Shown: positions 1-64,000 of the stretch, piece after piece | Numbering within the stretch: the stretch's first letter is position 1 | Layout: each line of letters begins with the position of its first letter | From: a virus | Direction: 5' to 3' (one strand) | Length of the DNA: 64,000 nt | IMG/VR virus record: IMGVR_UViG_3300031688_000003 | Location: 1 to 64,000 of that record | The notes under the pieces: generated by a model | The model's database searches: none | Told to the model about the DNA's origin: nothing | The model's input: the letters and a program-made list of their open reading frames with translations, nothing else | Translations under genes and position numbers: made by a program

Positions 1-85
1 CTGCAGTCTTAACAATAGGGCCATTATCTTTTTGCCATTGTTGTTCTTCTTCCATTTGTATGGCTACGTGATGTCTATTAATCAT
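1..85 (-). CDS. hypothetical protein, partial (runs off window start)
   Basis: ATG at 85 read manually (MINRHHVAIQMEEEQQW...), open to base 1; start overlaps the end of the upstream gene. Confidence 0.4.
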   Translation of the reverse strand, partial: MINRHHVAIQMEEEQQWQKDNGPIVKTA

Positions 86-236
86 CCCTGTGTTTGTTCA
101 TTTCTTCTAGTACTTTTTCTAATGCCCACTTTTCTGCAAAACGTATTAACTGTTCTTCAGTGTATTCTTGTTTTCCTCCTGGGTCAAATATTGAGTCATC
201 CTCATGTATTGAGTGTAAATATTCTTTTGCATCCAT
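78..236 (-). CDS. hypothetical protein
   Basis: Part of track ORF 78..320; start at MDAKEY (236) preferred because 268..411 occupies the upstream frame. Confidence 0.55.
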   Translation of the reverse strand: MDAKEYLHSIHEDDSIFDPGGKQEYTEEQLIRFAEKWALEKVLEEMNKHRDD

Positions 237-267
237 TTCTTTAACGCCCTTATTAGTGAGAGGGACT

Positions 268-411
268 TTACTCTTTAAATTCAATTCCGTTAATTCCTTT
301 CCAAGTATTCTCTGTGTCATCTACTTTTACTTCTTTGTTCTTTACTACTAATGCTAAAACTAATATTATCACTAATGATATTAAAGCTACTCTTTCTATT
401 TTTTTATCCAT
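268..411 (-). CDS. small membrane protein (47 aa)
   Basis: Manual translation MDKKIERVALISLVIILVLALVVKNK...; single hydrophobic helix. Confidence 0.5.
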   Translation of the reverse strand: MDKKIERVALISLVIILVLALVVKNKEVKVDDTENTWKGINGIEFKE

Positions 412-429
412 AGTTTCTTTGTTTGTCTT

Positions 430-546
430 TTAAATTGATGAATAAACAAGACAAATTAATTGCCAAACTACTAATAATGTGGATATTATAACAAATACCA
501 CTAGAGGAAAAACACACCCATACATTGCTTGGTCATCTTGTTTCAT
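430..546 (-). CDS. small membrane protein (38 aa)
   Basis: Manual translation MKQDDQAMYGCVFPLVVFVIISTLLVVWQLICLVYSSI; start overlaps the stop of 543..818. Confidence 0.45.
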   Translation of the reverse strand: MKQDDQAMYGCVFPLVVFVIISTLLVVWQLICLVYSSI

Positions 547-818
547 AATTCTTTATAGTATTTAGAACCAGTGTTCTTTGGTTCATATTTTTTGTTATTA
601 TTATAGTCACCAGACTTTCTTGATCTCATCTCACCAGTATCAGGATTTCTTTCATAGATTTTATCTACAAATATACCTTCTGTTACAGATACAACTTTGT
701 CCATGTTTTTTACAAGCTTTTCATTTGCTTTGGTGACTCTATTGCCTCTAATAGATCCCATTACTATAAGCACTGATGCTATAAATAGTACATAATATAT
801 AAATATTTCCATAATCAT
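543..818 (-). CDS. hypothetical protein with N-terminal TM helix
   Basis: ORF track; IFIYYVLFIASVLIVMG hydrophobic N-terminus; coupled to the primase stop. Confidence 0.65.
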   Translation of the reverse strand: MIMEIFIYYVLFIASVLIVMGSIRGNRVTKANEKLVKNMDKVVSVTEGIFVDKIYERNPDTGEMRSRKSGDYNNNKKYEPKNTGSKYYKEL

Positions 819-1795
819 TTTTTTAGTGTTTCAGATAGCAACGGTGCTATAGTTTCTTTTATTTTATTTATTCCATGTTTTTTAACAGCATCAGATAGAT
901 CTTTTTCAATTTCTAAATAAGTACCGTGAATTTTATAGTGTAATAAATACTTATTTATTGCAGCATGTCCTGCTTGATCATTATCAAATAAAGTAATAAT
1001 CTTTTTAAATTTACTTTTAAGATTATTTATTAAATAGGGTTTAATCATTGTATTTTCACTGTCTGGTGCAATTACTTCAACATTAAAGTTGAACTGTCTT
1101 AAACACATTGCATCTTTTAGAGATGAACAAATAATTAAATTTGGTTTTGTATATACAAGTTGATCTAGACCTTGTGTGTATGGTCTAACTTTAATGAACT
1201 TATAATTTTTTTGAGATGGTTGGTAGATTTTATATATTAAGCCATTCTTGTCAAAGTATCCATACATCTGCTTATTTCTAATAGTAATCTTATCAAATGA
1301 GTTATCATCCTCCTTAATCATATTATAATACTCAATTGGGTATACATTAAACTCTTCAAGAATAGAGGCACCAATGTTAAATGATAACCAAAAGTCAACA
1401 TCCTCATTATACCATCCTCTTTTCTTTATAAAATCAACTTTATATTTTGCAGCTGGAGTACATTCTATTCTATCATGTTCCCCGTGCTTAAGGATATACT
1501 TATTGTAATCCTCAATTATACGAAATAATGCTTGTGAGAAATTTAATTTGAAAATCTCTTGAACTAAATCTATTGCACTACCCTGGCTTCCTGAACTAAA
1601 GTCTTTAAATCTATAATCTCCTGTAGTTTTTCCATAGTATATAAACATACTTGGGGTTCTCTCAGTAGGATTAAAAATAGATTTAACTTGTAAATCTTGT
1701 CCAAATAGTCTTTCTGGTAGGTCTAGATAGAATTCAAATACCCAAGCAGTATTAACATCTTTCTGATCTTTTATAAAATTCTTTGTACTTATCAT
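815..1795 (-). CDS. DNA primase (DnaG/TOPRIM family)
   Basis: TOPRIM DxD motif LFDNDQAG; N-terminal SIFNPTERTPSM...FKDFSSG resembles a CHC2 zinc-finger region without Cys; start moved to MISTKNF because the longer start lies inside a terminator hairpin. Confidence 0.8.
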   Translation of the reverse strand: MISTKNFIKDQKDVNTAWVFEFYLDLPERLFGQDLQVKSIFNPTERTPSMFIYYGKTTGDYRFKDFSSGSQGSAIDLVQEIFKLNFSQALFRIIEDYNKYILKHGEHDRIECTPAAKYKVDFIKKRGWYNEDVDFWLSFNIGASILEEFNVYPIEYYNMIKEDDNSFDKITIRNKQMYGYFDKNGLIYKIYQPSQKNYKFIKVRPYTQGLDQLVYTKPNLIICSSLKDAMCLRQFNFNVEVIAPDSENTMIKPYLINNLKSKFKKIITLFDNDQAGHAAINKYLLHYKIHGTYLEIEKDLSDAVKKHGINKIKETIAPLLSETLKK

Positions 1796-1800
1796 AGTTA

Positions 1801-1828
1801 AAAAAAGGGGACAGTTTCCCATCCCCCT
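1801..1828 (-). terminator. intrinsic terminator
   Basis: Minus strand GGGGATGG-GAAA-CTGTCCCC followed by a T run. Confidence 0.75.
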
Positions 1829-1842
1829 TATTTATTTAAATA

Positions 1843-2523
1843 TTAAAGCTCAAAGTCTCCTCCTGTTGACCCATTTGTCTTTGGTTCAAAAGAAGTAGAT
1901 TCTTGCTTTTTTGCTATAGCTCTAATATGCACTGATGCATCAAAGTTTAATAATCTTGTAGTCATAGGTTTTAGATTTTCAAGTCCAACTCCTTCTTTAG
2001 AGATTCTTGGAATGTAAAGATCATTATTTATATAACCTTCTTTGTTTTCCCATTCTCTTGATGCTAAACAACTATTCATCCATTCAGAACCTTTTTCATT
2101 ATCAGTGAATAAAGATGCACATTGAGTCATAAAGTCTTCAATTGTTGCTGCTTCAATAGAATCTAAACCATCTCTCATATCAAGAACTTCAGATAAGAAT
2201 ATCATAGATTTAAGAATCTCTTGATCTTTACTGATTTCTCTACCACTTGGTAATGTTGCATCCTTAAATGGAAATGGACTCATTCTAACTCTACCAACTT
2301 GACCTTCATATCTTCCTAATGAGGAATTGTTTTGATCTCTTAAGAAACCTTCAAACTCTCCTGTTACAGGACGGCTTTCTATATGCAACATAATATTATG
2401 TGCTTCAGAATCATATGGTGTTAAATCATATGTGATCTTGTTGATTTTGATTTCATGGTTTCCAGGTCCAAGAACTGGTCTTGCTTTTCCTGATCCTGCT
2501 TGTAATCCCTTTGTGTTTAACAT
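1843..2523 (-). CDS. hypothetical replication protein, possibly ssDNA-binding/annealing partner
   Basis: Lies directly after the AAA ATPase, beta-rich, short acidic/aromatic tail (GGDFEL); alternative start at 2553. Confidence 0.45.
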   Translation of the reverse strand: MLNTKGLQAGSGKARPVLGPGNHEIKINKITYDLTPYDSEAHNIMLHIESRPVTGEFEGFLRDQNNSSLGRYEGQVGRVRMSPFPFKDATLPSGREISKDQEILKSMIFLSEVLDMRDGLDSIEAATIEDFMTQCASLFTDNEKGSEWMNSCLASREWENKEGYINNDLYIPRISKEGVGLENLKPMTTRLLNFDASVHIRAIAKKQESTSFEPKTNGSTGGDFEL

Positions 2524-2564
2524 AACTTTCTTTTTTAAATTTAATTCATTCATATTACTTTTTT

Positions 2565-3245
2565 TTAAGATTCATACTTTGTTATACAGTCTTTTACAAA
2601 CTGTAAATCATTTTCTATAAAGGATTCCTCAAACATTTCCATAGGAGACTTACATGTGTTTTCTCCATTGTTCTGTGTATCAAATCCATATTCTAATTTG
2701 TCCTCACTCTTCTTTACTCTACCAAATAATACTATAGAGAAAAGGCCTTCCAAAGTTAATGTATTATCTATCATTTTACCAATAGTTTTAGCTTTAACTT
2801 TTCTGTTTCCGTTTACATCTGTTGTTTCTTCTGAATGTGTTAAGAAAAAGACATATAAATTATCTCTCAGATCTTTTGGCATCTTAGCAACTTGTGCTAA
2901 ATTAGCTGCAATCTGTGTAAACTTATCATATCCTTTTTCATTTGCTCTATCAAAATATTCAAATGAACTCATATACTGCCAATCATCTATAATTAAATTA
3001 GTGATGTGTGGCATCTTATCATTAACATGCTGTATTGCTTTAATTATACCTGGAGCTGAAGAAGCTGAGGTCATGTTACCTTTTGGATTGTCTTTAGAAA
3101 TATTTGAATAGTTCTTCTTCCAACCTTTAAAAGGTAATGGTTTGTTAGCAATGTTAATAATGAATGTTTCTTTTGGATCTAGGTTTCTCATACTTGTTGA
3201 CTTACCTGTCCCTGAGTCTGCTATGACTAATACGCTGTGTGCCAT
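2565..3245 (-). CDS. AAA-family ATPase (AAA_24/Sak4-like)
   Basis: Walker A ADSGTGKST, Walker B LIIDD, typical phage replication context. Confidence 0.75.
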   Translation of the reverse strand: MAHSVLVIADSGTGKSTSMRNLDPKETFIINIANKPLPFKGWKKNYSNISKDNPKGNMTSASSAPGIIKAIQHVNDKMPHITNLIIDDWQYMSSFEYFDRANEKGYDKFTQIAANLAQVAKMPKDLRDNLYVFFLTHSEETTDVNGNRKVKAKTIGKMIDNTLTLEGLFSIVLFGRVKKSEDKLEYGFDTQNNGENTCKSPMEMFEESFIENDLQFVKDCITKYES

Positions 3246-3746
3246 TTATTTATTTAATTTTTGATTAATACTTAGTAATGCTTTTTCTATTCCTTTTAGT
3301 ACATCAACTATCCCTCTTTCAGTTTCTGGGTTAGGTAATGAATCAAAAGCTTTTTGTTCTACTTCAGGATCTCCACTATTTAATGGTAATCCTTTTCTGT
3401 CAGTAACATCATTTATAACTTTCAATTTAGATACAGGAACAATATGTCTTTGAAATCCAGAGTTACTAGTTATCAATTCATAATCATCTTTCCAATTCTT
3501 ATTATTTTTTAACAAGTATAATGTTCTCTTTGGATCCTCAGTACTATAATCTATACTAACAAACTCAGTATAAATATCTTTATTTGGGATTAATTCACTA
3601 GGAAAGAATGTTATATGTAAATCATCTTTCCCTGGTGGCCTGTATGCCATCTTTGGTATATATAGAGAATTATTTACACTATCTAAATATAGATTGTGCT
3701 CTTCTCTTAGTTTAAGTACTTTTGCTTTACGTTCTTCTGGTGTCAT
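3246..3746 (-). CDS. hypothetical protein
   Basis: 166-aa ORF tightly packed in the replication operon. Confidence 0.7.
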   Translation of the reverse strand: MTPEERKAKVLKLREEHNLYLDSVNNSLYIPKMAYRPPGKDDLHITFFPSELIPNKDIYTEFVSIDYSTEDPKRTLYLLKNNKNWKDDYELITSNSGFQRHIVPVSKLKVINDVTDRKGLPLNSGDPEVEQKAFDSLPNPETERGIVDVLKGIEKALLSINQKLNK

Positions 3747-3749
3747 ATA

Positions 3750-4703
3750 TTATCTTCTTTGTTGTTGTGGTGGAGTATCCATTTCATGTATTTCCATTCT
3801 TTCAAATGCTGCTTTAAAGAATGACATACGTGCATCACCATTCCTTGCTTTAAGGAAGTGAAGTACTAAAGTTTTATCATCATCTATTATAAATCTATCA
3901 GGACCATAAAACTTAATTTTTTGTTTAGCAGGTCTATTAATTCCTATTAGAGTATCTGCATGTTGCAACATTGCATCTGAACCAAATATATCTGATTCAA
4001 GTACATAGTTTCCATACTTACCATCTACTGCTCTATCAGGATTATCAATATTTCTATTGAGTTGTGATAATGCAATAAACATTATAGGATATTCACGCTT
4101 AACTTGAGTGAAGAATTCACCTAACTCAAATAACATATCTAACCTGTTGTTTTGATAGGGTGCTCTCTTTACTAGAATAGTATGGTCTAGAGTTACAATA
4201 GTTTTTTTACCTTTATGCTCATTCATATATGCATCAATCTGTTCCCTCATCTGATTAACAGTCATTGGAGTAGATATAATATCAACTGGATTTGTAACTC
4301 TAGTTTTAGCATATGCATGACATTTGTCAAAAGTAGATTGGTCCAATACAGTACCAGCACTACATAATTGTTTATATGTCTGACCTGTAAGTGATGAGAA
4401 TTCTCTAATAGCTGAAGTTCTACCTACCATCTCAAATTGAAATTCTAATACACGGAAATCTTCTTCAGGGTTATGTATAAATGATTCTCTTATGATTTGA
4501 TCTTTAATCAAAGTTTTACCTGAACCAGGTCTTCCACCAATTACTGTAAGAGTGTTCCATTCTAATCCATCTGTTATAGCATCATTAAATTTAGGCCAAG
4601 GTGTTTGTATTGACTTTTCTTTACCTGACTGTCTGTCAAGCATATATTTAAGTGCTTCATTAAAGGCCGTATATTGACCTCCCCATGCTTTTTTATCTGT
4701 CAT
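3750..4703 (-). CDS. dnaB: DnaB-like replicative helicase (motor domain only)
   Basis: Walker A GGRPGSGKT, H2 VTLDH, H3 LSQLNR, H4 KARNG; only 317 aa. Confidence 0.85.
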   Translation of the reverse strand: MTDKKAWGGQYTAFNEALKYMLDRQSGKEKSIQTPWPKFNDAITDGLEWNTLTVIGGRPGSGKTLIKDQIIRESFIHNPEEDFRVLEFQFEMVGRTSAIREFSSLTGQTYKQLCSAGTVLDQSTFDKCHAYAKTRVTNPVDIISTPMTVNQMREQIDAYMNEHKGKKTIVTLDHTILVKRAPYQNNRLDMLFELGEFFTQVKREYPIMFIALSQLNRNIDNPDRAVDGKYGNYVLESDIFGSDAMLQHADTLIGINRPAKQKIKFYGPDRFIIDDDKTLVLHFLKARNGDARMSFFKAAFERMEIHEMDTPPQQQRR

Positions 4704-5305
4704 ACTACATTATCTTTAAAATGGTTAGGTTGATCAATTATTCCATCTCTGATCATATCACAGTAATCTGCTAGATCAGAATGTTTGATTTTGTTTTTGT
4801 CTTGTTTTGAAATAAAGTATTGACTATTCTTCATATATAAGTATTCTTTATCTTCAAATTCATTAACATACATTCTTGAAGCTTTAATGATTTCTTCCCA
4901 TGTAAAGTCATAACATTCAAAGAACCATCTAAATGCTGTCTCTAAACTTCTTATGTTCTGTCTTGCAGGTGTACCACTTGGTAACTTCCCTGGAGGAAAT
5001 ACATTCCTATAATTTTCTAACTTATCTGCAAAGTCTTTACCCATTAGTTGGATATTTGTTTTCTTCTTTGCTCTTACAAAATAGTTGTCATACTTTCTTA
5101 TGATGCCTCTACCACTAGTAGTGACTGTATAACTTGTTTTATTTTCTTTTTTATGTTGAGCTACATATCCTTCCTTTACTAAGAACCCTACTTGTGACAT
5201 TGGATTAATTTGAGGAACTGATATACGTTCATTTATAGAATACAGTAATAATAACTGATTTGGTGTAATATTTTCTTTAAGGATTTTTTGTAATAATTCC
5301 CACAT
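4700..5305 (-). CDS. hypothetical protein with N-terminal winged-helix-like region (possible initiator/loader)
   Basis: Stop overlaps the helicase ATG; helix-helix-wing pattern (LVKEGYVAQ...YTVTTSGRGII). Confidence 0.45.
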   Translation of the reverse strand: MWELLQKILKENITPNQLLLLYSINERISVPQINPMSQVGFLVKEGYVAQHKKENKTSYTVTTSGRGIIRKYDNYFVRAKKKTNIQLMGKDFADKLENYRNVFPPGKLPSGTPARQNIRSLETAFRWFFECYDFTWEEIIKASRMYVNEFEDKEYLYMKNSQYFISKQDKNKIKHSDLADYCDMIRDGIIDQPNHFKDNVV

Positions 5306-5328
5306 ATGTTGATTTAAATTTTGTTTTG

Positions 5329-5336
5329 CAAATATA
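5329..5336 (-). promoter_or_regulatory. Bacteroidota sigma70 -7 element TATATTTG driving the replication operon
   Basis: Matches TAnnTTTG; 24 nt upstream of the 5305 start. Confidence 0.65.
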
Positions 5337-5357
5337 CTACTTATTAATTTTTTTACC

Positions 5358-5365
5358 TATCTTTG
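5358..5365 (+). promoter_or_regulatory. Bacteroidota sigma70 -7 element TATCTTTG
   Basis: Matches TAnnTTTG; upstream of the lone plus-strand gene at 5471. Confidence 0.65.
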
Positions 5366-5470
5366 TACTATGAATTTTACTCTAAATGACATACAAAAGT
5401 TAGAAAACTCACATCATATTAAAATGCTCAGAACTAAACCAGATCATGCATATAATAAAATATTAAGACA

Positions 5471-5968
5471 ATGGCAGATAAAGAAAAAATAGATAGCAAC
5501 TCTATTATAACAATGGACAAATTAGAGTTAGCTGATAAAATAAAAAATGATTTACCTAAAAATACTATAGTAAAGATGCCTGATGATGCTCTTATAAATG
5601 TTAGTATTTCTGGTGTATTTAGAAGTGAGTTAGGCATGCTTCAAGAGTATTTATTTGATAAAATTCCAGATAGTGATCAAGAGTTAATAAAGATTCTTGC
5701 ACTAATCAATACTTCACAAGAAGATATAAATAAAGCAATAAAGGAACATGATTTAGTATTAGATGATAAGTATTACGCTCTTAAAACAATCATAATATTA
5801 AATATGGAATTGAATTATAGAGCAATAGAACAAGGTGCAGCTGCTGTGTATGATAAAGCAGATGTTTATGAATCTCTAGCTGATGAACTTAAGGGTGGTG
5901 TTCTTCCTTTGTCTGATGAGGAAATAAGTAAAAGAAAAGCAGATGAAATAAAATCTAACGAAGATTAG
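5471..5968 (+). CDS. hypothetical acidic protein, lone plus-strand gene in the minus-strand block
   Basis: 165-aa ORF with own promoter, A-rich leader and phage-like codon use. Confidence 0.7.
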   Translation: MADKEKIDSNSIITMDKLELADKIKNDLPKNTIVKMPDDALINVSISGVFRSELGMLQEYLFDKIPDSDQELIKILALINTSQEDINKAIKEHDLVLDDKYYALKTIIILNMELNYRAIEQGAAAVYDKADVYESLADELKGGVLPLSDEEISKRKADEIKSNED

Positions 5969-6341
5969 ATCCAACATCATCACCAATCTCAATTATATTC
6001 TGTATAACTGCATTCATCTCATCTTTATCACAATCTGCAAATGATTTACAATATTCTTGTCCATCTCTATTAAAACAGAGACCAGACTTTCTTTTTATTA
6101 TTAATTTCATTTCTTCTAGACTGTATCCTATCTCTGCTGCTAATTCTCTTAGCATTACATAAACCTTTGCCAATTGTGCATTAGATCCTTTAGGACCACT
6201 AACACTAACAAACATTTCTACTTTTGAGCCTTCTGGTAAACTATCTACAAATTTATCATAGATAGTTTCCCTGGCTTTAATACTATGTTGGAGTTTTCCA
6301 TCCCTTTTAACAAGGTTAGAAAAGAAATTTTGCTTACTCAT
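5955..6341 (-). CDS. NinB/Orf-like recombination protein
   Basis: SNAQLAKVYVMLRELAAEIGYSLEEMK...KSFADCDKDEM resembles the NinB/YbcN pattern; start at MSKQNF. Confidence 0.45.
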   Translation of the reverse strand: MSKQNFFSNLVKRDGKLQHSIKARETIYDKFVDSLPEGSKVEMFVSVSGPKGSNAQLAKVYVMLRELAAEIGYSLEEMKLIIKRKSGLCFNRDGQEYCKSFADCDKDEMNAVIQNIIEIGDDVGSNLR

Positions 6342-6453
6342 CTCCTTTAGTTTTTTTATATACATGCCTTTCTATCTGAGATGCAGCATACAAACCTGTA
6401 GCTAATCCCAATACATATATTACTATTCCTATTATTAGATATAATGCTTCCAT
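6334..6453 (-). CDS. small membrane protein (39 aa)
   Basis: Manual translation MEALYLIIGIVIYVLGLATGLYAASQIER...; overlaps both neighbours. Confidence 0.55.
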   Translation of the reverse strand: MEALYLIIGIVIYVLGLATGLYAASQIERHVYKKTKGDE

Positions 6454-6716
6454 TATATTGTTTCTAAAATTTGTTCACACATAAAATCATAATCCATATC
6501 AACATCTATGAATGGTGCAACATTTACTTCAACGAGATTACCATTTTTGTCTTCTGCATGTATCATAACTTTATCTATGACTACCATTGCACTACAACCT
6601 GGTTCTTCTCTAGTTTCTCTTTCTGCTGGTTCAAATGTATAATGTAAATTAAAATCTGACCCGTCTATTTCTATAGTATGTGTATCTTTAAATGAATATA
6701 CTCTATTTCTGCTCAT
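6453..6716 (-). CDS. hypothetical protein
   Basis: 87-aa acidic ORF in the operon. Confidence 0.65.
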   Translation of the reverse strand: MSRNRVYSFKDTHTIEIDGSDFNLHYTFEPAERETREEPGCSAMVVIDKVMIHAEDKNGNLVEVNVAPFIDVDMDYDFMCEQILETI

Positions 6717-6793
6717 AAAAATTTAATTATTGATAATCCAGGTTGTTCATCACCTGGATCTGTTATTATTATTTCCATTAATTGTTTTATTAA

Positions 6794-6864
6794 AATACTA
6801 AGGGTTAGACAAAGTATTAACCTAATTTGGCAAAAACGCCTTTATGCCCTTAACCCCTAGTATT
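6794..6864 (-). terminator. structured element 3' of groEL (long stem with inner hairpin)
   Basis: AATACTAGGGGTTA pairs with TAACCCTTAGTATT (one G-U); inner GGCATAAA-GGCG-TTTTTGCC hairpin. Confidence 0.55.
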
Positions 6865-6870
6865 AAATTA

Positions 6871-8505
6871 TTACATCATTCCTGGCATTCCACCCATTGG
6901 TGGTAAATCAGGTGTATCTTTAGGAATTCTTGAAACAACACATTCTGTAGTTAGTATCATACTTGCAACTGAGGCTGCATTTTCTAAACCTACTCTAACT
7001 ACTTTTGCTGGATCAATTACTCCTGATTGATAAAGATTTTCAAAGCGTTCAGTTTTTGCATTAAAACCATAATCATCTCCTGATTTAATTCTCTTTACTT
7101 CTGAAACAATTACACTTCCTTCTAATCCTGCATTTTCAACTATTTGTCTTAAAGGTTCTTCAACTGCTCTTTTTATAATATCAATGCCTGTTTTTTCATC
7201 AGCATTATCACCTTCTAAACTTTCTAGTTCTAATGCAGCTCTAATAAGAGCAACACCACCACCTGGAACAATTCCTTCTTCCACAGCAGCTTTAGTTGCA
7301 GCTAATGCATCAACAACACGGTCTTTCTTTTCTCTCATTTCAATTTCAGTAGGAGCTCCAACATATAATACTGCTACACCTCCTGCTAATTTTGCTATAC
7401 GTTCTTTAAGAATTTGTATATCATAATCACCTTTAGTGTTTTCAAGTATATTTTTGTTTTGCTCTACTCTTGCATCAATTTGAATTTTATCACCAGCTCC
7501 ATTAATAATAGTAGTAGTATCCTTATTAGTTACAATTTTATCTGCAGAACCTAATAAGTCAAGAGTAACAGCTTCTAATTTGAAACCTTTATCCTCTGAT
7601 ATAACTGTACCACCACATAAAACAGCAATGTCTTCTAACATGTCAGCTCTTCTATCACCAAAGCCAGGAGCTTTAACTGCAGAAACTTGTAAAGTACCTC
7701 TCATTTTATTCATTACTAATGTTTGAAGAGATTCTCCTTCAATGTCATCTGCAATAATTAATAGAGGTCTTCCCTGTTGTGCTATTTGCTCAAGGATTAA
7801 CATAAGATCTTTCATTGCTGAAATTTTCTTGTCAGTGATAAGAATTAAAGGTTTTTCTAAAATAACTTCCATTTTGATTTGATCAGTAACAAAGTAAGGT
7901 GATAAGTATCCTCTATCAAATTGCATTCCTTCAACAACATCAACATAAGTTTCCATACCTTTTGCTTCCTCTATAGTAATAACACCTTCTGTTTTTACTT
8001 TCTCCATTGCTTCAGCAATTAAAGAACCAATAACAACATCATTATTAGCTGATATACTTGCTATCTGTTTAATCTTCTTATAAGATTCATTAACTTGTTT
8101 AGATTGTTTCTTGATATTACTATTTATAAATTTAACAGCTTTATCAATTCCTCTTTTAAGATCCATAGGATTGGCCCCAGCAGCTACATTCTTTAATCCT
8201 GCTGTAAGTATAGCTTGTGCTAATACAGTAGCTGTAGTAGTACCATCACCTGCTTCTTCATTTGTATTATGTGAAACTTGCTTAACCATCTGTGCTCCCA
8301 TATTTTCAACAGGATCTTTTAAGTTTATTTCTTTAGCTACAGTAACACCATCTTTTGTGATGTGTGGTCCTGTAAATTCTAAATCAAGTACTACATTCCT
8401 ACCCTTAGGTCCTAATGTAACTTTTACTGCATTTGCTAAAGCATCTACACCTCTTTTTAGTGCGTCTCTTGCTTCAATATCAAAAGTTATTTCTTTTTTT
8501 GCCAT
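6871..8505 (-). CDS. groEL: chaperonin GroEL (group I)
   Basis: [31 protein letters not shown]-terminal [10 protein letters not shown]; full length 544 aa. Confidence 0.98.
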
Positions 8506-8527
8506 TTCTTTTTAGTTTTTGGTTTGT

Positions 8528-9634
8528 TTATTTGTCTGTTAAAGGATTATACCTAGTTATTTTTGTTGGATCAAAGCCACTCAGAGCAGAATCTACCCAT
8601 TTCTCATCAACAGTATCAATATAGCAAAGAATATGACAAGTAGCAGTTTCTGTAGGGTTAAGTCTTAATAACCTTCCAATTCTCTGTGCTGTCTTTCTTT
8701 CATTACCATATGCATGAAGGATTATTCCTTCTTTAAGTCCAGGAATAGTAACACCTTCACTTAATTGTAACACACATGATAACTTATCTATTCTACCATC
8801 AGAAAACAACTCTAAGTTTTCTTCAGACTTCTTGTTTCCAGAATGATAACTATGCTTACACATTCTATCTGCTTGTTTTTGAGTGTTGGCAAATGTAATA
8901 CATTTTTCAGAAACATTCTTCATTAATCCCAACGCATATGATTCTTTTGTTCCATAATCCATCATTGCTTTCATCCTCATGATTGCAGAGAACTGTTTTT
9001 GTTTCTGAGTTTGTGCTTCAACAAGTCTTTGAGTATAATACTCATAATCCTTCTTTTCATTAGTAAACCATGACCCACCTGTTGTTTTATTAACCTTCTT
9101 AAGTGTAGGTAAACCACTGAGGTTTAATTTATGAACTATGATTTTGTAATCATTTAATATATTACTATCAGTAGCTTCATCAACAGTGAAGTTGTATACA
9201 ATAGGACAGTATTTAGATACCATTCTATATTTCTCAGTACCACGCCTTGTTGGTGGTGTACCAGTAAGACCTAAAATCTTACCTGAAAACTTACTAAGAA
9301 ATTCTTCATGATTATCCAGGAGACTATGACACTCATCTAAATAGACAATATCATAATCATTTGGGTTCTCTTTATTTATAGAAAGGTATGTAGTAAATTT
9401 AATGTGACCACCTAATGCATCAGTTAATTCCATCTTAACTAACTCATCTTCCCAAGCATCTTTGACAGATAACTTTGGAATTACTACTAATGCTTTTAGA
9501 AACGGATTATAATTAGCTTGAAGGTGTTGTATAGCTATTCTAGTTTTACCTACACCCATGCTGATCCCTAATCCACATCTTTTATTATTTAATGTTAGCT
9601 CTAATGCTTCTTGTTGAACATTTTCTCTACTCAT
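8528..9634 (-). CDS. superfamily 2 helicase (DExH, ResIII/UvsW-like)
   Basis: MGVGKT, LDECH, GLTGTP, QRIGRLLR motifs. Confidence 0.9.
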   Translation of the reverse strand: MSRENVQQEALELTLNNKRCGLGISMGVGKTRIAIQHLQANYNPFLKALVVIPKLSVKDAWEDELVKMELTDALGGHIKFTTYLSINKENPNDYDIVYLDECHSLLDNHEEFLSKFSGKILGLTGTPPTRRGTEKYRMVSKYCPIVYNFTVDEATDSNILNDYKIIVHKLNLSGLPTLKKVNKTTGGSWFTNEKKDYEYYTQRLVEAQTQKQKQFSAIMRMKAMMDYGTKESYALGLMKNVSEKCITFANTQKQADRMCKHSYHSGNKKSEENLELFSDGRIDKLSCVLQLSEGVTIPGLKEGIILHAYGNERKTAQRIGRLLRLNPTETATCHILCYIDTVDEKWVDSALSGFDPTKITRYNPLTDK

Positions 9635-9786
9635 AATAAATAAGGTTTACCATTATTAATATTATCTATTATTTTTTTTATTGTACCATCTGGTTCAACA
9701 TAATGTCCATCAGGTGCTGGTTTCTCCTTTTTTAGATTCTTTAAGATTTCTTTTTTCTGCTTATGCAGTTTCTTTGATTTGTGCAT
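9631..9786 (-). CDS. small basic hypothetical protein (51 aa)
   Basis: Manual translation MHKSKKLHKQKKEILKNL...; TGA overlaps the helicase ATG. Confidence 0.5.
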   Translation of the reverse strand: MHKSKKLHKQKKEILKNLKKEKPAPDGHYVEPDGTIKKIIDNINNGKPYLL

Positions 9787-9967
9787 GAGTAAGATTATAT
9801 TTAGCCATTACAGCTTTTAATTTAGTTTGTAATTTAGTTTTATCTGACTCAATAGTTTTAAAACGATTGGTCCCAGATGTGCTTATACCATTTAATTGAA
9901 TTCTGTGTGTCATTACACTTATAGTTCTTTTTAGATTCTTACAAATCTCTAATGCTTTAATTTCCAT
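9761..9967 (-). CDS. hypothetical protein
   Basis: ORF track; packed operon. Confidence 0.6.
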   Translation of the reverse strand: MEIKALEICKNLKRTISVMTHRIQLNGISTSGTNRFKTIESDKTKLQTKLKAVMAKYNLTHAQIKETA

Positions 9968-9968
9968 A

Positions 9969-10232
9969 TTATGTTTTTGGTATTGAGAAGCCTAATTCAA
10001 TAGCTTCAGATTGATTTAATTCTATCCATGTATGACAACTTCTGCATACTGATAACCATGTAGTTATATCATTATGATATTTACCACGTCCTTTTTTGTG
10101 ATGTACTTCAGATGCCCTTAATGCACAACCAGGTAAACTGGCCATACAATTAGGTTTATCTGTAAGGAATTCAACTCTGAGTTTTGTATACTCTTTATTG
10201 ATCTTTCCCATTTTCTTAGAATGATTGTTCAT
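9969..10232 (-). CDS. small HNH endonuclease-family protein
   Basis: C-x6-C...EVHHKKGRG...VCRSCH pattern. Confidence 0.75.
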   Translation of the reverse strand: MNNHSKKMGKINKEYTKLRVEFLTDKPNCMASLPGCALRASEVHHKKGRGKYHNDITTWLSVCRSCHTWIELNQSEAIELGFSIPKT

Positions 10233-10726
10233 GCAGCTTTCTTTAATGTAAGAAAGTTACTAGGTAACAAACCTTCTGAGATGAATTTGATTATAACATC
10301 TTCATATGTTATATTGAGTTGTTTGAGGGTCATTCTGTTAGTATATGTTGGATCTGTCTCTTTAGGATCTACTTGCATATACTTTGCTAATTTACTATGT
10401 TTGAACATAGCAAATACTTTATTGGCCTGTCTGTTACATATTTCTTGCTTCCAACAGTTAAGAACTTGTTGACTACGTGTCCAGACTTTAGAGATTCTTT
10501 TCTTCTTGTCTCTATGCATGATATTTAACTCTTCTTTCTTGTACATTTTAAAACCATGTAACACTCTTTTGAATAAGCTGTGTTGATATTGATTCAATTT
10601 TGTATAATCAATTGGTTGTACTAAGTCTTTAGTAATTGTTTGATATTCAGGTAACATACCTAAGTATGTGTATCTATCTAATCTTGATTTTATTTTAAGT
10701 TCTGCTAGTTGCGTTTTATTAAACAT
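10229..10726 (-). CDS. hypothetical basic protein
   Basis: ORF track; AACCAA leader. Confidence 0.7.
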   Translation of the reverse strand: MFNKTQLAELKIKSRLDRYTYLGMLPEYQTITKDLVQPIDYTKLNQYQHSLFKRVLHGFKMYKKEELNIMHRDKKKRISKVWTRSQQVLNCWKQEICNRQANKVFAMFKHSKLAKYMQVDPKETDPTYTNRMTLKQLNITYEDVIIKFISEGLLPSNFLTLKKAA

Positions 10727-10773
10727 TTTAGTAAGTTTTAAAGTTTGGTTGTTAATTTGAGGTGTTAAAATAA

Positions 10774-10816
10774 ATAGAGATTGCTACAAGTATATTATAC
10801 TTATGACAATCTCTAT
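10774..10816 (-). terminator. long hairpin/terminator
   Basis: ATAGAGATTG...CAATCTCTAT outer stem with inner AAGTAT/ATACTT stem; T-rich downstream on the minus strand. Confidence 0.6.
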
Positions 10817-10834
10817 CTAAAGGTGTTATGTGTG

Positions 10835-11461
10835 TTATAGGTTGAAGCTTACTTCTTCTTCTTCAACTAATACTTCTTCAGTAGATTCTTCTACTTCATC
10901 TACAATTTCTTCTGCATCTTCTGAAGCGTCAATTACTTCATTAGTTATCTCTTCAATAGAATCTTCTAGATCTACTTGATTTGATGGAACTACTTCAGTT
11001 TCTTTTACATTGTCTTTTAATAATGTCATAACTTCATCAGAATTTGCTTCTCTGATTGCTTGATTATTATTATGTGGTTGTAAATCATCCTCCATAGTCC
11101 CTGTTGGGTCATAGAATGATTTTCTATATATAGGTTCACCATCTTTACAACATATGATTCCAGTTCTACCAGCAACTTTTAAATCTCTGTCTGGATTATC
11201 TTTAGTAAATGGAGTGAATTGTTCTATTGTGTATATGCATCCTGGTAATACTTTCTTCTTCTTAATACCAATTGCTTTTAAATCTTCTACAAGTCCATGT
11301 AATAATGTACTCTTAGTTGATTTTTTTACCCATCCTGTTGTTGTGTAAGATGTACCTTCTTGTGTCAATCTAACATGTCCATAATCTGGATTGTTTCTTG
11401 AAATTCTGATTACACTACCCAATTCATCTTGGACAACGCATACTTTACCTTGTTCTGCCAT
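10835..11461 (-). CDS. hypothetical protein with long acidic tail, possible ssDNA-binding protein
   Basis: Beta-rich N-terminal part; about 50-aa Glu/Asp-rich tail ending EEEEVSFNL. Confidence 0.4.
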   Translation of the reverse strand: MAEQGKVCVVQDELGSVIRISRNNPDYGHVRLTQEGTSYTTTGWVKKSTKSTLLHGLVEDLKAIGIKKKKVLPGCIYTIEQFTPFTKDNPDRDLKVAGRTGIICCKDGEPIYRKSFYDPTGTMEDDLQPHNNNQAIREANSDEVMTLLKDNVKETEVVPSNQVDLEDSIEEITNEVIDASEDAEEIVDEVEESTEEVLVEEEEVSFNL

Positions 11462-11504
11462 AAGCTTTAATTAAATTTGTTAATAAATGTGTTTGAAAAA
11501 TTAT

Positions 11505-11765
11505 TTAGATGTCATCCCTGTTGAAATACTCATCTCTGAGCTTATCATCATTGGATATATTATCTACACCATATTTTTTATCTGCTGATAAAGGTTTTAA
11601 TTCTGGTGCTTTACCTTTTGAATAAGGTTTATAAAATGGATCATTCATATCCATAGTGTAAGACTCACTGAGACAGTCTAATTCTTTTAATTCACTGTCA
11701 GTCATGTCTAGATATTGGTCTAGTGATAACTCTATTGTCCTTCCACTTGGTAATTGATATAACAT
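11505..11765 (-). CDS. hypothetical protein
   Basis: ORF track; preceded by a TAnnTTTG promoter. Confidence 0.7.
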   Translation of the reverse strand: MLYQLPSGRTIELSLDQYLDMTDSELKELDCLSESYTMDMNDPFYKPYSKGKAPELKPLSADKKYGVDNISNDDKLRDEYFNRDDI

Positions 11766-11788
11766 TTTATTACGTAAATTTAATTGTA

Positions 11789-11796
11789 CAAATCTA
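11789..11796 (-). promoter_or_regulatory. Bacteroidota sigma70 -7 element TAGATTTG
   Basis: Matches TAnnTTTG, 24 nt upstream of the 11765 start. Confidence 0.55.
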
Positions 11797-11869
11797 CATA
11801 ATTATACCTTTTGTTATACATAAAAAACTTGAGACAAGCAAACTTTTTACTAGTTATATAGCTAAGTGC

Positions 11870-12115
11870 CTACATAATAATTAAAAATCTACCTGACCTT
11901 TTAACATATCCCATGTCTTTTAGTTCTTTTATTTTCCTATCTACTGTTCTTTGACTTATATTAGCTTGATCAGCTATTGTTGCAATAGAAGGAAAACATT
12001 TTCTATTTTTATTTGCATATGTACATAATATGCTATAAATACCTTTAGCTTGAATACTAAGTTCAGGATCTTTTACAACACTGCTACTTACAATACCAAA
12101 CCTTTCTTTGGTCAT
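11870..12115 (-). CDS. helix-turn-helix protein (HTH_36-like)
   Basis: LSIQAKGIYSIL...CFPSIATIADQANISQRTVDRKIKELKDMGY. Confidence 0.8.
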   Translation of the reverse strand: MTKERFGIVSSSVVKDPELSIQAKGIYSILCTYANKNRKCFPSIATIADQANISQRTVDRKIKELKDMGYVKRSGRFLIIM

Positions 12116-12180
12116 CCTGTAAGAAGTTGTATTATAACTACCAATACTATTCCTACAACACCAATAGAGAAACTAAGCAT
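12112..12180 (-). CDS. 22-aa hydrophobic micropeptide
   Basis: MLSFSIGVVGIVLVVIIQLLTG; starts 1 nt after the previous stop and its TGA overlaps the next ATG. Confidence 0.45.
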   Translation of the reverse strand: MLSFSIGVVGIVLVVIIQLLTG

Positions 12181-12181
12181 A

Positions 12182-12682
12182 CTAGAATGGTAACTCTTTT
12201 TCTGTCTTGTTGATTGCATAATATATTTCTTTTATTATAGTATCTTTCTTTTGTATTTCTAAACGTTCAAATGGTACTTCTTTTCTTGTGGTAATAAGTT
12301 TACCTTTATCATCATGTGTAATAACATCTACATCAAATTTATAATACCATGGATTAAACTCAGTACTGTATGACTTATCATCTGATATTATACCAAATAG
12401 TTTATTTTGACCTGCATAAATGTTATTGTCTCTAAGTATATCATAGTCTACATCAATAATGTCATACTTCTCATCATTTGGAAAGTAGATAACATCACCT
12501 TTCTTAACCAATACTGGTTCTTTCTCAGTGACTAATAAATCTATAAGTGTAGATATAGCATGATCTGATAGGTAATTATACATTAAGTTAATCATATGTT
12601 CCCTATTCTTCACGTTTGTTTTAATACCATCAAGCAGTATAAGTGCTCCAGCATCATCTGATATGTTTATATTTCTTTTCAT
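12182..12682 (-). CDS. hypothetical protein
   Basis: ORF track. Confidence 0.7.
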   Translation of the reverse strand: MKRNINISDDAGALILLDGIKTNVKNREHMINLMYNYLSDHAISTLIDLLVTEKEPVLVKKGDVIYFPNDEKYDIIDVDYDILRDNNIYAGQNKLFGIISDDKSYSTEFNPWYYKFDVDVITHDDKGKLITTRKEVPFERLEIQKKDTIIKEIYYAINKTEKELPF

Positions 12683-12700
12683 AATTCTTTTATTTCTTTT

Positions 12701-12728
12701 AAAAAAAGGGAGACCATTACGATCTCCC
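12701..12728 (-). terminator. intrinsic terminator
   Basis: Minus strand GGGAGATC-GTAAT-GGTCTCCC followed by T7. Confidence 0.75.
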
Positions 12729-12824
12729 TTCCCCCTCTCAATGTAGCTATGTGGTTTCCCACCTAACTACTCTCACTATATTGTATGTATATATATGGTA
12801 TATAATACTGGTGTTGTTAGTACG

Positions 12825-13361
12825 TCACTGATGACGTATTTTTATTAAATCCTGATACATTATTCTATATGTTGAGTCTCCATCTGTTGTACCATCTGTT
12901 AATTTTCTAAGTTGGTCCATAGATAAAGCTTTAATCATATTCCTAATGGAAGAGAGAGTTCTATTATGTACTCTTAAAATATTAAGATGTTCAAAACTGT
13001 CTTTAAGTTTAAGATTGAGATAACTCTCTTTGATATTGAACAGGTACTCATGGTTATTGAATTCAAACATTTCTCCTTCATCCATACTTACCTTGATAGA
13101 ATTATAGTTAAGTGCCTGTGAATTGTTGATCATACCCAGTTTCTTTTGTAACCATTTAGGTGACGGTTGGAAACCACAATAAGTTGTTTGTAATACATTA
13201 GACTTGTAGTCTAACAGATCAGTAACGCTTAGGTTAAAGAACGTTTTAAATATAGACATCATGTGTTCATTGGATGATATACTAATACCATACTTTATAT
13301 GTTCACGCTGTCTTATTCTTATTACGGTTGTATGATCAAATAGATCAGTCATTCCAACCAA
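12825..13361 (-). CDS. hypothetical protein
   Basis: ORF track. Confidence 0.65.
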   Translation of the reverse strand: MVGMTDLFDHTTVIRIRQREHIKYGISISSNEHMMSIFKTFFNLSVTDLLDYKSNVLQTTYCGFQPSPKWLQKKLGMINNSQALNYNSIKVSMDEGEMFEFNNHEYLFNIKESYLNLKLKDSFEHLNILRVHNRTLSSIRNMIKALSMDQLRKLTDGTTDGDSTYRIMYQDLIKIRHQ

Positions 13362-13638
13362 ATGTGATCACGAAGAATGGAAATACTATTCCAATCAATC
13401 CATTGTCCCAACCTATACCTATTGTGAACATTGGTACATATTCTATACCTACTTTGAATTTATGTTTTGGGTGTTGAAGATATAACATAGCACAACCTAT
13501 AAGAGCAGTCATGTCTACTATTCCTAATGCAAGGAACTCAATAGGTCCTGACAATAAGGTTATGATGATTATGTTCATGTATATTAATGCTACTGGTACT
13601 ATTAGTCCAGCTATTATTTTCTTGATAGTTACTTTCAT
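13345..13638 (-). CDS. membrane protein (2-3 TM)
   Basis: Hydrophobic 97-aa ORF. Confidence 0.65.
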   Translation of the reverse strand: MKVTIKKIIAGLIVPVALIYMNIIIITLLSGPIEFLALGIVDMTALIGCAMLYLQHPKHKFKVGIEYVPMFTIGIGWDNGLIGIVFPFFVITFGWND

Positions 13639-13660
13639 TTCTTTATTCTTTAATTTGTTA

Positions 13661-13813
13661 TTAATTGCCTAAGTGTATTGGACTGCCACCACAACCACCC
13701 TTTTGGGTGCCACATGATGTAAATACAAATGCTAAGGCTGTTATGAGTAGTGTAAATAAGATTAGAGTCATTGCTCTATCAAATTTGTTTACTTCTTGGT
13801 TATGTTTGTTCAT
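13661..13813 (-). CDS. small lipoprotein (50 aa)
   Basis: Manual translation ...MTLILFTLLITALAFVFTSC-GTQKGGCGGSPIHLGN; lipobox FTSC after a hydrophobic core. Confidence 0.6.
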   Translation of the reverse strand: MNKHNQEVNKFDRAMTLILFTLLITALAFVFTSCGTQKGGCGGSPIHLGN

Positions 13814-14006
13814 GAGTTATTATTTTTGATGTTTGGGTAACTAGTATGCTTATCCTATAGAGAGAGAGACAACTGATAGTATAGTATCATACATAGGAAA
13901 CATCTTTATTGCTATAAACTCATATCCATGCACTATTGCAAGATATTTCAGCAGACCTATGTTAATGATAGCTATATATTATATAATGGTAACATATTAG
14001 TTCTAT

Positions 14007-14036
14007 TGTGGTAATATGTGGTATTATGTGGGTATA
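14007..14036. repeat. three tandem 10-bp repeats (TGTGGTAATA/TGTGGTATTA/TGTGGGTATA)
   Basis: Read directly inside a roughly 420-bp non-coding gap. Confidence 0.7.
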
Positions 14037-14234
14037 TGATGTCCCACTCATCATGTAACACCTGTATTTAATTAATTTCCCTACCAATTAAAGAAGGAAA
14101 GATGAATTAAATAGGATGTAGACGGATAAAGGTTAGATAAGGGACAAGTAACTAGTATTTAGTCACATTGTCCCTATAAGTTGCGTCCACCCTTAAGGGA
14201 AGTAAAGGATACATCAAGTATCCTCACATATACA

Positions 14235-14543
14235 TTACGCAGGTGTTACCCATTGTAATGTTGTCATCATTGGAGACCCGTCATCATTCTTGTTGTTACG
14301 GTCTTCAACAAAGTTTCCAGACATTTTGAAACCTTTAAGCTCCTGATTAGGTTTAAGCTTAAGGTCTCGTGGATCAATATCCACTAGACAAAGCAAACCA
14401 AACTGTAAGTTTGTTTGAGTTCTGGCTTGAACTTGCTTAGGACCATCTACTGTGTTGATGGTTACAGTCTCAGTAGATGCTACTGCTGACTTACAAACGA
14501 TTGTGTTTGACCCCTCAGGGATTTTGTGAAAGAATACTGACAT
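14235..14543 (-). CDS. hypothetical protein, first gene of the minus-strand block
   Basis: Start MSVFFHK at 14543 with an AACCAA leader; codon use differs from the rest of the window. Confidence 0.7.
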   Translation of the reverse strand: MSVFFHKIPEGSNTIVCKSAVASTETVTINTVDGPKQVQARTQTNLQFGLLCLVDIDPRDLKLKPNQELKGFKMSGNFVEDRNNKNDDGSPMMTTLQWVTPA

Positions 14544-14758
14544 AATATGATTTTTTTGGTTGTATACCCAATGGGGGTACACCTCTACCTTTTTTAAGCT
14601 GGGGAGCAGAACAGTAGGACCTAACACTCATGCCACATATACAATTTTTCATTTAAGAATTTTTTATGTGGTGGGATTTTTGTATATTGAAAGGGTAGGG
14701 GGGGTTTGTTTAACAATCCATCTTTTATAAGAAAGAAGTACTAACCAAAAAATAATAA

Positions 14759-15124
14759 ATGAATATTCCTAAATTCTTTAGATTTTTTTTTATTAATTTT
14801 GAAACCAAAAAATTAGAACATATGTCTGTAAATGACCCACTAGATAAGTATGATAAGTTAGATGAATATCAAATACAAGAAGCTGAGTATATAATAATGG
14901 ATAAGGCGTTTAGGAATTCTTTTATGATCGTTACTAAAAAGAAAACCTTTGAAGAAGTAATGGAGTCTAAGGATGGTGCTTTATTAGCACATAATCCTGA
15001 TGATGGTATTACGGATTATGAATTGGAAAACATGATGCAGTATTTCGTAGATGAAGAAGAATATGAGAAGTGTGCTGTTCTTAAAAAAATGTATCCAAAG
15101 ATCAAGTGGGATATTCTTACTTAA
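14759..15124 (+). CDS. hypothetical protein with C-terminal UVR-like motif
   Basis: EEEYEKCAVLK resembles the UvrB/C coiled-coil motif. Confidence 0.6.
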   Translation: MNIPKFFRFFFINFETKKLEHMSVNDPLDKYDKLDEYQIQEAEYIIMDKAFRNSFMIVTKKKTFEEVMESKDGALLAHNPDDGITDYELENMMQYFVDEEEYEKCAVLKKMYPKIKWDILT

Positions 15125-15133
15125 AATAATTTT

Positions 15134-15793
15134 ATGAATAATAAAGAAAAGACTCCCCCAAAGGGAGCAATAAGTTTTTCTATTACATTATCTGATGAAC
15201 AAAAGGTAGCTAAGGCAGAAATTCTGAAAAATCCGTTTAACTTTATAATAGGTAAAGCGGGAAGTGGTAAAACTCTTTTAGCCGTACAGGTTGCATTAGA
15301 TCAAGTTTTCAAACGCCAATATGATAAGATCATAATTACTAGACCAACTATATCTACTGAGGATAATGGGTTCTTACCTGGATCTGAACGTGAGAAGATG
15401 GAACCATGGTTAGTACCTATCCGTTCTAATATGCGTAAGGTTTATAATAAATCAGATAAGTTAGAAAAAATGGAAAAGGATGAGACTATTGAATTAGTAT
15501 CCCTAGCTCACTTTAGAGGGCGTACATTTGATAATGCAGTAGTCATAGTAGATGAGTTCCAAAATCTAACTAGAGGACAGCTAGCAATGGCTATAGGTAG
15601 GTTAGGTAAGGATTCTAAGATAATCTTCTGTGGAGATTCATATCAAATAGATCTAAAGGACAAGAACTGGTCTGCATATCATGACATGGCTAAGTTAACT
15701 AATTCTAAGTTTGTATTTAAAGCTGTATTGGAAGATTCACATAGACATGCTGCAATAGATGAGCTGTTAGAATTATTAAATGGTTATCATTAA
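15134..15793 (+). CDS. phoH: PhoH-family ATPase
   Basis: GKAGSGKT, RGRTFDNAVVIVDEFQN, CGDSYQIDL, HRH motifs. Confidence 0.93.
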   Translation: MNNKEKTPPKGAISFSITLSDEQKVAKAEILKNPFNFIIGKAGSGKTLLAVQVALDQVFKRQYDKIIITRPTISTEDNGFLPGSEREKMEPWLVPIRSNMRKVYNKSDKLEKMEKDETIELVSLAHFRGRTFDNAVVIVDEFQNLTRGQLAMAIGRLGKDSKIIFCGDSYQIDLKDKNWSAYHDMAKLTNSKFVFKAVLEDSHRHAAIDELLELLNGYH

Positions 15794-15865
15794 ATATAAA
15801 ACGTCACCCATGGCGTTATAGATAAAATAAAAGTATTTACACTTTATTTATTTAAACTTTTTTTG

Positions 15866-15873
15866 TATCTTTG
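15866..15873 (+). promoter_or_regulatory. Bacteroidota sigma70 -7 element TATCTTTG
   Basis: Matches TAnnTTTG, intergenic upstream of 15911. Confidence 0.65.
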
Positions 15874-15910
15874 TACTATAATTAACTATTAATAATTTAA
15901 AACCAATATT

Positions 15911-16252
15911 ATGGCAGATCAAAGTGCGGGTAACTACTCTGATGAAGAGGTGCAGTTATCAAAAGAAGAAGTAGAAGCAAGAAGAGCTGAAGTAACAGCT
16001 TATTACAAAGACAGTATCAAAGACCTTAAAGTTCAGAAAGAATATGAGGAATTATTAAGAGACATTGAGGTAACTCGTTCTGAAAGAGTACAATCTCAAA
16101 TGTATCTTGCTCAAATGATGTCAGGACCTAAAGAAGGAAATCCAGAAGATATAAACAGTGCAAGATCAGAAGCTGTAAGACAAGCATCAGAAGATTGGGA
16201 TGCAGATCAAGCTAAAGCTCCACCAAAGAGAACTCTTAAAAAACAAGACTAA
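15911..16252 (+). CDS. hypothetical coiled-coil protein
   Basis: ORF track. Confidence 0.7.
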   Translation: MADQSAGNYSDEEVQLSKEEVEARRAEVTAYYKDSIKDLKVQKEYEELLRDIEVTRSERVQSQMYLAQMMSGPKEGNPEDINSARSEAVRQASEDWDADQAKAPPKRTLKKQD

Positions 16253-16875
16253 TGAAGTACGGGAGAGAGGTGCTTCAAAGAGCTTTAGATTCTAAAGGAT
16301 ATAAGTATTTTACAAATGGTGATTATAATTTAAATATTATAGGTATTAGAAATGCTGATACTGATGATATGGTTACAAATAAATTTGATGACACTATAAC
16401 ATTATCCTATAAGAAAGATGGAGAGTGGCAGTATCATGAATTTGATTGTACCACTGATCCTGGAACCCATTGGGTAGATAATATATTAAATGAGGATGGT
16501 GTAGCTATTTTAAAACCTGGACAATATCCTAAGTCTCATAAGATCAGAAAGCATCAAGGTAAGTATGAAGCATTAGGTCAACAAAATCCTGTAACTGTTT
16601 ATAGAGATAAGAATAGAGATGATATTTACAATATGAATAAAGAAAATACTGATACTGGTTTATTTGGTATCAATATTCATAGAGCTACTAGCCGTGTTGG
16701 AAAAACTTCAACTCAAGTGGATAAGTGGTCAGCAGGATGTCAAGTTATTGCATCTAATGATGATTTTAAATTGTTTATGAAGATATGTAGAAAAGCTAAA
16801 GCTGTATGGAGTAACAACTTTACTTATACTTTAATAACAAGCAAAGAAACTGATAGGACAAAAACCTGGATATAA
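16252..16875 (+). CDS. putative endolysin, L,D-transpeptidase (YkuD)-like fold
   Basis: GINIHRA...WSAGCQV = His...S-x-G-C catalytic arrangement. Confidence 0.6.
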   Translation: MKYGREVLQRALDSKGYKYFTNGDYNLNIIGIRNADTDDMVTNKFDDTITLSYKKDGEWQYHEFDCTTDPGTHWVDNILNEDGVAILKPGQYPKSHKIRKHQGKYEALGQQNPVTVYRDKNRDDIYNMNKENTDTGLFGINIHRATSRVGKTSTQVDKWSAGCQVIASNDDFKLFMKICRKAKAVWSNNFTYTLITSKETDRTKTWI

Positions 16876-17234
16876 TGATAGTAAAGAAAGTAGAAAAAAA
16901 AGTTAGGATGAGTAAGGATGAGGTTATAAAATACCAAATCCTTACTTATTGCTTTCTTAATGACATACAAATAAGCTTGTCAGATTTATTATGTTTATCT
17001 GAACTTGCAAAATTAGAAAGTGCAGAACTTACAAAGTTTTGTTCTCTTATATCAGATAAAAAGATATTTAAGAGTTCACAGTCTTGTAGAAATGCAATTA
17101 CTAAGGCAAGTAAGAAAGATCTAATAATCAAAACAGGAATTAATAAAAAGAACATTACACTAAATCCAAAAATAGAGATACAAACAAAAGGTACTATATT
17201 ATTGGATTATAAATTATTAGGAGTTGAATCCTAA
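16875..17234 (+). CDS. hypothetical protein, possible winged-helix
   Basis: ORF track; helix pattern with IFKSSQSCRNAITKASKKDLI. Confidence 0.55.
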   Translation: MIVKKVEKKVRMSKDEVIKYQILTYCFLNDIQISLSDLLCLSELAKLESAELTKFCSLISDKKIFKSSQSCRNAITKASKKDLIIKTGINKKNITLNPKIEIQTKGTILLDYKLLGVES

Positions 17235-17583
17235 AAAGTATAAAGATCTTTATCCTGAAATTGCAAAAGAATGCAATGCACATGCTGACTTAGTTGGTAA
17301 TCTAGTATCTTTTTATTATGGTAGAGTTAGAAAAGCTTTATCTGATTTAGATGCAAGTAAAATATACATACCAAATTTAGGAACTTTTACACTAAGAAAG
17401 AAAAGGTTAGAAAAAAGTATTAATAGAAACAAGGATATTCTTGGTAACATTCAAAAAAATACTTACAAAGGATATGGTAAACACATACCTGTAAAAGAAA
17501 AGATTGAGATACTTGAAAAGGCATTAGCTAATATGAATGAAGAATTAGAAACCAAAAATAAATTTAGAGATGAAAATAATTAA
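17224..17583 (+). CDS. HU/IHF-like DNA-binding protein
   Basis: IYIPNLGTFTLRKKR resembles the HU GFGxF-x-x-R arm; TTG start; IHF-like genes near the terminase are typical of crAss-like phages. Confidence 0.6.
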   Translation: MNPKKYKDLYPEIAKECNAHADLVGNLVSFYYGRVRKALSDLDASKIYIPNLGTFTLRKKRLEKSINRNKDILGNIQKNTYKGYGKHIPVKEKIEILEKALANMNEELETKNKFRDENN

Positions 17584-17890
17584 ACTATTATCTGCAATTA
17601 AAAATGTTGATCAAATTTTTGAAGGTGTTAAAAATAACATTTTCAGATCTGATGATGTTGAACTTGTTGCAGCTGAAAGATGGGATATATGTAAAGAGTG
17701 TCCATCTCTTGATAATGCAGGTAAAAATTGTGCAGCTCCAGGAACACAACCTTGTTGTTCTGATTGTGGGTGCTCATTGGGTTTTAAATTGAGAGCTTTA
17801 TCATCTTCATGTCCAGTAGGACAATGGGATGCAGTACTATCTGAGGAGTTAGAAAAACAATTTAAAGATAAAACAGGATATAAAGAATAA
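17570..17890 (+). CDS. Cys-rich small protein (putative Zn-binding)
   Basis: RWDICKECP...CCSDCGC...SCPVGQW. Confidence 0.7.
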   Translation: MKIIKLLSAIKNVDQIFEGVKNNIFRSDDVELVAAERWDICKECPSLDNAGKNCAAPGTQPCCSDCGCSLGFKLRALSSSCPVGQWDAVLSEELEKQFKDKTGYKE

Positions 17891-17894
17891 AATT

Positions 17895-18722
17895 ATGGCA
17901 GTTATATTTAAAGAAGAAGGTCACATATATGAGAGTCTAGATGATAATCTAGATAAAGATAAAATCAACTGGACTAGTGTTACTAGTTTTGTAGGGAAGT
18001 TTAAACCTAAATTTGATGCTAAAGGTCAGGCAAAAAAGTCTGGTAAGAATAAGAGGTCTAAGTGGTATGGTATGACACAAAAAGAAATACTAGATGCTTG
18101 GAGTAATGAGACAGATAGAGCAATTGGTTTAGGTAATTGGTATCATAACCAAAGAGAAGAAAACATTTGTGAGTTTAATACTATTGAAAGAGAAGGTGTT
18201 AACTTACCTATTGTAAGACCTACTATAGATAAGGCAGGTATTAAGATTGCACCAGACCAAAAGTTAGAGGACGGTGTTTATCCAGAACTTTTTGTATATC
18301 TAAAATCATTAGCTATATGTGGTCAAGCTGATTTAGTTAGTATTGTTAATGGTAAGATTAATATACTTGATTATAAAACCAATAAGGAAATAAAGGAAAA
18401 AGGATATACAAACTGGGAGGGTATTACTTCAAAAATGTATAATCCTGTAAGTGATCTTGATGATTGTAATCTAAGTCATTATAACTTACAATTAAGTTTA
18501 TATGCTTATATTATTAAGAAGCATAACCCTAAATTGAAGATTGGCAAGTTAATAATTCAACATGTTTCCTTTGAGAAGGAAGGTGAGAATGAGTTTGGTT
18601 ATCCAATAACTAAGTATAATGATCAAGATGAACCAATCATCAAAGAGATTAAAATGTATGAACTACAATACTTAAAAGATAAAGTAGACAGTTTAATAAT
18701 GTGGCTTAAAGATAATAAATAA
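17895..18722 (+). CDS. PD-(D/E)xK nuclease (RecB/Cas4-like)
   Basis: GQADLV...ILDYKTN...YNLQLSLYA. Confidence 0.85.
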   Translation: MAVIFKEEGHIYESLDDNLDKDKINWTSVTSFVGKFKPKFDAKGQAKKSGKNKRSKWYGMTQKEILDAWSNETDRAIGLGNWYHNQREENICEFNTIEREGVNLPIVRPTIDKAGIKIAPDQKLEDGVYPELFVYLKSLAICGQADLVSIVNGKINILDYKTNKEIKEKGYTNWEGITSKMYNPVSDLDDCNLSHYNLQLSLYAYIIKKHNPKLKIGKLIIQHVSFEKEGENEFGYPITKYNDQDEPIIKEIKMYELQYLKDKVDSLIMWLKDNK

Positions 18723-19240
18723 TGCTAGTAAAACTATTTGATATACAAAACGGAAAGGTGATACCTTCAGAACATTGTTATACAATTAAATCATTAAAAT
18801 CTATTATGGATAAATATCCAGATACATTTTTATCTGTATATTTGTATATATTTTATATGACTTGTCCTGATCCAGATATGAATCCTTTTTTTAATATACC
18901 AGAACATGAAAAAGAAGATTTAATCATAGAAGAGGTGGGACTTGAAGAATCAACTGAAGATGTAGAGATAAGACAAGCTGTAGACATGTGTAAAGAAATG
19001 TATCAAACACCAACGTTTAGAGCCTATAAAGGAATCAAGTCAATGCTTGATAGACTAGCTAGATATATGGAAACTACGTCTATAGAACACGGTAGAGATG
19101 GAAATTTAACATCATTAGTAAACACTGCTGCAAAATTTGACCAGATTAGACAGTCATTTAAGGGTGCTTATAATGATATGAAAGATGAACAAAAAAGTTC
19201 TGTCCGTGGAGGGCAAGGACTTGCATATGACCAAATGTAA
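18722..19240 (+). CDS. conserved protein upstream of terminase, candidate small terminase subunit
   Basis: Position, helical character and size only. Confidence 0.4.
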   Translation: MLVKLFDIQNGKVIPSEHCYTIKSLKSIMDKYPDTFLSVYLYIFYMTCPDPDMNPFFNIPEHEKEDLIIEEVGLEESTEDVEIRQAVDMCKEMYQTPTFRAYKGIKSMLDRLARYMETTSIEHGRDGNLTSLVNTAAKFDQIRQSFKGAYNDMKDEQKSSVRGGQGLAYDQM

Positions 19241-19264
19241 TTATTAATATTTAAAACCAACAAC

Positions 19265-19540
19265 ATGAAAAAAGTAATACCAATGGGAAGAAGAGTTCTC
19301 GTTAAACAAGATGCAAAGATTGAAAAGATAAAGAATGGATTAATCTATTTACCTGAGTCTGAACAACATCAACCTCCTATGGGATATGTTGTATCTACAG
19401 GACCTAAGTGTGAACAAGTAAAAGAAGGTGATTATATACAATGGCCACTAGAAATTAATACTACTAGTATGTTACATGATGAAGAAGAACATCTTGTTAT
19501 TGATGAAGCAGCTATTATTGCTGTAATGATGGATGTATAA
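19265..19540 (+). CDS. groES: co-chaperonin GroES-like protein
   Basis: IPMGRRVLVK, mobile loop NGLIYLP, VVSTGP...VKEGD, LVIDEAAIIAV. Confidence 0.88.
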   Translation: MKKVIPMGRRVLVKQDAKIEKIKNGLIYLPESEQHQPPMGYVVSTGPKCEQVKEGDYIQWPLEINTTSMLHDEEEHLVIDEAAIIAVMMDV

Positions 19541-21722
19541 AAAAGTTCCTACATATCAGGATAGTAAATGGGGTTATAAAGAGTTTGAAACTAAAGAAGA
19601 TTTCATAACCTACATGCTTACTCTATTTAAAGAGCCTGGACAATATAATTTTGATAAGACTGCTTTAATGTTTAATGAACAAGCAGTCTTATTTAATTCT
19701 CAAGGGTTTTATTGTGATAAACCTTTTAGATCAAAAGATTATATTACATATTGGAATGATCAAAAAGAAAAATGTAGGGAAGGAGTACTATATATTGGAG
19801 AGAAAAGCACATGGTATCTTTCAAGAGATTATTATATGTGGTTAAATTTCTTACCAATATTTGATAAAGAAGAAAAGAAGTATGGCTTTGCTAAAGTCAG
19901 GGATGCTCAATATCATATGGCTCTTTATGAAATAATTGCTGAGTTACATTGTAAACATGTTGCAATACTAAAGAAACGTCAGATAGCATCATCATATTTT
20001 CATATGGCCAAACTTTTAAACCAATATTGGTTTGAAGAAGGGTCTATATGTAAGATAGGAGCATCACTAAAAGATTATATCAATGATAAAGGTTCTTGGA
20101 AGTTCTTAGATGAGTATAAGACTTTTCTTAATGAACATACTGCATGGTATAGACCAAGTAGTCCTGAAAAAGTTCTACTATGGGAGCAGAAGATTGAGGT
20201 TAGAATAAACAATAGAAAAACTAACAAAGGTCTTATGTCAAAGATCCAAGGAGCTTCATTTGAAAAGAATGCAACTACTGGAGTAGGTGGACCTTGTACT
20301 TTTTTCTTTCATGAAGAAGCAGGTATTGCACCAAAGATGGATCAGACATATGAGTATATCCGTCCTGCAATGACTTCTGGTATGATGACTACTGGACAAT
20401 TTATTGCAGCAGGTTCTGTTGGTGATCTACAACAATGTAATCCTCTTAAGGAGTTTATACTTAACCCTCAAGCAAATGATATATATGCTGTAGAAACAGA
20501 CTTAATGGATGACAAAGGAAAGATTGGTATTGCTGGATTATTCATTCCTGAACAATGGTCAATGCCACCTTTTATTGATGATTATGGAAATTCATTAATA
20601 GATGAAGCTTTAAAAGCAATAAAAGAAGAAAGATCAGGATGGCAAAAAGATCTAGCACCAGAACAATATCAATTACGTATATCTCAGAAACCTATTAATA
20701 TTGCTGAAGCATTTGCATATAGAAAAGCAGCAATATTCCCACAAGGTTTAATATCAAGACAACTAAAAAGAATAGAAGATAAAGAATATGGTTATGAATT
20801 CTTAGAACTTGAAAGAACAGAGGAAGGTATTGAAGCAAAGAAGACTAGAAAACTTCCTATAATAACATTCCCAGTAAAGAAAAAGCTTGAAGATAAGACA
20901 GGTGTACTAGTTGTATGGGAAAGGCCTGTTAAAGATCCACAATTTGGAACATACTATGCATCAATTGACCCTGTGTCAGAAGGAAAGACAACAACATCAG
21001 ATTCATTGTGTAGTATATTTGTGTATAAGAATGCATGTGAAGTTACAAGAACTGATAAAGGTGGAGAAACAGAGACATTTATAGAAAGAGAAAAGGTAGT
21101 TGCAACATGGTGTGGTAGATATGATGATATAAATAAGACCCATGAACAATTAGAATTAATTATTGAATGGTATAAAGCATGGACATTAGTTGAGAATAAT
21201 ATATCCTTATTTATTCAACATATGATTGCTAAACGTAAACAAAAGTATTTAGTTCCAAAACAACAGATTCTATTCCTAAAAGATTTAGGTTCTAACAACA
21301 ATGTATTCCAAGAATATGGATGGAAGAATACAGGTACATTATTTAAGAGTCATCTTATTTCTTATGCAATTGAGTACATAAGAGAAGGTATAGATGAAGA
21401 GCTAGATGAGAATGGAGAAGTTATATCTCAAACATTTGGAGTGGAAAGAATTCCTGATAAGATGTTACTTACAGAAATGATGCAATATTATCCTGGGCTA
21501 AATGTGGATAGACTGGTAGCTTTTGCTGCTTTAGTTGCTTTTGTGAGAATACAGCAATCAAATAGAGGATATACTAAGCGTAGAGAGAATCAGGACTCAA
21601 ATAACTTGGATAAGTCCAAAAATTTGTATAAATTAAATGTGAGACCATTTAGCAATATGGGAGGTAGGTCAGCTAGAAATAAAAACAAAATAAGAAAATC
21701 ACCTTATAAAAACTTTAAATAA
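19533..21722 (+). CDS. terL: terminase large subunit
   Basis: ATPase motifs LKKRQIASS and FFHEEAG, nuclease ASIDP, C-terminal NVDRLVAF; directly upstream of the portal. Confidence 0.9.
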   Translation: MYKKVPTYQDSKWGYKEFETKEDFITYMLTLFKEPGQYNFDKTALMFNEQAVLFNSQGFYCDKPFRSKDYITYWNDQKEKCREGVLYIGEKSTWYLSRDYYMWLNFLPIFDKEEKKYGFAKVRDAQYHMALYEIIAELHCKHVAILKKRQIASSYFHMAKLLNQYWFEEGSICKIGASLKDYINDKGSWKFLDEYKTFLNEHTAWYRPSSPEKVLLWEQKIEVRINNRKTNKGLMSKIQGASFEKNATTGVGGPCTFFFHEEAGIAPKMDQTYEYIRPAMTSGMMTTGQFIAAGSVGDLQQCNPLKEFILNPQANDIYAVETDLMDDKGKIGIAGLFIPEQWSMPPFIDDYGNSLIDEALKAIKEERSGWQKDLAPEQYQLRISQKPINIAEAFAYRKAAIFPQGLISRQLKRIEDKEYGYEFLELERTEEGIEAKKTRKLPIITFPVKKKLEDKTGVLVVWERPVKDPQFGTYYASIDPVSEGKTTTSDSLCSIFVYKNACEVTRTDKGGETETFIEREKVVATWCGRYDDINKTHEQLELIIEWYKAWTLVENNISLFIQHMIAKRKQKYLVPKQQILFLKDLGSNNNVFQEYGWKNTGTLFKSHLISYAIEYIREGIDEELDENGEVISQTFGVERIPDKMLLTEMMQYYPGLNVDRLVAFAALVAFVRIQQSNRGYTKRRENQDSNNLDKSKNLYKLNVRPFSNMGGRSARNKNKIRKSPYKNFK

Positions 21723-21798
21723 TGAAAGATTATTGGACAACAACAACAACATTTGAAGATCACGGGTTTACATATATTAACGTTAAATAAAATATAAC

Positions 21799-24579
21799 AT
21801 GCAATTATATAATGCAATGCAGCTAAAAGCTGGTGCTAAAGTCAAAGGGGAAGGCTTAACAAACAGTAGTCTTACACAACCTTTACAATTTATTAAAGCC
21901 AAAGAGAAGGATGATGAGTGGGCTGCATGGAATCTAGATTGGATTGAGATGAGGGGTATGGAATACCTTAGGAGAAATGCAAGAAAGTTATTAAAGAATT
22001 ATAAGCTTGCAAAAGGTATTATAGATAAGACAGATTATATAATAGAAGAAGATAATGAGTATAAGGATATTATGGATATTCTTACAAAAGAGGATGAATC
22101 TGCACTAGAGCTTAAGTTTTATCCAATTATACCAAATGTTATTAATGTATTAACTGGTGAGTTTACAAAGAGATTTCATAAGGTTCAGTTTAGAGCAGTA
22201 GATGATACTTCATATAATGAAATGCTTGAGCAAAAAAGAGGGCAGATTGAAGAAAACTTATTAGCTGATGCAGAAAATAAGATCTTAATGAAAATGTTAG
22301 ATGCTGGTTTAGATCCTAACTCAGATGAAGCAAAAGAAAAACTTTCTCCAGAGAACTTAAAAACATTACCAGAAATAGAAGATTACTTTTCTAAAGATTA
22401 TAGAAGTATGGTTGAGGAATGGGCTACCCATCAATTAGCAGTAGATGAGGAAAGGTTCAGAATGAATGAGCTAGAAGAAAGAGGTTTTAGAGATATGTTA
22501 GTTGCAGATAGAGAATTCTGGCATTTCAAAATGATGGAAGATGACTATGATGTAGAATTATGGAATCCAGTATTAACATTTTATCATAAGTCTCCTGACT
22601 CAAGATATATATCTGATTCTAATTTTGCTGGTAAATGTGATATGATGTCTCCTGCAGATGTTATTGATAAATATGGATACCTGATGACTCAAGATCAAAT
22701 GGTTTCTTTACAAAACATATATCCAGCAATTTCAGCAAGGTATGCACAGACAGGTGTACAGAATGATGGTTCTTTTTATGATGCAAGTAAATCACATAAG
22801 TGGAATACAGGTGCTCCATCTTTACAATATAGACAACACATGAGTACAACAGGGGGTGACTCTTCTGGTGATGCTGATATAGTAAATTGGATACTTAGTG
22901 AAGGAGATGATGTAGGAAGCTGGGGTAATGCAGATATGATGAGAGTAACAACAACATACTGGAAGACACAAAGAAAGGTAGGACATTTGACAAGGATAAC
23001 AGAACAAGGTGATGTTATGCAAGAAATCATTGACGAGACATACAAAGTTACTGAGAAACCTATTTACAATACTAATTTATTTAGAGAAAAAACAAAAGAT
23101 AATTTGGTACAAGGAGAACATATAGAATGGATATGGATTAATGAAGTATGGGGTGGTGTAAAAATTGGTCCTAACTTACCTACATATTGGCAACAAAACA
23201 ATGATGGAGGTTTTAATCCAATATACTTAGGTATTAATAGAAGTAAGCCAGGAAGAATACCATTCCAATTCAAAGGAGATAATTCTCTATATGGTTGCAA
23301 GTTACCTGTAGAAGGAAGAGTATTCTCTGATAGAAATACAAGATCTACATCTCTAGTTGACTTAATGAAACCATATCAAGTAGGATATAACATGGTTAAT
23401 AACCAGATAGCAGACATTCTAGTAGATGAGTTAGGTACTATTATCATGTTTGATCAAAATGCTTTACCACGTCACTCTATGGGTGAAGACTGGGGTAAGA
23501 ATAATCTTGCTAAAGCATATGTAGCAATGAAAGACTTTGGTATGATGCCATTAGATACTTCTATTACTAATACTGAGAATGCAACTAACTTCAATCATTA
23601 CCAGACTTTAAATCTTGAGCAATCAAGCAGGTTAATGTCTAGAATACAATTAGCTAATCATTTTAAACAACAAGCTTTTGATGCTATTGGAGTAAACCCA
23701 CAAAGATTAGGAACTCCTATTGCACAAGAAACTGCAACAGGTGTTATTAATGCTATGACTCAATCATATGCTCAAACTGAAATATATTTTGTACAGCATT
23801 CAGATCAACTTATGCCACGTGTACATCAGATGAGAACAGATCTTGCACAATTCTATAATAGTACAAATCCAAGTGTAAGATTAACATATATTACTAGTGA
23901 GGCAGAAAAAGTAAACTTTACTATAAATGGTACAGACTTATTGATGAGAGATTTTAATATATTTTGCACAACTAAAACAAATCATAGAGGTACTCTTGAT
24001 CAATTAAAACAAATGGCACTTACTAATAATACAACAGGTGCAAGTATTTATGACCTTGGTAATATTATTAAAGCAGATTCAATTGCTGAAGTTTCTGATA
24101 TACTTAAAGATGCAGAGACTAAAACAGAACAACAACAGCAGCAAGAACAACAAAGTCAACAACAAATGCAAGAACAGCAGTTACAAGCTGCAGCTACTGA
24201 GAAACAAGCTGAACGTGACTTTAAATTACAAGAGTCTGAAGCAGAAAGAAGAAAAGATCTTATGGTTGCAGAAATTAGAGCTGCTGGATATGGTGGTGGA
24301 TCTGATGTTAATCAAAATCAAGAGAGTGATTTCCAAGATGCAATGCGTGATATGCAGCAAAGAGATCAATATAGAGATCAAATGGATTTCAAAAGAGAAG
24401 ATGCTACTAACAAGAATGCAATGACACGTGATAAATTAGCAGTTGAAAGAGAGAGAATTGCTGTACAACGTGATGTAGCAAGCACAAATCTTGAAATTGC
24501 ACGTGAAAACAAGAATGTATATGACGTAAGTTCTAAGAAAAAGGCAGAGGAAAAGGATAAGAAAAAGAAGAAGAAATAA
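21799..24579 (+). CDS. portal protein
   Basis: 926 aa between terminase and capsid; YPIIPNVINVLTGE, coiled-coil Gln/Lys-rich barrel tail; crAss-like synteny. Confidence 0.85.
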   Translation: MQLYNAMQLKAGAKVKGEGLTNSSLTQPLQFIKAKEKDDEWAAWNLDWIEMRGMEYLRRNARKLLKNYKLAKGIIDKTDYIIEEDNEYKDIMDILTKEDESALELKFYPIIPNVINVLTGEFTKRFHKVQFRAVDDTSYNEMLEQKRGQIEENLLADAENKILMKMLDAGLDPNSDEAKEKLSPENLKTLPEIEDYFSKDYRSMVEEWATHQLAVDEERFRMNELEERGFRDMLVADREFWHFKMMEDDYDVELWNPVLTFYHKSPDSRYISDSNFAGKCDMMSPADVIDKYGYLMTQDQMVSLQNIYPAISARYAQTGVQNDGSFYDASKSHKWNTGAPSLQYRQHMSTTGGDSSGDADIVNWILSEGDDVGSWGNADMMRVTTTYWKTQRKVGHLTRITEQGDVMQEIIDETYKVTEKPIYNTNLFREKTKDNLVQGEHIEWIWINEVWGGVKIGPNLPTYWQQNNDGGFNPIYLGINRSKPGRIPFQFKGDNSLYGCKLPVEGRVFSDRNTRSTSLVDLMKPYQVGYNMVNNQIADILVDELGTIIMFDQNALPRHSMGEDWGKNNLAKAYVAMKDFGMMPLDTSITNTENATNFNHYQTLNLEQSSRLMSRIQLANHFKQQAFDAIGVNPQRLGTPIAQETATGVINAMTQSYAQTEIYFVQHSDQLMPRVHQMRTDLAQFYNSTNPSVRLTYITSEAEKVNFTINGTDLLMRDFNIFCTTKTNHRGTLDQLKQMALTNNTTGASIYDLGNIIKADSIAEVSDILKDAETKTEQQQQQEQQSQQQMQEQQLQAAATEKQAERDFKLQESEAERRKDLMVAEIRAAGYGGGSDVNQNQESDFQDAMRDMQQRDQYRDQMDFKREDATNKNAMTRDKLAVERERIAVQRDVASTNLEIARENKNVYDVSSKKKAEEKDKKKKKK

Positions 24580-24648
24580 GACTTAGCTATATACTCCTAA
24601 AAAAAACATTTTTATATAAAATTTCTAAGGTTTATCCTTTAAAATGTT

Positions 24649-24657
24649 GTATATTAT
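24649..24657 (+). promoter_or_regulatory. putative late promoter GTATATTAT
   Basis: Recurs upstream of five structural/cargo blocks. Confidence 0.55.
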
Positions 24658-24690
24658 TAATGTATTATTTATAAACCAACAAATAAAATT

Positions 24691-26004
24691 ATGGCAGAAA
24701 TAGAAAAAACTGTAGAAACTAAAGTCCACGATGTGGATATTAATCTGGATGACATCTTCACAGGTGCACCAGGAGCAGCTAGTATAACACTACCTGAAGA
24801 GACTGATGTAGATAAAAAACCTAATGTGTTTTCTAGATCAGCAAAAGTAGATATGTCCTTTCTTAATGAGGAAGACATGGGTGTTAAAGAAGAAACTCTT
24901 ATAACTGAAGTAACTGATGACACAACAGATCTTAATGTTGAAGATGAGAAACCAGTTCTAGAGAATGCAGAAGAAGGTGTAGAAGTAAAAGAAGAAGTTA
25001 CAGAAGACACAATCAATGAACTTCTAGCTCCAGATTCTGATGAAGATGAAGTACAACCAAAGAAAAGAGGTAGAAAACCAATTACTGGAATGGCAGATGT
25101 TTTCTCAAAGCTTATTGCTGATGATAAAATTGTAGGATTTGATGATGATAAAGACTTATCTGAATATAGTGCTAAAGATTTTGAAGAACTTATTCAAGCA
25201 AATTTAGACCAGAAAGCTAATGATGTAAGAAGAGAAACTCCAGCTCAGTTTTTTCAAAGTCTACCAGAAGAATTACAGATAGCTGCAAAGTATGTTGCTG
25301 ATGGTGGTGATGATATGAAAGGATTATTTAGAGCATTGTCACATGTTGAAGAATCATACCAACGTAATATTAAAAATGAATCTGATCAAGTACACATTAT
25401 AAGAGAATATCTTGGAGCAACAGGATATGGTAATGATGCAGAGATTGATGAGGAAATAGAAATATGGAAAGACTTAGGTAAGCTTGAACAACAAGCAGGA
25501 AAGTTTAAGCCAAAATTAGATAAGATGCAGGAGAAAGTTGTAGCAGGAAAACTTCAAGAGCAAGAGATGAAGAAAAAACAACAAGAACAAGCATCACAAA
25601 ATTACATGCAAAATGTATACAACACACTTAAGACTGGTAAAGTAGGAGATATTAAAGTAGATAAGAAAACACAATCACTTATATATAACGGATTAGTTAA
25701 TCCTTCTTATCCTTCAATAAGTGGACAGAATACAAATCTTTTAGGTCACTTATTAGAAAAGTATCAGTTTGTAGAACCAAATTATGATTTAGTATCAGAA
25801 GCATTATGGTTATTAGCTGATCCTACAAGCTATAAAAATCAAATAATGAAGAAAGGTGAAACTAAAGCTGTAGAACAAACTGTTAGAAAGCTTAAGACTA
25901 CTCAATCTGATAAGAGTGCATCTACTTCAGCAGAAAGAAAATCAACAACTCCATCAAAAAGAAAAATACAAAGAGGTGGTGAAAACATATTTAAAAGATT
26001 TTAA
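24691..26004 (+). CDS. putative scaffolding protein
   Basis: Very acidic N-half, coiled-coil C-half, located between portal and capsid. Confidence 0.55.
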   Translation: MAEIEKTVETKVHDVDINLDDIFTGAPGAASITLPEETDVDKKPNVFSRSAKVDMSFLNEEDMGVKEETLITEVTDDTTDLNVEDEKPVLENAEEGVEVKEEVTEDTINELLAPDSDEDEVQPKKRGRKPITGMADVFSKLIADDKIVGFDDDKDLSEYSAKDFEELIQANLDQKANDVRRETPAQFFQSLPEELQIAAKYVADGGDDMKGLFRALSHVEESYQRNIKNESDQVHIIREYLGATGYGNDAEIDEEIEIWKDLGKLEQQAGKFKPKLDKMQEKVVAGKLQEQEMKKKQQEQASQNYMQNVYNTLKTGKVGDIKVDKKTQSLIYNGLVNPSYPSISGQNTNLLGHLLEKYQFVEPNYDLVSEALWLLADPTSYKNQIMKKGETKAVEQTVRKLKTTQSDKSASTSAERKSTTPSKRKIQRGGENIFKRF

Positions 26005-26028
26005 TAACATAAACAAACAAATAAAAAA

Positions 26029-26706
26029 ATGGCAAATAATGTAAATGCAGGCTTAACAAGCCTTAATAACTCAGAAAGATTTCTTGGGTTTCCAATAGAA
26101 GGTAGAACCGACTTAATATATGTTGCAGCTACTGATATTGTTATGATAGATCAAGATGCATCATCAAATACTTTAACAAATATCTATTATAAATCAGGAG
26201 TAGATACAAGTACTATACAAATAACACATTCAGCTGATGTTTCTAAATCAGTACCAGGTACCATTTGGAAAGCACTATGGGATCTTAATCAACGTCAATA
26301 TGATGTAACTGTTGAGGTGTTATTACCACGGGTAGTATCAGCAATTACTACAGGGTGTAGTATATGTGCTGAAAAAATTGTATCAACAGTTGTTACAGAT
26401 AATGGACCTATCCCTACATCTGGTTTAGTACTTTTACAAATAAATGGTACACAAACCTTTACTTTACCTTCTGCGACATCTACTGGTACTACAGTATCTG
26501 TGATTGTGGATGCAGGTATAAACACACCAGCTGGAACACTAACCCCTTATAAAGTTATGGGAGCAGCTAGTAATATACTCTTTAATGCAGTAGGTCAAAG
26601 AGTAGATCTTCAATATACGGGTGATAATGGATGGTCATTAGCAGGAAGATCATCAGGAGCAGCAGCAACAACAGCAGTAGTAGCAGGATTACCACTGATT
26701 GTATAA
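26029..26706 (+). CDS. structural protein, possible capsid decoration
   Basis: Thr/Gly/Ala-rich beta-type sequence between scaffold and capsid genes. Confidence 0.45.
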   Translation: MANNVNAGLTSLNNSERFLGFPIEGRTDLIYVAATDIVMIDQDASSNTLTNIYYKSGVDTSTIQITHSADVSKSVPGTIWKALWDLNQRQYDVTVEVLLPRVVSAITTGCSICAEKIVSTVVTDNGPIPTSGLVLLQINGTQTFTLPSATSTGTTVSVIVDAGINTPAGTLTPYKVMGAASNILFNAVGQRVDLQYTGDNGWSLAGRSSGAAATTAVVAGLPLIV

Positions 26707-26764
26707 TAAAATAAAAAAACAACAACAACAATAATAATTAATAACTAAAAAAAAGAATTAAATT

Positions 26765-28405
26765 ATGGCAACTCCAGTATTAAACAATGGCTTGTTCCTT
26801 AGGGATACAAGTTACAATGCGAGTTCACACGTGGACTCATATCACTTAGCAGGAATGCTTGGTAACGCAGAACCAATGGACATGGGTCCAGTGGATTTGT
26901 GGGCAATGACGCAAAAGGTAGAAATGCCTTTATACCAAATGGCTTCCTTCGGTGGTAAGAACACTATTATGGTGGACAACGCAAGAGGTGAATATAAATG
27001 GCAAACACCTGTAGCAATTGACTTACCATTTGTAACTGATGATCTTACAACAGGTGATGTTGTAGGTAAAGACGGGCAAAAATTTAGAATTAAACTTTCT
27101 AAACGTAGCTTTGGACATGGGGACATTATTACTTATGATAAGTATAATGGACTTGAATTATACATTACTGCTGATGATATATTACCAGCAGGTAATGGAT
27201 TTATCTATACTGTACAACTTGTAAACAATGCAAGTAATACAGGATTAGATACAACTAAATATCTTGTAGCAGGAACTAAGTTCTTTAGAAAAGGTTCTGC
27301 TAGAGGTGAATATGGAGAAAGATTCTCTGATATTACTACTGAAGCAGGATTCAGAGAATTCTACAACTTTGTAGGAGGAGCTGAAGCACACGTTCACTAT
27401 TCTATTTCTTCTAGAGCAGATTTAATGCTTAAAGGTGGAATGAATGCTGATGGTACTGTACCAGTTACTGAGATCTGGAGAAACTTTGATAAGAATCTTG
27501 ATCCTTCAGTTTCTACATTAGAAGGAATGGTATCTGCAATGGGTAAAGATTATGTAAAGAGAGCATTTGATAATGGTTCACTTTCTAGAACATTCTTAAC
27601 ATCTATGGAAGCTGCTCACCTTACTAAGGTAGCAAATGACATTGAGACTTACTTAATGTGGGGTCATGGTGGTAGAGTTAAACAAGACGGTCCAGATGAT
27701 ATTAGATTATCAGTTGGTCTTTGGAAACAATTAGACAACTCATTTAAAAGAGTTTATAATAAAGCTTCTTTTGATCTTGACATGTTTAAGAATGAACTTT
27801 ACAATTTCTATCAAGGAAAAGTTGAATTAGAAGGACCAAATCCAGGACGTACTTTAGTAGTACAAACAGGAATTGGAGGAATGAAACTTATCAATGAAGC
27901 TATTAGAGTTGAAGCTGCAGGATTAGCAGGTACTGGTGCTTTAGGTAGTGGTGCAGTTATTAATGCAGACAATTTAGGAATTGTTAAAGGTGATGCAATG
28001 GACTTAGGTTTTGGGTATGCATTTACATCTTACATTATTCCTTTCTTAGCTAATGTACAATTTGTTTTAAACCCAGCGTTTGACAACTTACATACTAATG
28101 ACATTGAGAATCCATTAATTGATGGAAGACCTTTATCTTCTTATAGTTTCATCATCTTTGATGTAACTGATAATGTTCAAGATAATATCTTCTTGTTAAA
28201 ATTATCTTGGGATAACCAATTAAAATGGTTCTACCAAAATGGTACTATGGATTATATGGGACGTAGTCAAGGATTTGCATCATCAGGTAACTTCAATGGA
28301 TACCGTGTAATGATGACACAGACTATGCCAGCTATTTGGGTTAAGGACCCTACTAAAGTTCTTAAGATTGTAATGAAGAATCCTGTAACAGGAGGATCAT
28401 TCTAG
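26765..28405 (+). CDS. major capsid protein
   Basis: 546 aa after portal/scaffold, followed by a strong terminator; crAss-like MCP size and position; elevated C-ending codons consistent with high expression. Confidence 0.85.
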   Translation: MATPVLNNGLFLRDTSYNASSHVDSYHLAGMLGNAEPMDMGPVDLWAMTQKVEMPLYQMASFGGKNTIMVDNARGEYKWQTPVAIDLPFVTDDLTTGDVVGKDGQKFRIKLSKRSFGHGDIITYDKYNGLELYITADDILPAGNGFIYTVQLVNNASNTGLDTTKYLVAGTKFFRKGSARGEYGERFSDITTEAGFREFYNFVGGAEAHVHYSISSRADLMLKGGMNADGTVPVTEIWRNFDKNLDPSVSTLEGMVSAMGKDYVKRAFDNGSLSRTFLTSMEAAHLTKVANDIETYLMWGHGGRVKQDGPDDIRLSVGLWKQLDNSFKRVYNKASFDLDMFKNELYNFYQGKVELEGPNPGRTLVVQTGIGGMKLINEAIRVEAAGLAGTGALGSGAVINADNLGIVKGDAMDLGFGYAFTSYIIPFLANVQFVLNPAFDNLHTNDIENPLIDGRPLSSYSFIIFDVTDNVQDNIFLLKLSWDNQLKWFYQNGTMDYMGRSQGFASSGNFNGYRVMMTQTMPAIWVKDPTKVLKIVMKNPVTGGSF

Positions 28406-28428
28406 TCTTAATTAACAATATGAATGAA

Positions 28429-28460
28429 GGAGGAGCCTTGTGCTCCTCCCTATTTCTTTC
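28429..28460 (+). terminator. intrinsic terminator after MCP
   Basis: GGAGGAGC-CTTGT-GCTCCTCC then TATTTCTTTC. Confidence 0.8.
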
Positions 28461-28497
28461 TTAAAACCAACAATATTAATAAAACCAAACAAAAATT

Positions 28498-29523
28498 ATG
28501 AGTACAATATCAAAAGATTTCACAATTAGTGAAAAATACCAAACAGGTAAAGAGCAAAAGATTGCAATACGTCCTTACTTTGATGATGGTAAAGAAAACA
28601 TGGGTCTTGAAAAATATGGAATGACACTACATGATGGTGTATATCATATGGAAGATCTAGCTTGTCTTGAATTAAATGGTATCAAAAGGTATGTAACAGG
28701 ATTAAATGAATTTGCTCCTGCAGTTAAAATGTTACCAGATGCTGAAAGAAAAGCAAAAATAAAAGAAATTAGAACTGTTGTTATCCAACTAGAAAAAGAT
28801 CTAGCATCTAATGTAATTGAAATAGATGATCCAGAATTTTGGAACAAAGTTCAAATCTTAAAACCAGATAATCATATATTCTGGAGTAAGATACACTTAA
28901 AGGTAGGGAATGATCCTTACTTTTTAGACCCAAAGAAAGATCCATATGATCTTATAAAAATGTATGCAATTAAAGCAGGTGGATTTTCTATTGTAGCTAA
29001 AGACTATGAGACAGTTCAGTCTATTCCAAATTGTAGATTTTATTTAGATCAAGTTAAGAAGACTACAACAGCTAAGACTAAACCTTCTAAAATAAGAAAT
29101 AAAGCATTAGCAACTCTTCAAAGATTATTTGATGAGGATACTGAGAAATTATTTTATGTAGCAAAAATGATTGATTATAATAGTGCACAATATACAAGAG
29201 CAACTCCTGTTGATATTTTATATGAAGCAATGGATGCACATATAAATGGAGATGGTGCAGAATCATCTAAGACAAAAGCTGCTTTAGAATTTACAGCTAT
29301 TGCTAATGATAGTATGGAAAACCTAACTCTAAGAACATTGTTAAAAGATGGAACATACTACCAGTTTATGACAAATGATGGTGCAGGATACATTATAGAA
29401 TCTGAAACTAAAATTAAATTAGGTAAAACCAATGAAGAAGTTTTAGAATTTTTTAAGAATCCTTTAAATGAAGAAGTTTTAGATAGATTATTTTCACAAA
29501 CTGAAAGATACTGGAATTCATAA
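28498..29523 (+). CDS. conserved hypothetical protein downstream of MCP
   Basis: ORF track; synteny. Confidence 0.7.
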   Translation: MSTISKDFTISEKYQTGKEQKIAIRPYFDDGKENMGLEKYGMTLHDGVYHMEDLACLELNGIKRYVTGLNEFAPAVKMLPDAERKAKIKEIRTVVIQLEKDLASNVIEIDDPEFWNKVQILKPDNHIFWSKIHLKVGNDPYFLDPKKDPYDLIKMYAIKAGGFSIVAKDYETVQSIPNCRFYLDQVKKTTTAKTKPSKIRNKALATLQRLFDEDTEKLFYVAKMIDYNSAQYTRATPVDILYEAMDAHINGDGAESSKTKAALEFTAIANDSMENLTLRTLLKDGTYYQFMTNDGAGYIIESETKIKLGKTNEEVLEFFKNPLNEEVLDRLFSQTERYWNS

Positions 29524-29526
29524 ATT

Positions 29527-30234
29527 ATGTTAAATCAAACTATTCAAATAAAATTTAGACAAAGACTTAACAAGATTGCTAGTGATGACTATGATAATAT
29601 AGAATGCTGGCAAGTTGTTGAGGCTTTTAATAAAGCACAACTTGAATGGTGTAGAAGAAATCTACATGGTAACAACATGTTTAAAGAAGGTGATGAAAAT
29701 TCTAAAAGACGTATTGATGACTTACAAGTTCTTTTAACTACACTACCAATTACTACTACAGATATGGGTAATCATGAAGTGTCTACTAATTTTCCAGATA
29801 ATGAAACTTATCTTGAATATAAAAGAGTTAGTGTTGAAGCTACATCTGAATGCTGCACTGATCCTAGATCTATGACATGCTATCTGATAGAAGAGGCTAA
29901 TATTGATCTTGTATTGAGAGACCCCTTAAAGAATCCTAATTTTGAATGGGGTGAAACTGTATGTACTATGGCTAATAATACTCTAAAAATATATAAGGAT
30001 GATTTTAATATTGTTAATCCATCCCTAATGTATTATAGACAACCTGTTAGAATAGAAATTGTAGACTGTGTTGATCCATATACAGGAAATACTTCAACAG
30101 CAGATATTGAATGTGAATTTAAAGATGATCTAGTAGAAGTATTTATTGATGAAGCTGTAGCTATCATTGCTGGAGATATTGCAGATGCAAATAACTATAG
30201 TAGGGAAATGCAAGCTGCAGAAAGAAACAACTAA
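29527..30234 (+). CDS. head-tail ring/adaptor protein
   Basis: KFRQRLNK...EAFNKAQ N-terminal helices typical of P22 gp4-like ring proteins; position. Confidence 0.55.
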   Translation: MLNQTIQIKFRQRLNKIASDDYDNIECWQVVEAFNKAQLEWCRRNLHGNNMFKEGDENSKRRIDDLQVLLTTLPITTTDMGNHEVSTNFPDNETYLEYKRVSVEATSECCTDPRSMTCYLIEEANIDLVLRDPLKNPNFEWGETVCTMANNTLKIYKDDFNIVNPSLMYYRQPVRIEIVDCVDPYTGNTSTADIECEFKDDLVEVFIDEAVAIIAGDIADANNYSREMQAAERNN

Positions 30235-30260
30235 AAATTATAATATACTAGATATATTTA

Positions 30261-30269
30261 GTATATTAT
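30261..30269 (+). promoter_or_regulatory. putative late promoter GTATATTAT
   Basis: Exact copy of the motif, intergenic. Confidence 0.5.
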
Positions 30270-30365
30270 ACATGTACTGTCTAAACAAACTAAGTCCTTG
30301 ACAGTATATATTATAAGGGCATTATTTATTAACAAAAAAAAGACCTGGTAACAGGCATTAAAAAA

Positions 30366-31664
30366 ATGGCTTATTTTAACAACGCTTTTCAACAAACATT
30401 TGTCCCAACTTCCTTTTTGGTAGCTGGTGGTGAAGACTCCTCTGTATACACTCCTATGGAGGCAGGGTTTATTGGTTCACAATCTTATGATACTGCAAGC
30501 ACAGCAACATTAGCAGCAGGTAAAACACCTGTTATGTTATGTATGGGATCTCCTTTAGGTAGTCCAACTGGTGTAGCTGGTGCTGCAAATGATATCCTAG
30601 GTGGAAATAGATTTCATGGTGGATATGCAGAATCATGGAAATCAAAAGTAATCAATCCAAGATATGTAAGATTTATTGGTAAACAACCAGTAGTAGCTGC
30701 TGCAACATCAAGTGTTGTATTAGATGCTAAAGGAACATGCTTTGACTGTATTGGTGAACAATCAGTTAGAATTGATTTAAAAGGTGCTCCAGTACTTAGA
30801 GCATTAAATAGAAATGGATATAAGATCTTAGGTGGTGACGGATACTGTTGCCCAGCTGGACAAACTTATAAAGACCCTGCTAAAGTATTTGCTGATATGG
30901 CTGTACAATTATTAAGAGACCCTATTCTTAGTCAATTAGTAGATGTTAAAGTTGAACATGATAATAATGCTGGTTCTTTTACAACTATTACTGATTCTGC
31001 AACTGCAGCAGGTAACACAAGATATGAAAAACAACAAGCTGCAATTGCATTACTTTTAGCATATTCAGGTGCAGCTGCGGTTGTTGCTGGTCACTTAGGT
31101 AAATTTACTATTACTGATACTAGTTCTGAAACTGTATTTGGTAACTGTTCTTTTGATACTAGAGATTACTATCAAGAAGAGCCTTTACAATTATATGCAT
31201 CTCAGTTGGATAATGATGGAGATCCATGTACTGCTACTTGTATAGATATTTCAAGAAATAAAGGTAAAGAATCTGAAACTAAAGGTGAATTAATTCAAAG
31301 AGATGTAATGATGTTCCAAAGATACATGCAACATCCTACTAATCAAGGAAACTTAGATTCAACTAGAATGAGAGAAGTTGAAAGAGTTGGTCCAGCTAAT
31401 GACTTATTAGGTATTGTTCGTTCAGCAAATTACACTGTATACTACTTATTACATACTGTACCTCGTTTTAACAACCCATCTGGTACATTTGATAATGATC
31501 AATATATGGTTAAACTTGCTACTAATGGAATAATTGCTAATTTAGAAACTGCATTAAATGCAATGGCTGTAGGTTGCTTTGGAGTTGGTTCTACTATGAC
31601 AGATATGAGTGCAAACTTTTTACCTACTGAAGGCTTTCCAGTTGGAAATTCTCAAGGGGTATAA
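30366..31664 (+). CDS. virion structural protein (candidate auxiliary capsid protein)
   Basis: Ala/Gly-rich, own promoter and terminator, position after the ring gene. Confidence 0.5.
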   Translation: MAYFNNAFQQTFVPTSFLVAGGEDSSVYTPMEAGFIGSQSYDTASTATLAAGKTPVMLCMGSPLGSPTGVAGAANDILGGNRFHGGYAESWKSKVINPRYVRFIGKQPVVAAATSSVVLDAKGTCFDCIGEQSVRIDLKGAPVLRALNRNGYKILGGDGYCCPAGQTYKDPAKVFADMAVQLLRDPILSQLVDVKVEHDNNAGSFTTITDSATAAGNTRYEKQQAAIALLLAYSGAAAVVAGHLGKFTITDTSSETVFGNCSFDTRDYYQEEPLQLYASQLDNDGDPCTATCIDISRNKGKESETKGELIQRDVMMFQRYMQHPTNQGNLDSTRMREVERVGPANDLLGIVRSANYTVYYLLHTVPRFNNPSGTFDNDQYMVKLATNGIIANLETALNAMAVGCFGVGSTMTDMSANFLPTEGFPVGNSQGV

Positions 31665-31700
31665 ATCTTGTAACTTAGTAGAGATACTATTATATTTAAG

Positions 31701-31735
31701 AAGAGTGAGATTTAAACGTCTCACTCTTTTTTATA
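31701..31735 (+). terminator. intrinsic terminator
   Basis: AAGAGTGAGA...TCTCACTCTT perfect 10-bp stem plus T run. Confidence 0.85.
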
Positions 31736-31748
31736 TAAACTTTTTTTT

Positions 31749-31757
31749 GTATATTAT
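31749..31757 (+). promoter_or_regulatory. putative late promoter GTATATTAT
   Basis: Exact copy, 35 nt before the ATG at 31793. Confidence 0.55.
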
Positions 31758-31792
31758 TAGTGAAGAGCAGTACTATATTAAACAAAAATAGA

Positions 31793-32434
31793 ATGGCAAA
31801 CAAACATATACTTAGTCTTGAAGTACCTACAGTAGCAAATTGTGAAATTTTTAGGGTAATTGACACCAGTCAATATACAGATAGTTTGTATGTAGATTGT
31901 GGTGAATTACTTATAACACCTCCTGGTTTTAATCAAGGTAAAATAATAAAAGTACAACCAGGTTTTAGTTTATCTATAAACTCATGTTCACTAGGAGTTC
32001 AAACTTCTGGATGTTCAGGTACCTCACAATCAGGTCTACTTACAACAAGTACTGATGCATGTGGTAATACTATAAGTACTACAGCAGCAAATGCATTATC
32101 AGGATCTAGCTCAAGAGCATCAATATCAGATGGAATATATATTATAAGATATGCTGTTGCACCTACAGATAGAGCATATGTAGAATATAATCATTTAAGA
32201 ATAACAGGTATAATGAGTACTTACTATAAGAAGTTATGTGAGATAGATGTTACTCCATGTGAACCTAGCACAAAACAGCAGAACAGATATAGAGAGATGA
32301 ATCTTATTAAACTCATGATAGATGCTGCAAAAGCAAAAGTTGAATACTGTCAAAGTCCTAATGAGGGAATGGCTTTATATGATTTTGCAAAAAAGAAATT
32401 ATTAAAGATCACTTGTTCAAGTGAGTGTTGTTAA
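31793..32434 (+). CDS. tail hub/fibre-attachment protein (putative)
   Basis: Start MANKHIL at 31793; first gene of the tail-appendage block; Cys-rich. Confidence 0.5.
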   Translation: MANKHILSLEVPTVANCEIFRVIDTSQYTDSLYVDCGELLITPPGFNQGKIIKVQPGFSLSINSCSLGVQTSGCSGTSQSGLLTTSTDACGNTISTTAANALSGSSSRASISDGIYIIRYAVAPTDRAYVEYNHLRITGIMSTYYKKLCEIDVTPCEPSTKQQNRYREMNLIKLMIDAAKAKVEYCQSPNEGMALYDFAKKKLLKITCSSECC

Positions 32435-32451
32435 TATAAAAACTAAATAGT

Positions 32452-32643
32452 ATGAATTGTTCACACTGTAATCAAGCAATAGGATGTGGTTGTAACAAAG
32501 TTTCAGCAGGAGATGGTGCTGCTGTACATAAAGGATGTTTAAGTATATATAATAAAGGTTTAACGCAAAATGTTTCTATAACTGTACAAAATACAGCAGT
32601 TAATTTAGGACAAATAGTTATCCCACCAACTACAGCAAGATAA
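32452..32643 (+). CDS. small Cys-rich protein
   Basis: MNCSHC...GCGC...HKGC. Confidence 0.65.
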   Translation: MNCSHCNQAIGCGCNKVSAGDGAAVHKGCLSIYNKGLTQNVSITVQNTAVNLGQIVIPPTTAR

Positions 32644-32647
32644 AAAA

Positions 32648-35600
32648 ATGGCTTTAACATATTGTAACGCAAATAATGGAGCAGGATCTACATGCATGAT
32701 TGCATTTGATGAAAGATGTAATTCACAGGGTGGAGAGGTTAACTTATACTTTGGAAATAAGATTCACCATGTATACATATCTCAGAATAGTACAGTAACT
32801 GATACTACTCTATATGTACCTACAGTTTCAATGCCTGCTTCTTTAACTTATTCTTATGATATGATTCAAACAGGTGTGAATCCATCAACATGGCAAACAC
32901 AAGAATATATATATGTTTGTGGTGGTTTTCAAACACCTGCTATATATGATTTTACATCTGGTGCAGATCAACCAGATTGGGCTCAAGGATGTTTTTCAGG
33001 ACCTTGTTCACTTGCAGCAAATTGTGTTACTATTCAAACAATAGATTTTGATGGAAATCCTGTATCAGGTTTTCCAATTGAAACAGATTTAGCTGTTGGG
33101 GCAACTGTTACTGACATGCAAGGATATGCCTATTTTACTGGTGTTCAAAGTGTAACACCATATGATATATTTGGTGATACGATTTCATTTCCTGGAACAT
33201 GTATAGAATATCTTGTAACACAACTTGTAGGTATTTGTGAATTTACACCAACTATTAATTGTATATGTGGTTGTGATGATCCTGCTGCAGATAACTATGA
33301 TGCTACTGCTAATTATTATAATTTTGAAGATTGTCCTTGTACATATCCTACGCTAGGATGTATGGATACTGCAGCTTGCAACTATGATGCTTCAGCTACA
33401 TCAGATGATAATAGTTGTGTTTATCCAGGTTGTACTGACCCAGATGCATTAAATTATGATTCATCAGCAGGTTGTGATGATGGTTCATGTGTATCACAAC
33501 CATCATGTGATACAGCATATGGAGAAAATAATCCAACTGATAACCTAACAGATGTTGACGTTAAAAGAATAGAAACAGAAGCAAGATTTGCTGATAATGT
33601 TTATAAACATTTCCAAGCTAGAAGATATGGTATGACTAGTCCATGTGAAACTAGTCTAGATGGTATAGCATCTGAAAAATATTTATGTTTTTGGGAAGAT
33701 AAAAAAGAAAAAGAATATACAGGTTTCAACATTACAAGAGAAGTATTTAAACCTCTTATACCTGGGACACCTCCAGCTGCAGGAACATACCCTGCTTGGG
33801 TTGATCCATTATGTGGATTAATATCAAAAGGTCAACTTACTGTTTACTTTTATTATGATGGTACATCTATGGGTGTACAAGCAGTTAAAGATGCTCATGC
33901 TACAACAGAACTATGGATGCAAAGTCTTATTGGTTTAGGTTTTACAGGTTCTCACTATCATACAATTGTTAATGGAGAGAGATGGTTAGATTGGGGTACA
34001 TCAGCTATAACTGGTATATTTAATAATGCAGGAACTAATACTAGTACTACACTTCCTTGCTCTAATCCTAATGATCCATCATGTGGTCCAGGAAGACCTT
34101 GTGGTGGTTGTGGTGTATCTGCAGACCCTAATGATGGTATAACTGGTGCATGTCAATGTTCTGGATGGGCTGGAGGAAAAATGTCTAGAACTCTTAAGGT
34201 GCAAGATAATTTCCAAAATGGTGATTGTCCAACACACTTCTATGATGCTTATACTAAAAATTCAGTATGTAATACGTGGGTGGGGACAGATGGTTGGGCA
34301 CCAAAAGGTCCTATAGTTACATGGCAAGGAATGGCACCTCCTGCAGCAACTGAACAAGTATTAGTAGTATGTTTTGCTGATGAAACTGAAATACCAGGTG
34401 ATAAAATTAATAATGATGTTAATTTTGCATGTTATCATGGTAGAGGATCTACTACTGGAGTTGCATCTGACTGGAATCTTGCAACTATAAGTGGTGTTAT
34501 TAGTCCAGCATGGAAAGCTGATTATAATAAATACATTGAGATATATAATGAATTTGAAGGAAGATCTTGTAATCATTCATTAAATTGTTATATATATCCA
34601 AGTTTACCAGTTAATGTTAGTGCACCACATAGACCTTTTCCACTACATGCTATTGGTGCTGTAACAAGTGGTAATAGACCAGTACAAGATGGTACATATC
34701 TTACAAATACAGCTCCCGTAAATACAATGTCAAATACATCAATTGCTGCAATTGAATTACCTGGTTCAAATTTATATTGGAACGAACCTAATACTGTTAC
34801 AGTTCATTCATTTGGATATGGAGGTTTAGATAATTATGGATGGGGTGGTACGTTTACATCTGCAGCATTTACACAAGAAGGGTTTACATCTGATTTAAAT
34901 AACTTCTTTACATTATCATTATATGAATGTAATGATAATGAATGCTTGATATTTGATGTGGTTAATCAGAATGGGGTCCTTATAGAAGATTATGAAATAA
35001 TACTAGATGGTAAAGATGTTGGTAAGACAAATTCATTTGGAAGATATACTCATATTATAACTAAAGCATCAATTAACACAGAGCATACTGCACAATTATG
35101 TGAATGTTTTACTACATCAGGTAGCTGTGCACAACAAAGACTTTTAATAACAGCATCAGAAAAATGCCCAACTGCAGCGTGTACTGTACCTTCTAAACAA
35201 TGTACATGTAATGCACCAGGCAACTTACAAGTAGTTACTAGTTATAATTCTACACTGTTAAATTGGTCTCCATCAATTTCAACAGAAACCACAATAACTT
35301 ATGATATAAGATATAGAGCTGTTAATGTTACAACACCAAATACATGGATAGAAATTACAAGTGTAGCAAGTACATCATATACTATAACTGGACTTTTAAC
35401 CTTTACTGAATATGAATTTCAAGTAAGAAGTAAATGTGGTACAATAATTTCAGACTGGAATGCAACACAAACATTTACTACAATTACTGCATGTCCTATA
35501 ATAGATTGTTTATTATCTTCATGTGCTACTGCAACTTCATATACTTTAGGTTATAACTATACTTCAATAGGTGAATTAGATATAACTGGAGCAACTGGAA

Positions 35601-38600
35601 CAAATGGTGTATGGGGTGTCATATGGGGTACTAATGCAGATTTAGAAATTGGTAATATTGTAAATGGAGGAAGTACATCAACTACAATGGTGCCAGGAAC
35701 TGCTAGTACATATCCAGGAGATGGAATAGTTAATACATTAATAACAGAAACAGCAACAGGACTTACACCAAACACATACTACTGGAGAGCATATATAACT
35801 ATAACTAATATGCCAAATTGTTTAGAAAGTCAGTATTCAGATGTTTGTACATATGTAACACCCAGTTCCATCACAAACCCACCTAGTCAATGTTTAATAC
35901 CTGATAATAATTTTGAACAAGCTTTGATGGATATAGGTCTTAAGTCACAAGGTGCATATACTGGTAGTATAGATTTCTCAGCAGTTAATACAGTAACAAC
36001 TTTAAATGTTTCTATTAAAGGTATTACAGACCTTACAGGTATAGAATGCTTTACTGCTTTGCAAAGTTTAGACTGTAGTGTAAACTCACTTACAAGTTTA
36101 AACTTAGTTGCTAATACAGCTCTAACATTTGTAAATTGTGGTGCTAATCAACTTACATCATTAAATGTTACTGCTAATACAGCATTACTTGATTTACGTA
36201 TATATGCTAATTCATTACCGTCTTTAGATATAACTAATAATACTGCTTTAACTACTTTGTATGGAGCTAATAATCTACTCACAAGTATTGACGTAAGTAA
36301 TAATACTGCTTTGATTTCCTTAAGTATTCATGCTAATCAACTTACGGCACTTGATGTTAGTGCAAACACAGCTTTAACTATTTTATCTTGTGGTAGTAAT
36401 CAAATAGTATCGCTTGATTGTACTACACTTGTTAATTTAGTAGAACTAGCGTGTGAAAATAATCCACCAATGAATTTCCTTGATGTAACTAATGGTAATA
36501 ATTCTAATATGCCAATGGGTGATTTCATTGCTAATAATACACCAAGTCTTATGTGTATTAGCGTTGACAATGTTGCTTATTCTAATACTAACTGGCCAGC
36601 ACCACTTTATACTGATGTTGGAGATACATATAACAACCCTTGTGTTGTAGTATCTCTTTGTACAATCCCTGATTCTAATTTTAGAAATGCACTAGATATA
36701 AATCAGCCTCAACTTGCTGGACAATGGGTAAATACTAATCAAATTGATCAAGCTCTTTTAACACCTATTACAGTTATAAGTGTTCTTTCATCAGGTATTA
36801 ATGACTTCACTGGTATAGAATGTTTCACAGGCTGTACAAGTTTAAATGTTGCAGCCAACAGTGCTCCAACTATTAACCTAACATCTTTAGTATTGTTAAA
36901 GTCTCTACGAATGTCTTCACTAAATCAGACAAATAGTTTAACAGGTAATACAATTGATTTAAGCAATAATGTTCTTTTAACATTTTTAGAATGTGAAAAT
37001 AATCAACTAGCAACAATAAATCTAACTGCTAATACTGCTTTAGAAGACATAAGTGTTGGTCAAAATAATCTTACTTCTTTAGATGTAACAACTTGTGTTT
37101 CATTAACTAGACTTAAAGTTTGGTATAATCAACTTACAAGTATCAACTTAGGATTTAATGTTGTTCTAGATGAATTAAATGTTCAAAGTAATAACCTAAC
37201 GACTTTATCTCTGACTAATAATGTTCTTCTAACTACACTTAAAGCTTTTTATAACAATTTAACAACTTTAGATTTAACCACTAATACTATTCTAGAAGAT
37301 GCATCTATTAGTTATAATAATATTGCAGGATCATTAGATCTATCTAATAATGTTCTTTTAGAATGGCTTATAGCTGCTCACAATAATCTTACTAGTGTTA
37401 CCTTACCTTCTACTGCTACTTTAATTCTGGTAGATTTAGAAAACAATGATATTTCTCAAATTGATACAAGTAATAATGCTGGATTAGAAACCTTAAAACT
37501 TACGGGTAATCAATTAGAATGTTTAGATGTAAGCAGTAATGTTGTGTTAACTCAAATTTACTGTCAGTTCCAACGTCTAGGTATGACACCAACTCTTGAT
37601 ATTCTTAACTTAGCTAATGGTAATAACACAAACATGACTGATGCCAATGTTAGAATTGGAGGATTTGGATCAAGTAACCCTAATATTAATGGTTGTGTTA
37701 CTGTAGATGCTGTAGCTTACGCAACAACTAACTGGACAACATGGGTTGATTTTGGACAAATATTCAATCTTGGATGTGCACCTTTAGATTGTGGTACTTC
37801 TGCACCCATGACATATATACCTGATAATGCATTTGAAAGTTATTTAACTGCTACTTATTCTATAGCATTCCCTATAGCGGACCATTGTTTAACAAGTGAT
37901 ATTAGTGGTATAACTGCTTTAAGTATGAATAATTTAGGTATAACTGACTTAACAGGATTGCAAGATTTTACTGCCGTAACATCAATAGCAATTAATGATA
38001 ATACACTTACAAATACATTTCTTAATTTAACTGGAAATATTGCTTTAACTCATCTGTATTGTGATAACGCTAATATAGTAAGTATTAACGTAACTCAATG
38101 TTCTGCTTTGTTATACTTAGGGCTTGGTGGGAATCAAATTACAACTATTGATCTAACTAACAATCTTGCTTTAACAGGTTTAAACTTTATTAATAATCAG
38201 TTTACAACACTTGATGTAAGTGTTAATACTGCTCTAACATCTATAAATGTTAGTAATAATCTACTAACAAGTATTGATGTAAGTACTAATACTCTTTTAC
38301 AATATTTGACTTGTTCTTTTAATCAACTCACAAGCCTTGATGTTAGTAATAATACCACTTTATATGTAATTAAATGTCAAAATAATAGCCTCACCAGTCT
38401 TGATGCAAGTAATAGTACTACTTTAACTTGGTTGCAGTGTGAGAATAATCAACTCACAACCCTTAATGTAAAAAATGGAAATAATAGTAATATGAGTACT
38501 TCTAATTTTATTACAACAAATAATCCTAACCTAATTTGCATAGATGTAGATAATGTATCTTACTCAACAACTAATTGGACAAACATTGATGCCACTAGTT

Positions 38601-39244
38601 CATTTAGTTTAAGTTGTATATCATTAATGACATATATCCCTGATAGTAATTTCCAAGCAGGATTAACAGCATTATATGGAATTGCATTCCCTATAGCGGA
38701 CCATTGTTTAAAAAGTGATATTAGTAGTATGACTGCTTTAGATGTGTCAAATATGTTGATAGCTGATTTAACAGGAATAGCAGATTTTACTGCTTTAACT
38801 AATTTGGGTTGTTATGATAATCAACTCACAAGCCTTGATGTAAGTCAAAATACTAATTTATTAACTTTATTCTGTTATGATAATCAAATCACTTCTCTTG
38901 ATGTAAGTAATAATACTGCTTTAACACATTTGTATTGTTATGACAATCAACTCATAAGTCTTAATGTAAGTTCTAATACTGCTTTACAATTTTTGAGGTG
39001 TCGTAATAATTCAATCACAACACTTGATGTAAGTACTAATACTGCTTTAATTTATTTAGATTGTTTGAATAATCAACTTACATCACTTAATATAAAAAAT
39101 ACTAATAATGCAAATATGTTGGTTAATAGTTTTTTAGCAACTAGTAATTTACTAACTACTATTCTTTGTGATAATCCAGGAACTGCAACTACTACATTTA
39201 CAGTTGCAGCAGGATGTATTGACGCAGGTGTAACATTTATATAA
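32648..39244 (+). CDS. giant tail appendage/receptor-binding protein with Cys-rich repeats, FN3 and four LRR modules
   Basis: GCxDxxAxNYD repeats; FN3 (LNWSP...YDIRYRA...YEFQVRSKC); LxxLxCxxNxLTxLDVSxNT repeats in four IPDxNF-capped blocks. Confidence 0.75.
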   Translation: MALTYCNANNGAGSTCMIAFDERCNSQGGEVNLYFGNKIHHVYISQNSTVTDTTLYVPTVSMPASLTYSYDMIQTGVNPSTWQTQEYIYVCGGFQTPAIYDFTSGADQPDWAQGCFSGPCSLAANCVTIQTIDFDGNPVSGFPIETDLAVGATVTDMQGYAYFTGVQSVTPYDIFGDTISFPGTCIEYLVTQLVGICEFTPTINCICGCDDPAADNYDATANYYNFEDCPCTYPTLGCMDTAACNYDASATSDDNSCVYPGCTDPDALNYDSSAGCDDGSCVSQPSCDTAYGENNPTDNLTDVDVKRIETEARFADNVYKHFQARRYGMTSPCETSLDGIASEKYLCFWEDKKEKEYTGFNITREVFKPLIPGTPPAAGTYPAWVDPLCGLISKGQLTVYFYYDGTSMGVQAVKDAHATTELWMQSLIGLGFTGSHYHTIVNGERWLDWGTSAITGIFNNAGTNTSTTLPCSNPNDPSCGPGRPCGGCGVSADPNDGITGACQCSGWAGGKMSRTLKVQDNFQNGDCPTHFYDAYTKNSVCNTWVGTDGWAPKGPIVTWQGMAPPAATEQVLVVCFADETEIPGDKINNDVNFACYHGRGSTTGVASDWNLATISGVISPAWKADYNKYIEIYNEFEGRSCNHSLNCYIYPSLPVNVSAPHRPFPLHAIGAVTSGNRPVQDGTYLTNTAPVNTMSNTSIAAIELPGSNLYWNEPNTVTVHSFGYGGLDNYGWGGTFTSAAFTQEGFTSDLNNFFTLSLYECNDNECLIFDVVNQNGVLIEDYEIILDGKDVGKTNSFGRYTHIITKASINTEHTAQLCECFTTSGSCAQQRLLITASEKCPTAACTVPSKQCTCNAPGNLQVVTSYNSTLLNWSPSISTETTITYDIRYRAVNVTTPNTWIEITSVASTSYTITGLLTFTEYEFQVRSKCGTIISDWNATQTFTTITACPIIDCLLSSCATATSYTLGYNYTSIGELDITGATGTNGVWGVIWGTNADLEIGNIVNGGSTSTTMVPGTASTYPGDGIVNTLITETATGLTPNTYYWRAYITITNMPNCLESQYSDVCTYVTPSSITNPPSQCLIPDNNFEQALMDIGLKSQGAYTGSIDFSAVNTVTTLNVSIKGITDLTGIECFTALQSLDCSVNSLTSLNLVANTALTFVNCGANQLTSLNVTANTALLDLRIYANSLPSLDITNNTALTTLYGANNLLTSIDVSNNTALISLSIHANQLTALDVSANTALTILSCGSNQIVSLDCTTLVNLVELACENNPPMNFLDVTNGNNSNMPMGDFIANNTPSLMCISVDNVAYSNTNWPAPLYTDVGDTYNNPCVVVSLCTIPDSNFRNALDINQPQLAGQWVNTNQIDQALLTPITVISVLSSGINDFTGIECFTGCTSLNVAANSAPTINLTSLVLLKSLRMSSLNQTNSLTGNTIDLSNNVLLTFLECENNQLATINLTANTALEDISVGQNNLTSLDVTTCVSLTRLKVWYNQLTSINLGFNVVLDELNVQSNNLTTLSLTNNVLLTTLKAFYNNLTTLDLTTNTILEDASISYNNIAGSLDLSNNVLLEWLIAAHNNLTSVTLPSTATLILVDLENNDISQIDTSNNAGLETLKLTGNQLECLDVSSNVVLTQIYCQFQRLGMTPTLDILNLANGNNTNMTDANVRIGGFGSSNPNINGCVTVDAVAYATTNWTTWVDFGQIFNLGCAPLDCGTSAPMTYIPDNAFESYLTATYSIAFPIADHCLTSDISGITALSMNNLGITDLTGLQDFTAVTSIAINDNTLTNTFLNLTGNIALTHLYCDNANIVSINVTQCSALLYLGLGGNQITTIDLTNNLALTGLNFINNQFTTLDVSVNTALTSINVSNNLLTSIDVSTNTLLQYLTCSFNQLTSLDVSNNTTLYVIKCQNNSLTSLDASNSTTLTWLQCENNQLTTLNVKNGNNSNMSTSNFITTNNPNLICIDVDNVSYSTTNWTNIDATSSFSLSCISLMTYIPDSNFQAGLTALYGIAFPIADHCLKSDISSMTALDVSNMLIADLTGIADFTALTNLGCYDNQLTSLDVSQNTNLLTLFCYDNQITSLDVSNNTALTHLYCYDNQLISLNVSSNTALQFLRCRNNSITTLDVSTNTALIYLDCLNNQLTSLNIKNTNNANMLVNSFLATSNLLTTILCDNPGTATTTFTVAAGCIDAGVTFI
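37862..38740 (+). repeat. 60-bp near-identical direct repeat (37862-37921 and 38681-38740)
   Basis: 56 of 60 nt identical by manual alignment, in the caps of LRR modules 3 and 4. Confidence 0.85.
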
Positions 39245-39297
39245 CATGAATAAAAAAATAAACGAAATAAATAACTTGGCTGTATCATTAAAAATCT

Positions 39298-39306
39298 GTA
39301 TATTAT
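39298..39306 (+). promoter_or_regulatory. putative late promoter GTATATTAT
   Basis: Exact copy, 30 nt before the 39337 ATG. Confidence 0.55.
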
Positions 39307-39336
39307 AATGTATAGTGGTAATAACAAATATAAACT

Positions 39337-42300
39337 ATGATTCCTTTTAACTCTAATAAAACTGGTGGATGTGTCAATACATCATCAGATTGTGTAATTT
39401 GGCAAGGGCCTAACCTTCCGTGTATTGACTTATGTCAAGGTGATTCAATAAGTAATGTAATTGCAAAACTATGTGAAGAACTATTATCATTAAGCAGAAG
39501 TTCAGGAGGAGGTGGTGCAACATTACAATTAGCAAGAGTAAATCAAGCTGGTCTTCAAAATAAAGAAGGTCAACAAGCAAGTATTGCAAACAGTGAAACA
39601 GAACTACAGAATCTTATAATAGAGAATGTTGTTCAAGCACGTCTTGCAAATCAATCTGATTTTGATCAGGAAGATGTAAGAAATACACCAATCTCATTAC
39701 CAGAAGTATTACAGTATCAAGATCCTAATACATCAACTATAGTTAGAGCATTACCTTTACAACAATATGCTATACTATTAGGAACAAGAATTAGTCAAAC
39801 AACCTCAGAGATACTAACCTTACAAGGTCAAGTAGCAAATCATGAAGGGAGGATTGTTTCATTAGAATCTACTGAAAAAAGAAATAAACAAAATCCTACA
39901 GAAAAACAAATAGTTCCAGTATGTGTTGGGACACCAGGAAGACTAACAAATGTTAGTACAGCTTTAACTAGTTTAGAACAAGCATTCTGTGGATTACAAC
40001 AAGGGACTGGTCCTAAATCAGATTTAGCTGCATCAATTGGTTATCAAGATGCTTCATTAAATAGTCAAACAAGACTAAATGGATCAGGGACTATGTCAGC
40101 TATTACAGGATGGGTTAATAGTCCACAAAACTTAGCTCAATCATTTTCAAATGCTTGGTTGACTATTAATGATATGAGGAATGCAGTTGTAAGTTTAATT
40201 GATGATGTTATACCAACTGCGTGTAAAGACATTACATATAATTTCTTTGGTAATGTATTGGGTACAGCAGGTGCTTCAACTGGTATAAATATGAATTTCA
40301 CACAGTCATCTATTCCAAAAAGTTTTTATGACTGTGATAGATCACAAGGATCTAAGATTACAATAACAGATTCTAGTGGAAGCTCACAAACATTTCATAA
40401 ACAAATACACCAACTACAAAATACACAAGCTGGAGTTACGCTTCATACAACTTCATTAGATGCAGCAAGTCCTACATTTTCAGTAGAAACTCAGTTCTGC
40501 TTTACGAATGGGCAAGGTTCTGAATGTGCTAATACAATAACAAAATTATTAACTTCAATAGATATATGCCCAATTTTGACATTAGGAACTCCTGGATTAA
40601 CTTCTGTATCATGGACAGTTAATGCACAATACTTACCTGCAACTTATTCAGCTCAAATACAATTATTAAATAGTAAAGGTTCAGTAATTGCTAGTCAGGT
40701 TAATAATTCTCCTGGAGCTGGTTGGACAGGAAGTTTTACAGGTTTAAATGAAGGTGCAGCATATATACTTCAAATATCTTATGGTTTAACTCAAGGGGGT
40801 TCTTTTGAGCATGTCTGCCCACAACAATCATTCAACACAACAGGAACAACATGTACAGATCTTTCAGTATTAGCAGCATCATATAAATCTGTTATTACTG
40901 ATTTAAACTACAATGTAGCTGGATCATTTACACCAATTGCTTGTGATGATTTAAGAAACCCAGGAGTAAATATGGGGGATATTATACTTGCAGGATTTAC
41001 AAGTGCAGATGGAAGTGTACCTGGTGTATTAAAAAATAATACTATATGGTCAGAAAATTTAACACCATGTAGATCAGGAAAAATAAGTGCAAATGGAGTT
41101 TCAATTGATTTTAATAATCCTACTAAATCTCTAATAACAAATTCTGTTACTAAAGCAAGAGTAGATACAACTACAAATACCTTAGGGGATGGATGGAGAT
41201 ATACTGATGCTATTACATCTAGTTCTGGTGTAGCTAAATATGTTTATGCAGAAACAAATACAAATGCAGCAGCAACAATTGTACCTCAAGTATATTTCTC
41301 ATGTGTAGGTGATGAGGTTAATATAAGTCAAGCAGAATGGACTACTTGGGTACCACAATCAACAGTACAATATGGATTTAGAGCTAATTATAATTACCAA
41401 ATTGCACATGGAAATACAGTTGGATCTAGTTCATTAACATATAATGTGGGCCCTGGAAGATTTGGTACAACAACGTTTACACCAAATGTAATTCCTGCAC
41501 AAACACAACAATTTACTTATCTACCTTTACAAGGAGGTCAGCTTAAAAATACAGATTCAAATACAACAAAATTAACTATTGGTTCTAAAAATAGTGGTGA
41601 CTACGTGACTTCTATATCTAGAGGATTTAGACCTGAACATTTAGATACTGATCTTATAGTATTTATTGATACGGGTGCATATACAGAAACAGAAGGAGCA
41701 GCAATAAAAGCTTCAATGATAAATGTACACCAAAATATTGGATCTTCATGCAGTGGTTATACTGGTAAGTTATATGTCCTTCCTATAAGTAATTGTGGTT
41801 TTGCTTCTAATTTGACTCGTGGAAGTGCTAGTACATATTTATCTCATCATAAAATAATTGCTTCATTTGGAGTTGGTGTTACATTAACAACATCTGGTGC
41901 TTGGTCTACTATAACTCAAACATACTCAGCAGCAACAACACCAGTTGGATGGTGGCTTAATAAAGCTGATACAACAACTCTATCTGAACATTGTATGTTA
42001 TTCTCATTTATTGATCAAGCAGATACAGTTACATGTGAAGGTACTACTTATCCATTATATTCAACAGCAACAGCAGGAGCAGCAATGCAAGCTCCTACTA
42101 CTAGATATAAAGATGATTATGATGATGTAATGAATATTCTTGTAGATAACAACAGAAACACAACAGGTGATGCAGGAACATTTAAAGGACCAAGTACATG
42201 GGCAACTGCTGCAGCTATTAATACTGACTTTCCACTTTTACATAATGCACTATATAGATGTGATGGACATTATGTAATACCAAAACAAACTGGATTACAT

Positions 42301-42972
42301 GCTGGTGTTGATGGACAAGATAAAGCTTTAATAAGACAAACAATTTTAGCTTGTAATGCTACATCAGGTTCAGCAATACCTGCTCTTACATCAATAGAAT
42401 ATGCAGCATATAGATTTGAGTCTGTATATTTAAATGTAGAAGGTATTACAAACTGGAAAAATAACTTAATTGTAACAGCTAATCCTTATAATTCAACTGT
42501 TACTACAACAAATGCAAACTCATTAGCTCCATTAACAGATCTTAATATAACTGTTGTTCCTTACATGGATGGTTACTTTGCAATTACAGGAAATCTAAAT
42601 GATTCTTTCACAAATGAATTAAATAAGTTAACTTGTATGAGCTCAGTAACTGCAGCAAATGCTTGTCCTATTGCTGGAGTTTCAGTAACAATGGGAGGAT
42701 CAAACACTTATCAAGAAGCAACTATAGCAACAAATACTTCTGCAGGAGCATGTACAAGAGGATCAGGTGCATCAATATATAATACTACTGGTATTGAATT
42801 TGATATTACTTCTAGAGCATATAGTACATCACAAGGTGCATTAGATAAGGATTATAAATTAGAATTAATTCATGATAGATGGTATGCTAGAGCAGCTGGA
42901 GGTACAGGTTTACCAGTAGCTCAGTATTCAAGAATATATCCACATTGGAAAAACCCTACAACATGTGCTTAA
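39337..42972 (+). CDS. tail fibre/spike protein
   Basis: Cys-rich N-terminus (SSDCVIWQGPNLPC), coiled-coil segments, FN3-like repeat, Thr/Ser-rich body. Confidence 0.6.
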   Translation: MIPFNSNKTGGCVNTSSDCVIWQGPNLPCIDLCQGDSISNVIAKLCEELLSLSRSSGGGGATLQLARVNQAGLQNKEGQQASIANSETELQNLIIENVVQARLANQSDFDQEDVRNTPISLPEVLQYQDPNTSTIVRALPLQQYAILLGTRISQTTSEILTLQGQVANHEGRIVSLESTEKRNKQNPTEKQIVPVCVGTPGRLTNVSTALTSLEQAFCGLQQGTGPKSDLAASIGYQDASLNSQTRLNGSGTMSAITGWVNSPQNLAQSFSNAWLTINDMRNAVVSLIDDVIPTACKDITYNFFGNVLGTAGASTGINMNFTQSSIPKSFYDCDRSQGSKITITDSSGSSQTFHKQIHQLQNTQAGVTLHTTSLDAASPTFSVETQFCFTNGQGSECANTITKLLTSIDICPILTLGTPGLTSVSWTVNAQYLPATYSAQIQLLNSKGSVIASQVNNSPGAGWTGSFTGLNEGAAYILQISYGLTQGGSFEHVCPQQSFNTTGTTCTDLSVLAASYKSVITDLNYNVAGSFTPIACDDLRNPGVNMGDIILAGFTSADGSVPGVLKNNTIWSENLTPCRSGKISANGVSIDFNNPTKSLITNSVTKARVDTTTNTLGDGWRYTDAITSSSGVAKYVYAETNTNAAATIVPQVYFSCVGDEVNISQAEWTTWVPQSTVQYGFRANYNYQIAHGNTVGSSSLTYNVGPGRFGTTTFTPNVIPAQTQQFTYLPLQGGQLKNTDSNTTKLTIGSKNSGDYVTSISRGFRPEHLDTDLIVFIDTGAYTETEGAAIKASMINVHQNIGSSCSGYTGKLYVLPISNCGFASNLTRGSASTYLSHHKIIASFGVGVTLTTSGAWSTITQTYSAATTPVGWWLNKADTTTLSEHCMLFSFIDQADTVTCEGTTYPLYSTATAGAAMQAPTTRYKDDYDDVMNILVDNNRNTTGDAGTFKGPSTWATAAAINTDFPLLHNALYRCDGHYVIPKQTGLHAGVDGQDKALIRQTILACNATSGSAIPALTSIEYAAYRFESVYLNVEGITNWKNNLIVTANPYNSTVTTTNANSLAPLTDLNITVVPYMDGYFAITGNLNDSFTNELNKLTCMSSVTAANACPIAGVSVTMGGSNTYQEATIATNTSAGACTRGSGASIYNTTGIEFDITSRAYSTSQGALDKDYKLELIHDRWYARAAGGTGLPVAQYSRIYPHWKNPTTCA

Positions 42973-42990
42973 TAAATAAAAATAAATAAA

Positions 42991-43545
42991 ATGGGATGTA
43001 ATTGTAATTCTAGTAACTGTAAGTCAACACCTTGTGCGTGTAAAGATACAGGTTTAACAACACCATGTGCATATTCACAATGTACTGGGGTTAATGTAGA
43101 AATGTGTGCAGAATGTTTATGTGCAGAATGTATAACATGGTGTCAAAATACTATTGAAGTAAAAGATGCTAGTAATAATATATTTACTATTGCTAAAGGA
43201 GAAAGATTTTCTGCAATATTACAAAGAGTAGCTCTCTTTATAAAAAACCCAAATACTGCTACTAGTTCTATACAATATTTGTATATTGTTAATAAGACTT
43301 CTACAACAGTTACATTAGGATGGGCAGGTGTTCCCGCTTCATCAGCTTCTTTAAACGTGAAGTTCAAAATATCAACAGCAGGATCATATACAGCTGCTCC
43401 AAGTGGAACAGCTATATCAACAGCATTAGCAACATTTACTGTAACAGGTTTAACTGCTAATACTGTATATAAATTCCAAGTTGATACAAATTTAGGTGGT
43501 ACATTACACGGATCAGTAGAGACATATTGCACAACAAACCCATAG
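42991..43545 (+). CDS. Cys-rich plus FN3-domain tail-associated protein
   Basis: 12 Cys in the first 51 aa; C-terminal VTLGW...TVTGLTANTVYKFQV FN3 pattern. Confidence 0.65.
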   Translation: MGCNCNSSNCKSTPCACKDTGLTTPCAYSQCTGVNVEMCAECLCAECITWCQNTIEVKDASNNIFTIAKGERFSAILQRVALFIKNPNTATSSIQYLYIVNKTSTTVTLGWAGVPASSASLNVKFKISTAGSYTAAPSGTAISTALATFTVTGLTANTVYKFQVDTNLGGTLHGSVETYCTTNP

Positions 43546-43586
43546 CGAGAGGAGTAGTGTTTTGTTGGTTTCATTGCACGCTTGCT
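43544..43586 (+). ncRNA. candidate structured RNA hairpin upstream of the terminator
   Basis: Two stacked stems (AGCGAG/CTTGCT and GTAGTG/CATTGC) with a 12-nt loop TTTTGTTGGTTT. Confidence 0.35.
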
Positions 43587-43625
43587 GAGAAGGTCCTATG
43601 AAAATGGGGCCTTTTCTATTTTATA
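43587..43625 (+). terminator. intrinsic terminator ending the tail-fibre block
   Basis: GAGAAGGTCCTA-TGAAAA-TGGGGCCTTTTC stem with G-U pairs, then T-rich. Confidence 0.7.
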
Positions 43626-43637
43626 TGTTTTTTTTTA

Positions 43638-43645
43638 TATCTTTG
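43638..43645 (+). promoter_or_regulatory. Bacteroidota sigma70 -7 element TATCTTTG
   Basis: Matches TAnnTTTG, 25 nt upstream of 43671. Confidence 0.65.
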
Positions 43646-43670
43646 TAGCACTAATCAAAATAATTTATAT

Positions 43671-44852
43671 ATGGATTCTATCCTTGAAAAAATCAAATCT
43701 TCTCTTAAATGGAAGAAGAACTCTGAGTATTGTGCAGAAAAGTTAAGCATCACAATAGATGACTATGATACATTAAAAGAATATGTAAAATCTAAAGAAC
43801 TACTAGATGATGGTGCATCATCATATGAGTATGACTTAGAAAAAGGTCAAGCAAAAATGGAGACAGTAAGTTCTACTGAACCAAAATCTCCTGAAGAAAT
43901 AATTGATATATTAAATATTGATATAACTCAGTGGAAGTTATCAAGTTATTGGAATAAACAAATGGGTGATCACTGGAGAGTTTCTGCAATGGTTACAAGA
44001 CTTAAAGATAATGATGTAGATAATGTTGCTGAATTATTAAAAGGGTTTAAACCTAAAACATATAAAGAAGTTAAAAGAATTAAAACTCCAGGTAAAATTA
44101 AAACAGCTGGGGTTTTATCATTACAGGACATACATTTTGGTAAAGAAGGGAATGATACTATAGATGAATGTTTTGAAAAAACAATTAAAGATTTAATGGA
44201 AAGAGCTTCTAGCTCACACCATATAGAAAAAATGTATTATGTGATAGGAGGTGATGTAATCAACATGGATACATGGAATGGCTCTACTACTGCAGGAACG
44301 CCTCTAGACAACTGTATGACAGCCACAGAGGCATATGTACAAGCTTTTGACGCCCTTCAGTGGAGTATTAACTACATTAAACAATTTTGTGATGAATTAC
44401 AAGTTATATATATACCAGGTAATCATGATAGATTATCATCATTTCATTTAGCTCATGCTTTATCTAAGTGTTTTGATAATCCAGAAATAGTATGGGATAC
44501 TGTTTATCTAGAAAGAAAAGTATTTGTTTATGAAGATAACTTCTTTGCATTTGAACATGGTGATGTTAATACTAAGAACTCATTACTAGTTTACTCTATG
44601 GAGTATCCAAGACAATGGGGTAAGACATTATTTAGAACATTATATACAGGACATTATCATCACAAGAAAAAAATAGAATATATAACTGAACATGAGAATA
44701 CAGGGTTCATGCTTAAAATATTACCAAGTCTTTCAAAGACAGATTATTACCATTATCATAATAAATTTATAGGTTCTAGGAGATCTGGTGTATTATCTTT
44801 ACATAGTCCTACTAAGGGTGAAATATGTGAATTAACTTATTCTCCAGAATAA
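43671..44852 (+). CDS. calcineurin-like metallophosphoesterase with N-terminal HTH-like region
   Basis: DIHFG, GGD, PGNHD, EHGD, GHYHH metal-binding motifs. Confidence 0.88.
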   Translation: MDSILEKIKSSLKWKKNSEYCAEKLSITIDDYDTLKEYVKSKELLDDGASSYEYDLEKGQAKMETVSSTEPKSPEEIIDILNIDITQWKLSSYWNKQMGDHWRVSAMVTRLKDNDVDNVAELLKGFKPKTYKEVKRIKTPGKIKTAGVLSLQDIHFGKEGNDTIDECFEKTIKDLMERASSSHHIEKMYYVIGGDVINMDTWNGSTTAGTPLDNCMTATEAYVQAFDALQWSINYIKQFCDELQVIYIPGNHDRLSSFHLAHALSKCFDNPEIVWDTVYLERKVFVYEDNFFAFEHGDVNTKNSLLVYSMEYPRQWGKTLFRTLYTGHYHHKKKIEYITEHENTGFMLKILPSLSKTDYYHYHNKFIGSRRSGVLSLHSPTKGEICELTYSPE

Positions 44853-44908
44853 TCTACTATTAAACTTTTATAAATGACTTATTTTTTGTAAATTATAACT
44901 ATATATGT

Positions 44909-45427
44909 ATGTTAAACAATTTTAAAAAACCTGATTTAAATAAACCCAGGTATAGAGAAAAAGTACATGGGCTATTAAACTCTAAAACTTTAAATGATTT
45001 TAAAGAGAAATATCCAATATATGCAGACATAGATAATGATAAACTTAAAAAGATAATTAAATGTTTCAATGGAAAAATATGGGAGAATGTAATAGATAAT
45101 AGAAATGGTGTAGAATTACCAGATAGTTTAGGATACTTGTTCATAGGAACTTGTCCATCTCCAAAGAGTGTCAATACTGATTATTCAGTTTCTAATAAGT
45201 ATGGTAAAGTAATTCAAAACAAAAACTGGGAAACCAGTGGGAACATTGCAAAGATATTCTACACAAACTATTCTACAAGATACCGTTTCAGAAACAGAGA
45301 GCTTTGGCAGTTTACAGCTATAAGACAATTTAAAAGGGCTGTTGCAAAAATATACCCTAAACAATGGAAAAATTACATTGTGATGGGTAATAAAAAAAGA
45401 GTAGCAGATATATATAAAAAGAAATAA
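44909..45427 (+). CDS. IHF/HU-like DNA-binding protein (divergent)
   Basis: Basic; KLKKIIKCFNGKIWENVI...VELPDSLGYLFI pattern; position before the ring/muzzle genes as in crAss-like phages. Confidence 0.5.
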   Translation: MLNNFKKPDLNKPRYREKVHGLLNSKTLNDFKEKYPIYADIDNDKLKKIIKCFNGKIWENVIDNRNGVELPDSLGYLFIGTCPSPKSVNTDYSVSNKYGKVIQNKNWETSGNIAKIFYTNYSTRYRFRNRELWQFTAIRQFKRAVAKIYPKQWKNYIVMGNKKRVADIYKKK

Positions 45428-45433
45428 AAAGCA

Positions 45434-46105
45434 ATGACAACTATAGGAGATATTGTATCAAGAGTTAGGAATCAGATTAAAGGTGAAGTTCAAGATGCTT
45501 TTATGACTGATAGATTTATATACAGTATGGTTATTAAATATGCTCAACTTCTAATGAGAAGACAAGACCATGCTAATAAACTAATGAAATTTAATAGTGT
45601 TTGGCAAACTCTACCTTTTCTTGAACTTATAGATGTTGATAAGGTTGAGGCAGAGTGTAGTGGTATTCAGAGTGGAATTACAATCAAAAGAACAAAAGAA
45701 AAACTACCTACATTCTTTGAGGGATATTGGGGACCACTCATTAGGACCGTATCATCTATTGATGGCTCTATTGAATGTCAACCAACACAACCTGGTACTT
45801 TTACATCTATGAGTAAAACTACTTCCTTTAAGTATAACAAAAGAAAATATTTCTGGTTCTTGAATGATTATCTATACTTACCTAATGTGTATTGGGATGC
45901 AATAAAACTTGAAGGAGTTTTTGAAAAAGATATATCTAGTTTTACATGTGATACTAGTGATGATTGTTTACCAAGATATAAACAGCAAATTAATATTCCT
46001 GAATTTCTTTATGCAGAAATTGAACAACAAGTTCTTACAGTTATGTTACAAAGAATAAATATTCCAGCTGACGATTCAGATAACAAGAAAAACCCCCATA
46101 GATAA
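45434..46105 (+). CDS. tail ring/tubular protein
   Basis: MTTIGDIVSRVRNQIK N-terminal helix; synteny before the muzzle. Confidence 0.55.
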   Translation: MTTIGDIVSRVRNQIKGEVQDAFMTDRFIYSMVIKYAQLLMRRQDHANKLMKFNSVWQTLPFLELIDVDKVEAECSGIQSGITIKRTKEKLPTFFEGYWGPLIRTVSSIDGSIECQPTQPGTFTSMSKTTSFKYNKRKYFWFLNDYLYLPNVYWDAIKLEGVFEKDISSFTCDTSDDCLPRYKQQINIPEFLYAEIEQQVLTVMLQRINIPADDSDNKKNPHR

Positions 46106-47022
46106 TGAGTTTATCACATAAATATAGAACATTTGATCAACTTCTTGAAGATGTATCAGTAGACTTTTCTACATATGCATTAGAAGGAATGATAGAACCT
46201 CAACAATTAATTAAAGTTGCACAACGTGTTAACTATGATCTAGGTTTAAAGATACATCAAAGTAGAGAAACTATAATTGATGCTGAACATAATAAAGCAC
46301 AACTTCCTTCTGATTTTACTACACTTAACTATGCATTTGTTTGTAGTGATTATAGAGTTGTAAACTCTCAACCATCAGGTACACACACTGATACTACACA
46401 ACCAAAATGGGTTCCAGATCCTGGACAACCAAACCAATGTGAAAATCCAGCAGATTGTAAAGGTGTATGTGTAATTAAAACATGTCCTAAAGATGATGGT
46501 AGAGGAAGTACTACATATGGTGGTGGATATGTTGTATTGCAGAGATTAAATCCTGAAACATATAGAGAGTTTTCATCCTTCTTTCCATTACGTATTACAA
46601 ATACAAGTAATGTAAGTTGTGAGTGTCCCAATTTAAATACACAATCTCCTAATGTAGCTGAAATACAAGATGGATATTTATTAACTACATTTACAACAGG
46701 TAAAATATATATAAGTTATCAAGGATCACTAGAAAATAATGATGGTGACTTATTAGTTCTTGATCATCCTTATTGTAATGAGTATTATGAATATGCCCTT
46801 AAAGAGAGAATATTAGAAAATATGTTATTTGCTGGAGAGAATGTTGCACAGCAATTAGGATTGATTCAGGGTAAATTAAAAGCATCAAGGAATAACGCAT
46901 TGAGTTTTGTTAACACACCAGACTTTGAAGAAATGAGAAAACTATGGACTGTAAATAGAAGAGCACAAATGCACAACTATTATGATATGTTTAGAAGTGA
47001 TGCCCCAAACCCTAGATCATAA
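46105..47022 (+). CDS. tail ring/tubular protein (P22 gp4-like)
   Basis: Directly upstream of the stabilisation protein; YCNEYYEYALKERILE C-terminal helix. Confidence 0.55.
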   Translation: MSLSHKYRTFDQLLEDVSVDFSTYALEGMIEPQQLIKVAQRVNYDLGLKIHQSRETIIDAEHNKAQLPSDFTTLNYAFVCSDYRVVNSQPSGTHTDTTQPKWVPDPGQPNQCENPADCKGVCVIKTCPKDDGRGSTTYGGGYVVLQRLNPETYREFSSFFPLRITNTSNVSCECPNLNTQSPNVAEIQDGYLLTTFTTGKIYISYQGSLENNDGDLLVLDHPYCNEYYEYALKERILENMLFAGENVAQQLGLIQGKLKASRNNALSFVNTPDFEEMRKLWTVNRRAQMHNYYDMFRSDAPNPRS

Positions 47023-47033
47023 CTAATTGAAAA

Positions 47034-50000
47034 ATGGCTAAAAAACAAACTCCAAACCCATCATTACCACAACAGACTTCATCAACAGAATCTAATCTGT
47101 TTATGAAAGGAATGATAAAGGACACCTTCCCTTCTATATCTGGAAAAGAAGTATGGGAACATGCTATAAATGTTATTAATAATTCAATTGATGGTGACAC
47201 TGGAGTTATAGGAAATGAACCAGCAAATTTTGAATGTGCAGAAATTCCATATACTATAATAGGGTCAATACATATTTATGGTGATCATTGGGCTATTTTT
47301 TCTACAGATGACTTTTCCTCTGAGATAGGTACATTTGATGATAGTAAATGTGAATATACAAGATTAATAAATGATCAATGTTTAAACTTCAACAGGGAAC
47401 ATTTAATAATAGGAGCTGCTAAAGAAAACTTTGAATGCAAGTATCAAATATATTGGGATGATTCAGTAAATCCATCTAGAACTTTAACACTAGAAGATCC
47501 TCCATATTTAAGAATTGAAGTATCTGGACCAAGTTTAAATGGTGCTCCTTGTTCTATATATGAAAACATACAACCACTTACACTAGATTGTGAAAGAATA
47601 AGACTAGCCCCTTTAATTGATACACCATGTTTAGATCTTCAAAAAGCTCCAGAAGGTGGTTCATTAAGAAATGGTATGTATCAAGCTTTTATTGCTTATA
47701 CTATTAATGAACAAGTATATGGAGACTTTATTGGTATTTCAAATCAACAGTCTTTATTTGAACATGATGATAGTGCAGGCTCTTTAATACTAACTTTATC
47801 ACACCTAGATAAAAACTTTGATAATTATAAACTTGTAATTTTAGGTAATAATCAAGAAGAATTTAAATTTTCTGAAGTTGGTGAGTATAGTACAGAACAA
47901 ACAACTATTAAACTAGATTATCTTGATCAAAAATTAAAGTCTGTTCCTACTGAGTATATGAATAAATTAACACCTGCATTAGAAAAGTCAAAAGGTATGT
48001 TTGTTGTCAATGACTATTTAGTTAGAACACAACCTACAAATCAATTTGATTTTAATTATCAACCTCTTGCAAATAGAATAGCTTGTAACTGGACATCTGT
48101 AGAATATCCAGCAGATTATTATTATAATGGAGGTAATAAACCAACATTCCTAAGAGACGAAAGATATGCATTCTTTATAAGATTCATATACAATACGGGT
48201 GAACGCTCATCATCATACCACATACCAGGAAGAGCTGCTACATACTATAGTGGAAGTGGTGTGTCTATGTTAGAAACTGATGTTATACCTGGAGATCCTA
48301 ATGCATTAGATCCTACTGATCAAATATTTAAGGTGCATAATACAGCATTTGTTTCACAATTAAATGTAAATACAGTACAACCTGATGGTGGAATTCTCAG
48401 GACTAGAGGTGAAATGGGCTATTGGGAATCAACAGAATTATATCCGCAAGATGCAGTTAGGTGGGGGGATCTGTGTGGTATGCCAATTAGACACCATAAG
48501 ATGCCTGATGAAAACACAGCTAATAATGGTACAACTGACAGAGCAACTCCAGGTGGAACTGGTATATATAATATTGCTGTAGAATTTACAGGTATACCAT
48601 GGCCAAGAGATAATGCAGGTAATCTAATACCTAACATTGTTGGTTATGAATTTTTAGTAGGATCAAGAGAAGGACATAAGTCTATTTTAGGAAAAGGTAT
48701 TCTTAAAAACATGGAACAATATATACCTTCTGATCCATCAGCAAGTGACGGATCTACATCTTTCTTTATACCTAATTATCCATATAATGATTTAACATCT
48801 GATCCATATATAAAAGGTCCTGGTGGTGGAGGTAGTGTAGGTTATGATAGTTGGTCAGGACTTGGTTATGAAGATTGGCTTCAAGGATGTGATAATCCAA
48901 CAGGTCCCTATAATAGATATTCAAATAGTGTATTTACATTTCATTCTCCAGATTTAATGTTTAATAGACCTTTCTTAAATGCATATGAATTAAAGTCATA
49001 TGGTGTTATATCAGGAACTCAAACAGGAAGATTTAAACCTTCAGAAAAACATCCAGGAGAAAAACTATTAAGAAACTCAACAGCTGTACTTGCAGCCTTC
49101 ATAGGTGTAGGATATGCTATATATGCCATGAGAGGTTCTACAGACCAAAAGATGACTACAGGACGTGTTCTGGATATGGGTTATAGAGAAGAAGGAGAAA
49201 TTACAAAACGTAGTGGAAATAATGGTACTTTTAGTGGAGGTGGTGCTTGGACAAATTTGGCTGGTTCATCTTATAATACAGGAACTTGGACTGGAGCAGG
49301 TGGTGGTAAAGGTACATTTAATGCATCAGCACCTAATAATGATAGGTGGCAATGGACTAGTGCTAATCAAATATCTGCAGCAAATAGAGCAAATTCACCT
49401 GGTACAGGTACTTATGATACTGCAGCCAATGGTTTGTTTCTTGGTTTAGGAGGAATTACTGGTGGAGCTGCATCAAATAAAGCAGGTGCTGTAACATGGC
49501 AAGCTGCACAAGCTACTAACTGGCAAGGTCAAGCTGGATCAATAGGACCTGGTCAAGAGATAGTTCAAAAAGGTACAAAGTTTAGTAATAAACCTTTTTG
49601 GATGGGTTTAATCAGTGGTGCACAAGAATTTATGAATTTTGTATCAACTGGTGGTCAAGAAATTATTGATTTAATTTATAATTTAACAAGCTTCAAACAA
49701 TATGTTTATAAATATAATAGTCATGGTTGGTACAGAAACATGTCAGCAAATCCAAATGGATCAATATTTAGACACTCCGTAAATAAATCAAGGTATTTAA
49801 ATGGTGCTATTTCTCAACTCACCCCAAGCATTAGAATTAATAATTTAAATAGACCTTTAACTGTAGCAGTTGAACTTGAAACTAATGGTAATGTAGATGT
49901 AAATGGACTACCCACTTCTAGTTTACCTTTACCTACGGGAGATAATTCTAAATATACTATAGGTACTGCACCAGGACAATGTGATTGGACTAACCCAGGA

Positions 50001-53000
50001 GGGGCAACTAGCTCAGGGATTGCAGCTCATTATTGTGCAATGAAGTATAATATAGATAATCAATATGGTCAACTAGAAGATATAAAACAAATACCTATTA
50101 GAGGATGCGTTGAATTTTTTGAAGACCAAATATTACTAGATGCAAGTGGTAACCCAATTATAAATAACTTAATAAGATTTAATTCTAAACCATTATTTGG
50201 TGGTGACTGCTATGTAAATAGATATACAGAGAAAGCTATTATGCCATTCTTCTGGGACTATTTAGCTGAAAATGAAAAAGATGGATTTGTATGGGATTAT
50301 AGATTATATCCTAATGTACCGTTTCCAACATATTGGATGAATACTGAAAAGTATAGACTTGATGAATTAACAAAACAGTTAGGTGGTGTTAATTTCGCTT
50401 TTGCAATAGCTTCAGGTTTTAATGGTGCCTTCCCTAATGATTATTATTACATGGATAGAGATCCAGCATCATGTAGTGGAGGTGGTTTATTTAGTAGCTT
50501 TAATGATGCAACAAATAGTAATCCAGGTTCATTATTTACTATACATGATGCATACATGTATCTTCACTGTAATGGAATTAATGATTTCTTTGTTGAGTCA
50601 GAATTAAATTTAGCTCAAAGAGATTGGGGGGAAGATATTGAAAAAAGACATTATGATAGTTTAACCTTTTCTGCATTGACAGATCTATTTCATGTAGATG
50701 GAATAAAGAAGGGTAATTATTATAAGTATGATAAGTCATTAAGTATTGAACAAAACTATAGTAGGACATTATCATGGGGGTTCATCCAGCCTAGATCATA
50801 TGATCCTACAGTAGCTGAAAAATGTTATATAACATGGAATAAAAGACTTGTGTATTCATTACAAGCTAAGAAAGAGGCTAAGAAGGATTTCTGGAGAGTC
50901 TTCCTTCCATTAAATTATAAAGAATTTAAGGACTCAGTTAATACTATTAAACCAATTAGCAAGACTGGTGCCATTGTATTATTTCCAAAACTTTCTCCAC
51001 AAATATTTACAGGTAATGATGAACTAACTACAGATGCTGGAACTAAAGTTGTTCTTGGTGATGGAGGATTATTTGCTGAAAGAAACTGGAGGGATATAGT
51101 AAACTCAGATATATCTCATGAATATGGATCATCTGAAAGTTCAAGAGCAGTGTTAAATACACCAATGGGATTATTTTTCATATCTCAAGAACAAGGAAAG
51201 ATATTTCAAACAGAAGGTAATTCACTAATCAATATTACTAATACAGGAATGAAGTGGTGGTTTAATAAATACTTACCATCACAACTATTAGCAACGTTCC
51301 CTGATGCTGAAGCATGTCCACAGATGATTGATAATCCAGTAGTATCTGCTGGTTGTCAAACTGTATATGATACAAACAATGATATTGTTTATTTTTCAAA
51401 AAGAGATTTTGCAGTAACTAATGCATTTGCAAATCAGTCAAACAACTGTATAGAGTATGTTCCATGTGAAGGGTTTTATCTAAATGAAACAATATGTAAC
51501 GGTGCATCACAAATAGTAACATGTCCAGATGGATATACTTATAATTCTGTTTCAGAAATGTGCGAGTTGATTACTTATGATTTACCTTTTGGACCACCAG
51601 CACCTGCATGTAAATTAGATATTGTTCTTTCTATTGATGCTTCATACTCAGTACCTTTACAATCTAATGTTAATAGCATGAGGTTAATTGTTCAAGGTAT
51701 TTTAGATGTGTTTGATAATGCTATGTCATTAGGTGATACACAAATAGGTATTATGGCTTGGGGAACTAGAGCATATGATGAAGGATCATTTAATGCTACT
51801 GCAATTGCATGTAATGGATTAAGAGCACCTGTAGCATTAACTTTTAACCCAAACTTATTAAATCAAACTACAGGTTTCATGAGTGAGTATACTTGTGCTT
51901 CTGGTACTTCAGCTTGTTGTCCAGGTGTACCTTGTGGTGGTAATGATTGTAATGTTACTGGGGGTACAGGATATGGAGATGCAGTATGGTCAGGTACAAA
52001 CTGGTTATTTAATCCTACACCAGGACCAGGTGGTACAGGTGCAAGACCTAATGTACCTAAAAAATTAATAATATTAAATGATGGTTGGGATGCAACATCA
52101 ACTGGTTGGGGTGGTACTAATCCAGATTCTACTGGAGCAGATAGAGCACTTACAAGACCTAATTATATAAACCTAGGTCAAACTTCTTCATTTGTAGCAA
52201 CACCAACAACACCTCCTATGGTAGCAACAGCTCCTGATACAGGTGTTGTAGGTAACATAAGTGCTGCACAACCTGATAACTTAGTTCAGTGGATACAAAC
52301 TAATATTCATGCAAATGCACAATATCAAGATCCTACTAATTCAAACTTTCTAGGTCAGTTAGAAATAATCCCTGGATGGTTAAAAAATAACAATACTCCA
52401 ACTGCAGCTGAAGAAGCTTATGCACAAAGTATTGCTGGATATGATGCTATAACAGGAGATCCTAATCCATATATGGCTGGTGACTTTCAAGCAGCTAATG
52501 TACAAGGTATTATAAATGACTTAGTTGAAAAAATATGTCCAGGTATTTTACCAAATTGTCCATCTGGTTGTACACCAGTTATACAAGGAGGTGTACCAAT
52601 GTGTGAATGTATAGATGAAGTTCCTGCTACATATGAAGATGTATTAACTTATATACCTTACCAATTAGAGAATCCTACATACTTCCAAGATGTTTCATGG
52701 ACAGTTAGTTATGATCCTAAAGCAAAAGCATGGATCTCATTTCATGATTGGCATCCTGAATTAGCATTCAATAGTATCAATCATTTCATGACATCTAAAA
52801 CAACAACAACTGAAATCCCACAATGTCCTCCTGGATATTCATTTAATAGTACTTTAGATGAATGTTGTATCACAGTAGCAGGATCTGATCCAGCATTTGT
52901 TGAAGTAAAATATATTCCATCAGATACAACTGTAGTAGATTCAGTCCAAACTGCTTTTTCAGTAGATACAGATATTGCATTAGTAATGGATGTATCTGGA

Positions 53001-54599
53001 TCAACTGCTCTACCTGGATGTATAATACCTTTCCCTACTAATTGTACATTTGGTGTACTTAGTGCACAAGTAGATTTTTGTACAGCATTTGTAAATGTTA
53101 TGTCTCCTGGTATGGCATCTGGAACTAACAATGTAAGAATTGGATTTGGAGTATGGGATAATGCAAATAGTGCTCAGGTAACAGGTTTAACAAGTAATGA
53201 TTCTACTCTAATAGATCCTATAGCAGGTTCAATAAGCACCTATGATGAAACGTCTGCTTCATATACAGCAGGAGGTACTAATTATGAAACAGCTGTATTA
53301 AGAGCAAGAGCAATGTTATCTGGATCAACAGCAACAAAAAAAGTTGTAATAATAATTACAGATACACAAAATAATACATGTGCTGCGTCCCCTCCAAATA
53401 ATATTTCTGCTGATTTATGGACTTGGAATGCAGCAGGTGGTGGTGATGTTGATACAATTGCTGTATTTGCTGATACTGTTGCTCCTGCAAATAATGGATG
53501 GTGGACTAATTTAAATTGTTTAGTTCAACTTGGTACTGCTGCACAAAGTATTGGTAATGATGCATTTGCAGTTGATTCTTCAAATTATGGAGATGTTGCA
53601 GTTAGTGTTATGAATTCACTTATTAGTTGTGATTGTCCAGTAAATACAGTTCCAGATATACCATCTATTCTTTGTAGTCCTGATCCTGGTGACCCATTAC
53701 CACAATGTGTATCATGTGAATGTCCAGCTGGATATACGCAAGTACCTGTTAATCAAGTTTGTAATTCATTAAATCCACCAACATGTAAGAAGGTAGATTG
53801 TAATTGTCCACCTATACCTGTATTAGATCCTTCATTAGCTACTACTTGGTTTGAGGCTGGAACACAATGTGATGATTTATTTTTAGTTGATACACCTGGT
53901 TATGTAAATCCAAATCCACTTATATGTAATTGGGAATATAAACAATGTGTACCTGCAAATTATACAGTTGGTGGTATGTGGAAACACAATGTAAGAAATG
54001 ATCTGTTTGTAAACTATTATGGAGAAGATTTCCCTTGGGAAGTTACACTAATAGAAAACACTGGTCAAGTTGTCAATACTCTAAGAAGTATAGAGTACCA
54101 ACAAGAATCATATGTATATAAGAATTTTAACTTACCACGTCCTCAGCAGCTTATAGGTACAGATAGATTCCATGATTTAGATTGGAACTTTGATGAAACA
54201 ATAATATATAATTCAGAACAGGTATCAGGATTATTAACTCTTGATCTTACTCCTAAGAATAATATTGTTTTACTTAATCAGTATCCTATAATTAATAATC
54301 CAACTGATATACAAATCCTATATTCTAAAGAAGAACAGAAATATAGATTTAATCAGTTCTGGGATATTACAGATGATAGAGGTGAGTTCACTGGAGTTGA
54401 AAGACCTATATGGATAACAACATTAAATGGGTATATTAAAAACTTAAATCAAGCAAATCTTAATTATATTAAAGCACCTTTGCAGCGTAAGAAGTTTAGA
54501 CATTACTATAATATGATTGTATTAAGAAAGAACGTATCAGGAGACAGAAAGATGTTACTTAAATTAAATAATACTAAAATGAATATATCATTTAGATAA
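47034..54599 (+). CDS. tail stabilisation/muzzle protein (P22 gp10-like) with two vWA insertions
   Basis: N-terminal FMKGMIKD...HAINVIN, propeller-type body, C-terminal KKFRHYY; MIDAS-like IDASYS and MDVSGS. Confidence 0.75.
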   Translation: MAKKQTPNPSLPQQTSSTESNLFMKGMIKDTFPSISGKEVWEHAINVINNSIDGDTGVIGNEPANFECAEIPYTIIGSIHIYGDHWAIFSTDDFSSEIGTFDDSKCEYTRLINDQCLNFNREHLIIGAAKENFECKYQIYWDDSVNPSRTLTLEDPPYLRIEVSGPSLNGAPCSIYENIQPLTLDCERIRLAPLIDTPCLDLQKAPEGGSLRNGMYQAFIAYTINEQVYGDFIGISNQQSLFEHDDSAGSLILTLSHLDKNFDNYKLVILGNNQEEFKFSEVGEYSTEQTTIKLDYLDQKLKSVPTEYMNKLTPALEKSKGMFVVNDYLVRTQPTNQFDFNYQPLANRIACNWTSVEYPADYYYNGGNKPTFLRDERYAFFIRFIYNTGERSSSYHIPGRAATYYSGSGVSMLETDVIPGDPNALDPTDQIFKVHNTAFVSQLNVNTVQPDGGILRTRGEMGYWESTELYPQDAVRWGDLCGMPIRHHKMPDENTANNGTTDRATPGGTGIYNIAVEFTGIPWPRDNAGNLIPNIVGYEFLVGSREGHKSILGKGILKNMEQYIPSDPSASDGSTSFFIPNYPYNDLTSDPYIKGPGGGGSVGYDSWSGLGYEDWLQGCDNPTGPYNRYSNSVFTFHSPDLMFNRPFLNAYELKSYGVISGTQTGRFKPSEKHPGEKLLRNSTAVLAAFIGVGYAIYAMRGSTDQKMTTGRVLDMGYREEGEITKRSGNNGTFSGGGAWTNLAGSSYNTGTWTGAGGGKGTFNASAPNNDRWQWTSANQISAANRANSPGTGTYDTAANGLFLGLGGITGGAASNKAGAVTWQAAQATNWQGQAGSIGPGQEIVQKGTKFSNKPFWMGLISGAQEFMNFVSTGGQEIIDLIYNLTSFKQYVYKYNSHGWYRNMSANPNGSIFRHSVNKSRYLNGAISQLTPSIRINNLNRPLTVAVELETNGNVDVNGLPTSSLPLPTGDNSKYTIGTAPGQCDWTNPGGATSSGIAAHYCAMKYNIDNQYGQLEDIKQIPIRGCVEFFEDQILLDASGNPIINNLIRFNSKPLFGGDCYVNRYTEKAIMPFFWDYLAENEKDGFVWDYRLYPNVPFPTYWMNTEKYRLDELTKQLGGVNFAFAIASGFNGAFPNDYYYMDRDPASCSGGGLFSSFNDATNSNPGSLFTIHDAYMYLHCNGINDFFVESELNLAQRDWGEDIEKRHYDSLTFSALTDLFHVDGIKKGNYYKYDKSLSIEQNYSRTLSWGFIQPRSYDPTVAEKCYITWNKRLVYSLQAKKEAKKDFWRVFLPLNYKEFKDSVNTIKPISKTGAIVLFPKLSPQIFTGNDELTTDAGTKVVLGDGGLFAERNWRDIVNSDISHEYGSSESSRAVLNTPMGLFFISQEQGKIFQTEGNSLINITNTGMKWWFNKYLPSQLLATFPDAEACPQMIDNPVVSAGCQTVYDTNNDIVYFSKRDFAVTNAFANQSNNCIEYVPCEGFYLNETICNGASQIVTCPDGYTYNSVSEMCELITYDLPFGPPAPACKLDIVLSIDASYSVPLQSNVNSMRLIVQGILDVFDNAMSLGDTQIGIMAWGTRAYDEGSFNATAIACNGLRAPVALTFNPNLLNQTTGFMSEYTCASGTSACCPGVPCGGNDCNVTGGTGYGDAVWSGTNWLFNPTPGPGGTGARPNVPKKLIILNDGWDATSTGWGGTNPDSTGADRALTRPNYINLGQTSSFVATPTTPPMVATAPDTGVVGNISAAQPDNLVQWIQTNIHANAQYQDPTNSNFLGQLEIIPGWLKNNNTPTAAEEAYAQSIAGYDAITGDPNPYMAGDFQAANVQGIINDLVEKICPGILPNCPSGCTPVIQGGVPMCECIDEVPATYEDVLTYIPYQLENPTYFQDVSWTVSYDPKAKAWISFHDWHPELAFNSINHFMTSKTTTTEIPQCPPGYSFNSTLDECCITVAGSDPAFVEVKYIPSDTTVVDSVQTAFSVDTDIALVMDVSGSTALPGCIIPFPTNCTFGVLSAQVDFCTAFVNVMSPGMASGTNNVRIGFGVWDNANSAQVTGLTSNDSTLIDPIAGSISTYDETSASYTAGGTNYETAVLRARAMLSGSTATKKVVIIITDTQNNTCAASPPNNISADLWTWNAAGGGDVDTIAVFADTVAPANNGWWTNLNCLVQLGTAAQSIGNDAFAVDSSNYGDVAVSVMNSLISCDCPVNTVPDIPSILCSPDPGDPLPQCVSCECPAGYTQVPVNQVCNSLNPPTCKKVDCNCPPIPVLDPSLATTWFEAGTQCDDLFLVDTPGYVNPNPLICNWEYKQCVPANYTVGGMWKHNVRNDLFVNYYGEDFPWEVTLIENTGQVVNTLRSIEYQQESYVYKNFNLPRPQQLIGTDRFHDLDWNFDETIIYNSEQVSGLLTLDLTPKNNIVLLNQYPIINNPTDIQILYSKEEQKYRFNQFWDITDDRGEFTGVERPIWITTLNGYIKNLNQANLNYIKAPLQRKKFRHYYNMIVLRKNVSGDRKMLLKLNNTKMNISFR

Positions 54600-57500
54600 T
54601 GGCATATAGTATAGACGGATATAAAAGAGATAGTAAGGATGTAAAGAAACCTTCCAACTTGATACCTTCAGGTAACATTACTATGAAGGGTGTAGACTTT
54701 CCTGTGATGGGTACAGACAATCTTGGTAATCAACAACTTATGCAACCTGGTCTTGATTATCAATTTCCTGGTAGTGAAGTCTTTGAACAACCTATGCAAA
54801 ATCTAACGCAAGATAAACCTAAGAATCAAGTAAAGAAAAGGAAAGTAGATAGAGATAATAAATTAATCACAAACTGGACTTCAGAAATGGGTGATGTATC
54901 TTCACACAAAATGACTAGTATGTCATTTACTGATGATGATGGTAATCCAATATATGTTGCTATTCCAATGTTGTTTCCTACTATTGAAGGACAAGAAACT
55001 CCTGATCCAGCATCATGGACTCAATTTGCAGAAGGTGATGAGATGTCTGCTTTTGAAATGGCTATGCAAAGAGGTGAAGTGTATTACTTTAATTCTGAAC
55101 AAGAATCACATAAGTTTGCTAAAGGTTCTTGGAAAACTCCAAACTTAAAGAAAAGAGATGGTGGTTTAATAAAGCATCAAGACATAGGGTCTAACAATCA
55201 TATTATAAATAATAGAGACTTAAGTGACCCTAATAGGAAGTTTATGAAGCCTACAATAAACTTAAGTAATTATGATGAGCTAGAAGAAACATTAGGAGAT
55301 ACGTCTTGGGTGGACATAATGTCAAAAATGTCTGAGGAAGAGTTTAACAATTTTGTTGCACCTTATAGTAAAAGAACAGATAGTTTAAACAATCTTAAAA
55401 GGTTTACAGGTGATGAGAGATGGTGGGCTGGTAATCTTGCTAATGTTATTTCTGATGAAGAATATGCAAAGGCAAATGAAAATCGTAAATGGACAAGAGA
55501 CAACCATAGAAAAGGGAACCTTCCTAATTATAGTGAAGTGGCACCACTTGGAAAATCTACAGAAGATGTATTTTATGATGCTGAAAAAGCTTACTATAAT
55601 ACACCAGTACACACTAAAGAAGAACTTAATGCTGACTTTGATACTGCTTATCCTTATACATTTAATTCAGTTGCTGGAACGGATCCTTTAAATAAGATAC
55701 CATGGAAGAATGAGATGAAGGATGATCCAGAAAAGTGGGAGGGTTCGTGGTCTGATTATATAAGAAGTACAGATATACAACCTGACTATTATGAAATAGG
55801 GGACATAACCCTTGCTGAAGAAAGTAATCCATTTCATTTTGTATATGACGGTGGAGATCAAGATGGAGAGACAGTTAATACAGCAGTTCCAGATAAAGGG
55901 ATAAAAGATATACAAGATGTACGTAGTCATGATGAATATATGAAATGGTATGATCATCATAAAAAGAGCGGTGTTCTTAATAATAAATCTAAAAAAGATA
56001 TGGATTATTGGGAAGCTTTAACTGATAAAGATAATAATGTATGGACATCTAACTTTAAATATACAGATGCATCACCAAGATATAAGGAACTAGATTTCCT
56101 TGAAAACCCTAATATGAATATATCAGATGGGGAAAGAGGGAGATTATCTGATAGATCTGAACAGTCGTTATCAAGATTTGAAACATTAACGGGTAGAGAT
56201 AGAAAGATGTATAATGATAACCATTTAAATGAAATGGAATATTTTAATTCAATTGGTATATTTGAAACTCCTTTAGATAAACCTATTGCCTACTATCCTA
56301 AAGAAGAAAGGATGGAGTTAATGAAAGTATTAAATGATTATGAAAAGAAACAAAATTCTGAAAATACAGCTTGGACAATAGATTATAAAAATTCTGAGTT
56401 TTATGGTAAAGAAAGAACATATAAGTATGGTGGTTCACTTCCAAAAGCTCAATTAAAGCAAGTTAAGAATGCATATGCTTTAACTAAGAGTTTAATTAAA
56501 GGTAAGCAGTTAGGTAAGGTTTTAAATAAATCATTAAAACTTAATGAATTTATTCCTAAAGCATCAAAGGCTCCAATCATACCAAAAAATAAAATAGCTT
56601 ATGTAACTCCTATAAATACAGATGTAAACATAAACATAGGTAATGATATAATATCTAATAACAAAACTGTAAATGCTGATAATAAATTTAGTTTACAATC
56701 AGATGTCTTTAAGAACAAAATACCATTAACAAGAGTATTAAGTTCTAAAGGTTTAAGATTTACGGATGGTAAATTATTTAGTTCAACAGAACCACATACA
56801 CATTATAAATCAGACAGCAGAGGTGAGGAATTTCCTCTTCGTTTAAAATCAACAAATAGAAATACCACACATTGGTCTTATGGTCATATAGGTAATCCTG
56901 GACATGGGGGTGGAAGTTGGTCAAAGAAGTCTACAGCTATCATTAATGATTATGAAAATTTGTCAAAATCTGGACTTGCCCTAGATCTTGATCCAACTGA
57001 TACATGGTTCTATTCTAAAGGTAATTTTGAAATACCTGCTAATTCATTAATCTTGACTAGAGATAAGACGTTATATAAGAAAATAAAAAAAGAAACAAAT
57101 ATTACAAATATAAAACTATTTGAAAATACTAATAATGAAGATTTTGAAAGTATTGTAAACTCATATTCTACAAGAGGAGGAAAAGGAGCATATACTAGAC
57201 CAACGGATGATATGATAAATCCTAAAGATCAGTTTTTTAATGCAGGAGAAGGTGAAATGATAATGAGAGACTATATGATAAAAAACTATAGTAAAGGAGA
57301 TGATGTATCTTTAACACAGACTGCGGATCACTATAAACCTCATCAGTGGCAAGGACATGATTTTGATTGGGTACACCCCTTTACTGGTAAAAAATCAGGT
57401 ATTACAACAATGCATCCAGATTTTGATCATTCTTATATGGATCTTGGAGATCCTTTTGGAGGAGGTCAGAGTAAGGCACACTCTGGTTCTCCATTATCTA

Positions 57501-60500
57501 CTATAGAAAGAATGGAATATAATTGGGGAGATAATATGACAACTAATCATGGATTATACAGTAGTAACAACAGATGGGGCAATGGTGATAGATCAGGAAG
57601 CTTAGATATATTAGCAAAATTACCAAAAACCATACAAGTAAATGAAATGGAGAAGGTAATGAAAACCTATAAAAATCAACGTGAAGGTCTTAGACTTCAA
57701 CAAGAACTAGCAGAATTAAACGGGTTTAAATCATATAAAGAATTCAAGAACTCAATATCAAAACAAGAATGGTTAGATTTTAAGAGAGATGGTGGCTCAC
57801 TAAACAAAGCACAATGGTGGAATCCTAAGAATGCATATGCTTTAGCTAATACTATATCTAAATCATTTAAACCAGCTAAATCACTTCTTCCTAAACCTAG
57901 TTTTAAAAATATAAACTACCAAAAATTATTACCTTTTACTGAATCAGGTTCTACTCTTGTTCCTCAAACCCATATGAGTAGTGGGAAGGAAGGAACTAGT
58001 ATGGATCTATCAGAGACATTAAATTCTATTTATGCTGATAACAAACCTATGTGGTTTGGTCCTACTGCAACAAGTAATAGATATAGAATGACAGATGATA
58101 ATAATAAATTTATTCCAACAATTCCTGGACAAGGTGGACTTTTTCAAGTAGGTTCTGGAAGACTTGGTAATACAGGTAAACCAGGTTTTGATGAAATACC
58201 ATTTACAGAAGCAACAATGCCATTTGGTGGTCTGGCAAATGATGGTTACCACCTTAATCTAGAAACTGGATTGCCTAATTACAATGATCCACTAATGGAT
58301 CACAAACTTTTAACAAAAAATGCTTTTCAAAATAAGATTGATGGTGTTTTTAATCCTAATACTAAGTTTAAAATATTTAAGAGTGACCTCTCCAAAGGTA
58401 ATCATGCAATGCACCAGAAATGGTCAGACAAAGAACTTGCTAAAATTAAAGCAGATGGGTATGATGCTATTCAACTTGTAGATCAAAATGGTAATCAGAT
58501 AGAAAATATATTACTTAATAAAGAAAAGTTTAAGATAAATAAGATCAATGATATGGATGTACACATTGACAATCCTGAATTCAAATATGGTGGATCACTA
58601 CCTAAGGCTCAATGGTACAATCTAAAGAATGCATATAATATCGGTAAGGGTTTAGTAAATACAATAAAGAGTCCTTTTATTAATGATTTAGTGCAAGGTA
58701 GTAATAAACTCTATAGGGGTATAGGACCAGCTGGATATAATAGTGCAGTAAATACTGGTAAGATACTATCAAATGTAAACCCAACTGCAGTAAATGAAGG
58801 TGCTTTTAATTTAACAAAGAACTTTGGAAATAAAACTTTTTTCACTCCTAATGTTGAAACAGCAAGTAAATATGGTGATGGTTATATAGCTGAAATAAAT
58901 AATGATGTTAATGATTTTAGTAATAGATATAATTCAGACTGGAGTCAGTTTACAACTGACCCTGTTTTCTTAAGTCAATCTAACATATATAAAATGAATA
59001 TGTTAGGAAATTATAAAAGAATACTTTCTCAAAATACAGTAGGAGATCATAGTAAAATAAACTTTTTAGATAATGTTAAACTTAGGACAAATTATACATC
59101 TAGTACAGGTTTAGATTATTATGGTCATAGAAATGTTAAACATAATATAAAAGGAGGATGGCCTACACAGTTAGAGGTTGAAAAACTAAAAAAAGATTCA
59201 GGTTTAACACTAACACAAGATAACTTAAGAAGTTATGTAGAAAAGATTGGTAAAGTTGGCGGTGGTAAATATCCTAAAACAACTTTATATAGATATGGTG
59301 ATATGGCTACAAATGCAGCTGGTAATAAAGACATGGGTTACTATTCAGCAGATCCACTTGATCCACTTAGATACAGTGAAAGAGCAGATAGAACTTTTAA
59401 TGGAAGTGTTTTTAAAATTGATGTTGAAAATGAATTACTACCAGAATTTTATAAAGGAATAGGATTTGGTAACCAAGGTAAAGAACCAGGATTTCAATCA
59501 GGAACATTATTTAAAGAATTTGAAGTTCCAGAAGATTTTTTAGGTAAATTTGGAAATCAACAAACTTTCAAAACTTTATCTGATTATAAAAAATGGCTTA
59601 ATACAGTTAAGCAATCTGGAGGATCATTAACTAAACATCAAGTTCCTAAATTAATTAAAGGTGCATTAGACTTAGGTAAGAAGGTGAAGAATATTATTTC
59701 TCCTAAAAATGTTAACTCAATTATAGATTGGAGTAAAGTCAGTCCTGCAATATTAGCTAATAAAAACTTATTAAGTGAATATGCTGATATAGAAATGGCA
59801 ACTAAAGCAAATGCAACATGGATGAAGAATGATGATGGTACTTCTTTCTGGGGTACACCTCAACAGTTTATTCAAGTAAATAGTGAGGCCTTTAAAAACT
59901 CTTATCCAGAAGGTTATAAAAGAGTATTCAGAGGTGAGTCAGGTACTTTGAAATTAACAGATCCTCTTTATTCAGGAGCTGCAGATATAGAATCAGGTAA
60001 TAAAGGTATATTTACAGCAAATGAAGGTTTAGCTAAACTATATACAAACGATTATAGATTAGGGTCAAATAGTAGTATTCTTCAATTAGCAATACCTAGT
60101 GTTAGTGATGGTAGCAAATACTTAAATATAAACGGTCTAGGTAATGATTGGACAGATCTTAGTTCTATAGGTACTACAAAAAAGACTCTTGAACTAAATA
60201 TAAAGAATTTAGAAAATAACATAAAGAAGGATGCAGAAGGATTTCAATGGGCATCTGGCAGTGGTAGTTTAGAAAGTTATGATGTAAATAAACACTTACA
60301 AAGTTATAAAGATTTTTACAATAACTATGATGAGATAGTTGCTAATCCTATCTATAAGAAATTACTTGAGTTTAAAGAAGCTGCTTGGGAAAATGACAAA
60401 ATTCTTAATGGGGGAAATTTAGCAGGACGACAAAGTTTTGGAACTGGAGATGTAGGTGACTTTATGGAAAAATCAGGTTTAAATAATATAAGATTAAACT

Positions 60501-62488
60501 ATATAGATGATGGTGGTTTTGGAGATGTAACACTTAACAACCAGATACCAGGTAACTATCTAAAATCTCTAACAAATAACAATGGTAGATTTAATCTAAA
60601 AAACCCCAACATGAATAGACAAAAAGGAGGATCACTACCAAAAGCTCAATTGCAATATTATGATAAAGCTAAAAAAACATATGATTTTGTTAAAGGATTA
60701 TGGACTGTTGCTAAGCCTGTTTCAAAACTTGTAATACCAGGAAGGTCAGCTACTGATGTGGCTCATAAAATAAAACCATTAATTAATAGTTACCAAAAAC
60801 CAAATTCTGCTGGTGTTGCAAGTTTGATAAATCCTAACTGGACTGTTGATGAAGGTGGATTATATGAAGGTATGGATAGTAGAGTTAGAACATTTATAGA
60901 ACCAGGCCAGTATGGAATAAATGAACCTATAAGACTAATGGATGGTAATACTAGATTTCATTATGGACAGAGTCAAGGAAAAGATTGGGACGAATGGTAT
61001 AGAACATTTCAGCATAATAACCAATCTTTATATCCAGAGATAGCTGAAAAAAATCTTACTCTTGAAAATGGAACATGGAGACCTAAAACACAGCTTGAAC
61101 TTGATGATGATATACCAACAGAAGTTTGGGATCCTGTACAACAGAAATTTGTTAAACAAAATTTGAAAACAAGACCCTTTGCTGATCCCACATCCCTATA
61201 TAGAGCTGTTAATGCTCCTGATATTCAAACTGCTGAAAAGTTTGGAACTACAATTCCTTCACTCAATTCTGGTGCAGATGGGAGAAGGACAGGATATACC
61301 GACTTACAAAAAAACACTCCATATGATGTTTTATTTACAACACCCAATGCAGGTTGGATAGGTGGTTCAGGTGTTGATGATCCATATAATTTATTTAATT
61401 TATATGCAAAAAAAGATCAAGGAAAATTTATAGTTAAAATGCCAAGAACAAATGGTGCTGTTGAGAGTTTAACTCAAATTAATAATAGGACAGATATTTT
61501 AAACAATTCTCAATATCCGTACAGTGGAAACACTGGTTCAGTTTGGAATGAAGCAACTGGTAAATTTGATATACCTACACATCTTGGTTCAGGTATATTC
61601 AATACAGTCTCTGGTAAGCCTGATTTAAGTTTAATACCAGAAGGATCAATTGTTAATCCAAATTATTCAAGTTTTAATGGTAACCAGATAACTCCAATAT
61701 TTGGAACAAAAGGAACAACAGTTAGAAACGCACAAGATGTATTACCAATAGAAGACTATTTCAAAAAACTAAAAGAAGATCCTAATTGGAAATTTAATAA
61801 AGGAGGATCTGTAAAAGCTCAATATGTAGGTGAAACTAAAGAAGATATAGATTGGACAGGTACAACTCAAGGTGAGATACCAAGCAATGAACCAGACTTA
61901 GATCTTTTAAAGCAAGGTGTTGGTTATGCTGAAAGTCTTAATGGTGAGTTGATGATTAATTCTCAATCTACTGCAACAGGATTATATGGTCAAAGATTTT
62001 CTGAAGTAAAGAAAGGTAAATTATATGATGGAACAAGAGAAGAATTTGCTGTAGATCTTGATGCTCAAAACTCTTTATTTGAACAAAGATACAATGGAGA
62101 AATAAAAGATATACCAGGATTAAAACAAAGTGGTATAGATCTATATGAAGAGTATAACACACAAATAACAGACTTTCCATACTCAACAACTGAAGTTGCT
62201 GCACTGGTAAACTTCATAGGTAGACAAGGTACAAGAGACTACCTAGGATACGTTCTAAGAGACGGTAATACATTAGAATCAGTATTCCCTACTAAGTATG
62301 GATCAAAAGCAAATCAGTCAAATAAGACTCCAAATGAATATATCACTAAATTTAATGAAGGTTTAAATATAAAAAAGAAAGGAGGTGAAGTAGATAAGCT
62401 TACTGAAAGATTGATAAAGAAATATGAAGAAGGAGGAACACTTACACCTGCAGGAACTAAACATTTAAAGTCTCTAGGGATGATATAA
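54599..62488 (+). CDS. modular virion cargo polyprotein with repeated GGSLxKAQ linkers, ART-like domains and a lysozyme-like domain
   Basis: Position after the muzzle; seven linker copies; Y/F-R-G, aromatic-S/T and GYDAI...E motifs; AES...STATGLYGQ. Confidence 0.65.
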   Translation: MAYSIDGYKRDSKDVKKPSNLIPSGNITMKGVDFPVMGTDNLGNQQLMQPGLDYQFPGSEVFEQPMQNLTQDKPKNQVKKRKVDRDNKLITNWTSEMGDVSSHKMTSMSFTDDDGNPIYVAIPMLFPTIEGQETPDPASWTQFAEGDEMSAFEMAMQRGEVYYFNSEQESHKFAKGSWKTPNLKKRDGGLIKHQDIGSNNHIINNRDLSDPNRKFMKPTINLSNYDELEETLGDTSWVDIMSKMSEEEFNNFVAPYSKRTDSLNNLKRFTGDERWWAGNLANVISDEEYAKANENRKWTRDNHRKGNLPNYSEVAPLGKSTEDVFYDAEKAYYNTPVHTKEELNADFDTAYPYTFNSVAGTDPLNKIPWKNEMKDDPEKWEGSWSDYIRSTDIQPDYYEIGDITLAEESNPFHFVYDGGDQDGETVNTAVPDKGIKDIQDVRSHDEYMKWYDHHKKSGVLNNKSKKDMDYWEALTDKDNNVWTSNFKYTDASPRYKELDFLENPNMNISDGERGRLSDRSEQSLSRFETLTGRDRKMYNDNHLNEMEYFNSIGIFETPLDKPIAYYPKEERMELMKVLNDYEKKQNSENTAWTIDYKNSEFYGKERTYKYGGSLPKAQLKQVKNAYALTKSLIKGKQLGKVLNKSLKLNEFIPKASKAPIIPKNKIAYVTPINTDVNINIGNDIISNNKTVNADNKFSLQSDVFKNKIPLTRVLSSKGLRFTDGKLFSSTEPHTHYKSDSRGEEFPLRLKSTNRNTTHWSYGHIGNPGHGGGSWSKKSTAIINDYENLSKSGLALDLDPTDTWFYSKGNFEIPANSLILTRDKTLYKKIKKETNITNIKLFENTNNEDFESIVNSYSTRGGKGAYTRPTDDMINPKDQFFNAGEGEMIMRDYMIKNYSKGDDVSLTQTADHYKPHQWQGHDFDWVHPFTGKKSGITTMHPDFDHSYMDLGDPFGGGQSKAHSGSPLSTIERMEYNWGDNMTTNHGLYSSNNRWGNGDRSGSLDILAKLPKTIQVNEMEKVMKTYKNQREGLRLQQELAELNGFKSYKEFKNSISKQEWLDFKRDGGSLNKAQWWNPKNAYALANTISKSFKPAKSLLPKPSFKNINYQKLLPFTESGSTLVPQTHMSSGKEGTSMDLSETLNSIYADNKPMWFGPTATSNRYRMTDDNNKFIPTIPGQGGLFQVGSGRLGNTGKPGFDEIPFTEATMPFGGLANDGYHLNLETGLPNYNDPLMDHKLLTKNAFQNKIDGVFNPNTKFKIFKSDLSKGNHAMHQKWSDKELAKIKADGYDAIQLVDQNGNQIENILLNKEKFKINKINDMDVHIDNPEFKYGGSLPKAQWYNLKNAYNIGKGLVNTIKSPFINDLVQGSNKLYRGIGPAGYNSAVNTGKILSNVNPTAVNEGAFNLTKNFGNKTFFTPNVETASKYGDGYIAEINNDVNDFSNRYNSDWSQFTTDPVFLSQSNIYKMNMLGNYKRILSQNTVGDHSKINFLDNVKLRTNYTSSTGLDYYGHRNVKHNIKGGWPTQLEVEKLKKDSGLTLTQDNLRSYVEKIGKVGGGKYPKTTLYRYGDMATNAAGNKDMGYYSADPLDPLRYSERADRTFNGSVFKIDVENELLPEFYKGIGFGNQGKEPGFQSGTLFKEFEVPEDFLGKFGNQQTFKTLSDYKKWLNTVKQSGGSLTKHQVPKLIKGALDLGKKVKNIISPKNVNSIIDWSKVSPAILANKNLLSEYADIEMATKANATWMKNDDGTSFWGTPQQFIQVNSEAFKNSYPEGYKRVFRGESGTLKLTDPLYSGAADIESGNKGIFTANEGLAKLYTNDYRLGSNSSILQLAIPSVSDGSKYLNINGLGNDWTDLSSIGTTKKTLELNIKNLENNIKKDAEGFQWASGSGSLESYDVNKHLQSYKDFYNNYDEIVANPIYKKLLEFKEAAWENDKILNGGNLAGRQSFGTGDVGDFMEKSGLNNIRLNYIDDGGFGDVTLNNQIPGNYLKSLTNNNGRFNLKNPNMNRQKGGSLPKAQLQYYDKAKKTYDFVKGLWTVAKPVSKLVIPGRSATDVAHKIKPLINSYQKPNSAGVASLINPNWTVDEGGLYEGMDSRVRTFIEPGQYGINEPIRLMDGNTRFHYGQSQGKDWDEWYRTFQHNNQSLYPEIAEKNLTLENGTWRPKTQLELDDDIPTEVWDPVQQKFVKQNLKTRPFADPTSLYRAVNAPDIQTAEKFGTTIPSLNSGADGRRTGYTDLQKNTPYDVLFTTPNAGWIGGSGVDDPYNLFNLYAKKDQGKFIVKMPRTNGAVESLTQINNRTDILNNSQYPYSGNTGSVWNEATGKFDIPTHLGSGIFNTVSGKPDLSLIPEGSIVNPNYSSFNGNQITPIFGTKGTTVRNAQDVLPIEDYFKKLKEDPNWKFNKGGSVKAQYVGETKEDIDWTGTTQGEIPSNEPDLDLLKQGVGYAESLNGELMINSQSTATGLYGQRFSEVKKGKLYDGTREEFAVDLDAQNSLFEQRYNGEIKDIPGLKQSGIDLYEEYNTQITDFPYSTTEVAALVNFIGRQGTRDYLGYVLRDGNTLESVFPTKYGSKANQSNKTPNEYITKFNEGLNIKKKGGEVDKLTERLIKKYEEGGTLTPAGTKHLKSLGMI

Positions 62489-62523
62489 GAATGGATATAA
62501 TTAGACAATGTCCTAATAATTTA

Positions 62524-62532
62524 GTATATTAT
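62524..62532 (+). promoter_or_regulatory. putative late promoter GTATATTAT
   Basis: Exact copy, 35 nt before the ATG at 62568. Confidence 0.55.
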
Positions 62533-62567
62533 AAGTGTATAGTGCTAAATATTAATTAATTGAGCAA

Positions 62568-64000
62568 ATGGCAAAAGAATTTCCAGATAATAAAACTTTA
62601 GAAGTTTACCAGCAAGGTGGTGCTACTCAGAGTGTTAACTCATGTCCAGAAGCTATATCTGATGACATGATAAATATAGATAATAGAGAACGTTCTATTG
62701 TAAGATCTAACTATAGTAAATCAAATACAGAAAGCAAATGTGGAAATTGTATCTTTTTTGACATATCTAATAGGATAAAAAAGTGTGCAGATACTAAGTC
62801 AGATAATAAAGGATACTGCTGGGATCAAGAGTTTGTATGTGAATCTCAAAATATTTGTGATATGTGGGAAGAAGGTGGTCCAATCAAGTCTAACAAAGAC
62901 TCATATGCACAAGATGAATCCTCTAATGAGTTTGAACAAAATAAAGCAGAAGTTGAACAGATACAAACTCAGAAACAGATGCCTGTGTTTAATGAGTCTC
63001 AACAACAACCAATGGCTCCGCAACAAGGTGCACCACCTCAAGCAATGCCTCCTCAACAACAAGCTCCTGCACCACAAGAACAAATGCAACCTTCATTTGC
63101 ATATGGTGGATCTTTAAGGAAGGCTCAAGAGCAACATGAAACAAATCCTATAAATCCTGTAACAGGATTACCTTTTGAAGATGATATGTTGGCAGCAAAG
63201 AAAGAAAGAGATTTACAAGCTGCAAAAGAAAGAGAAGCAATATTAGCTCAACAAGGTCAAGATAATAATACAGATATATATGATGAAGCAAATCCTAAAG
63301 AAGCAGGTTCATCACTTAAAGATAAATATAAAAACTGGAGAACTAAAAGAGCAATAAAAAAATATCAAAAGAGTTTAATCCCAGAAGCTCCATTTATGAT
63401 GTATAACTCTGATCCTTCACAAGGTGTTCTAGGAGAGATAGGTAATTGGATGAAAAGTGCGAAGAAAGACTTTACTACTAATTGGGATAATAATAATAAG
63501 AAAAGTAACTATCAACAATTTAAAGTTTCAAATCCACATGATGATGTAAGATTCTTTGATCAAGATAATCCTGATGCACCACTGCTCAACTATGGCCAGA
63601 AGAATTCTAATGATTATAACAAGTTCTCTACTGACAGAACATCAGCATTTCCAGAACTATATCAAATATCATCTATGGATAATGAAGGTAACATAAGTTA
63701 CACAGGAGAGAAGTTGTTAGGGGATATGGTTGAAACAGAATACATGCCTGATGCTGTTCACATTCAACATACTGAAGATGGAACAGGAGTTACAGGAGCA
63801 TACATATATACTGGAATGAGTGATGCTGGAAAAAAAGAATATGAGTTTGTTCCTTTTGATAAAGAAAATCCTACTCAGATTTCAGTTGGACCATCTAAGC
63901 AAAAACGTGCTGAACAAGAAATGGCAGATAAGAATATATGTATAAATGCAGGTGGTGAATGGGATGCTGGAGTATGTACATATCCTGATGAGACAACTAA
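62568..64000 (+). CDS. putative virion cargo protein, partial (absent from ORF track, no stop in window)
   Basis: Manual translation MAKEFPDNKTLEVYQQGG... open to the window end (477 codons); Cys domain, Gln/Pro linker, FAYGGSLRKAQ. Confidence 0.8.
   Translation, partial: MAKEFPDNKTLEVYQQGGATQSVNSCPEAISDDMINIDNRERSIVRSNYSKSNTESKCGNCIFFDISNRIKKCADTKSDNKGYCWDQEFVCESQNICDMWEEGGPIKSNKDSYAQDESSNEFEQNKAEVEQIQTQKQMPVFNESQQQPMAPQQGAPPQAMPPQQQAPAPQEQMQPSFAYGGSLRKAQEQHETNPINPVTGLPFEDDMLAAKKERDLQAAKEREAILAQQGQDNNTDIYDEANPKEAGSSLKDKYKNWRTKRAIKKYQKSLIPEAPFMMYNSDPSQGVLGEIGNWMKSAKKDFTTNWDNNNKKSNYQQFKVSNPHDDVRFFDQDNPDAPLLNYGQKNSNDYNKFSTDRTSAFPELYQISSMDNEGNISYTGEKLLGDMVETEYMPDAVHIQHTEDGTGVTGAYIYTGMSDAGKKEYEFVPFDKENPTQISVGPSKQKRAEQEMADKNICINAGGEWDAGVCTYPDETT

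Follow-up and report, generated by a model that had tools for sequence, protein, structure and literature searches.

The window, a stretch of 64,000 nucleotides, comes from the genome of an uncultured marine crAss-related phage of 119 kb that CheckV rates as 100% complete. It contains P0001, the first of three consecutive giant ORFs, the last of which lies at 67535-71260 of the genome (Table 1). Homologues of gp042, gp043 and gp045 of Cellulophaga phage phi4:1 are found directly upstream of P0001, gp042 being an MS/MS-verified virion protein, and the terminase, portal and capsid genes also lie upstream. Downstream of the three ORFs are homologues of crAss001 gp47, gp50 and gp49, which form the RNA-polymerase block. 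The three ORFs thus have a large structural gene on one side and the virion RNA-polymerase block on the other, which is the slot of the crAss001 cargo genes. A preliminary description of this DNA had pointed to the genes after the muzzle in crAss-like phages; the slot is indeed that of crAss-type cargo genes, but no muzzle homologue is detectable by sequence in the genome, and on the muzzle side the placement would hold by positional analogy only.

Table 1. Features of the locus, in coordinates of the window; each junction row begins at the first nucleotide of its Gly-Gly.
Feature	Position	Strand	Length (aa)	Basis
P0001, read as a modular (polyvalent) virion cargo gene	54599..62488	+	2629	ORF call; mosaic homologues
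Second junction-bearing ORF, putative cargo, window part	62568..64000 (to genome 67532)	+	1654	motif scan
Structural gene, phi4:1 gp042 homologue	47034..54599	+	2521	homology; fixes synteny
M1, constant N-terminal end	54599..55165	+	~188	11 HSPs stop at residue 189
M2	55166..56434	+	423	homology searches
M3	56435..57796	+	454	HSPs from 595/608 to 1066/1073; six homologues, other contexts
M4	57797..58594	+	266	HSPs 1062-1338/1339 in at least 8 proteins
M5, two sub-modules (1332-1475, 1485-1675)	58595..59623	+	343	homologue alignments
M6, common to at least 20 proteins	59624..60631	+	336	HSPs
M7, sub-boundaries near residues 2196, 2323	60632..61807	+	392	HSPs
M8, constant C-terminal end	61808..62485	+	~227	~20 HSPs from 2405/2433 to 2629
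Junction 1, degenerate GGLIKHQ	55160..55180	+		peptide match
Junction 2, KY-GGSLPKAQ	56429..56452	+		peptide + regular-expression match
Junction 3, RD-GGSLNKAQ	57791..57814	+		peptide match
Junction 4, KY-GGSLPKAQ	58589..58612	+		peptide match
Junction 5, QS-GGSLTKHQ	59618..59641	+		peptide match
Junction 6, QK-GGSLPKAQ	60626..60649	+		peptide match
Junction 7, NK-GGSVKAQ	61802..61822	+		peptide match

P0001 is punctuated by seven copies of a short peptide, all of which were recovered exactly as first described (seven matches to GG.{0,1}[LIVM].{0,1}K[AH]Q, against a mean of 0.0024 and a maximum of 1 in 5000 shuffles). Copy 1 (KKRDGGLIKHQ) is related, in degenerate form, to a family element, K-R-G-G-G-L-L-x-K, that opens a zinc ribbon in most relatives. 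Two further degenerate copies had been suggested near the end of the protein. One, KKKGG (nt 62381), is a general-type junction directly before the conserved C-terminal tail, while YEEGG was rejected as a linker copy, being located within that tail. A basic amphipathic helix had also been noted after five linkers. In P0001, the 28 aa that follow the motif are basic in five of the seven copies, at a net charge of +2 to +7, and their helical hydrophobic moment is high, but across the family this is true of only 30% of instances, against 13% of background windows. The peptide is confined to the three giant ORFs and not to P0001 alone: the two that follow P0001 together hold about 7-8 further copies, including the junction FAY-GGSLRKAQ at nt 63105 of the second ORF. 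That junction is preceded by a P/Q-rich low-complexity stretch, and such stretches precede the motif in the neighbouring ORFs. Neither the strict nor the general motif occurs in the capsid, the portal, the ORFs in the scaffold position or the fused 5127-aa RNA-polymerase protein.

Homology breakpoints delimit at least eight distinct modules in P0001. Homology to about 40 relatives begins and ends at the junction peptides, in agreement with the expectation that domain boundaries match the linkers, and the peptide is conserved in homologues of variable module content. The modules were said to be mutually unrelated, and no paralogy is detectable between them by BLASTP of module against module. 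Boundaries near residues 1480, 2196 and 2323 carry no tag. Among the relatives, an N-terminal end of about 190 aa and a C-terminal end of about 225 aa are constant, and the modules between them are shuffled. For instance, P0004 is 63%, 47% and 92% identical to P0001 in different blocks, an inequality that indicates recombination, and the orthologue is 513, 1511, 2057, 2629 or 3329 aa long among phages whose capsid protein is 79-83% identical. These alignments indicate that the junctions are swap points for modules. We consider it highly probable (about 0.85) that P0001 consists of swappable middle modules strung between two constant ends, with the same short peptide marking the joints.

Residues 1-69 of M1 form a widespread beta-rich N-domain, for which a phmmer search gives 2252 clusters at E≤1e-3, and residues 85-189 form an optional second sub-domain. 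Homologues of M2 were not found beyond residue 275. The second sub-module of M5 (M5b) aligns with ART-PolyVal matches in homologues, and leads for the function of M6, all weak, also point toward ADP-ribosyltransferase; homologues aligned to M5b and M6 match ART-PolyVal at E 3e-6 and 1.6e-5, under the curated cut-off, and one relative matches at E 7.6e-13. Atlas leads for the modules score 0.79-0.90. As to the earlier idea of effector modules, some are probably ADP-ribosyltransferase-like, as judged from these alignments, while P0001 itself has no Pfam or PHROG match. M8 comprises a domain with the invariant-column signature E-S…G-x-Y-G-Q, then the KKKGG junction, then a helical tail; it is possibly lytic-transglycosylase-like, a weak lead given by an Atlas score of 0.90 to an SLT cluster, and its profile retrieved nothing from the PDB. 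When shorter proteins were sought that carry M4-M6 on their own, only two turned up, which gave no informative split-gene evidence.

Database searches gave little else. Pfam and PHROGs returned nothing usable for the whole of P0001, for each module or for four neighbouring giant ORFs. Searches of PDB sequences by phmmer or profiles gave no significant match for P0001, the M8 alignment, the N-domain family profile, ORF 47034, ORF 39337, the first half of the 5127-aa ORF or the third junction ORF. No match to P0001, M1, M8 or the family member P0039 was obtained by tblastn against 50,697 GenBank phage records, and querying viral contigs with the whole P0001 protein returned no related loci.

Per-module structure prediction, a check proposed at the outset, was informative for a small family member and not for P0001. 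In the AF2 model of P0171, which is confident, the N-domain has a pLDDT above 90. The first motif borders the zinc ribbon and is followed by disorder; the second falls in a stretch of pLDDT <50 that separates the middle region from the C-terminal tail (pLDDT >90). The motif is thus predicted to lie in or adjoining a disordered linker in this protein. Foldseek matches the family model to phi4:1 gp040 (E 1.3e-6); against the PDB the P0171 N-domain gives only weak cupin-like matches (Foldseek E≥0.1, VIA Z≤5), with crAss001 gp45 not among them. For P0001 residues 1480-2030 (M5b-M6) the AF2 model is poor (mean pLDDT 53), and a fold search with it gave nothing above Z 4.

Across the family, the full consensus of the tag is an aromatic or basic residue, K/Q, x, G-G, S, L-P-K-A-Q, x and G, as in K-Y-G-G-S-L-P-K-A-Q-x-G. 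The preliminary description took Gly-Gly to be the core signal. This has to be revised, as the invariant core in the clade is L-P-K-A-Q(-x-G): among 126 instances of LP[KR]AQ in 170 family proteins (189,542 aa), Gly-Gly is missing or shifted from its usual spacing in 49 (39%). In 100 unique instances, the proline is present in 81%, the serine in 65% and the glycine at +9 in 66%, with K/Q/R at -2 and Y/D/E at -1. Distant relatives retain only aromatic-K/Q-x-G-G. Copies of the tag become denser in longer proteins, going from 0.2-0.5 to 1.0 per 1000 aa, and the tag recurs in otherwise unrelated proteins, some with a different N-terminal domain. Its DNA pattern occurs in 16 viral contigs and nowhere in 596 Gb of prokaryote genomes. 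Tag codons differ synonymously at every motif position, which indicates that selection is on the peptide and not on the DNA; on our preferred reading, a tag selected as a peptide must be read by a conserved partner in trans. Four other explanations were rejected: a DNA-level recombination signal (tag codons vary), an internal Shine-Dalgarno-like GGAGG (codons vary and no start codon follows), a signal-peptidase site A|Q (no hydrophobic region upstream) and self-cleavage at Gly|Ser (the serine is conserved in only 65%).

In our reading, P0001 is a polyvalent protein that serves as cargo of the virion or is ejected from it, and the phage is a marine, crAss-related one of the podovirus type. Its N-domain is 42% identical over 59 aa (pairwise E 8e-9) to that of phi4:1 gp040, a virion protein by MS/MS, which speaks for the original idea of a head-packed cargo; from this homology and the genomic slot we infer that P0001 is present in the virion and is ejected.

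What the tag does is a matter of conjecture. Our preferred reading, held at somewhat under even odds, is that it is a processing site at which the chain is cut. Gly-Gly-directed proteases cut sites of this format, such as the Q-T-G-G of SUMO and the sites of adenain, and the family-wide K/Q-x-G-G core has the same format, which counts in favour of a cut. So does the mixture of destinations in one chain: relatives carry cell-wall-directed modules (LysM, YkuD, SLT, PG_binding_1) together with modules of expected cytoplasmic action (ART-PolyVal, SET, kinase). The constant N-terminal beta domain and the C-terminal domain with its helical tail would probably serve particle entry and exit, and the six middle modules would be cassettes gained, lost and swapped by related phages, at least some of them host-modifying enzymes. 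Every joint would be an unstructured linker bearing a short linear motif read by a conserved trans-acting partner. The chain would be cut at or adjoining Gly-Gly, in the head or after ejection, giving separate modules, each of which would have (S)LPKAQ at its N-terminus, in many cases with a basic amphipathic helix after it.

The search for a candidate enzyme covered Gly-Gly-specific, prohead and autoprocessing protease families. A Gly-Gly-specific protease of the C39 or C48/C5 type had been predicted to lie elsewhere in the genome, and a six-frame translation of the 119-kb genome did not bear this out for C39, C48, C5 or C57 at a threshold of E≤1. Overall, no match in the genome was found for Pfam C39, C48, C5, C57, S77, S78, C80 or MPTase-PolyVal, models that a highly divergent member could escape. 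The only protease candidates are zincin-like: a conserved YHEAFH motif in the RNA-polymerase-associated giant ORF (gp47-like), the crAss001 counterpart of which, gp47, is detected in virions, and a DUF2201_N zincin. The YHEAFH motif is a point for a cut, but as crAss001 has the same motif and no junction tag in gp44-gp50, the YHEAFH zincin has no specific connection with the tag. Also in favour of a cut, earlier work on crAss-like phages has proposed a protease of the zincin type as well as the cleavage of fused polyproteins (10.1101/2020.03.07.982082). Against a cut stand the blank result of the Pfam models, the motif-free capsid, portal, scaffold-position and RNA-polymerase proteins, and the untagged module boundaries near residues 1480, 2196 and 2323; in phage N4, moreover, the giant RNA polymerase of the virion is packaged without being processed (PMC5512222).

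A bolder version, possible though less probable than the cut itself, would make the tag a universal address label, such that any module placed between two tags is loaded, ejected and set free to act as an effector by itself. The freeing enzyme would be a Gly-Gly/LPKAQ-directed enzyme outside the recognised protease families or a hijacked host enzyme, the freed effectors would keep an (S)LPKAQ N-terminal tag, and three genes would yield some 15 separately acting proteins at infection.

The strongest rival, possible though less probable than a cut, is that the tag is an uncut docking or cargo-loading peptide. T4 capsid-targeting sequences and encapsulin cargo-loading peptides are analogues. Copies would bind a conserved virion part (capsid interior, portal, scaffold or tail lumen), and the procapsid would in this way recruit the chain, whose modules would be packed in one after another and threaded out later. 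The tag does look more docking-like than protease-like, since its footprint of 12-13 residues lies mostly after Gly-Gly, centred on LPKAQ-x-G, and Gly-Gly is so often missing or shifted. The rise in copy number with protein length, the virus-limited DNA pattern, the predicted disorder, usual for short linear motifs, and the failure of the Pfam models to find a protease all fit docking as well, as does the fact that conservation of the tag matches that of the capsid protein (~80% identity) while the cargo is hypervariable. Yet tags are found strictly at joints and not anywhere in disordered regions, and the binding partner is putative. Furthermore, the G003 (3329 aa) and G002 (513 aa) orthologues do without LPKAQ, so LPKAQ is not needed for packaging this protein family.

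Less likely still, the tag would be no more than a passive joint, in which capping residues flank a flexible Gly-Gly hinge and no dedicated partner is involved. It would persist because cassettes recombine successfully only at such neutral linkers, or because it eases unfolding and threading through the tail. Breakpoints at the tag positions, linkers predicted to be disordered and the looser motif of distant relatives would all suit such a joint. A near-invariant L-P-K-A-Q with synonymous codons in otherwise unrelated proteins nevertheless exceeds the needs of a hinge, and 24 nt of tag DNA with variable third positions are too short and dissimilar to drive homologous recombination. Least probable is a host factor that reads the tag after ejection (a periplasmic or cytoplasmic protease, a chaperone or an enzyme modifying the invariant Lys or Gln), under which the phage needs no enzyme of its own: this would account for the missing phage protease, the invariance of both residues and the tag-free capsid and portal proteins, but the reading is purely inferential, and since the exact tag is found in none of the roughly 186,000 genomes of prokaryote species searched, host proteins do not use it themselves.

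Whether cut or docked, the tag predicts a conserved partner (a protease or a docking site) that is open to experimental search. Phages that inject proteins before their DNA or together with it decide the first minutes of an infection, and in crAss-related phages such cargo amounts to megadaltons. With a conserved peptide at the joints of these hypervariable proteins, cargo modules can be found and delimited in metagenomes. If the tag were a sufficient signal for loading or release, it would explain the free exchange of effector cassettes, and in laboratory phage-host systems it might serve to fill phage particles with proteins of choice.

Several known systems invite comparison. Polyvalent proteins of phages and conjugative elements, described by Iyer, Burroughs, Anand, de Souza and Aravind in 2017, have many (2-15) distinct domains per polypeptide; head packaging and injection are predicted for them, and autoproteolysis by a zincin (MPTase) is discussed (PMC5512222). 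Like them, P0001 is giant, multi-module, located among virion genes and mosaic across relatives. ART-PolyVal-type modules, sometimes several per chain, are found in polyvalent proteins and matched in the family described here, although P0001 has no Pfam match and the matches of its homologues are mostly below the curated cut-off. PMC5512222 describes neither a junction motif nor constant N- and C-terminal ends, and the words 'linker', 'glycine', 'Cellulophaga' and 'Flavobacter' never occur in it. A search of a literature library for SLPKAQ, GGSLPKAQ, LPKAQ and GGQLPKAQ found no relevant paper and no published description. Polyvalent cargo proteins are already known as a kind, and the junction tag is apparently undescribed.

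Among crAss-like phages, Bacteroides phage crAss001 has two cargo proteins, C1 (gp45) and C2 (gp46), that were detected in virions and are proposed to be ejected partly unfolded; at 842 and 534 aa they are much smaller than P0001 and are not reported to be modular (Bayfield et al. 2023; PMC10172136). They share its genomic slot, from a large tail-end structural gene to the gp47/gp49/gp50 block, and neither matches an ORF of this genome by BLASTP at E≤0.01. Closer is phi4:1 gp040 (895 aa, 'structural protein' by MS/MS, KC821632), which has a homologous N-domain in the same place downstream of the gp042 homologue. It bears F/Y-Q-x-G-G peptides, but it is shorter than P0001, has other modules and lacks the LPKAQ extension.

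Injected head proteins with a short motif read by one protease provide a further parallel. T4 Alt, a packaged ADP-ribosyltransferase, and the T4 internal proteins are cut by gp21 after L/I-x-E, and the phiKZ inner-body proteins by gp175 at S/A/G-x-E; both phages have a known protease gene, and the motif recurs in their capsid and scaffold proteins. P0001 resembles them in having a short conserved motif at putative cut sites in a cargo-type protein, but here S77 and S78 give no match, capsid and portal lack the motif, and P0001 is a string of modules where the T4 proteins are single-module. Compared with Gly-Gly protease systems (C39; CE-clan C5, C48 and C57), Gly-Gly is not invariant here, as the 49 displaced cases show. 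MARTX toxins are effector arrays freed by an internal C80 cysteine protease that cuts in the linkers at simple Leu-X sites. Unlike these bacterial secreted toxins, P0001 is phage-encoded, has no Pfam C80 match and carries a 12-residue tag in place of Leu-X, but it shares with them a single chain of variable, unrelated modules, unstructured linkers and constant regions at the ends of the array.

Each of the seven Gly-Gly peptides that the preliminary description placed in P0001, the 2629-aa protein studied here, was found at the nucleotide given for it. The pattern GG.{0,1}[LIVM].{0,1}K[AH]Q matches P0001 7 times, against a mean of 0.0024 and a maximum of 1 when its residues were shuffled 5000 times. 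These junction tags divide the chain into eight segments (modules M1 to M8, from the N to the C terminus) of ~188-454 aa each, among which BLASTP finds no similarity, in agreement with the claim that the modules are mutually unrelated. A basic amphipathic helix had also been described after the tag; five of seven P0001 segments are indeed basic and would be strongly amphipathic if helical, but enrichment in relatives is only modest, with a net charge of at least +3 after 30% of tag instances versus 13% of background windows. As for the two degenerate copies proposed near the end, KKKGG can be kept as a general-type junction before the conserved helical tail, but YEEGG falls within that tail and was rejected as a linker copy.

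The source genome, an IMG/VR record of 119,271 bp with 31.8% G+C and a completeness rating of 100%, has its strict and general tags in three consecutive ORFs only, which together hold about 14-15 copies. P/Q-rich low-complexity stretches precede several tags in the second and third of these. A degenerate DNA pattern for KYGGSLPKAQ was found in 16 viral contigs, every match lying inside a long ORF, where a rough estimate of chance expectation is ~0.01; the same pattern gave 0 matches in 596 Gb of prokaryote genomes. Five of the 16 contigs encode a capsid protein 79-83% identical to that of the source phage and so form one clade with it, in which the P0001 orthologues are 513, 1511, 2057 and 3329 aa long and gene order is unchanged. 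The record of one sister phage, G003 (L017, 245,646 bp), carries the capsid and DUF2201 genes twice each, about 121-127 kb apart, and is probably a concatemer or double assembly of a ~120-kb phage.

Positions of the ORFs discussed, in the source phage genome unless stated otherwise
Feature	Position	Strand	Remark
Portal gene	21799-24579		
Capsid gene	26765-28405		437-aa and 225-aa ORFs lie between portal and capsid genes
Leucine-rich-repeat ORF	32648-39244	+	2198 aa
Exonuclease-like ORF	43671-44852	+	mid structural gene block
gp042 homologue	47034-54599	+	2521 aa
ORF encoding P0001	54599-62488	+	uninterrupted, 2629 aa; first of three consecutive tag-bearing ORFs (motif search of whole genome)
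Second tag-bearing ORF	62568-67532		consecutive
Third tag-bearing ORF	67535-71260		consecutive
gp47/gp50-matching ORF	74784-90167		5127 aa; beyond the window
gp49 homologue	90170-95782		1870 aa
DUF2201_N gene	116812-117978	-	
gp041, in phage phi4:1	9752-11971	-	adjoins gp040

Among 5.8 billion proteins searched there are 25 large homologues of P0001, each of which aligns to parts of it only (7-42% coverage, identity up to 86%). Most of them contain K-x-G-G-[SQ]-L-P-K-A-Q between modules unlike those of P0001, bearing out the idea of a conserved linker with variable module content. BLASTP segment ends coincide with tag positions in P0001: eleven HSPs cover residues 1-189, and further HSPs span 595/608-1066/1073, 1062-1338/1339, 1332-2162, 1485-1675, 1667/1676-2005/2018, 2196-2410 and 2405-2629. 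Module boundaries thus lie at the linkers as proposed, but not exclusively, as homology also has sub-boundaries near residues 1480, 2196 and 2323 that carry no tag. The homologue P0004 is 63%, 47% and 92% identical to P0001 in three separate blocks, a pattern that points to recombination. Nearly all relatives share the first ~190 and last ~225 residues of P0001, and the middle is variable.

The family of the N-terminal ~68 residues is very large: of the 1.84 billion representatives searched, 2252 clusters match at E<=1e-3, and proteins with this N-domain range from 67 to 2805 aa. In most family members the N-domain is followed by a four-cysteine zinc ribbon ending in …C-H-K-C-G-G-S-A-L-P-K-A-Q-x-G, and most end in the conserved helical tail (…YDKLNRVYY…PNYIMT…). 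The ribbon, K-C-x2-C-…-C-H-K-C, stands directly before the first LPKAQ in most members (P0039, P0078, P0129, P0171 and others), and a leader, …G-L-P-G-G-P-N…, precedes the N-domain in most; P0001 has neither. Two tagged giant proteins, P0182 and P0183, have another N-terminal domain together with a SET (lysine methyltransferase) Pfam domain, so the tag is not bound to one N-terminal end.

Tag codons differ synonymously among copies, indicating that selection acts on the peptide. L-P-[KR]-A-Q occurs 126 times in the 189,542 residues of 170 family proteins, and in 49 of these instances GG is absent or shifted (for example, KYG-AE-LPKAQ and CGGSA-LPKAQ). The invariant core in this clade is LPKAQ(-x-G), not GG. 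Biases were counted only at positions left free by the search pattern; across 100 unique instances these favor P (81%), S (65%) and G two residues after Q (66%), with K/F/Y at -3, K/Q/R at -2 and Y/D/E at -1, and show no conservation in the flanks beyond. In family members without LPKAQ, a looser aromatic-[QK]-x-G-G has a density of 0.78 per 1000 aa, where typical residue frequencies lead us to expect ~0.02. In gp040 of the Cellulophaga phage phi4:1 the joints read F/Y-Q-x-G-G, and the looser form is also present in the 3329-aa P0001 orthologue of a sister phage.

Structure prediction for P0171 (378 aa), from a 97-sequence alignment, gives a beta domain with pLDDT >90, then the zinc ribbon, and a confident helical tail; tag 1 sits at the ribbon edge and is followed by disorder, and tag 2 lies within a stretch of pLDDT <50. 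The model of P0001 residues 1480-2030 is poor (mean pLDDT 53, both tag regions below 50), with a helix predicted directly after the tag at residue 1674, and no fold match was found for it. The tag is therefore modeled as a disordered short linear motif on direct structural evidence from the small member P0171, not from P0001.

Identity of the portal protein is 33% to a Leptolyngbya phage portal and 22-27% to those of crAss-like phages and of Cellulophaga phages phi4:1 and phi17:2. In BFVD the family model matches the phi4:1 ‘structural protein’ S0A572, which is gp040; its annotation rests on MS/MS of virions, and its N terminus shares 42% identity with P0001 residues 4-56. The ORF directly upstream of P0001 is homologous to gp042, the upstream neighbour of gp040 and likewise an MS/MS-verified virion protein. 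Since both the N-domain and the upstream neighbour have these counterparts, we infer on firm grounds that P0001 is present in the particle; by analogy, it would also be ejected. In the gp042 homologue, residues 1980-2115 weakly match a von Willebrand A domain, and this protein may correspond to the crass muzzle; no sequence link was found between it and gp44 of the Bacteroides phage crAss001. In phi4:1, gp041 is an MS/MS-verified structural protein with a lysozyme-like N terminus and two HExxH motifs (HEFTH, HELNH), which make it a candidate virion-borne peptidase in this cultured relative.

Downstream, one 5127-aa ORF matches both gp47 (residues 2148-2274) and gp50 (residues 3932-4017) of crAss001; it has no junction tag and looks like two RNA-polymerase-associated cargo proteins fused into one. 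The 1870-aa ORF is a homologue of gp49, an RNA-polymerase subunit (E 2.8e-18), and has a weak PD-(D/E)XK match. These matches place the three tag-bearing ORFs where crAss001 encodes its cargo proteins gp45 and gp46. The likeness is one of genomic slot, however, as the three ORFs have no sequence similarity to gp45 or gp46 and the tag is absent from crAss001 gp44-gp50. Elsewhere in the window, one 2198-aa ORF combines leucine-rich repeats (LRR_4, E 1.7e-20) with an EndoS-type LRR domain and an fn3 domain and probably encodes an unusual tail protein that binds the receptor; another ORF is DNA-repair-exonuclease-like (phrog_704, E 3.4e-41).

Pfam and PHROG searches with P0001 itself gave no match. 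Homologue segments aligned to M6 and to the second sub-module of M5 (M5b) have ART-PolyVal matches below cut-off. One relative reaches 7.6e-13, and for M6 the atlas offers weak leads to ART clusters (0.82 and 0.79). In M8 there is an E-S…G-x-Y-G-Q signature, and its atlas score to an SLT cluster is 0.90; a profile search of the PDB with M8 found no match. Relatives hold additional LysM, YkuD, SLT, PG_binding_1, SET and kinase domains, and several have HExxH modules. In polyvalent proteins, ARTs are the commonest enzymatic domain, possibly with many per chain (PMC5512222). Taken with the homologues, this concept makes the proposed effector role of the modules plausible, and for P0001 it is partly shown.

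We put the probability that the tag is a cut site at about 0.4. Tags mark the joints and lie in linkers with predicted disorder, and the family-wide K/Q-x-G-G resembles the sites of Gly-Gly-directed proteases. Wall-directed and cytoplasm-directed modules share a chain in relatives, and crAss001 gp47 and the 5127-aa ORF share a conserved zincin-type YHEAFH. For crAss-like phages, a preprint (10.1101/2020.03.07.982082) has proposed that a virion protein contains a zincin-like domain and that the fused RNA-polymerase polyproteins are ‘likely cleaved’. However, none of eight protease Pfam models (C39, C48, C5, C57, S77, S78, C80 and MPTase-PolyVal) matches the 119,271-bp genome, so the Gly-Gly-specific protease looked for elsewhere in it did not emerge. 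In addition, the capsid, portal and fused 5127-aa protein all lack the tag, crAss001 has the zincin motif but no tag, and the conserved stretch of the tag is long, with most of it downstream of Gly-Gly, itself dispensable in 39% of instances. A docking or loading tag is a tentative, somewhat unlikely alternative to the cut site; a passive hinge is distinctly doubtful, and a tag read by the host is improbable. The genome also encodes a putative metallopeptidase, with a DUF2201_N zincin (Pfam E 6.8e-20) and a VWA-like DUF2201 domain (6.4e-16); it is shared by four sister phages at 56-74% identity and missing from phi4:1, a distribution that shows only that it belongs to the clade.

The words ‘linker’, ‘glycine’ and ‘Cellulophaga’ do not occur in the text of Iyer et al. 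2017 (PMC5512222), and the motif strings do not occur in the searchable literature; for these reasons the junction tag is apparently new to the literature. The architecture of P0001 fits the polyvalent proteins of that study, and with its constant ends P0001 can be classed as a cargo protein of polyvalent, crass type.

Follow-up and report, generated by a model that had tools for sequence, protein, structure and literature searches.

The window analysed here is a stretch of 64,000 nucleotides, positions 1 to 64,000 of the record IMGVR_UViG_3300031688_000003, a 119-kb virus genome. It contains a gene for a giant modular protein, P0001, with the following features (ART, ADP-ribosyltransferase; amino acid positions are those of P0001).

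54599–62488, plus strand: P0001, a modular (polyvalent) protein of 2,629 aa encoded by a single intact ORF
54599–55159, plus strand: M1a, conserved N-terminal module, aa 1–187 (1–185 in the HMM domain map), 68–86% identity in 10 homologues
56429–56452, plus strand: a GGSLPKAQ-type junction, one of seven, kept in homologues
starts at 55160, 57791, 58589, 59618, 60626 and 61802, plus strand: the other six GGSLPKAQ-type junctions, found by a regular expression and a six-frame scan
56576–57790, plus strand: M2, two-part module, aa 660–1064, with R712, S778-T779-A780 and E811 kept in the N-terminal part
57938–58555, plus strand: M3 core, predicted ART-superfamily fold, aa ~1114–1319 (M3 is 1096–1328 in the map), with invariant H1125, W1152/F1153, D1289 and Q1300-x-E1302
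58700–59023, plus strand: M4a, small domain, aa 1368–1475, with R1373, T1416 and E1432
59210–59614, plus strand: M4b, aa 1538–1672, with invariant R1565, S1583-A-D-P and E1640-F-(E/D)1642
59702–60613, plus strand: M5, ART-PolyVal-like domain, aa 1702–2005, with R1778, F1805-T1806 and D1971/D1976
60716–61069, plus strand: M6a, aa 2040–2157, a 7-member family with pLDDT 40–78 and no informative match
61184–61801, plus strand: M6b, aa 2196–2401, with conserved R2202, T2247-T2248 and E2289
61895–62485, plus strand: M7, conserved C-terminal module, aa 2433–2629, 45–92% identity in about 19 homologues

Upstream of P0001 are the genes of the large terminase (TerL), a 926-aa portal protein and a major head protein (MCP) of the crAss-like type. 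Downstream, two giant ORFs are followed by an ORF of 1,152 aa and then by one of 5,127 aa, so that P0001 is placed between the head and tail genes and the latter ORF. The 5,127-aa ORF contains the DFDID motif, a hallmark of crAss-like virion RNA polymerases (bioRxiv 10.1101/2020.03.07.982082). One further giant ORF has LRR and fn3 repeats, and another has a VWA domain and matches PHROG families annotated as 'virion structural protein'. The TerL is only about 25% identical to those of known crAss-like, Bacteroides and Flavobacterium phages. Judging by sequence, the genome is that of a divergent crAss-like phage.

In crAss001, giant proteins have been detected in the virions (PMC10172136). Given TerL, portal and MCP upstream and the DFDID ORF downstream, P0001 lies in the block that encodes the virion giant proteins in crAss001. 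In addition, aa 4–44 of P0001 match phrog_36695, 'virion structural protein' (E = 1.5e-5). From the gene position and this match we infer that P0001 is probably packaged in the virion. A tblastn search of P0001 against GenBank phages gave no match, and scans of the whole protein and of each module against Pfam, PHROGs and NCBIfam returned no ART family.

The initial annotation described the region 56429–61801 as a tandem array of five to six ART-like domains in one phage gene. All motifs that it listed are inside the P0001 ORF, and each of the 19 quoted strings occurs there once, a few bases from where it had been placed (PLTRV at 56723, TTHWS at 56864, KADGYDAIQL at 58448, KLYRGIG at 58706, TLYRYGD at 59282, RVFRGE at 59921, YLKSLTNNNGRFN at 60557 and SLYRAV at 61193). 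The limits of this region are the first and the last internal GGSLPKAQ-type junctions (aa 611 and aa 2402). The junction pattern, GG-x(2-4)-[AH]Q, typically GGSLPKAQ, occurs seven times in P0001; the two ORFs that follow have three copies each, and all other ORFs of the genome of at least 300 aa lack it.

Recent tandem duplication as the origin of the array was rejected, because at the DNA level only the junctions are repeated in the P0001 gene. At the protein level, the similarity found by BLAST between the modules is limited to the junction and approximately 25 residues after it, and hhalign gave less than 3% for all pairs among M2–M7. The modules thus have no detectable homology to one another. 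Hence the proposed array holds as a succession of modules bounded by junctions, but not as a series of mutually similar copies.

In the 25 homologues collected in the first search, the N-terminal module is up to 86% identical and the C-terminal one up to 92%, and between them the middle modules come in other orders and combinations, with the same junction motif separating them. As the same junction separates the same kinds of modules, reordered, in approximately 25 homologous giant proteins, we conclude that the module boundaries are real. In the domain map, derived from iterative HMMs on 178 collected proteins, modules 4 and 6 are resolved into two domains each (4a and 4b; 6a and 6b). P0001 comprises nine or more distinct modules, and the relatives in which these are rearranged also have LysM, YkuD, SLT and ART-PolyVal domains. 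Its large size, several unrelated effector domains and variable architecture are those of a polyvalent protein.

The closest link to a known ART family was provided by M5. The Pfam model of ART-PolyVal, PF18760 (gathering score 31.2 bits), did not match the whole protein or any module at E-values up to 10, and a six-frame search of the whole genome with it gave nothing. Two homologues have sub-threshold ART-PolyVal matches (P0004, 902–992; P0024, 777–855), and in a third, P0126, the match is above the Pfam threshold (58.1 bits). The alignment of M5 with the ART-PolyVal domains of all three covers the lead-in, strands one and two, and the tail. When the M5 family profile was compared by hhalign with a set seeded on P0126 321–471, the result was 98.2% (E = 4e-14, 69 columns), and the iterated M5 HMM also covers ART-PolyVal domains. 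Homology to bona fide ART-PolyVal members was found for M5 only. The WMKNxDG...QF.Q lead-in and the KSxxGNNGxF tail, regarded in the initial annotation as ART-PolyVal traits, are indeed common to M5 and a domain that passes the Pfam threshold; the third trait named there, a GYDG(I)...E ending, was not seen in the ART-PolyVal domains examined.

The active site of ART-PolyVal is formed by His on strand 1, Tyr on strand 2 and Asp on strand 5 (PMC5512222). In the M5 family the His position is occupied by Arg in 128 of 140 sequences (R1778 in P0001) and the Tyr position by Phe in 127 of 140 (F1805), which is followed by Thr, and Asp is found in the D1971 column in 125 of 129 sequences. The site of M5 is thus R1778, F1805 and D1971/D1976 rather than His/Tyr/Asp, and the conservation of these residues in the family speaks for a functional site.

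The AlphaFold model has pLDDT 81–97 over most of M5 and shows a predicted ART fold. A strand with R1778, a helix, a strand with F1805-T1806, a helix and two strands are followed by a helical insertion of approximately 100 residues and then by two strands around D1971/D1976. The best structural matches among solved structures are ParT (6d0h), the anti-CRISPR chain 6kyf and RES toxins. A viral structure library yielded nine matches at E<=1e-3, among them 'PolyVal ADP-Ribosyltransferase' (E = 8.7e-5, prob 1.00) and ART-PolyVal-like proteins, some from uncultured crAss-like phages. Foldseek with a combined M5–M6 model gave no match to solved structures at E<=1e-3, only weak ART rows, and a profile search with the M5 alignment against sequences of solved structures produced nothing meaningful. 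Taken on homology and modelled fold, M5 is a relative of ART-PolyVal with an altered, Arg-type site. The query comprising M4–M6 retrieved 570 representative proteins at E<=0.001, mostly through M5; in sequence searches, then, M5-type domains are common and widespread. As ten short M5-type proteins had no match in Pfam, the subfamily seems to be outside Pfam coverage.

The M3 family is small, with only eight sequences known. Invariant in all of them are P-Q-x-H1125-M, M-W1152-F1153-x-P, D1289 and Q1300-x-E1302. The M3 part of the model has pLDDT 53–88 and the split beta-sheet core of ARTs; H1125, W1152/F1153 and Q1300-x-E1302 fall on predicted strands (model residues 59–63, 87–91 and 236–241), which we take to be ART strands 1, 2 and 5. 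Among the 50 best matches to solved structures, approximately 40 are ART-superfamily chains aligned over the whole domain (model residues 50–255). They include MbcT (5.3), diphtheria toxin (5.2), ParT (5.1), NatT (5.1) and PARP1/2 (5.0–5.1), as well as other PARPs, tankyrases, Scabin, cholix toxin, exotoxin A and Tpt1. The list is headed by a domain from the pre-ejectosome of cyanophage A4, which is a structural assembly (PMC12002296). An independent viral library again returned ART-PolyVal proteins, and a profile search of the M3 alignment against sequences of solved structures gave nothing meaningful. With moderate confidence, we assign M3 to the ART-superfamily fold, where it would form a rare second family, unrelated-looking to M5. 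Modules 3 and 5, the two strong calls of the initial annotation, thus both emerge from the predicted models with an ART fold, and M5 with homology to ART-PolyVal as well.

For the remaining candidates, M2, M4a, M4b and M6b, we observe a conserved Arg, a Ser-Thr-type motif and a Glu, as in the R-S-E ARTs (Alt/VIP2, C3, cholera-toxin-like), with atypical spacings. In M2 (a family of about 11 proteins) R712, S778-T-A and E811 of the N-terminal part are conserved. In the M4a family (32 members) R1373 is found in all 32, Ser or Thr at 1416 in 23 and E1432 in 28; in M4b, R1565, S1583 and E1640, together with Glu or Asp at 1642, are each present in all eight members. In the M6b family (8 members), a domain that in relatives occurs in proteins also carrying SLT or DUF192, R2202 and T2247 are conserved in 7/7 and E2289 in 8/8. 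Compared with classical R-S-E ARTs, the Arg-to-Ser distance in M4b (18 aa) and the Ser/Thr-to-Glu distance in M4a (16 aa) are short. None of the four modules matched a known ART family in Pfam, PHROG or NCBIfam (M2 had no match there at all), and hhalign against ART-PolyVal or the M5 core gave at most 3.6%, so that only M5 is linked to ART-PolyVal. M2 has weak protein-atlas leads to Tox-ART-HYD1 (0.82) and TNT (0.77). For M4b, a profile search of the alignment against sequences of solved structures was empty, and a search for short relatives yielded nothing.

In about 26 other proteins, M4a is directly followed by an M5 or ART-PolyVal domain. The M4a of P0001 scores 14.8 bits on the M5 core HMM, a value reached by none of 300 shuffled sequences, all of which stay at or below 6.9; the median of the M4a family is 2.85 bits versus a shuffled 95th percentile of 2.4, and hhalign of M4a with the M5 core gives 3.6%. 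The score of the P0001 copy, but not that of the family, is suggestive of M4a being a half-ART derived from the M5 core. The AlphaFold models of M4a, M4b and M6b have pLDDT below 50. The multi-module alignments were built from whole proteins, and over each module the non-homologous rows are about as many as the homologous ones; the low pLDDT of the M4 and M6b models is probably due to such shallow, noisy alignments. A combined pattern, an aromatic residue with Arg and then, 15–60 residues further on, a hydrophobic and an aromatic residue with Ser/Thr, occurs four times in P0001, compared with a mean of 0.06 in shuffled sequences (0/500 reach four) and one occurrence in a control of 24,450 residues from other long ORFs of this genome, an excess that is overstated because the pattern was composed after the motif list of the initial annotation had been seen.

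At the termini, the first ~70 aa of M1a are common to more homologues than the 10 full matches. A scan of viral contigs with M7 found no relatives. M7 as a lytic transglycosylase, considered from its ES...GLYGQ motif, was dropped (hhalign 0.2% to the SLT domains of relatives).

We consider it likely that P0001 is a polyvalent effector, probably packaged and ejected, with swappable cassettes, at least two of which, M5 and M3, would be NAD+-using enzymes of the ART fold. The conserved N- and C-terminal modules bracket a string of interchangeable cassettes, each beginning with the GGSLPKAQ junction and a short helix. In M5, Arg-(Phe-Thr)-Asp takes the place of His-Tyr-Asp, and a helical hairpin separates the two halves of the fold; M3, with His, Trp/Phe and Gln-x-Glu, would be a second domain of the ART fold. 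If T4 Alt and polyvalent proteins are a guide, both would enter the cell along with the phage DNA and modify host targets by ADP-ribosylation as infection begins.

An alternative close to the initial annotation, which we regard as unlikely, is that five or six cassettes (the N-part of M2, M3, M4a, M4b, M5 and M6b) are all active divergent ARTs with different targets. The aromatic-context Arg, the downstream aromatic-Ser/Thr and the Glu are invariant or nearly so within each family of the extra cassettes, the combined motif is strongly enriched in P0001, and the M4a score and the atlas leads of M2 point in the same direction; moreover, no protein-modifying enzymatic domain is commoner than the ART in polyvalent proteins, where up to 12 copies per protein have been described (PMC5512222). 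However, the motif test was post hoc, the M4a, M4b and M6b models are of low confidence, the profile comparisons with ART-PolyVal and the M5 core give at most 3.6%, and the M4a family as a whole scores little on that core. The short spacings in M4a and M4b also argue against it. Thus, of the five to six ARTs initially proposed, M5 and M3 are retained, while M2, M4a, M4b and M6b show only the conserved R...S/T...E residues. An extension of this alternative, a magazine of five or six non-homologous ARTs with their own triads and targets in one packaged chain, cut or unfolded at the GGSLPKAQ junctions and with cassettes exchanged by recombination at the junctions, appears to us more doubtful still; if it were true, a crAss-like phage would bring a complete set of NAD+-dependent modifiers into its host.

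Vice versa, M5 could be the single ART of the protein, the likeness of M3 being a by-product of a mid-confidence model and the other modules being unrelated effector or structural domains. If so, the structural matches of M3 would hardly be expected to consist mainly of ART-superfamily chains over the whole domain, to be accompanied by ART-PolyVal proteins in an independent library, or to go with invariant residues on the strands that we take to be 1, 2 and 5, and we find this option quite improbable. A similarly low probability is given to a reading in which the ART-fold cassettes do not modify proteins but either degrade NAD+, as RES and MbcT enzymes do, or serve the ejection apparatus as inactive scaffolds. 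It is consistent with the best matches of M5 and M3, which include RES toxins, MbcT and NatT, all of them NAD+-degrading enzymes, with the deviation of M5 from the canonical H-Y-D residues and, for a scaffold, with the pre-ejectosome domain as the top match of M3. Yet ParT and 6kyf, which is AcrIF11 and, like ParT, a true protein ADP-ribosyltransferase, match M5 equally well or better. That R, F-T and D are so strongly kept across about 130 M5 sequences is at odds with a scaffold, and Arg in place of His is also found in the R-S-E ART clades (PMC5512222).

The preferred reading, a polyvalent effector with at least two ART-fold cassettes, can be compared with several known systems, the nearest of which include the small ART toxins and effectors ParT (6d0h), the anti-CRISPR chain 6kyf, the RES toxins and MbcT. 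T4 Alt, a single-ART protein whose packaging is known experimentally, is the experimental model for packaged and delivered phage ARTs; for P0001, packaging is probable. Like Alt and other head-packaged phage ARTs (the Alt/VIP2 clade), P0001 would probably act as a virion-delivered ART early in infection, and M5 has an Arg where this clade also has one; no sequence or profile similarity of P0001 to the clade was found.

Polyvalent proteins are packaged and delivered with the DNA, and the several enzymes they bring act simultaneously on macromolecules of the host (PMC5512222). M5 resembles ART-PolyVal (PF18760; Iyer et al. 2017, PMC5512222) in the lead-in WMKNxDG..F.GTPxQF.Q, the core of strands 1 and 2, the tail KSxxGNNGxF and the location in a large multi-domain phage protein, but differs in being below the reach of the Pfam model, in the Arg/Phe-Thr/Asp site and in the fold split by the helical insertion. 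A role in host takeover or anti-defence, as initially suggested, may reasonably be inferred from what is known of T4 Alt and polyvalent proteins (PMC5512222, PMC9503650). The proteins gp47, gp49 and gp50 of crAss001 are likewise giant and encoded beside the virion RNA polymerase gene; unlike P0001, and compared by description, they are predicted to be alpha-helical, with no ART or GG-junction cassettes mentioned (PMC10172136). Several ARTs in one injected or polyvalent phage protein are already known (PMC5512222). What P0001 adds, as a protein of a crAss-like phage, is an Arg-type ART-PolyVal subfamily and a second, rare family of the ART fold, so that it extends an established principle in its details.

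Among gut viruses, crAss-like phages are some of the most abundant, and to our knowledge little has been established about what their giant virion proteins do. The two or more ART-fold cassettes in one such giant protein are concrete candidates for enzymes acting in the first minutes of infection. M5 would represent a widespread subfamily of ART-PolyVal with an Arg-based site, seemingly outside Pfam, and the layout of cassettes and junctions may lead to a catalogue of phage effectors, if the relatives are cut at the junction and the resulting pieces classified.

Each cassette boundary in the 2,629-aa polyvalent protein is marked by a GGSLPKAQ-type motif, and repetition at the DNA level is limited to these junctions. 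The features considered here are as follows (window positions).

54599-54810, first 70 residues of the 2,629-aa protein
55160, 56429, 57791, 58589, 59618, 60626, 61802 and 63105, GGSLPKAQ-type motifs at cassette boundaries
56576-57790, module M2, with the His-rich motifs RNTTHWSYGH..HGGG, PTDTYFY and SLILTRDK
58700-59023, module M4a, a domain of about 110 aa
32648-39244 and 47034-54599, two additional ORFs of giant size

The motif occurs 13 times across three consecutive giant ORFs (the 2,629-aa gene and, in genome positions, 62568-67532 and 67535-71260), is absent from all other ORFs of at least 300 aa in the genome, and is kept in approximately 25 homologues; the junction may be a site of processing or, alternatively, a joint formed by recombination. 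In the ORF following the 2,629-aa gene (62568-63998 in the window), a Cys-rich start is succeeded by a Gln/Pro-rich low-complexity run, within which DNA repeats are located at 62998-63080, ahead of the first junction of this ORF.

The initial residues of the protein, about 70 in number, are common to many otherwise different giant proteins, and amino acids 4-44 match phrog_36695, "virion structural protein" (E 1.5e-5). Possibly, this segment is a packaging or ejection signal. Of the two additional giant ORFs, one contains fn3 and leucine-rich repeats (phrog_7816); the second combines a VWA domain with matches to PHROG virion structural families. Beyond the window, the ORF at 74784-90167 of the genome (5,127 aa, with a DFDID motif) is probably the virion RNA polymerase, and it is much longer than the phi14:2 enzyme (2,180 aa).

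The His-rich motifs of M2 are strongly conserved, and in several relatives this module is divided into two sub-domains. M4a is also seen in relatives such as P0126, P0124, P0092 and P0106, and in approximately 26 proteins it is directly followed, on the C-terminal side, by an ART-PolyVal or M5 domain. Its role may be that of a partner domain, accessory or degenerate, to the adjoining ADP-ribosyltransferase (ART).

For the predicted model of M3 (aa 1114-1319), the top match among solved structures comes from the pre-ejectosome of cyanophage A4, namely the domain at residues 1419-1604 of 9k3a_B. The term "ADP-ribosyl" is absent from the searched passages of the pre-ejectosome paper (PMC12002296). 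As this domain ranks together with ART-fold chains among the matches of the model, an unrelated podophage may have an ejection protein that includes an ART-like domain.
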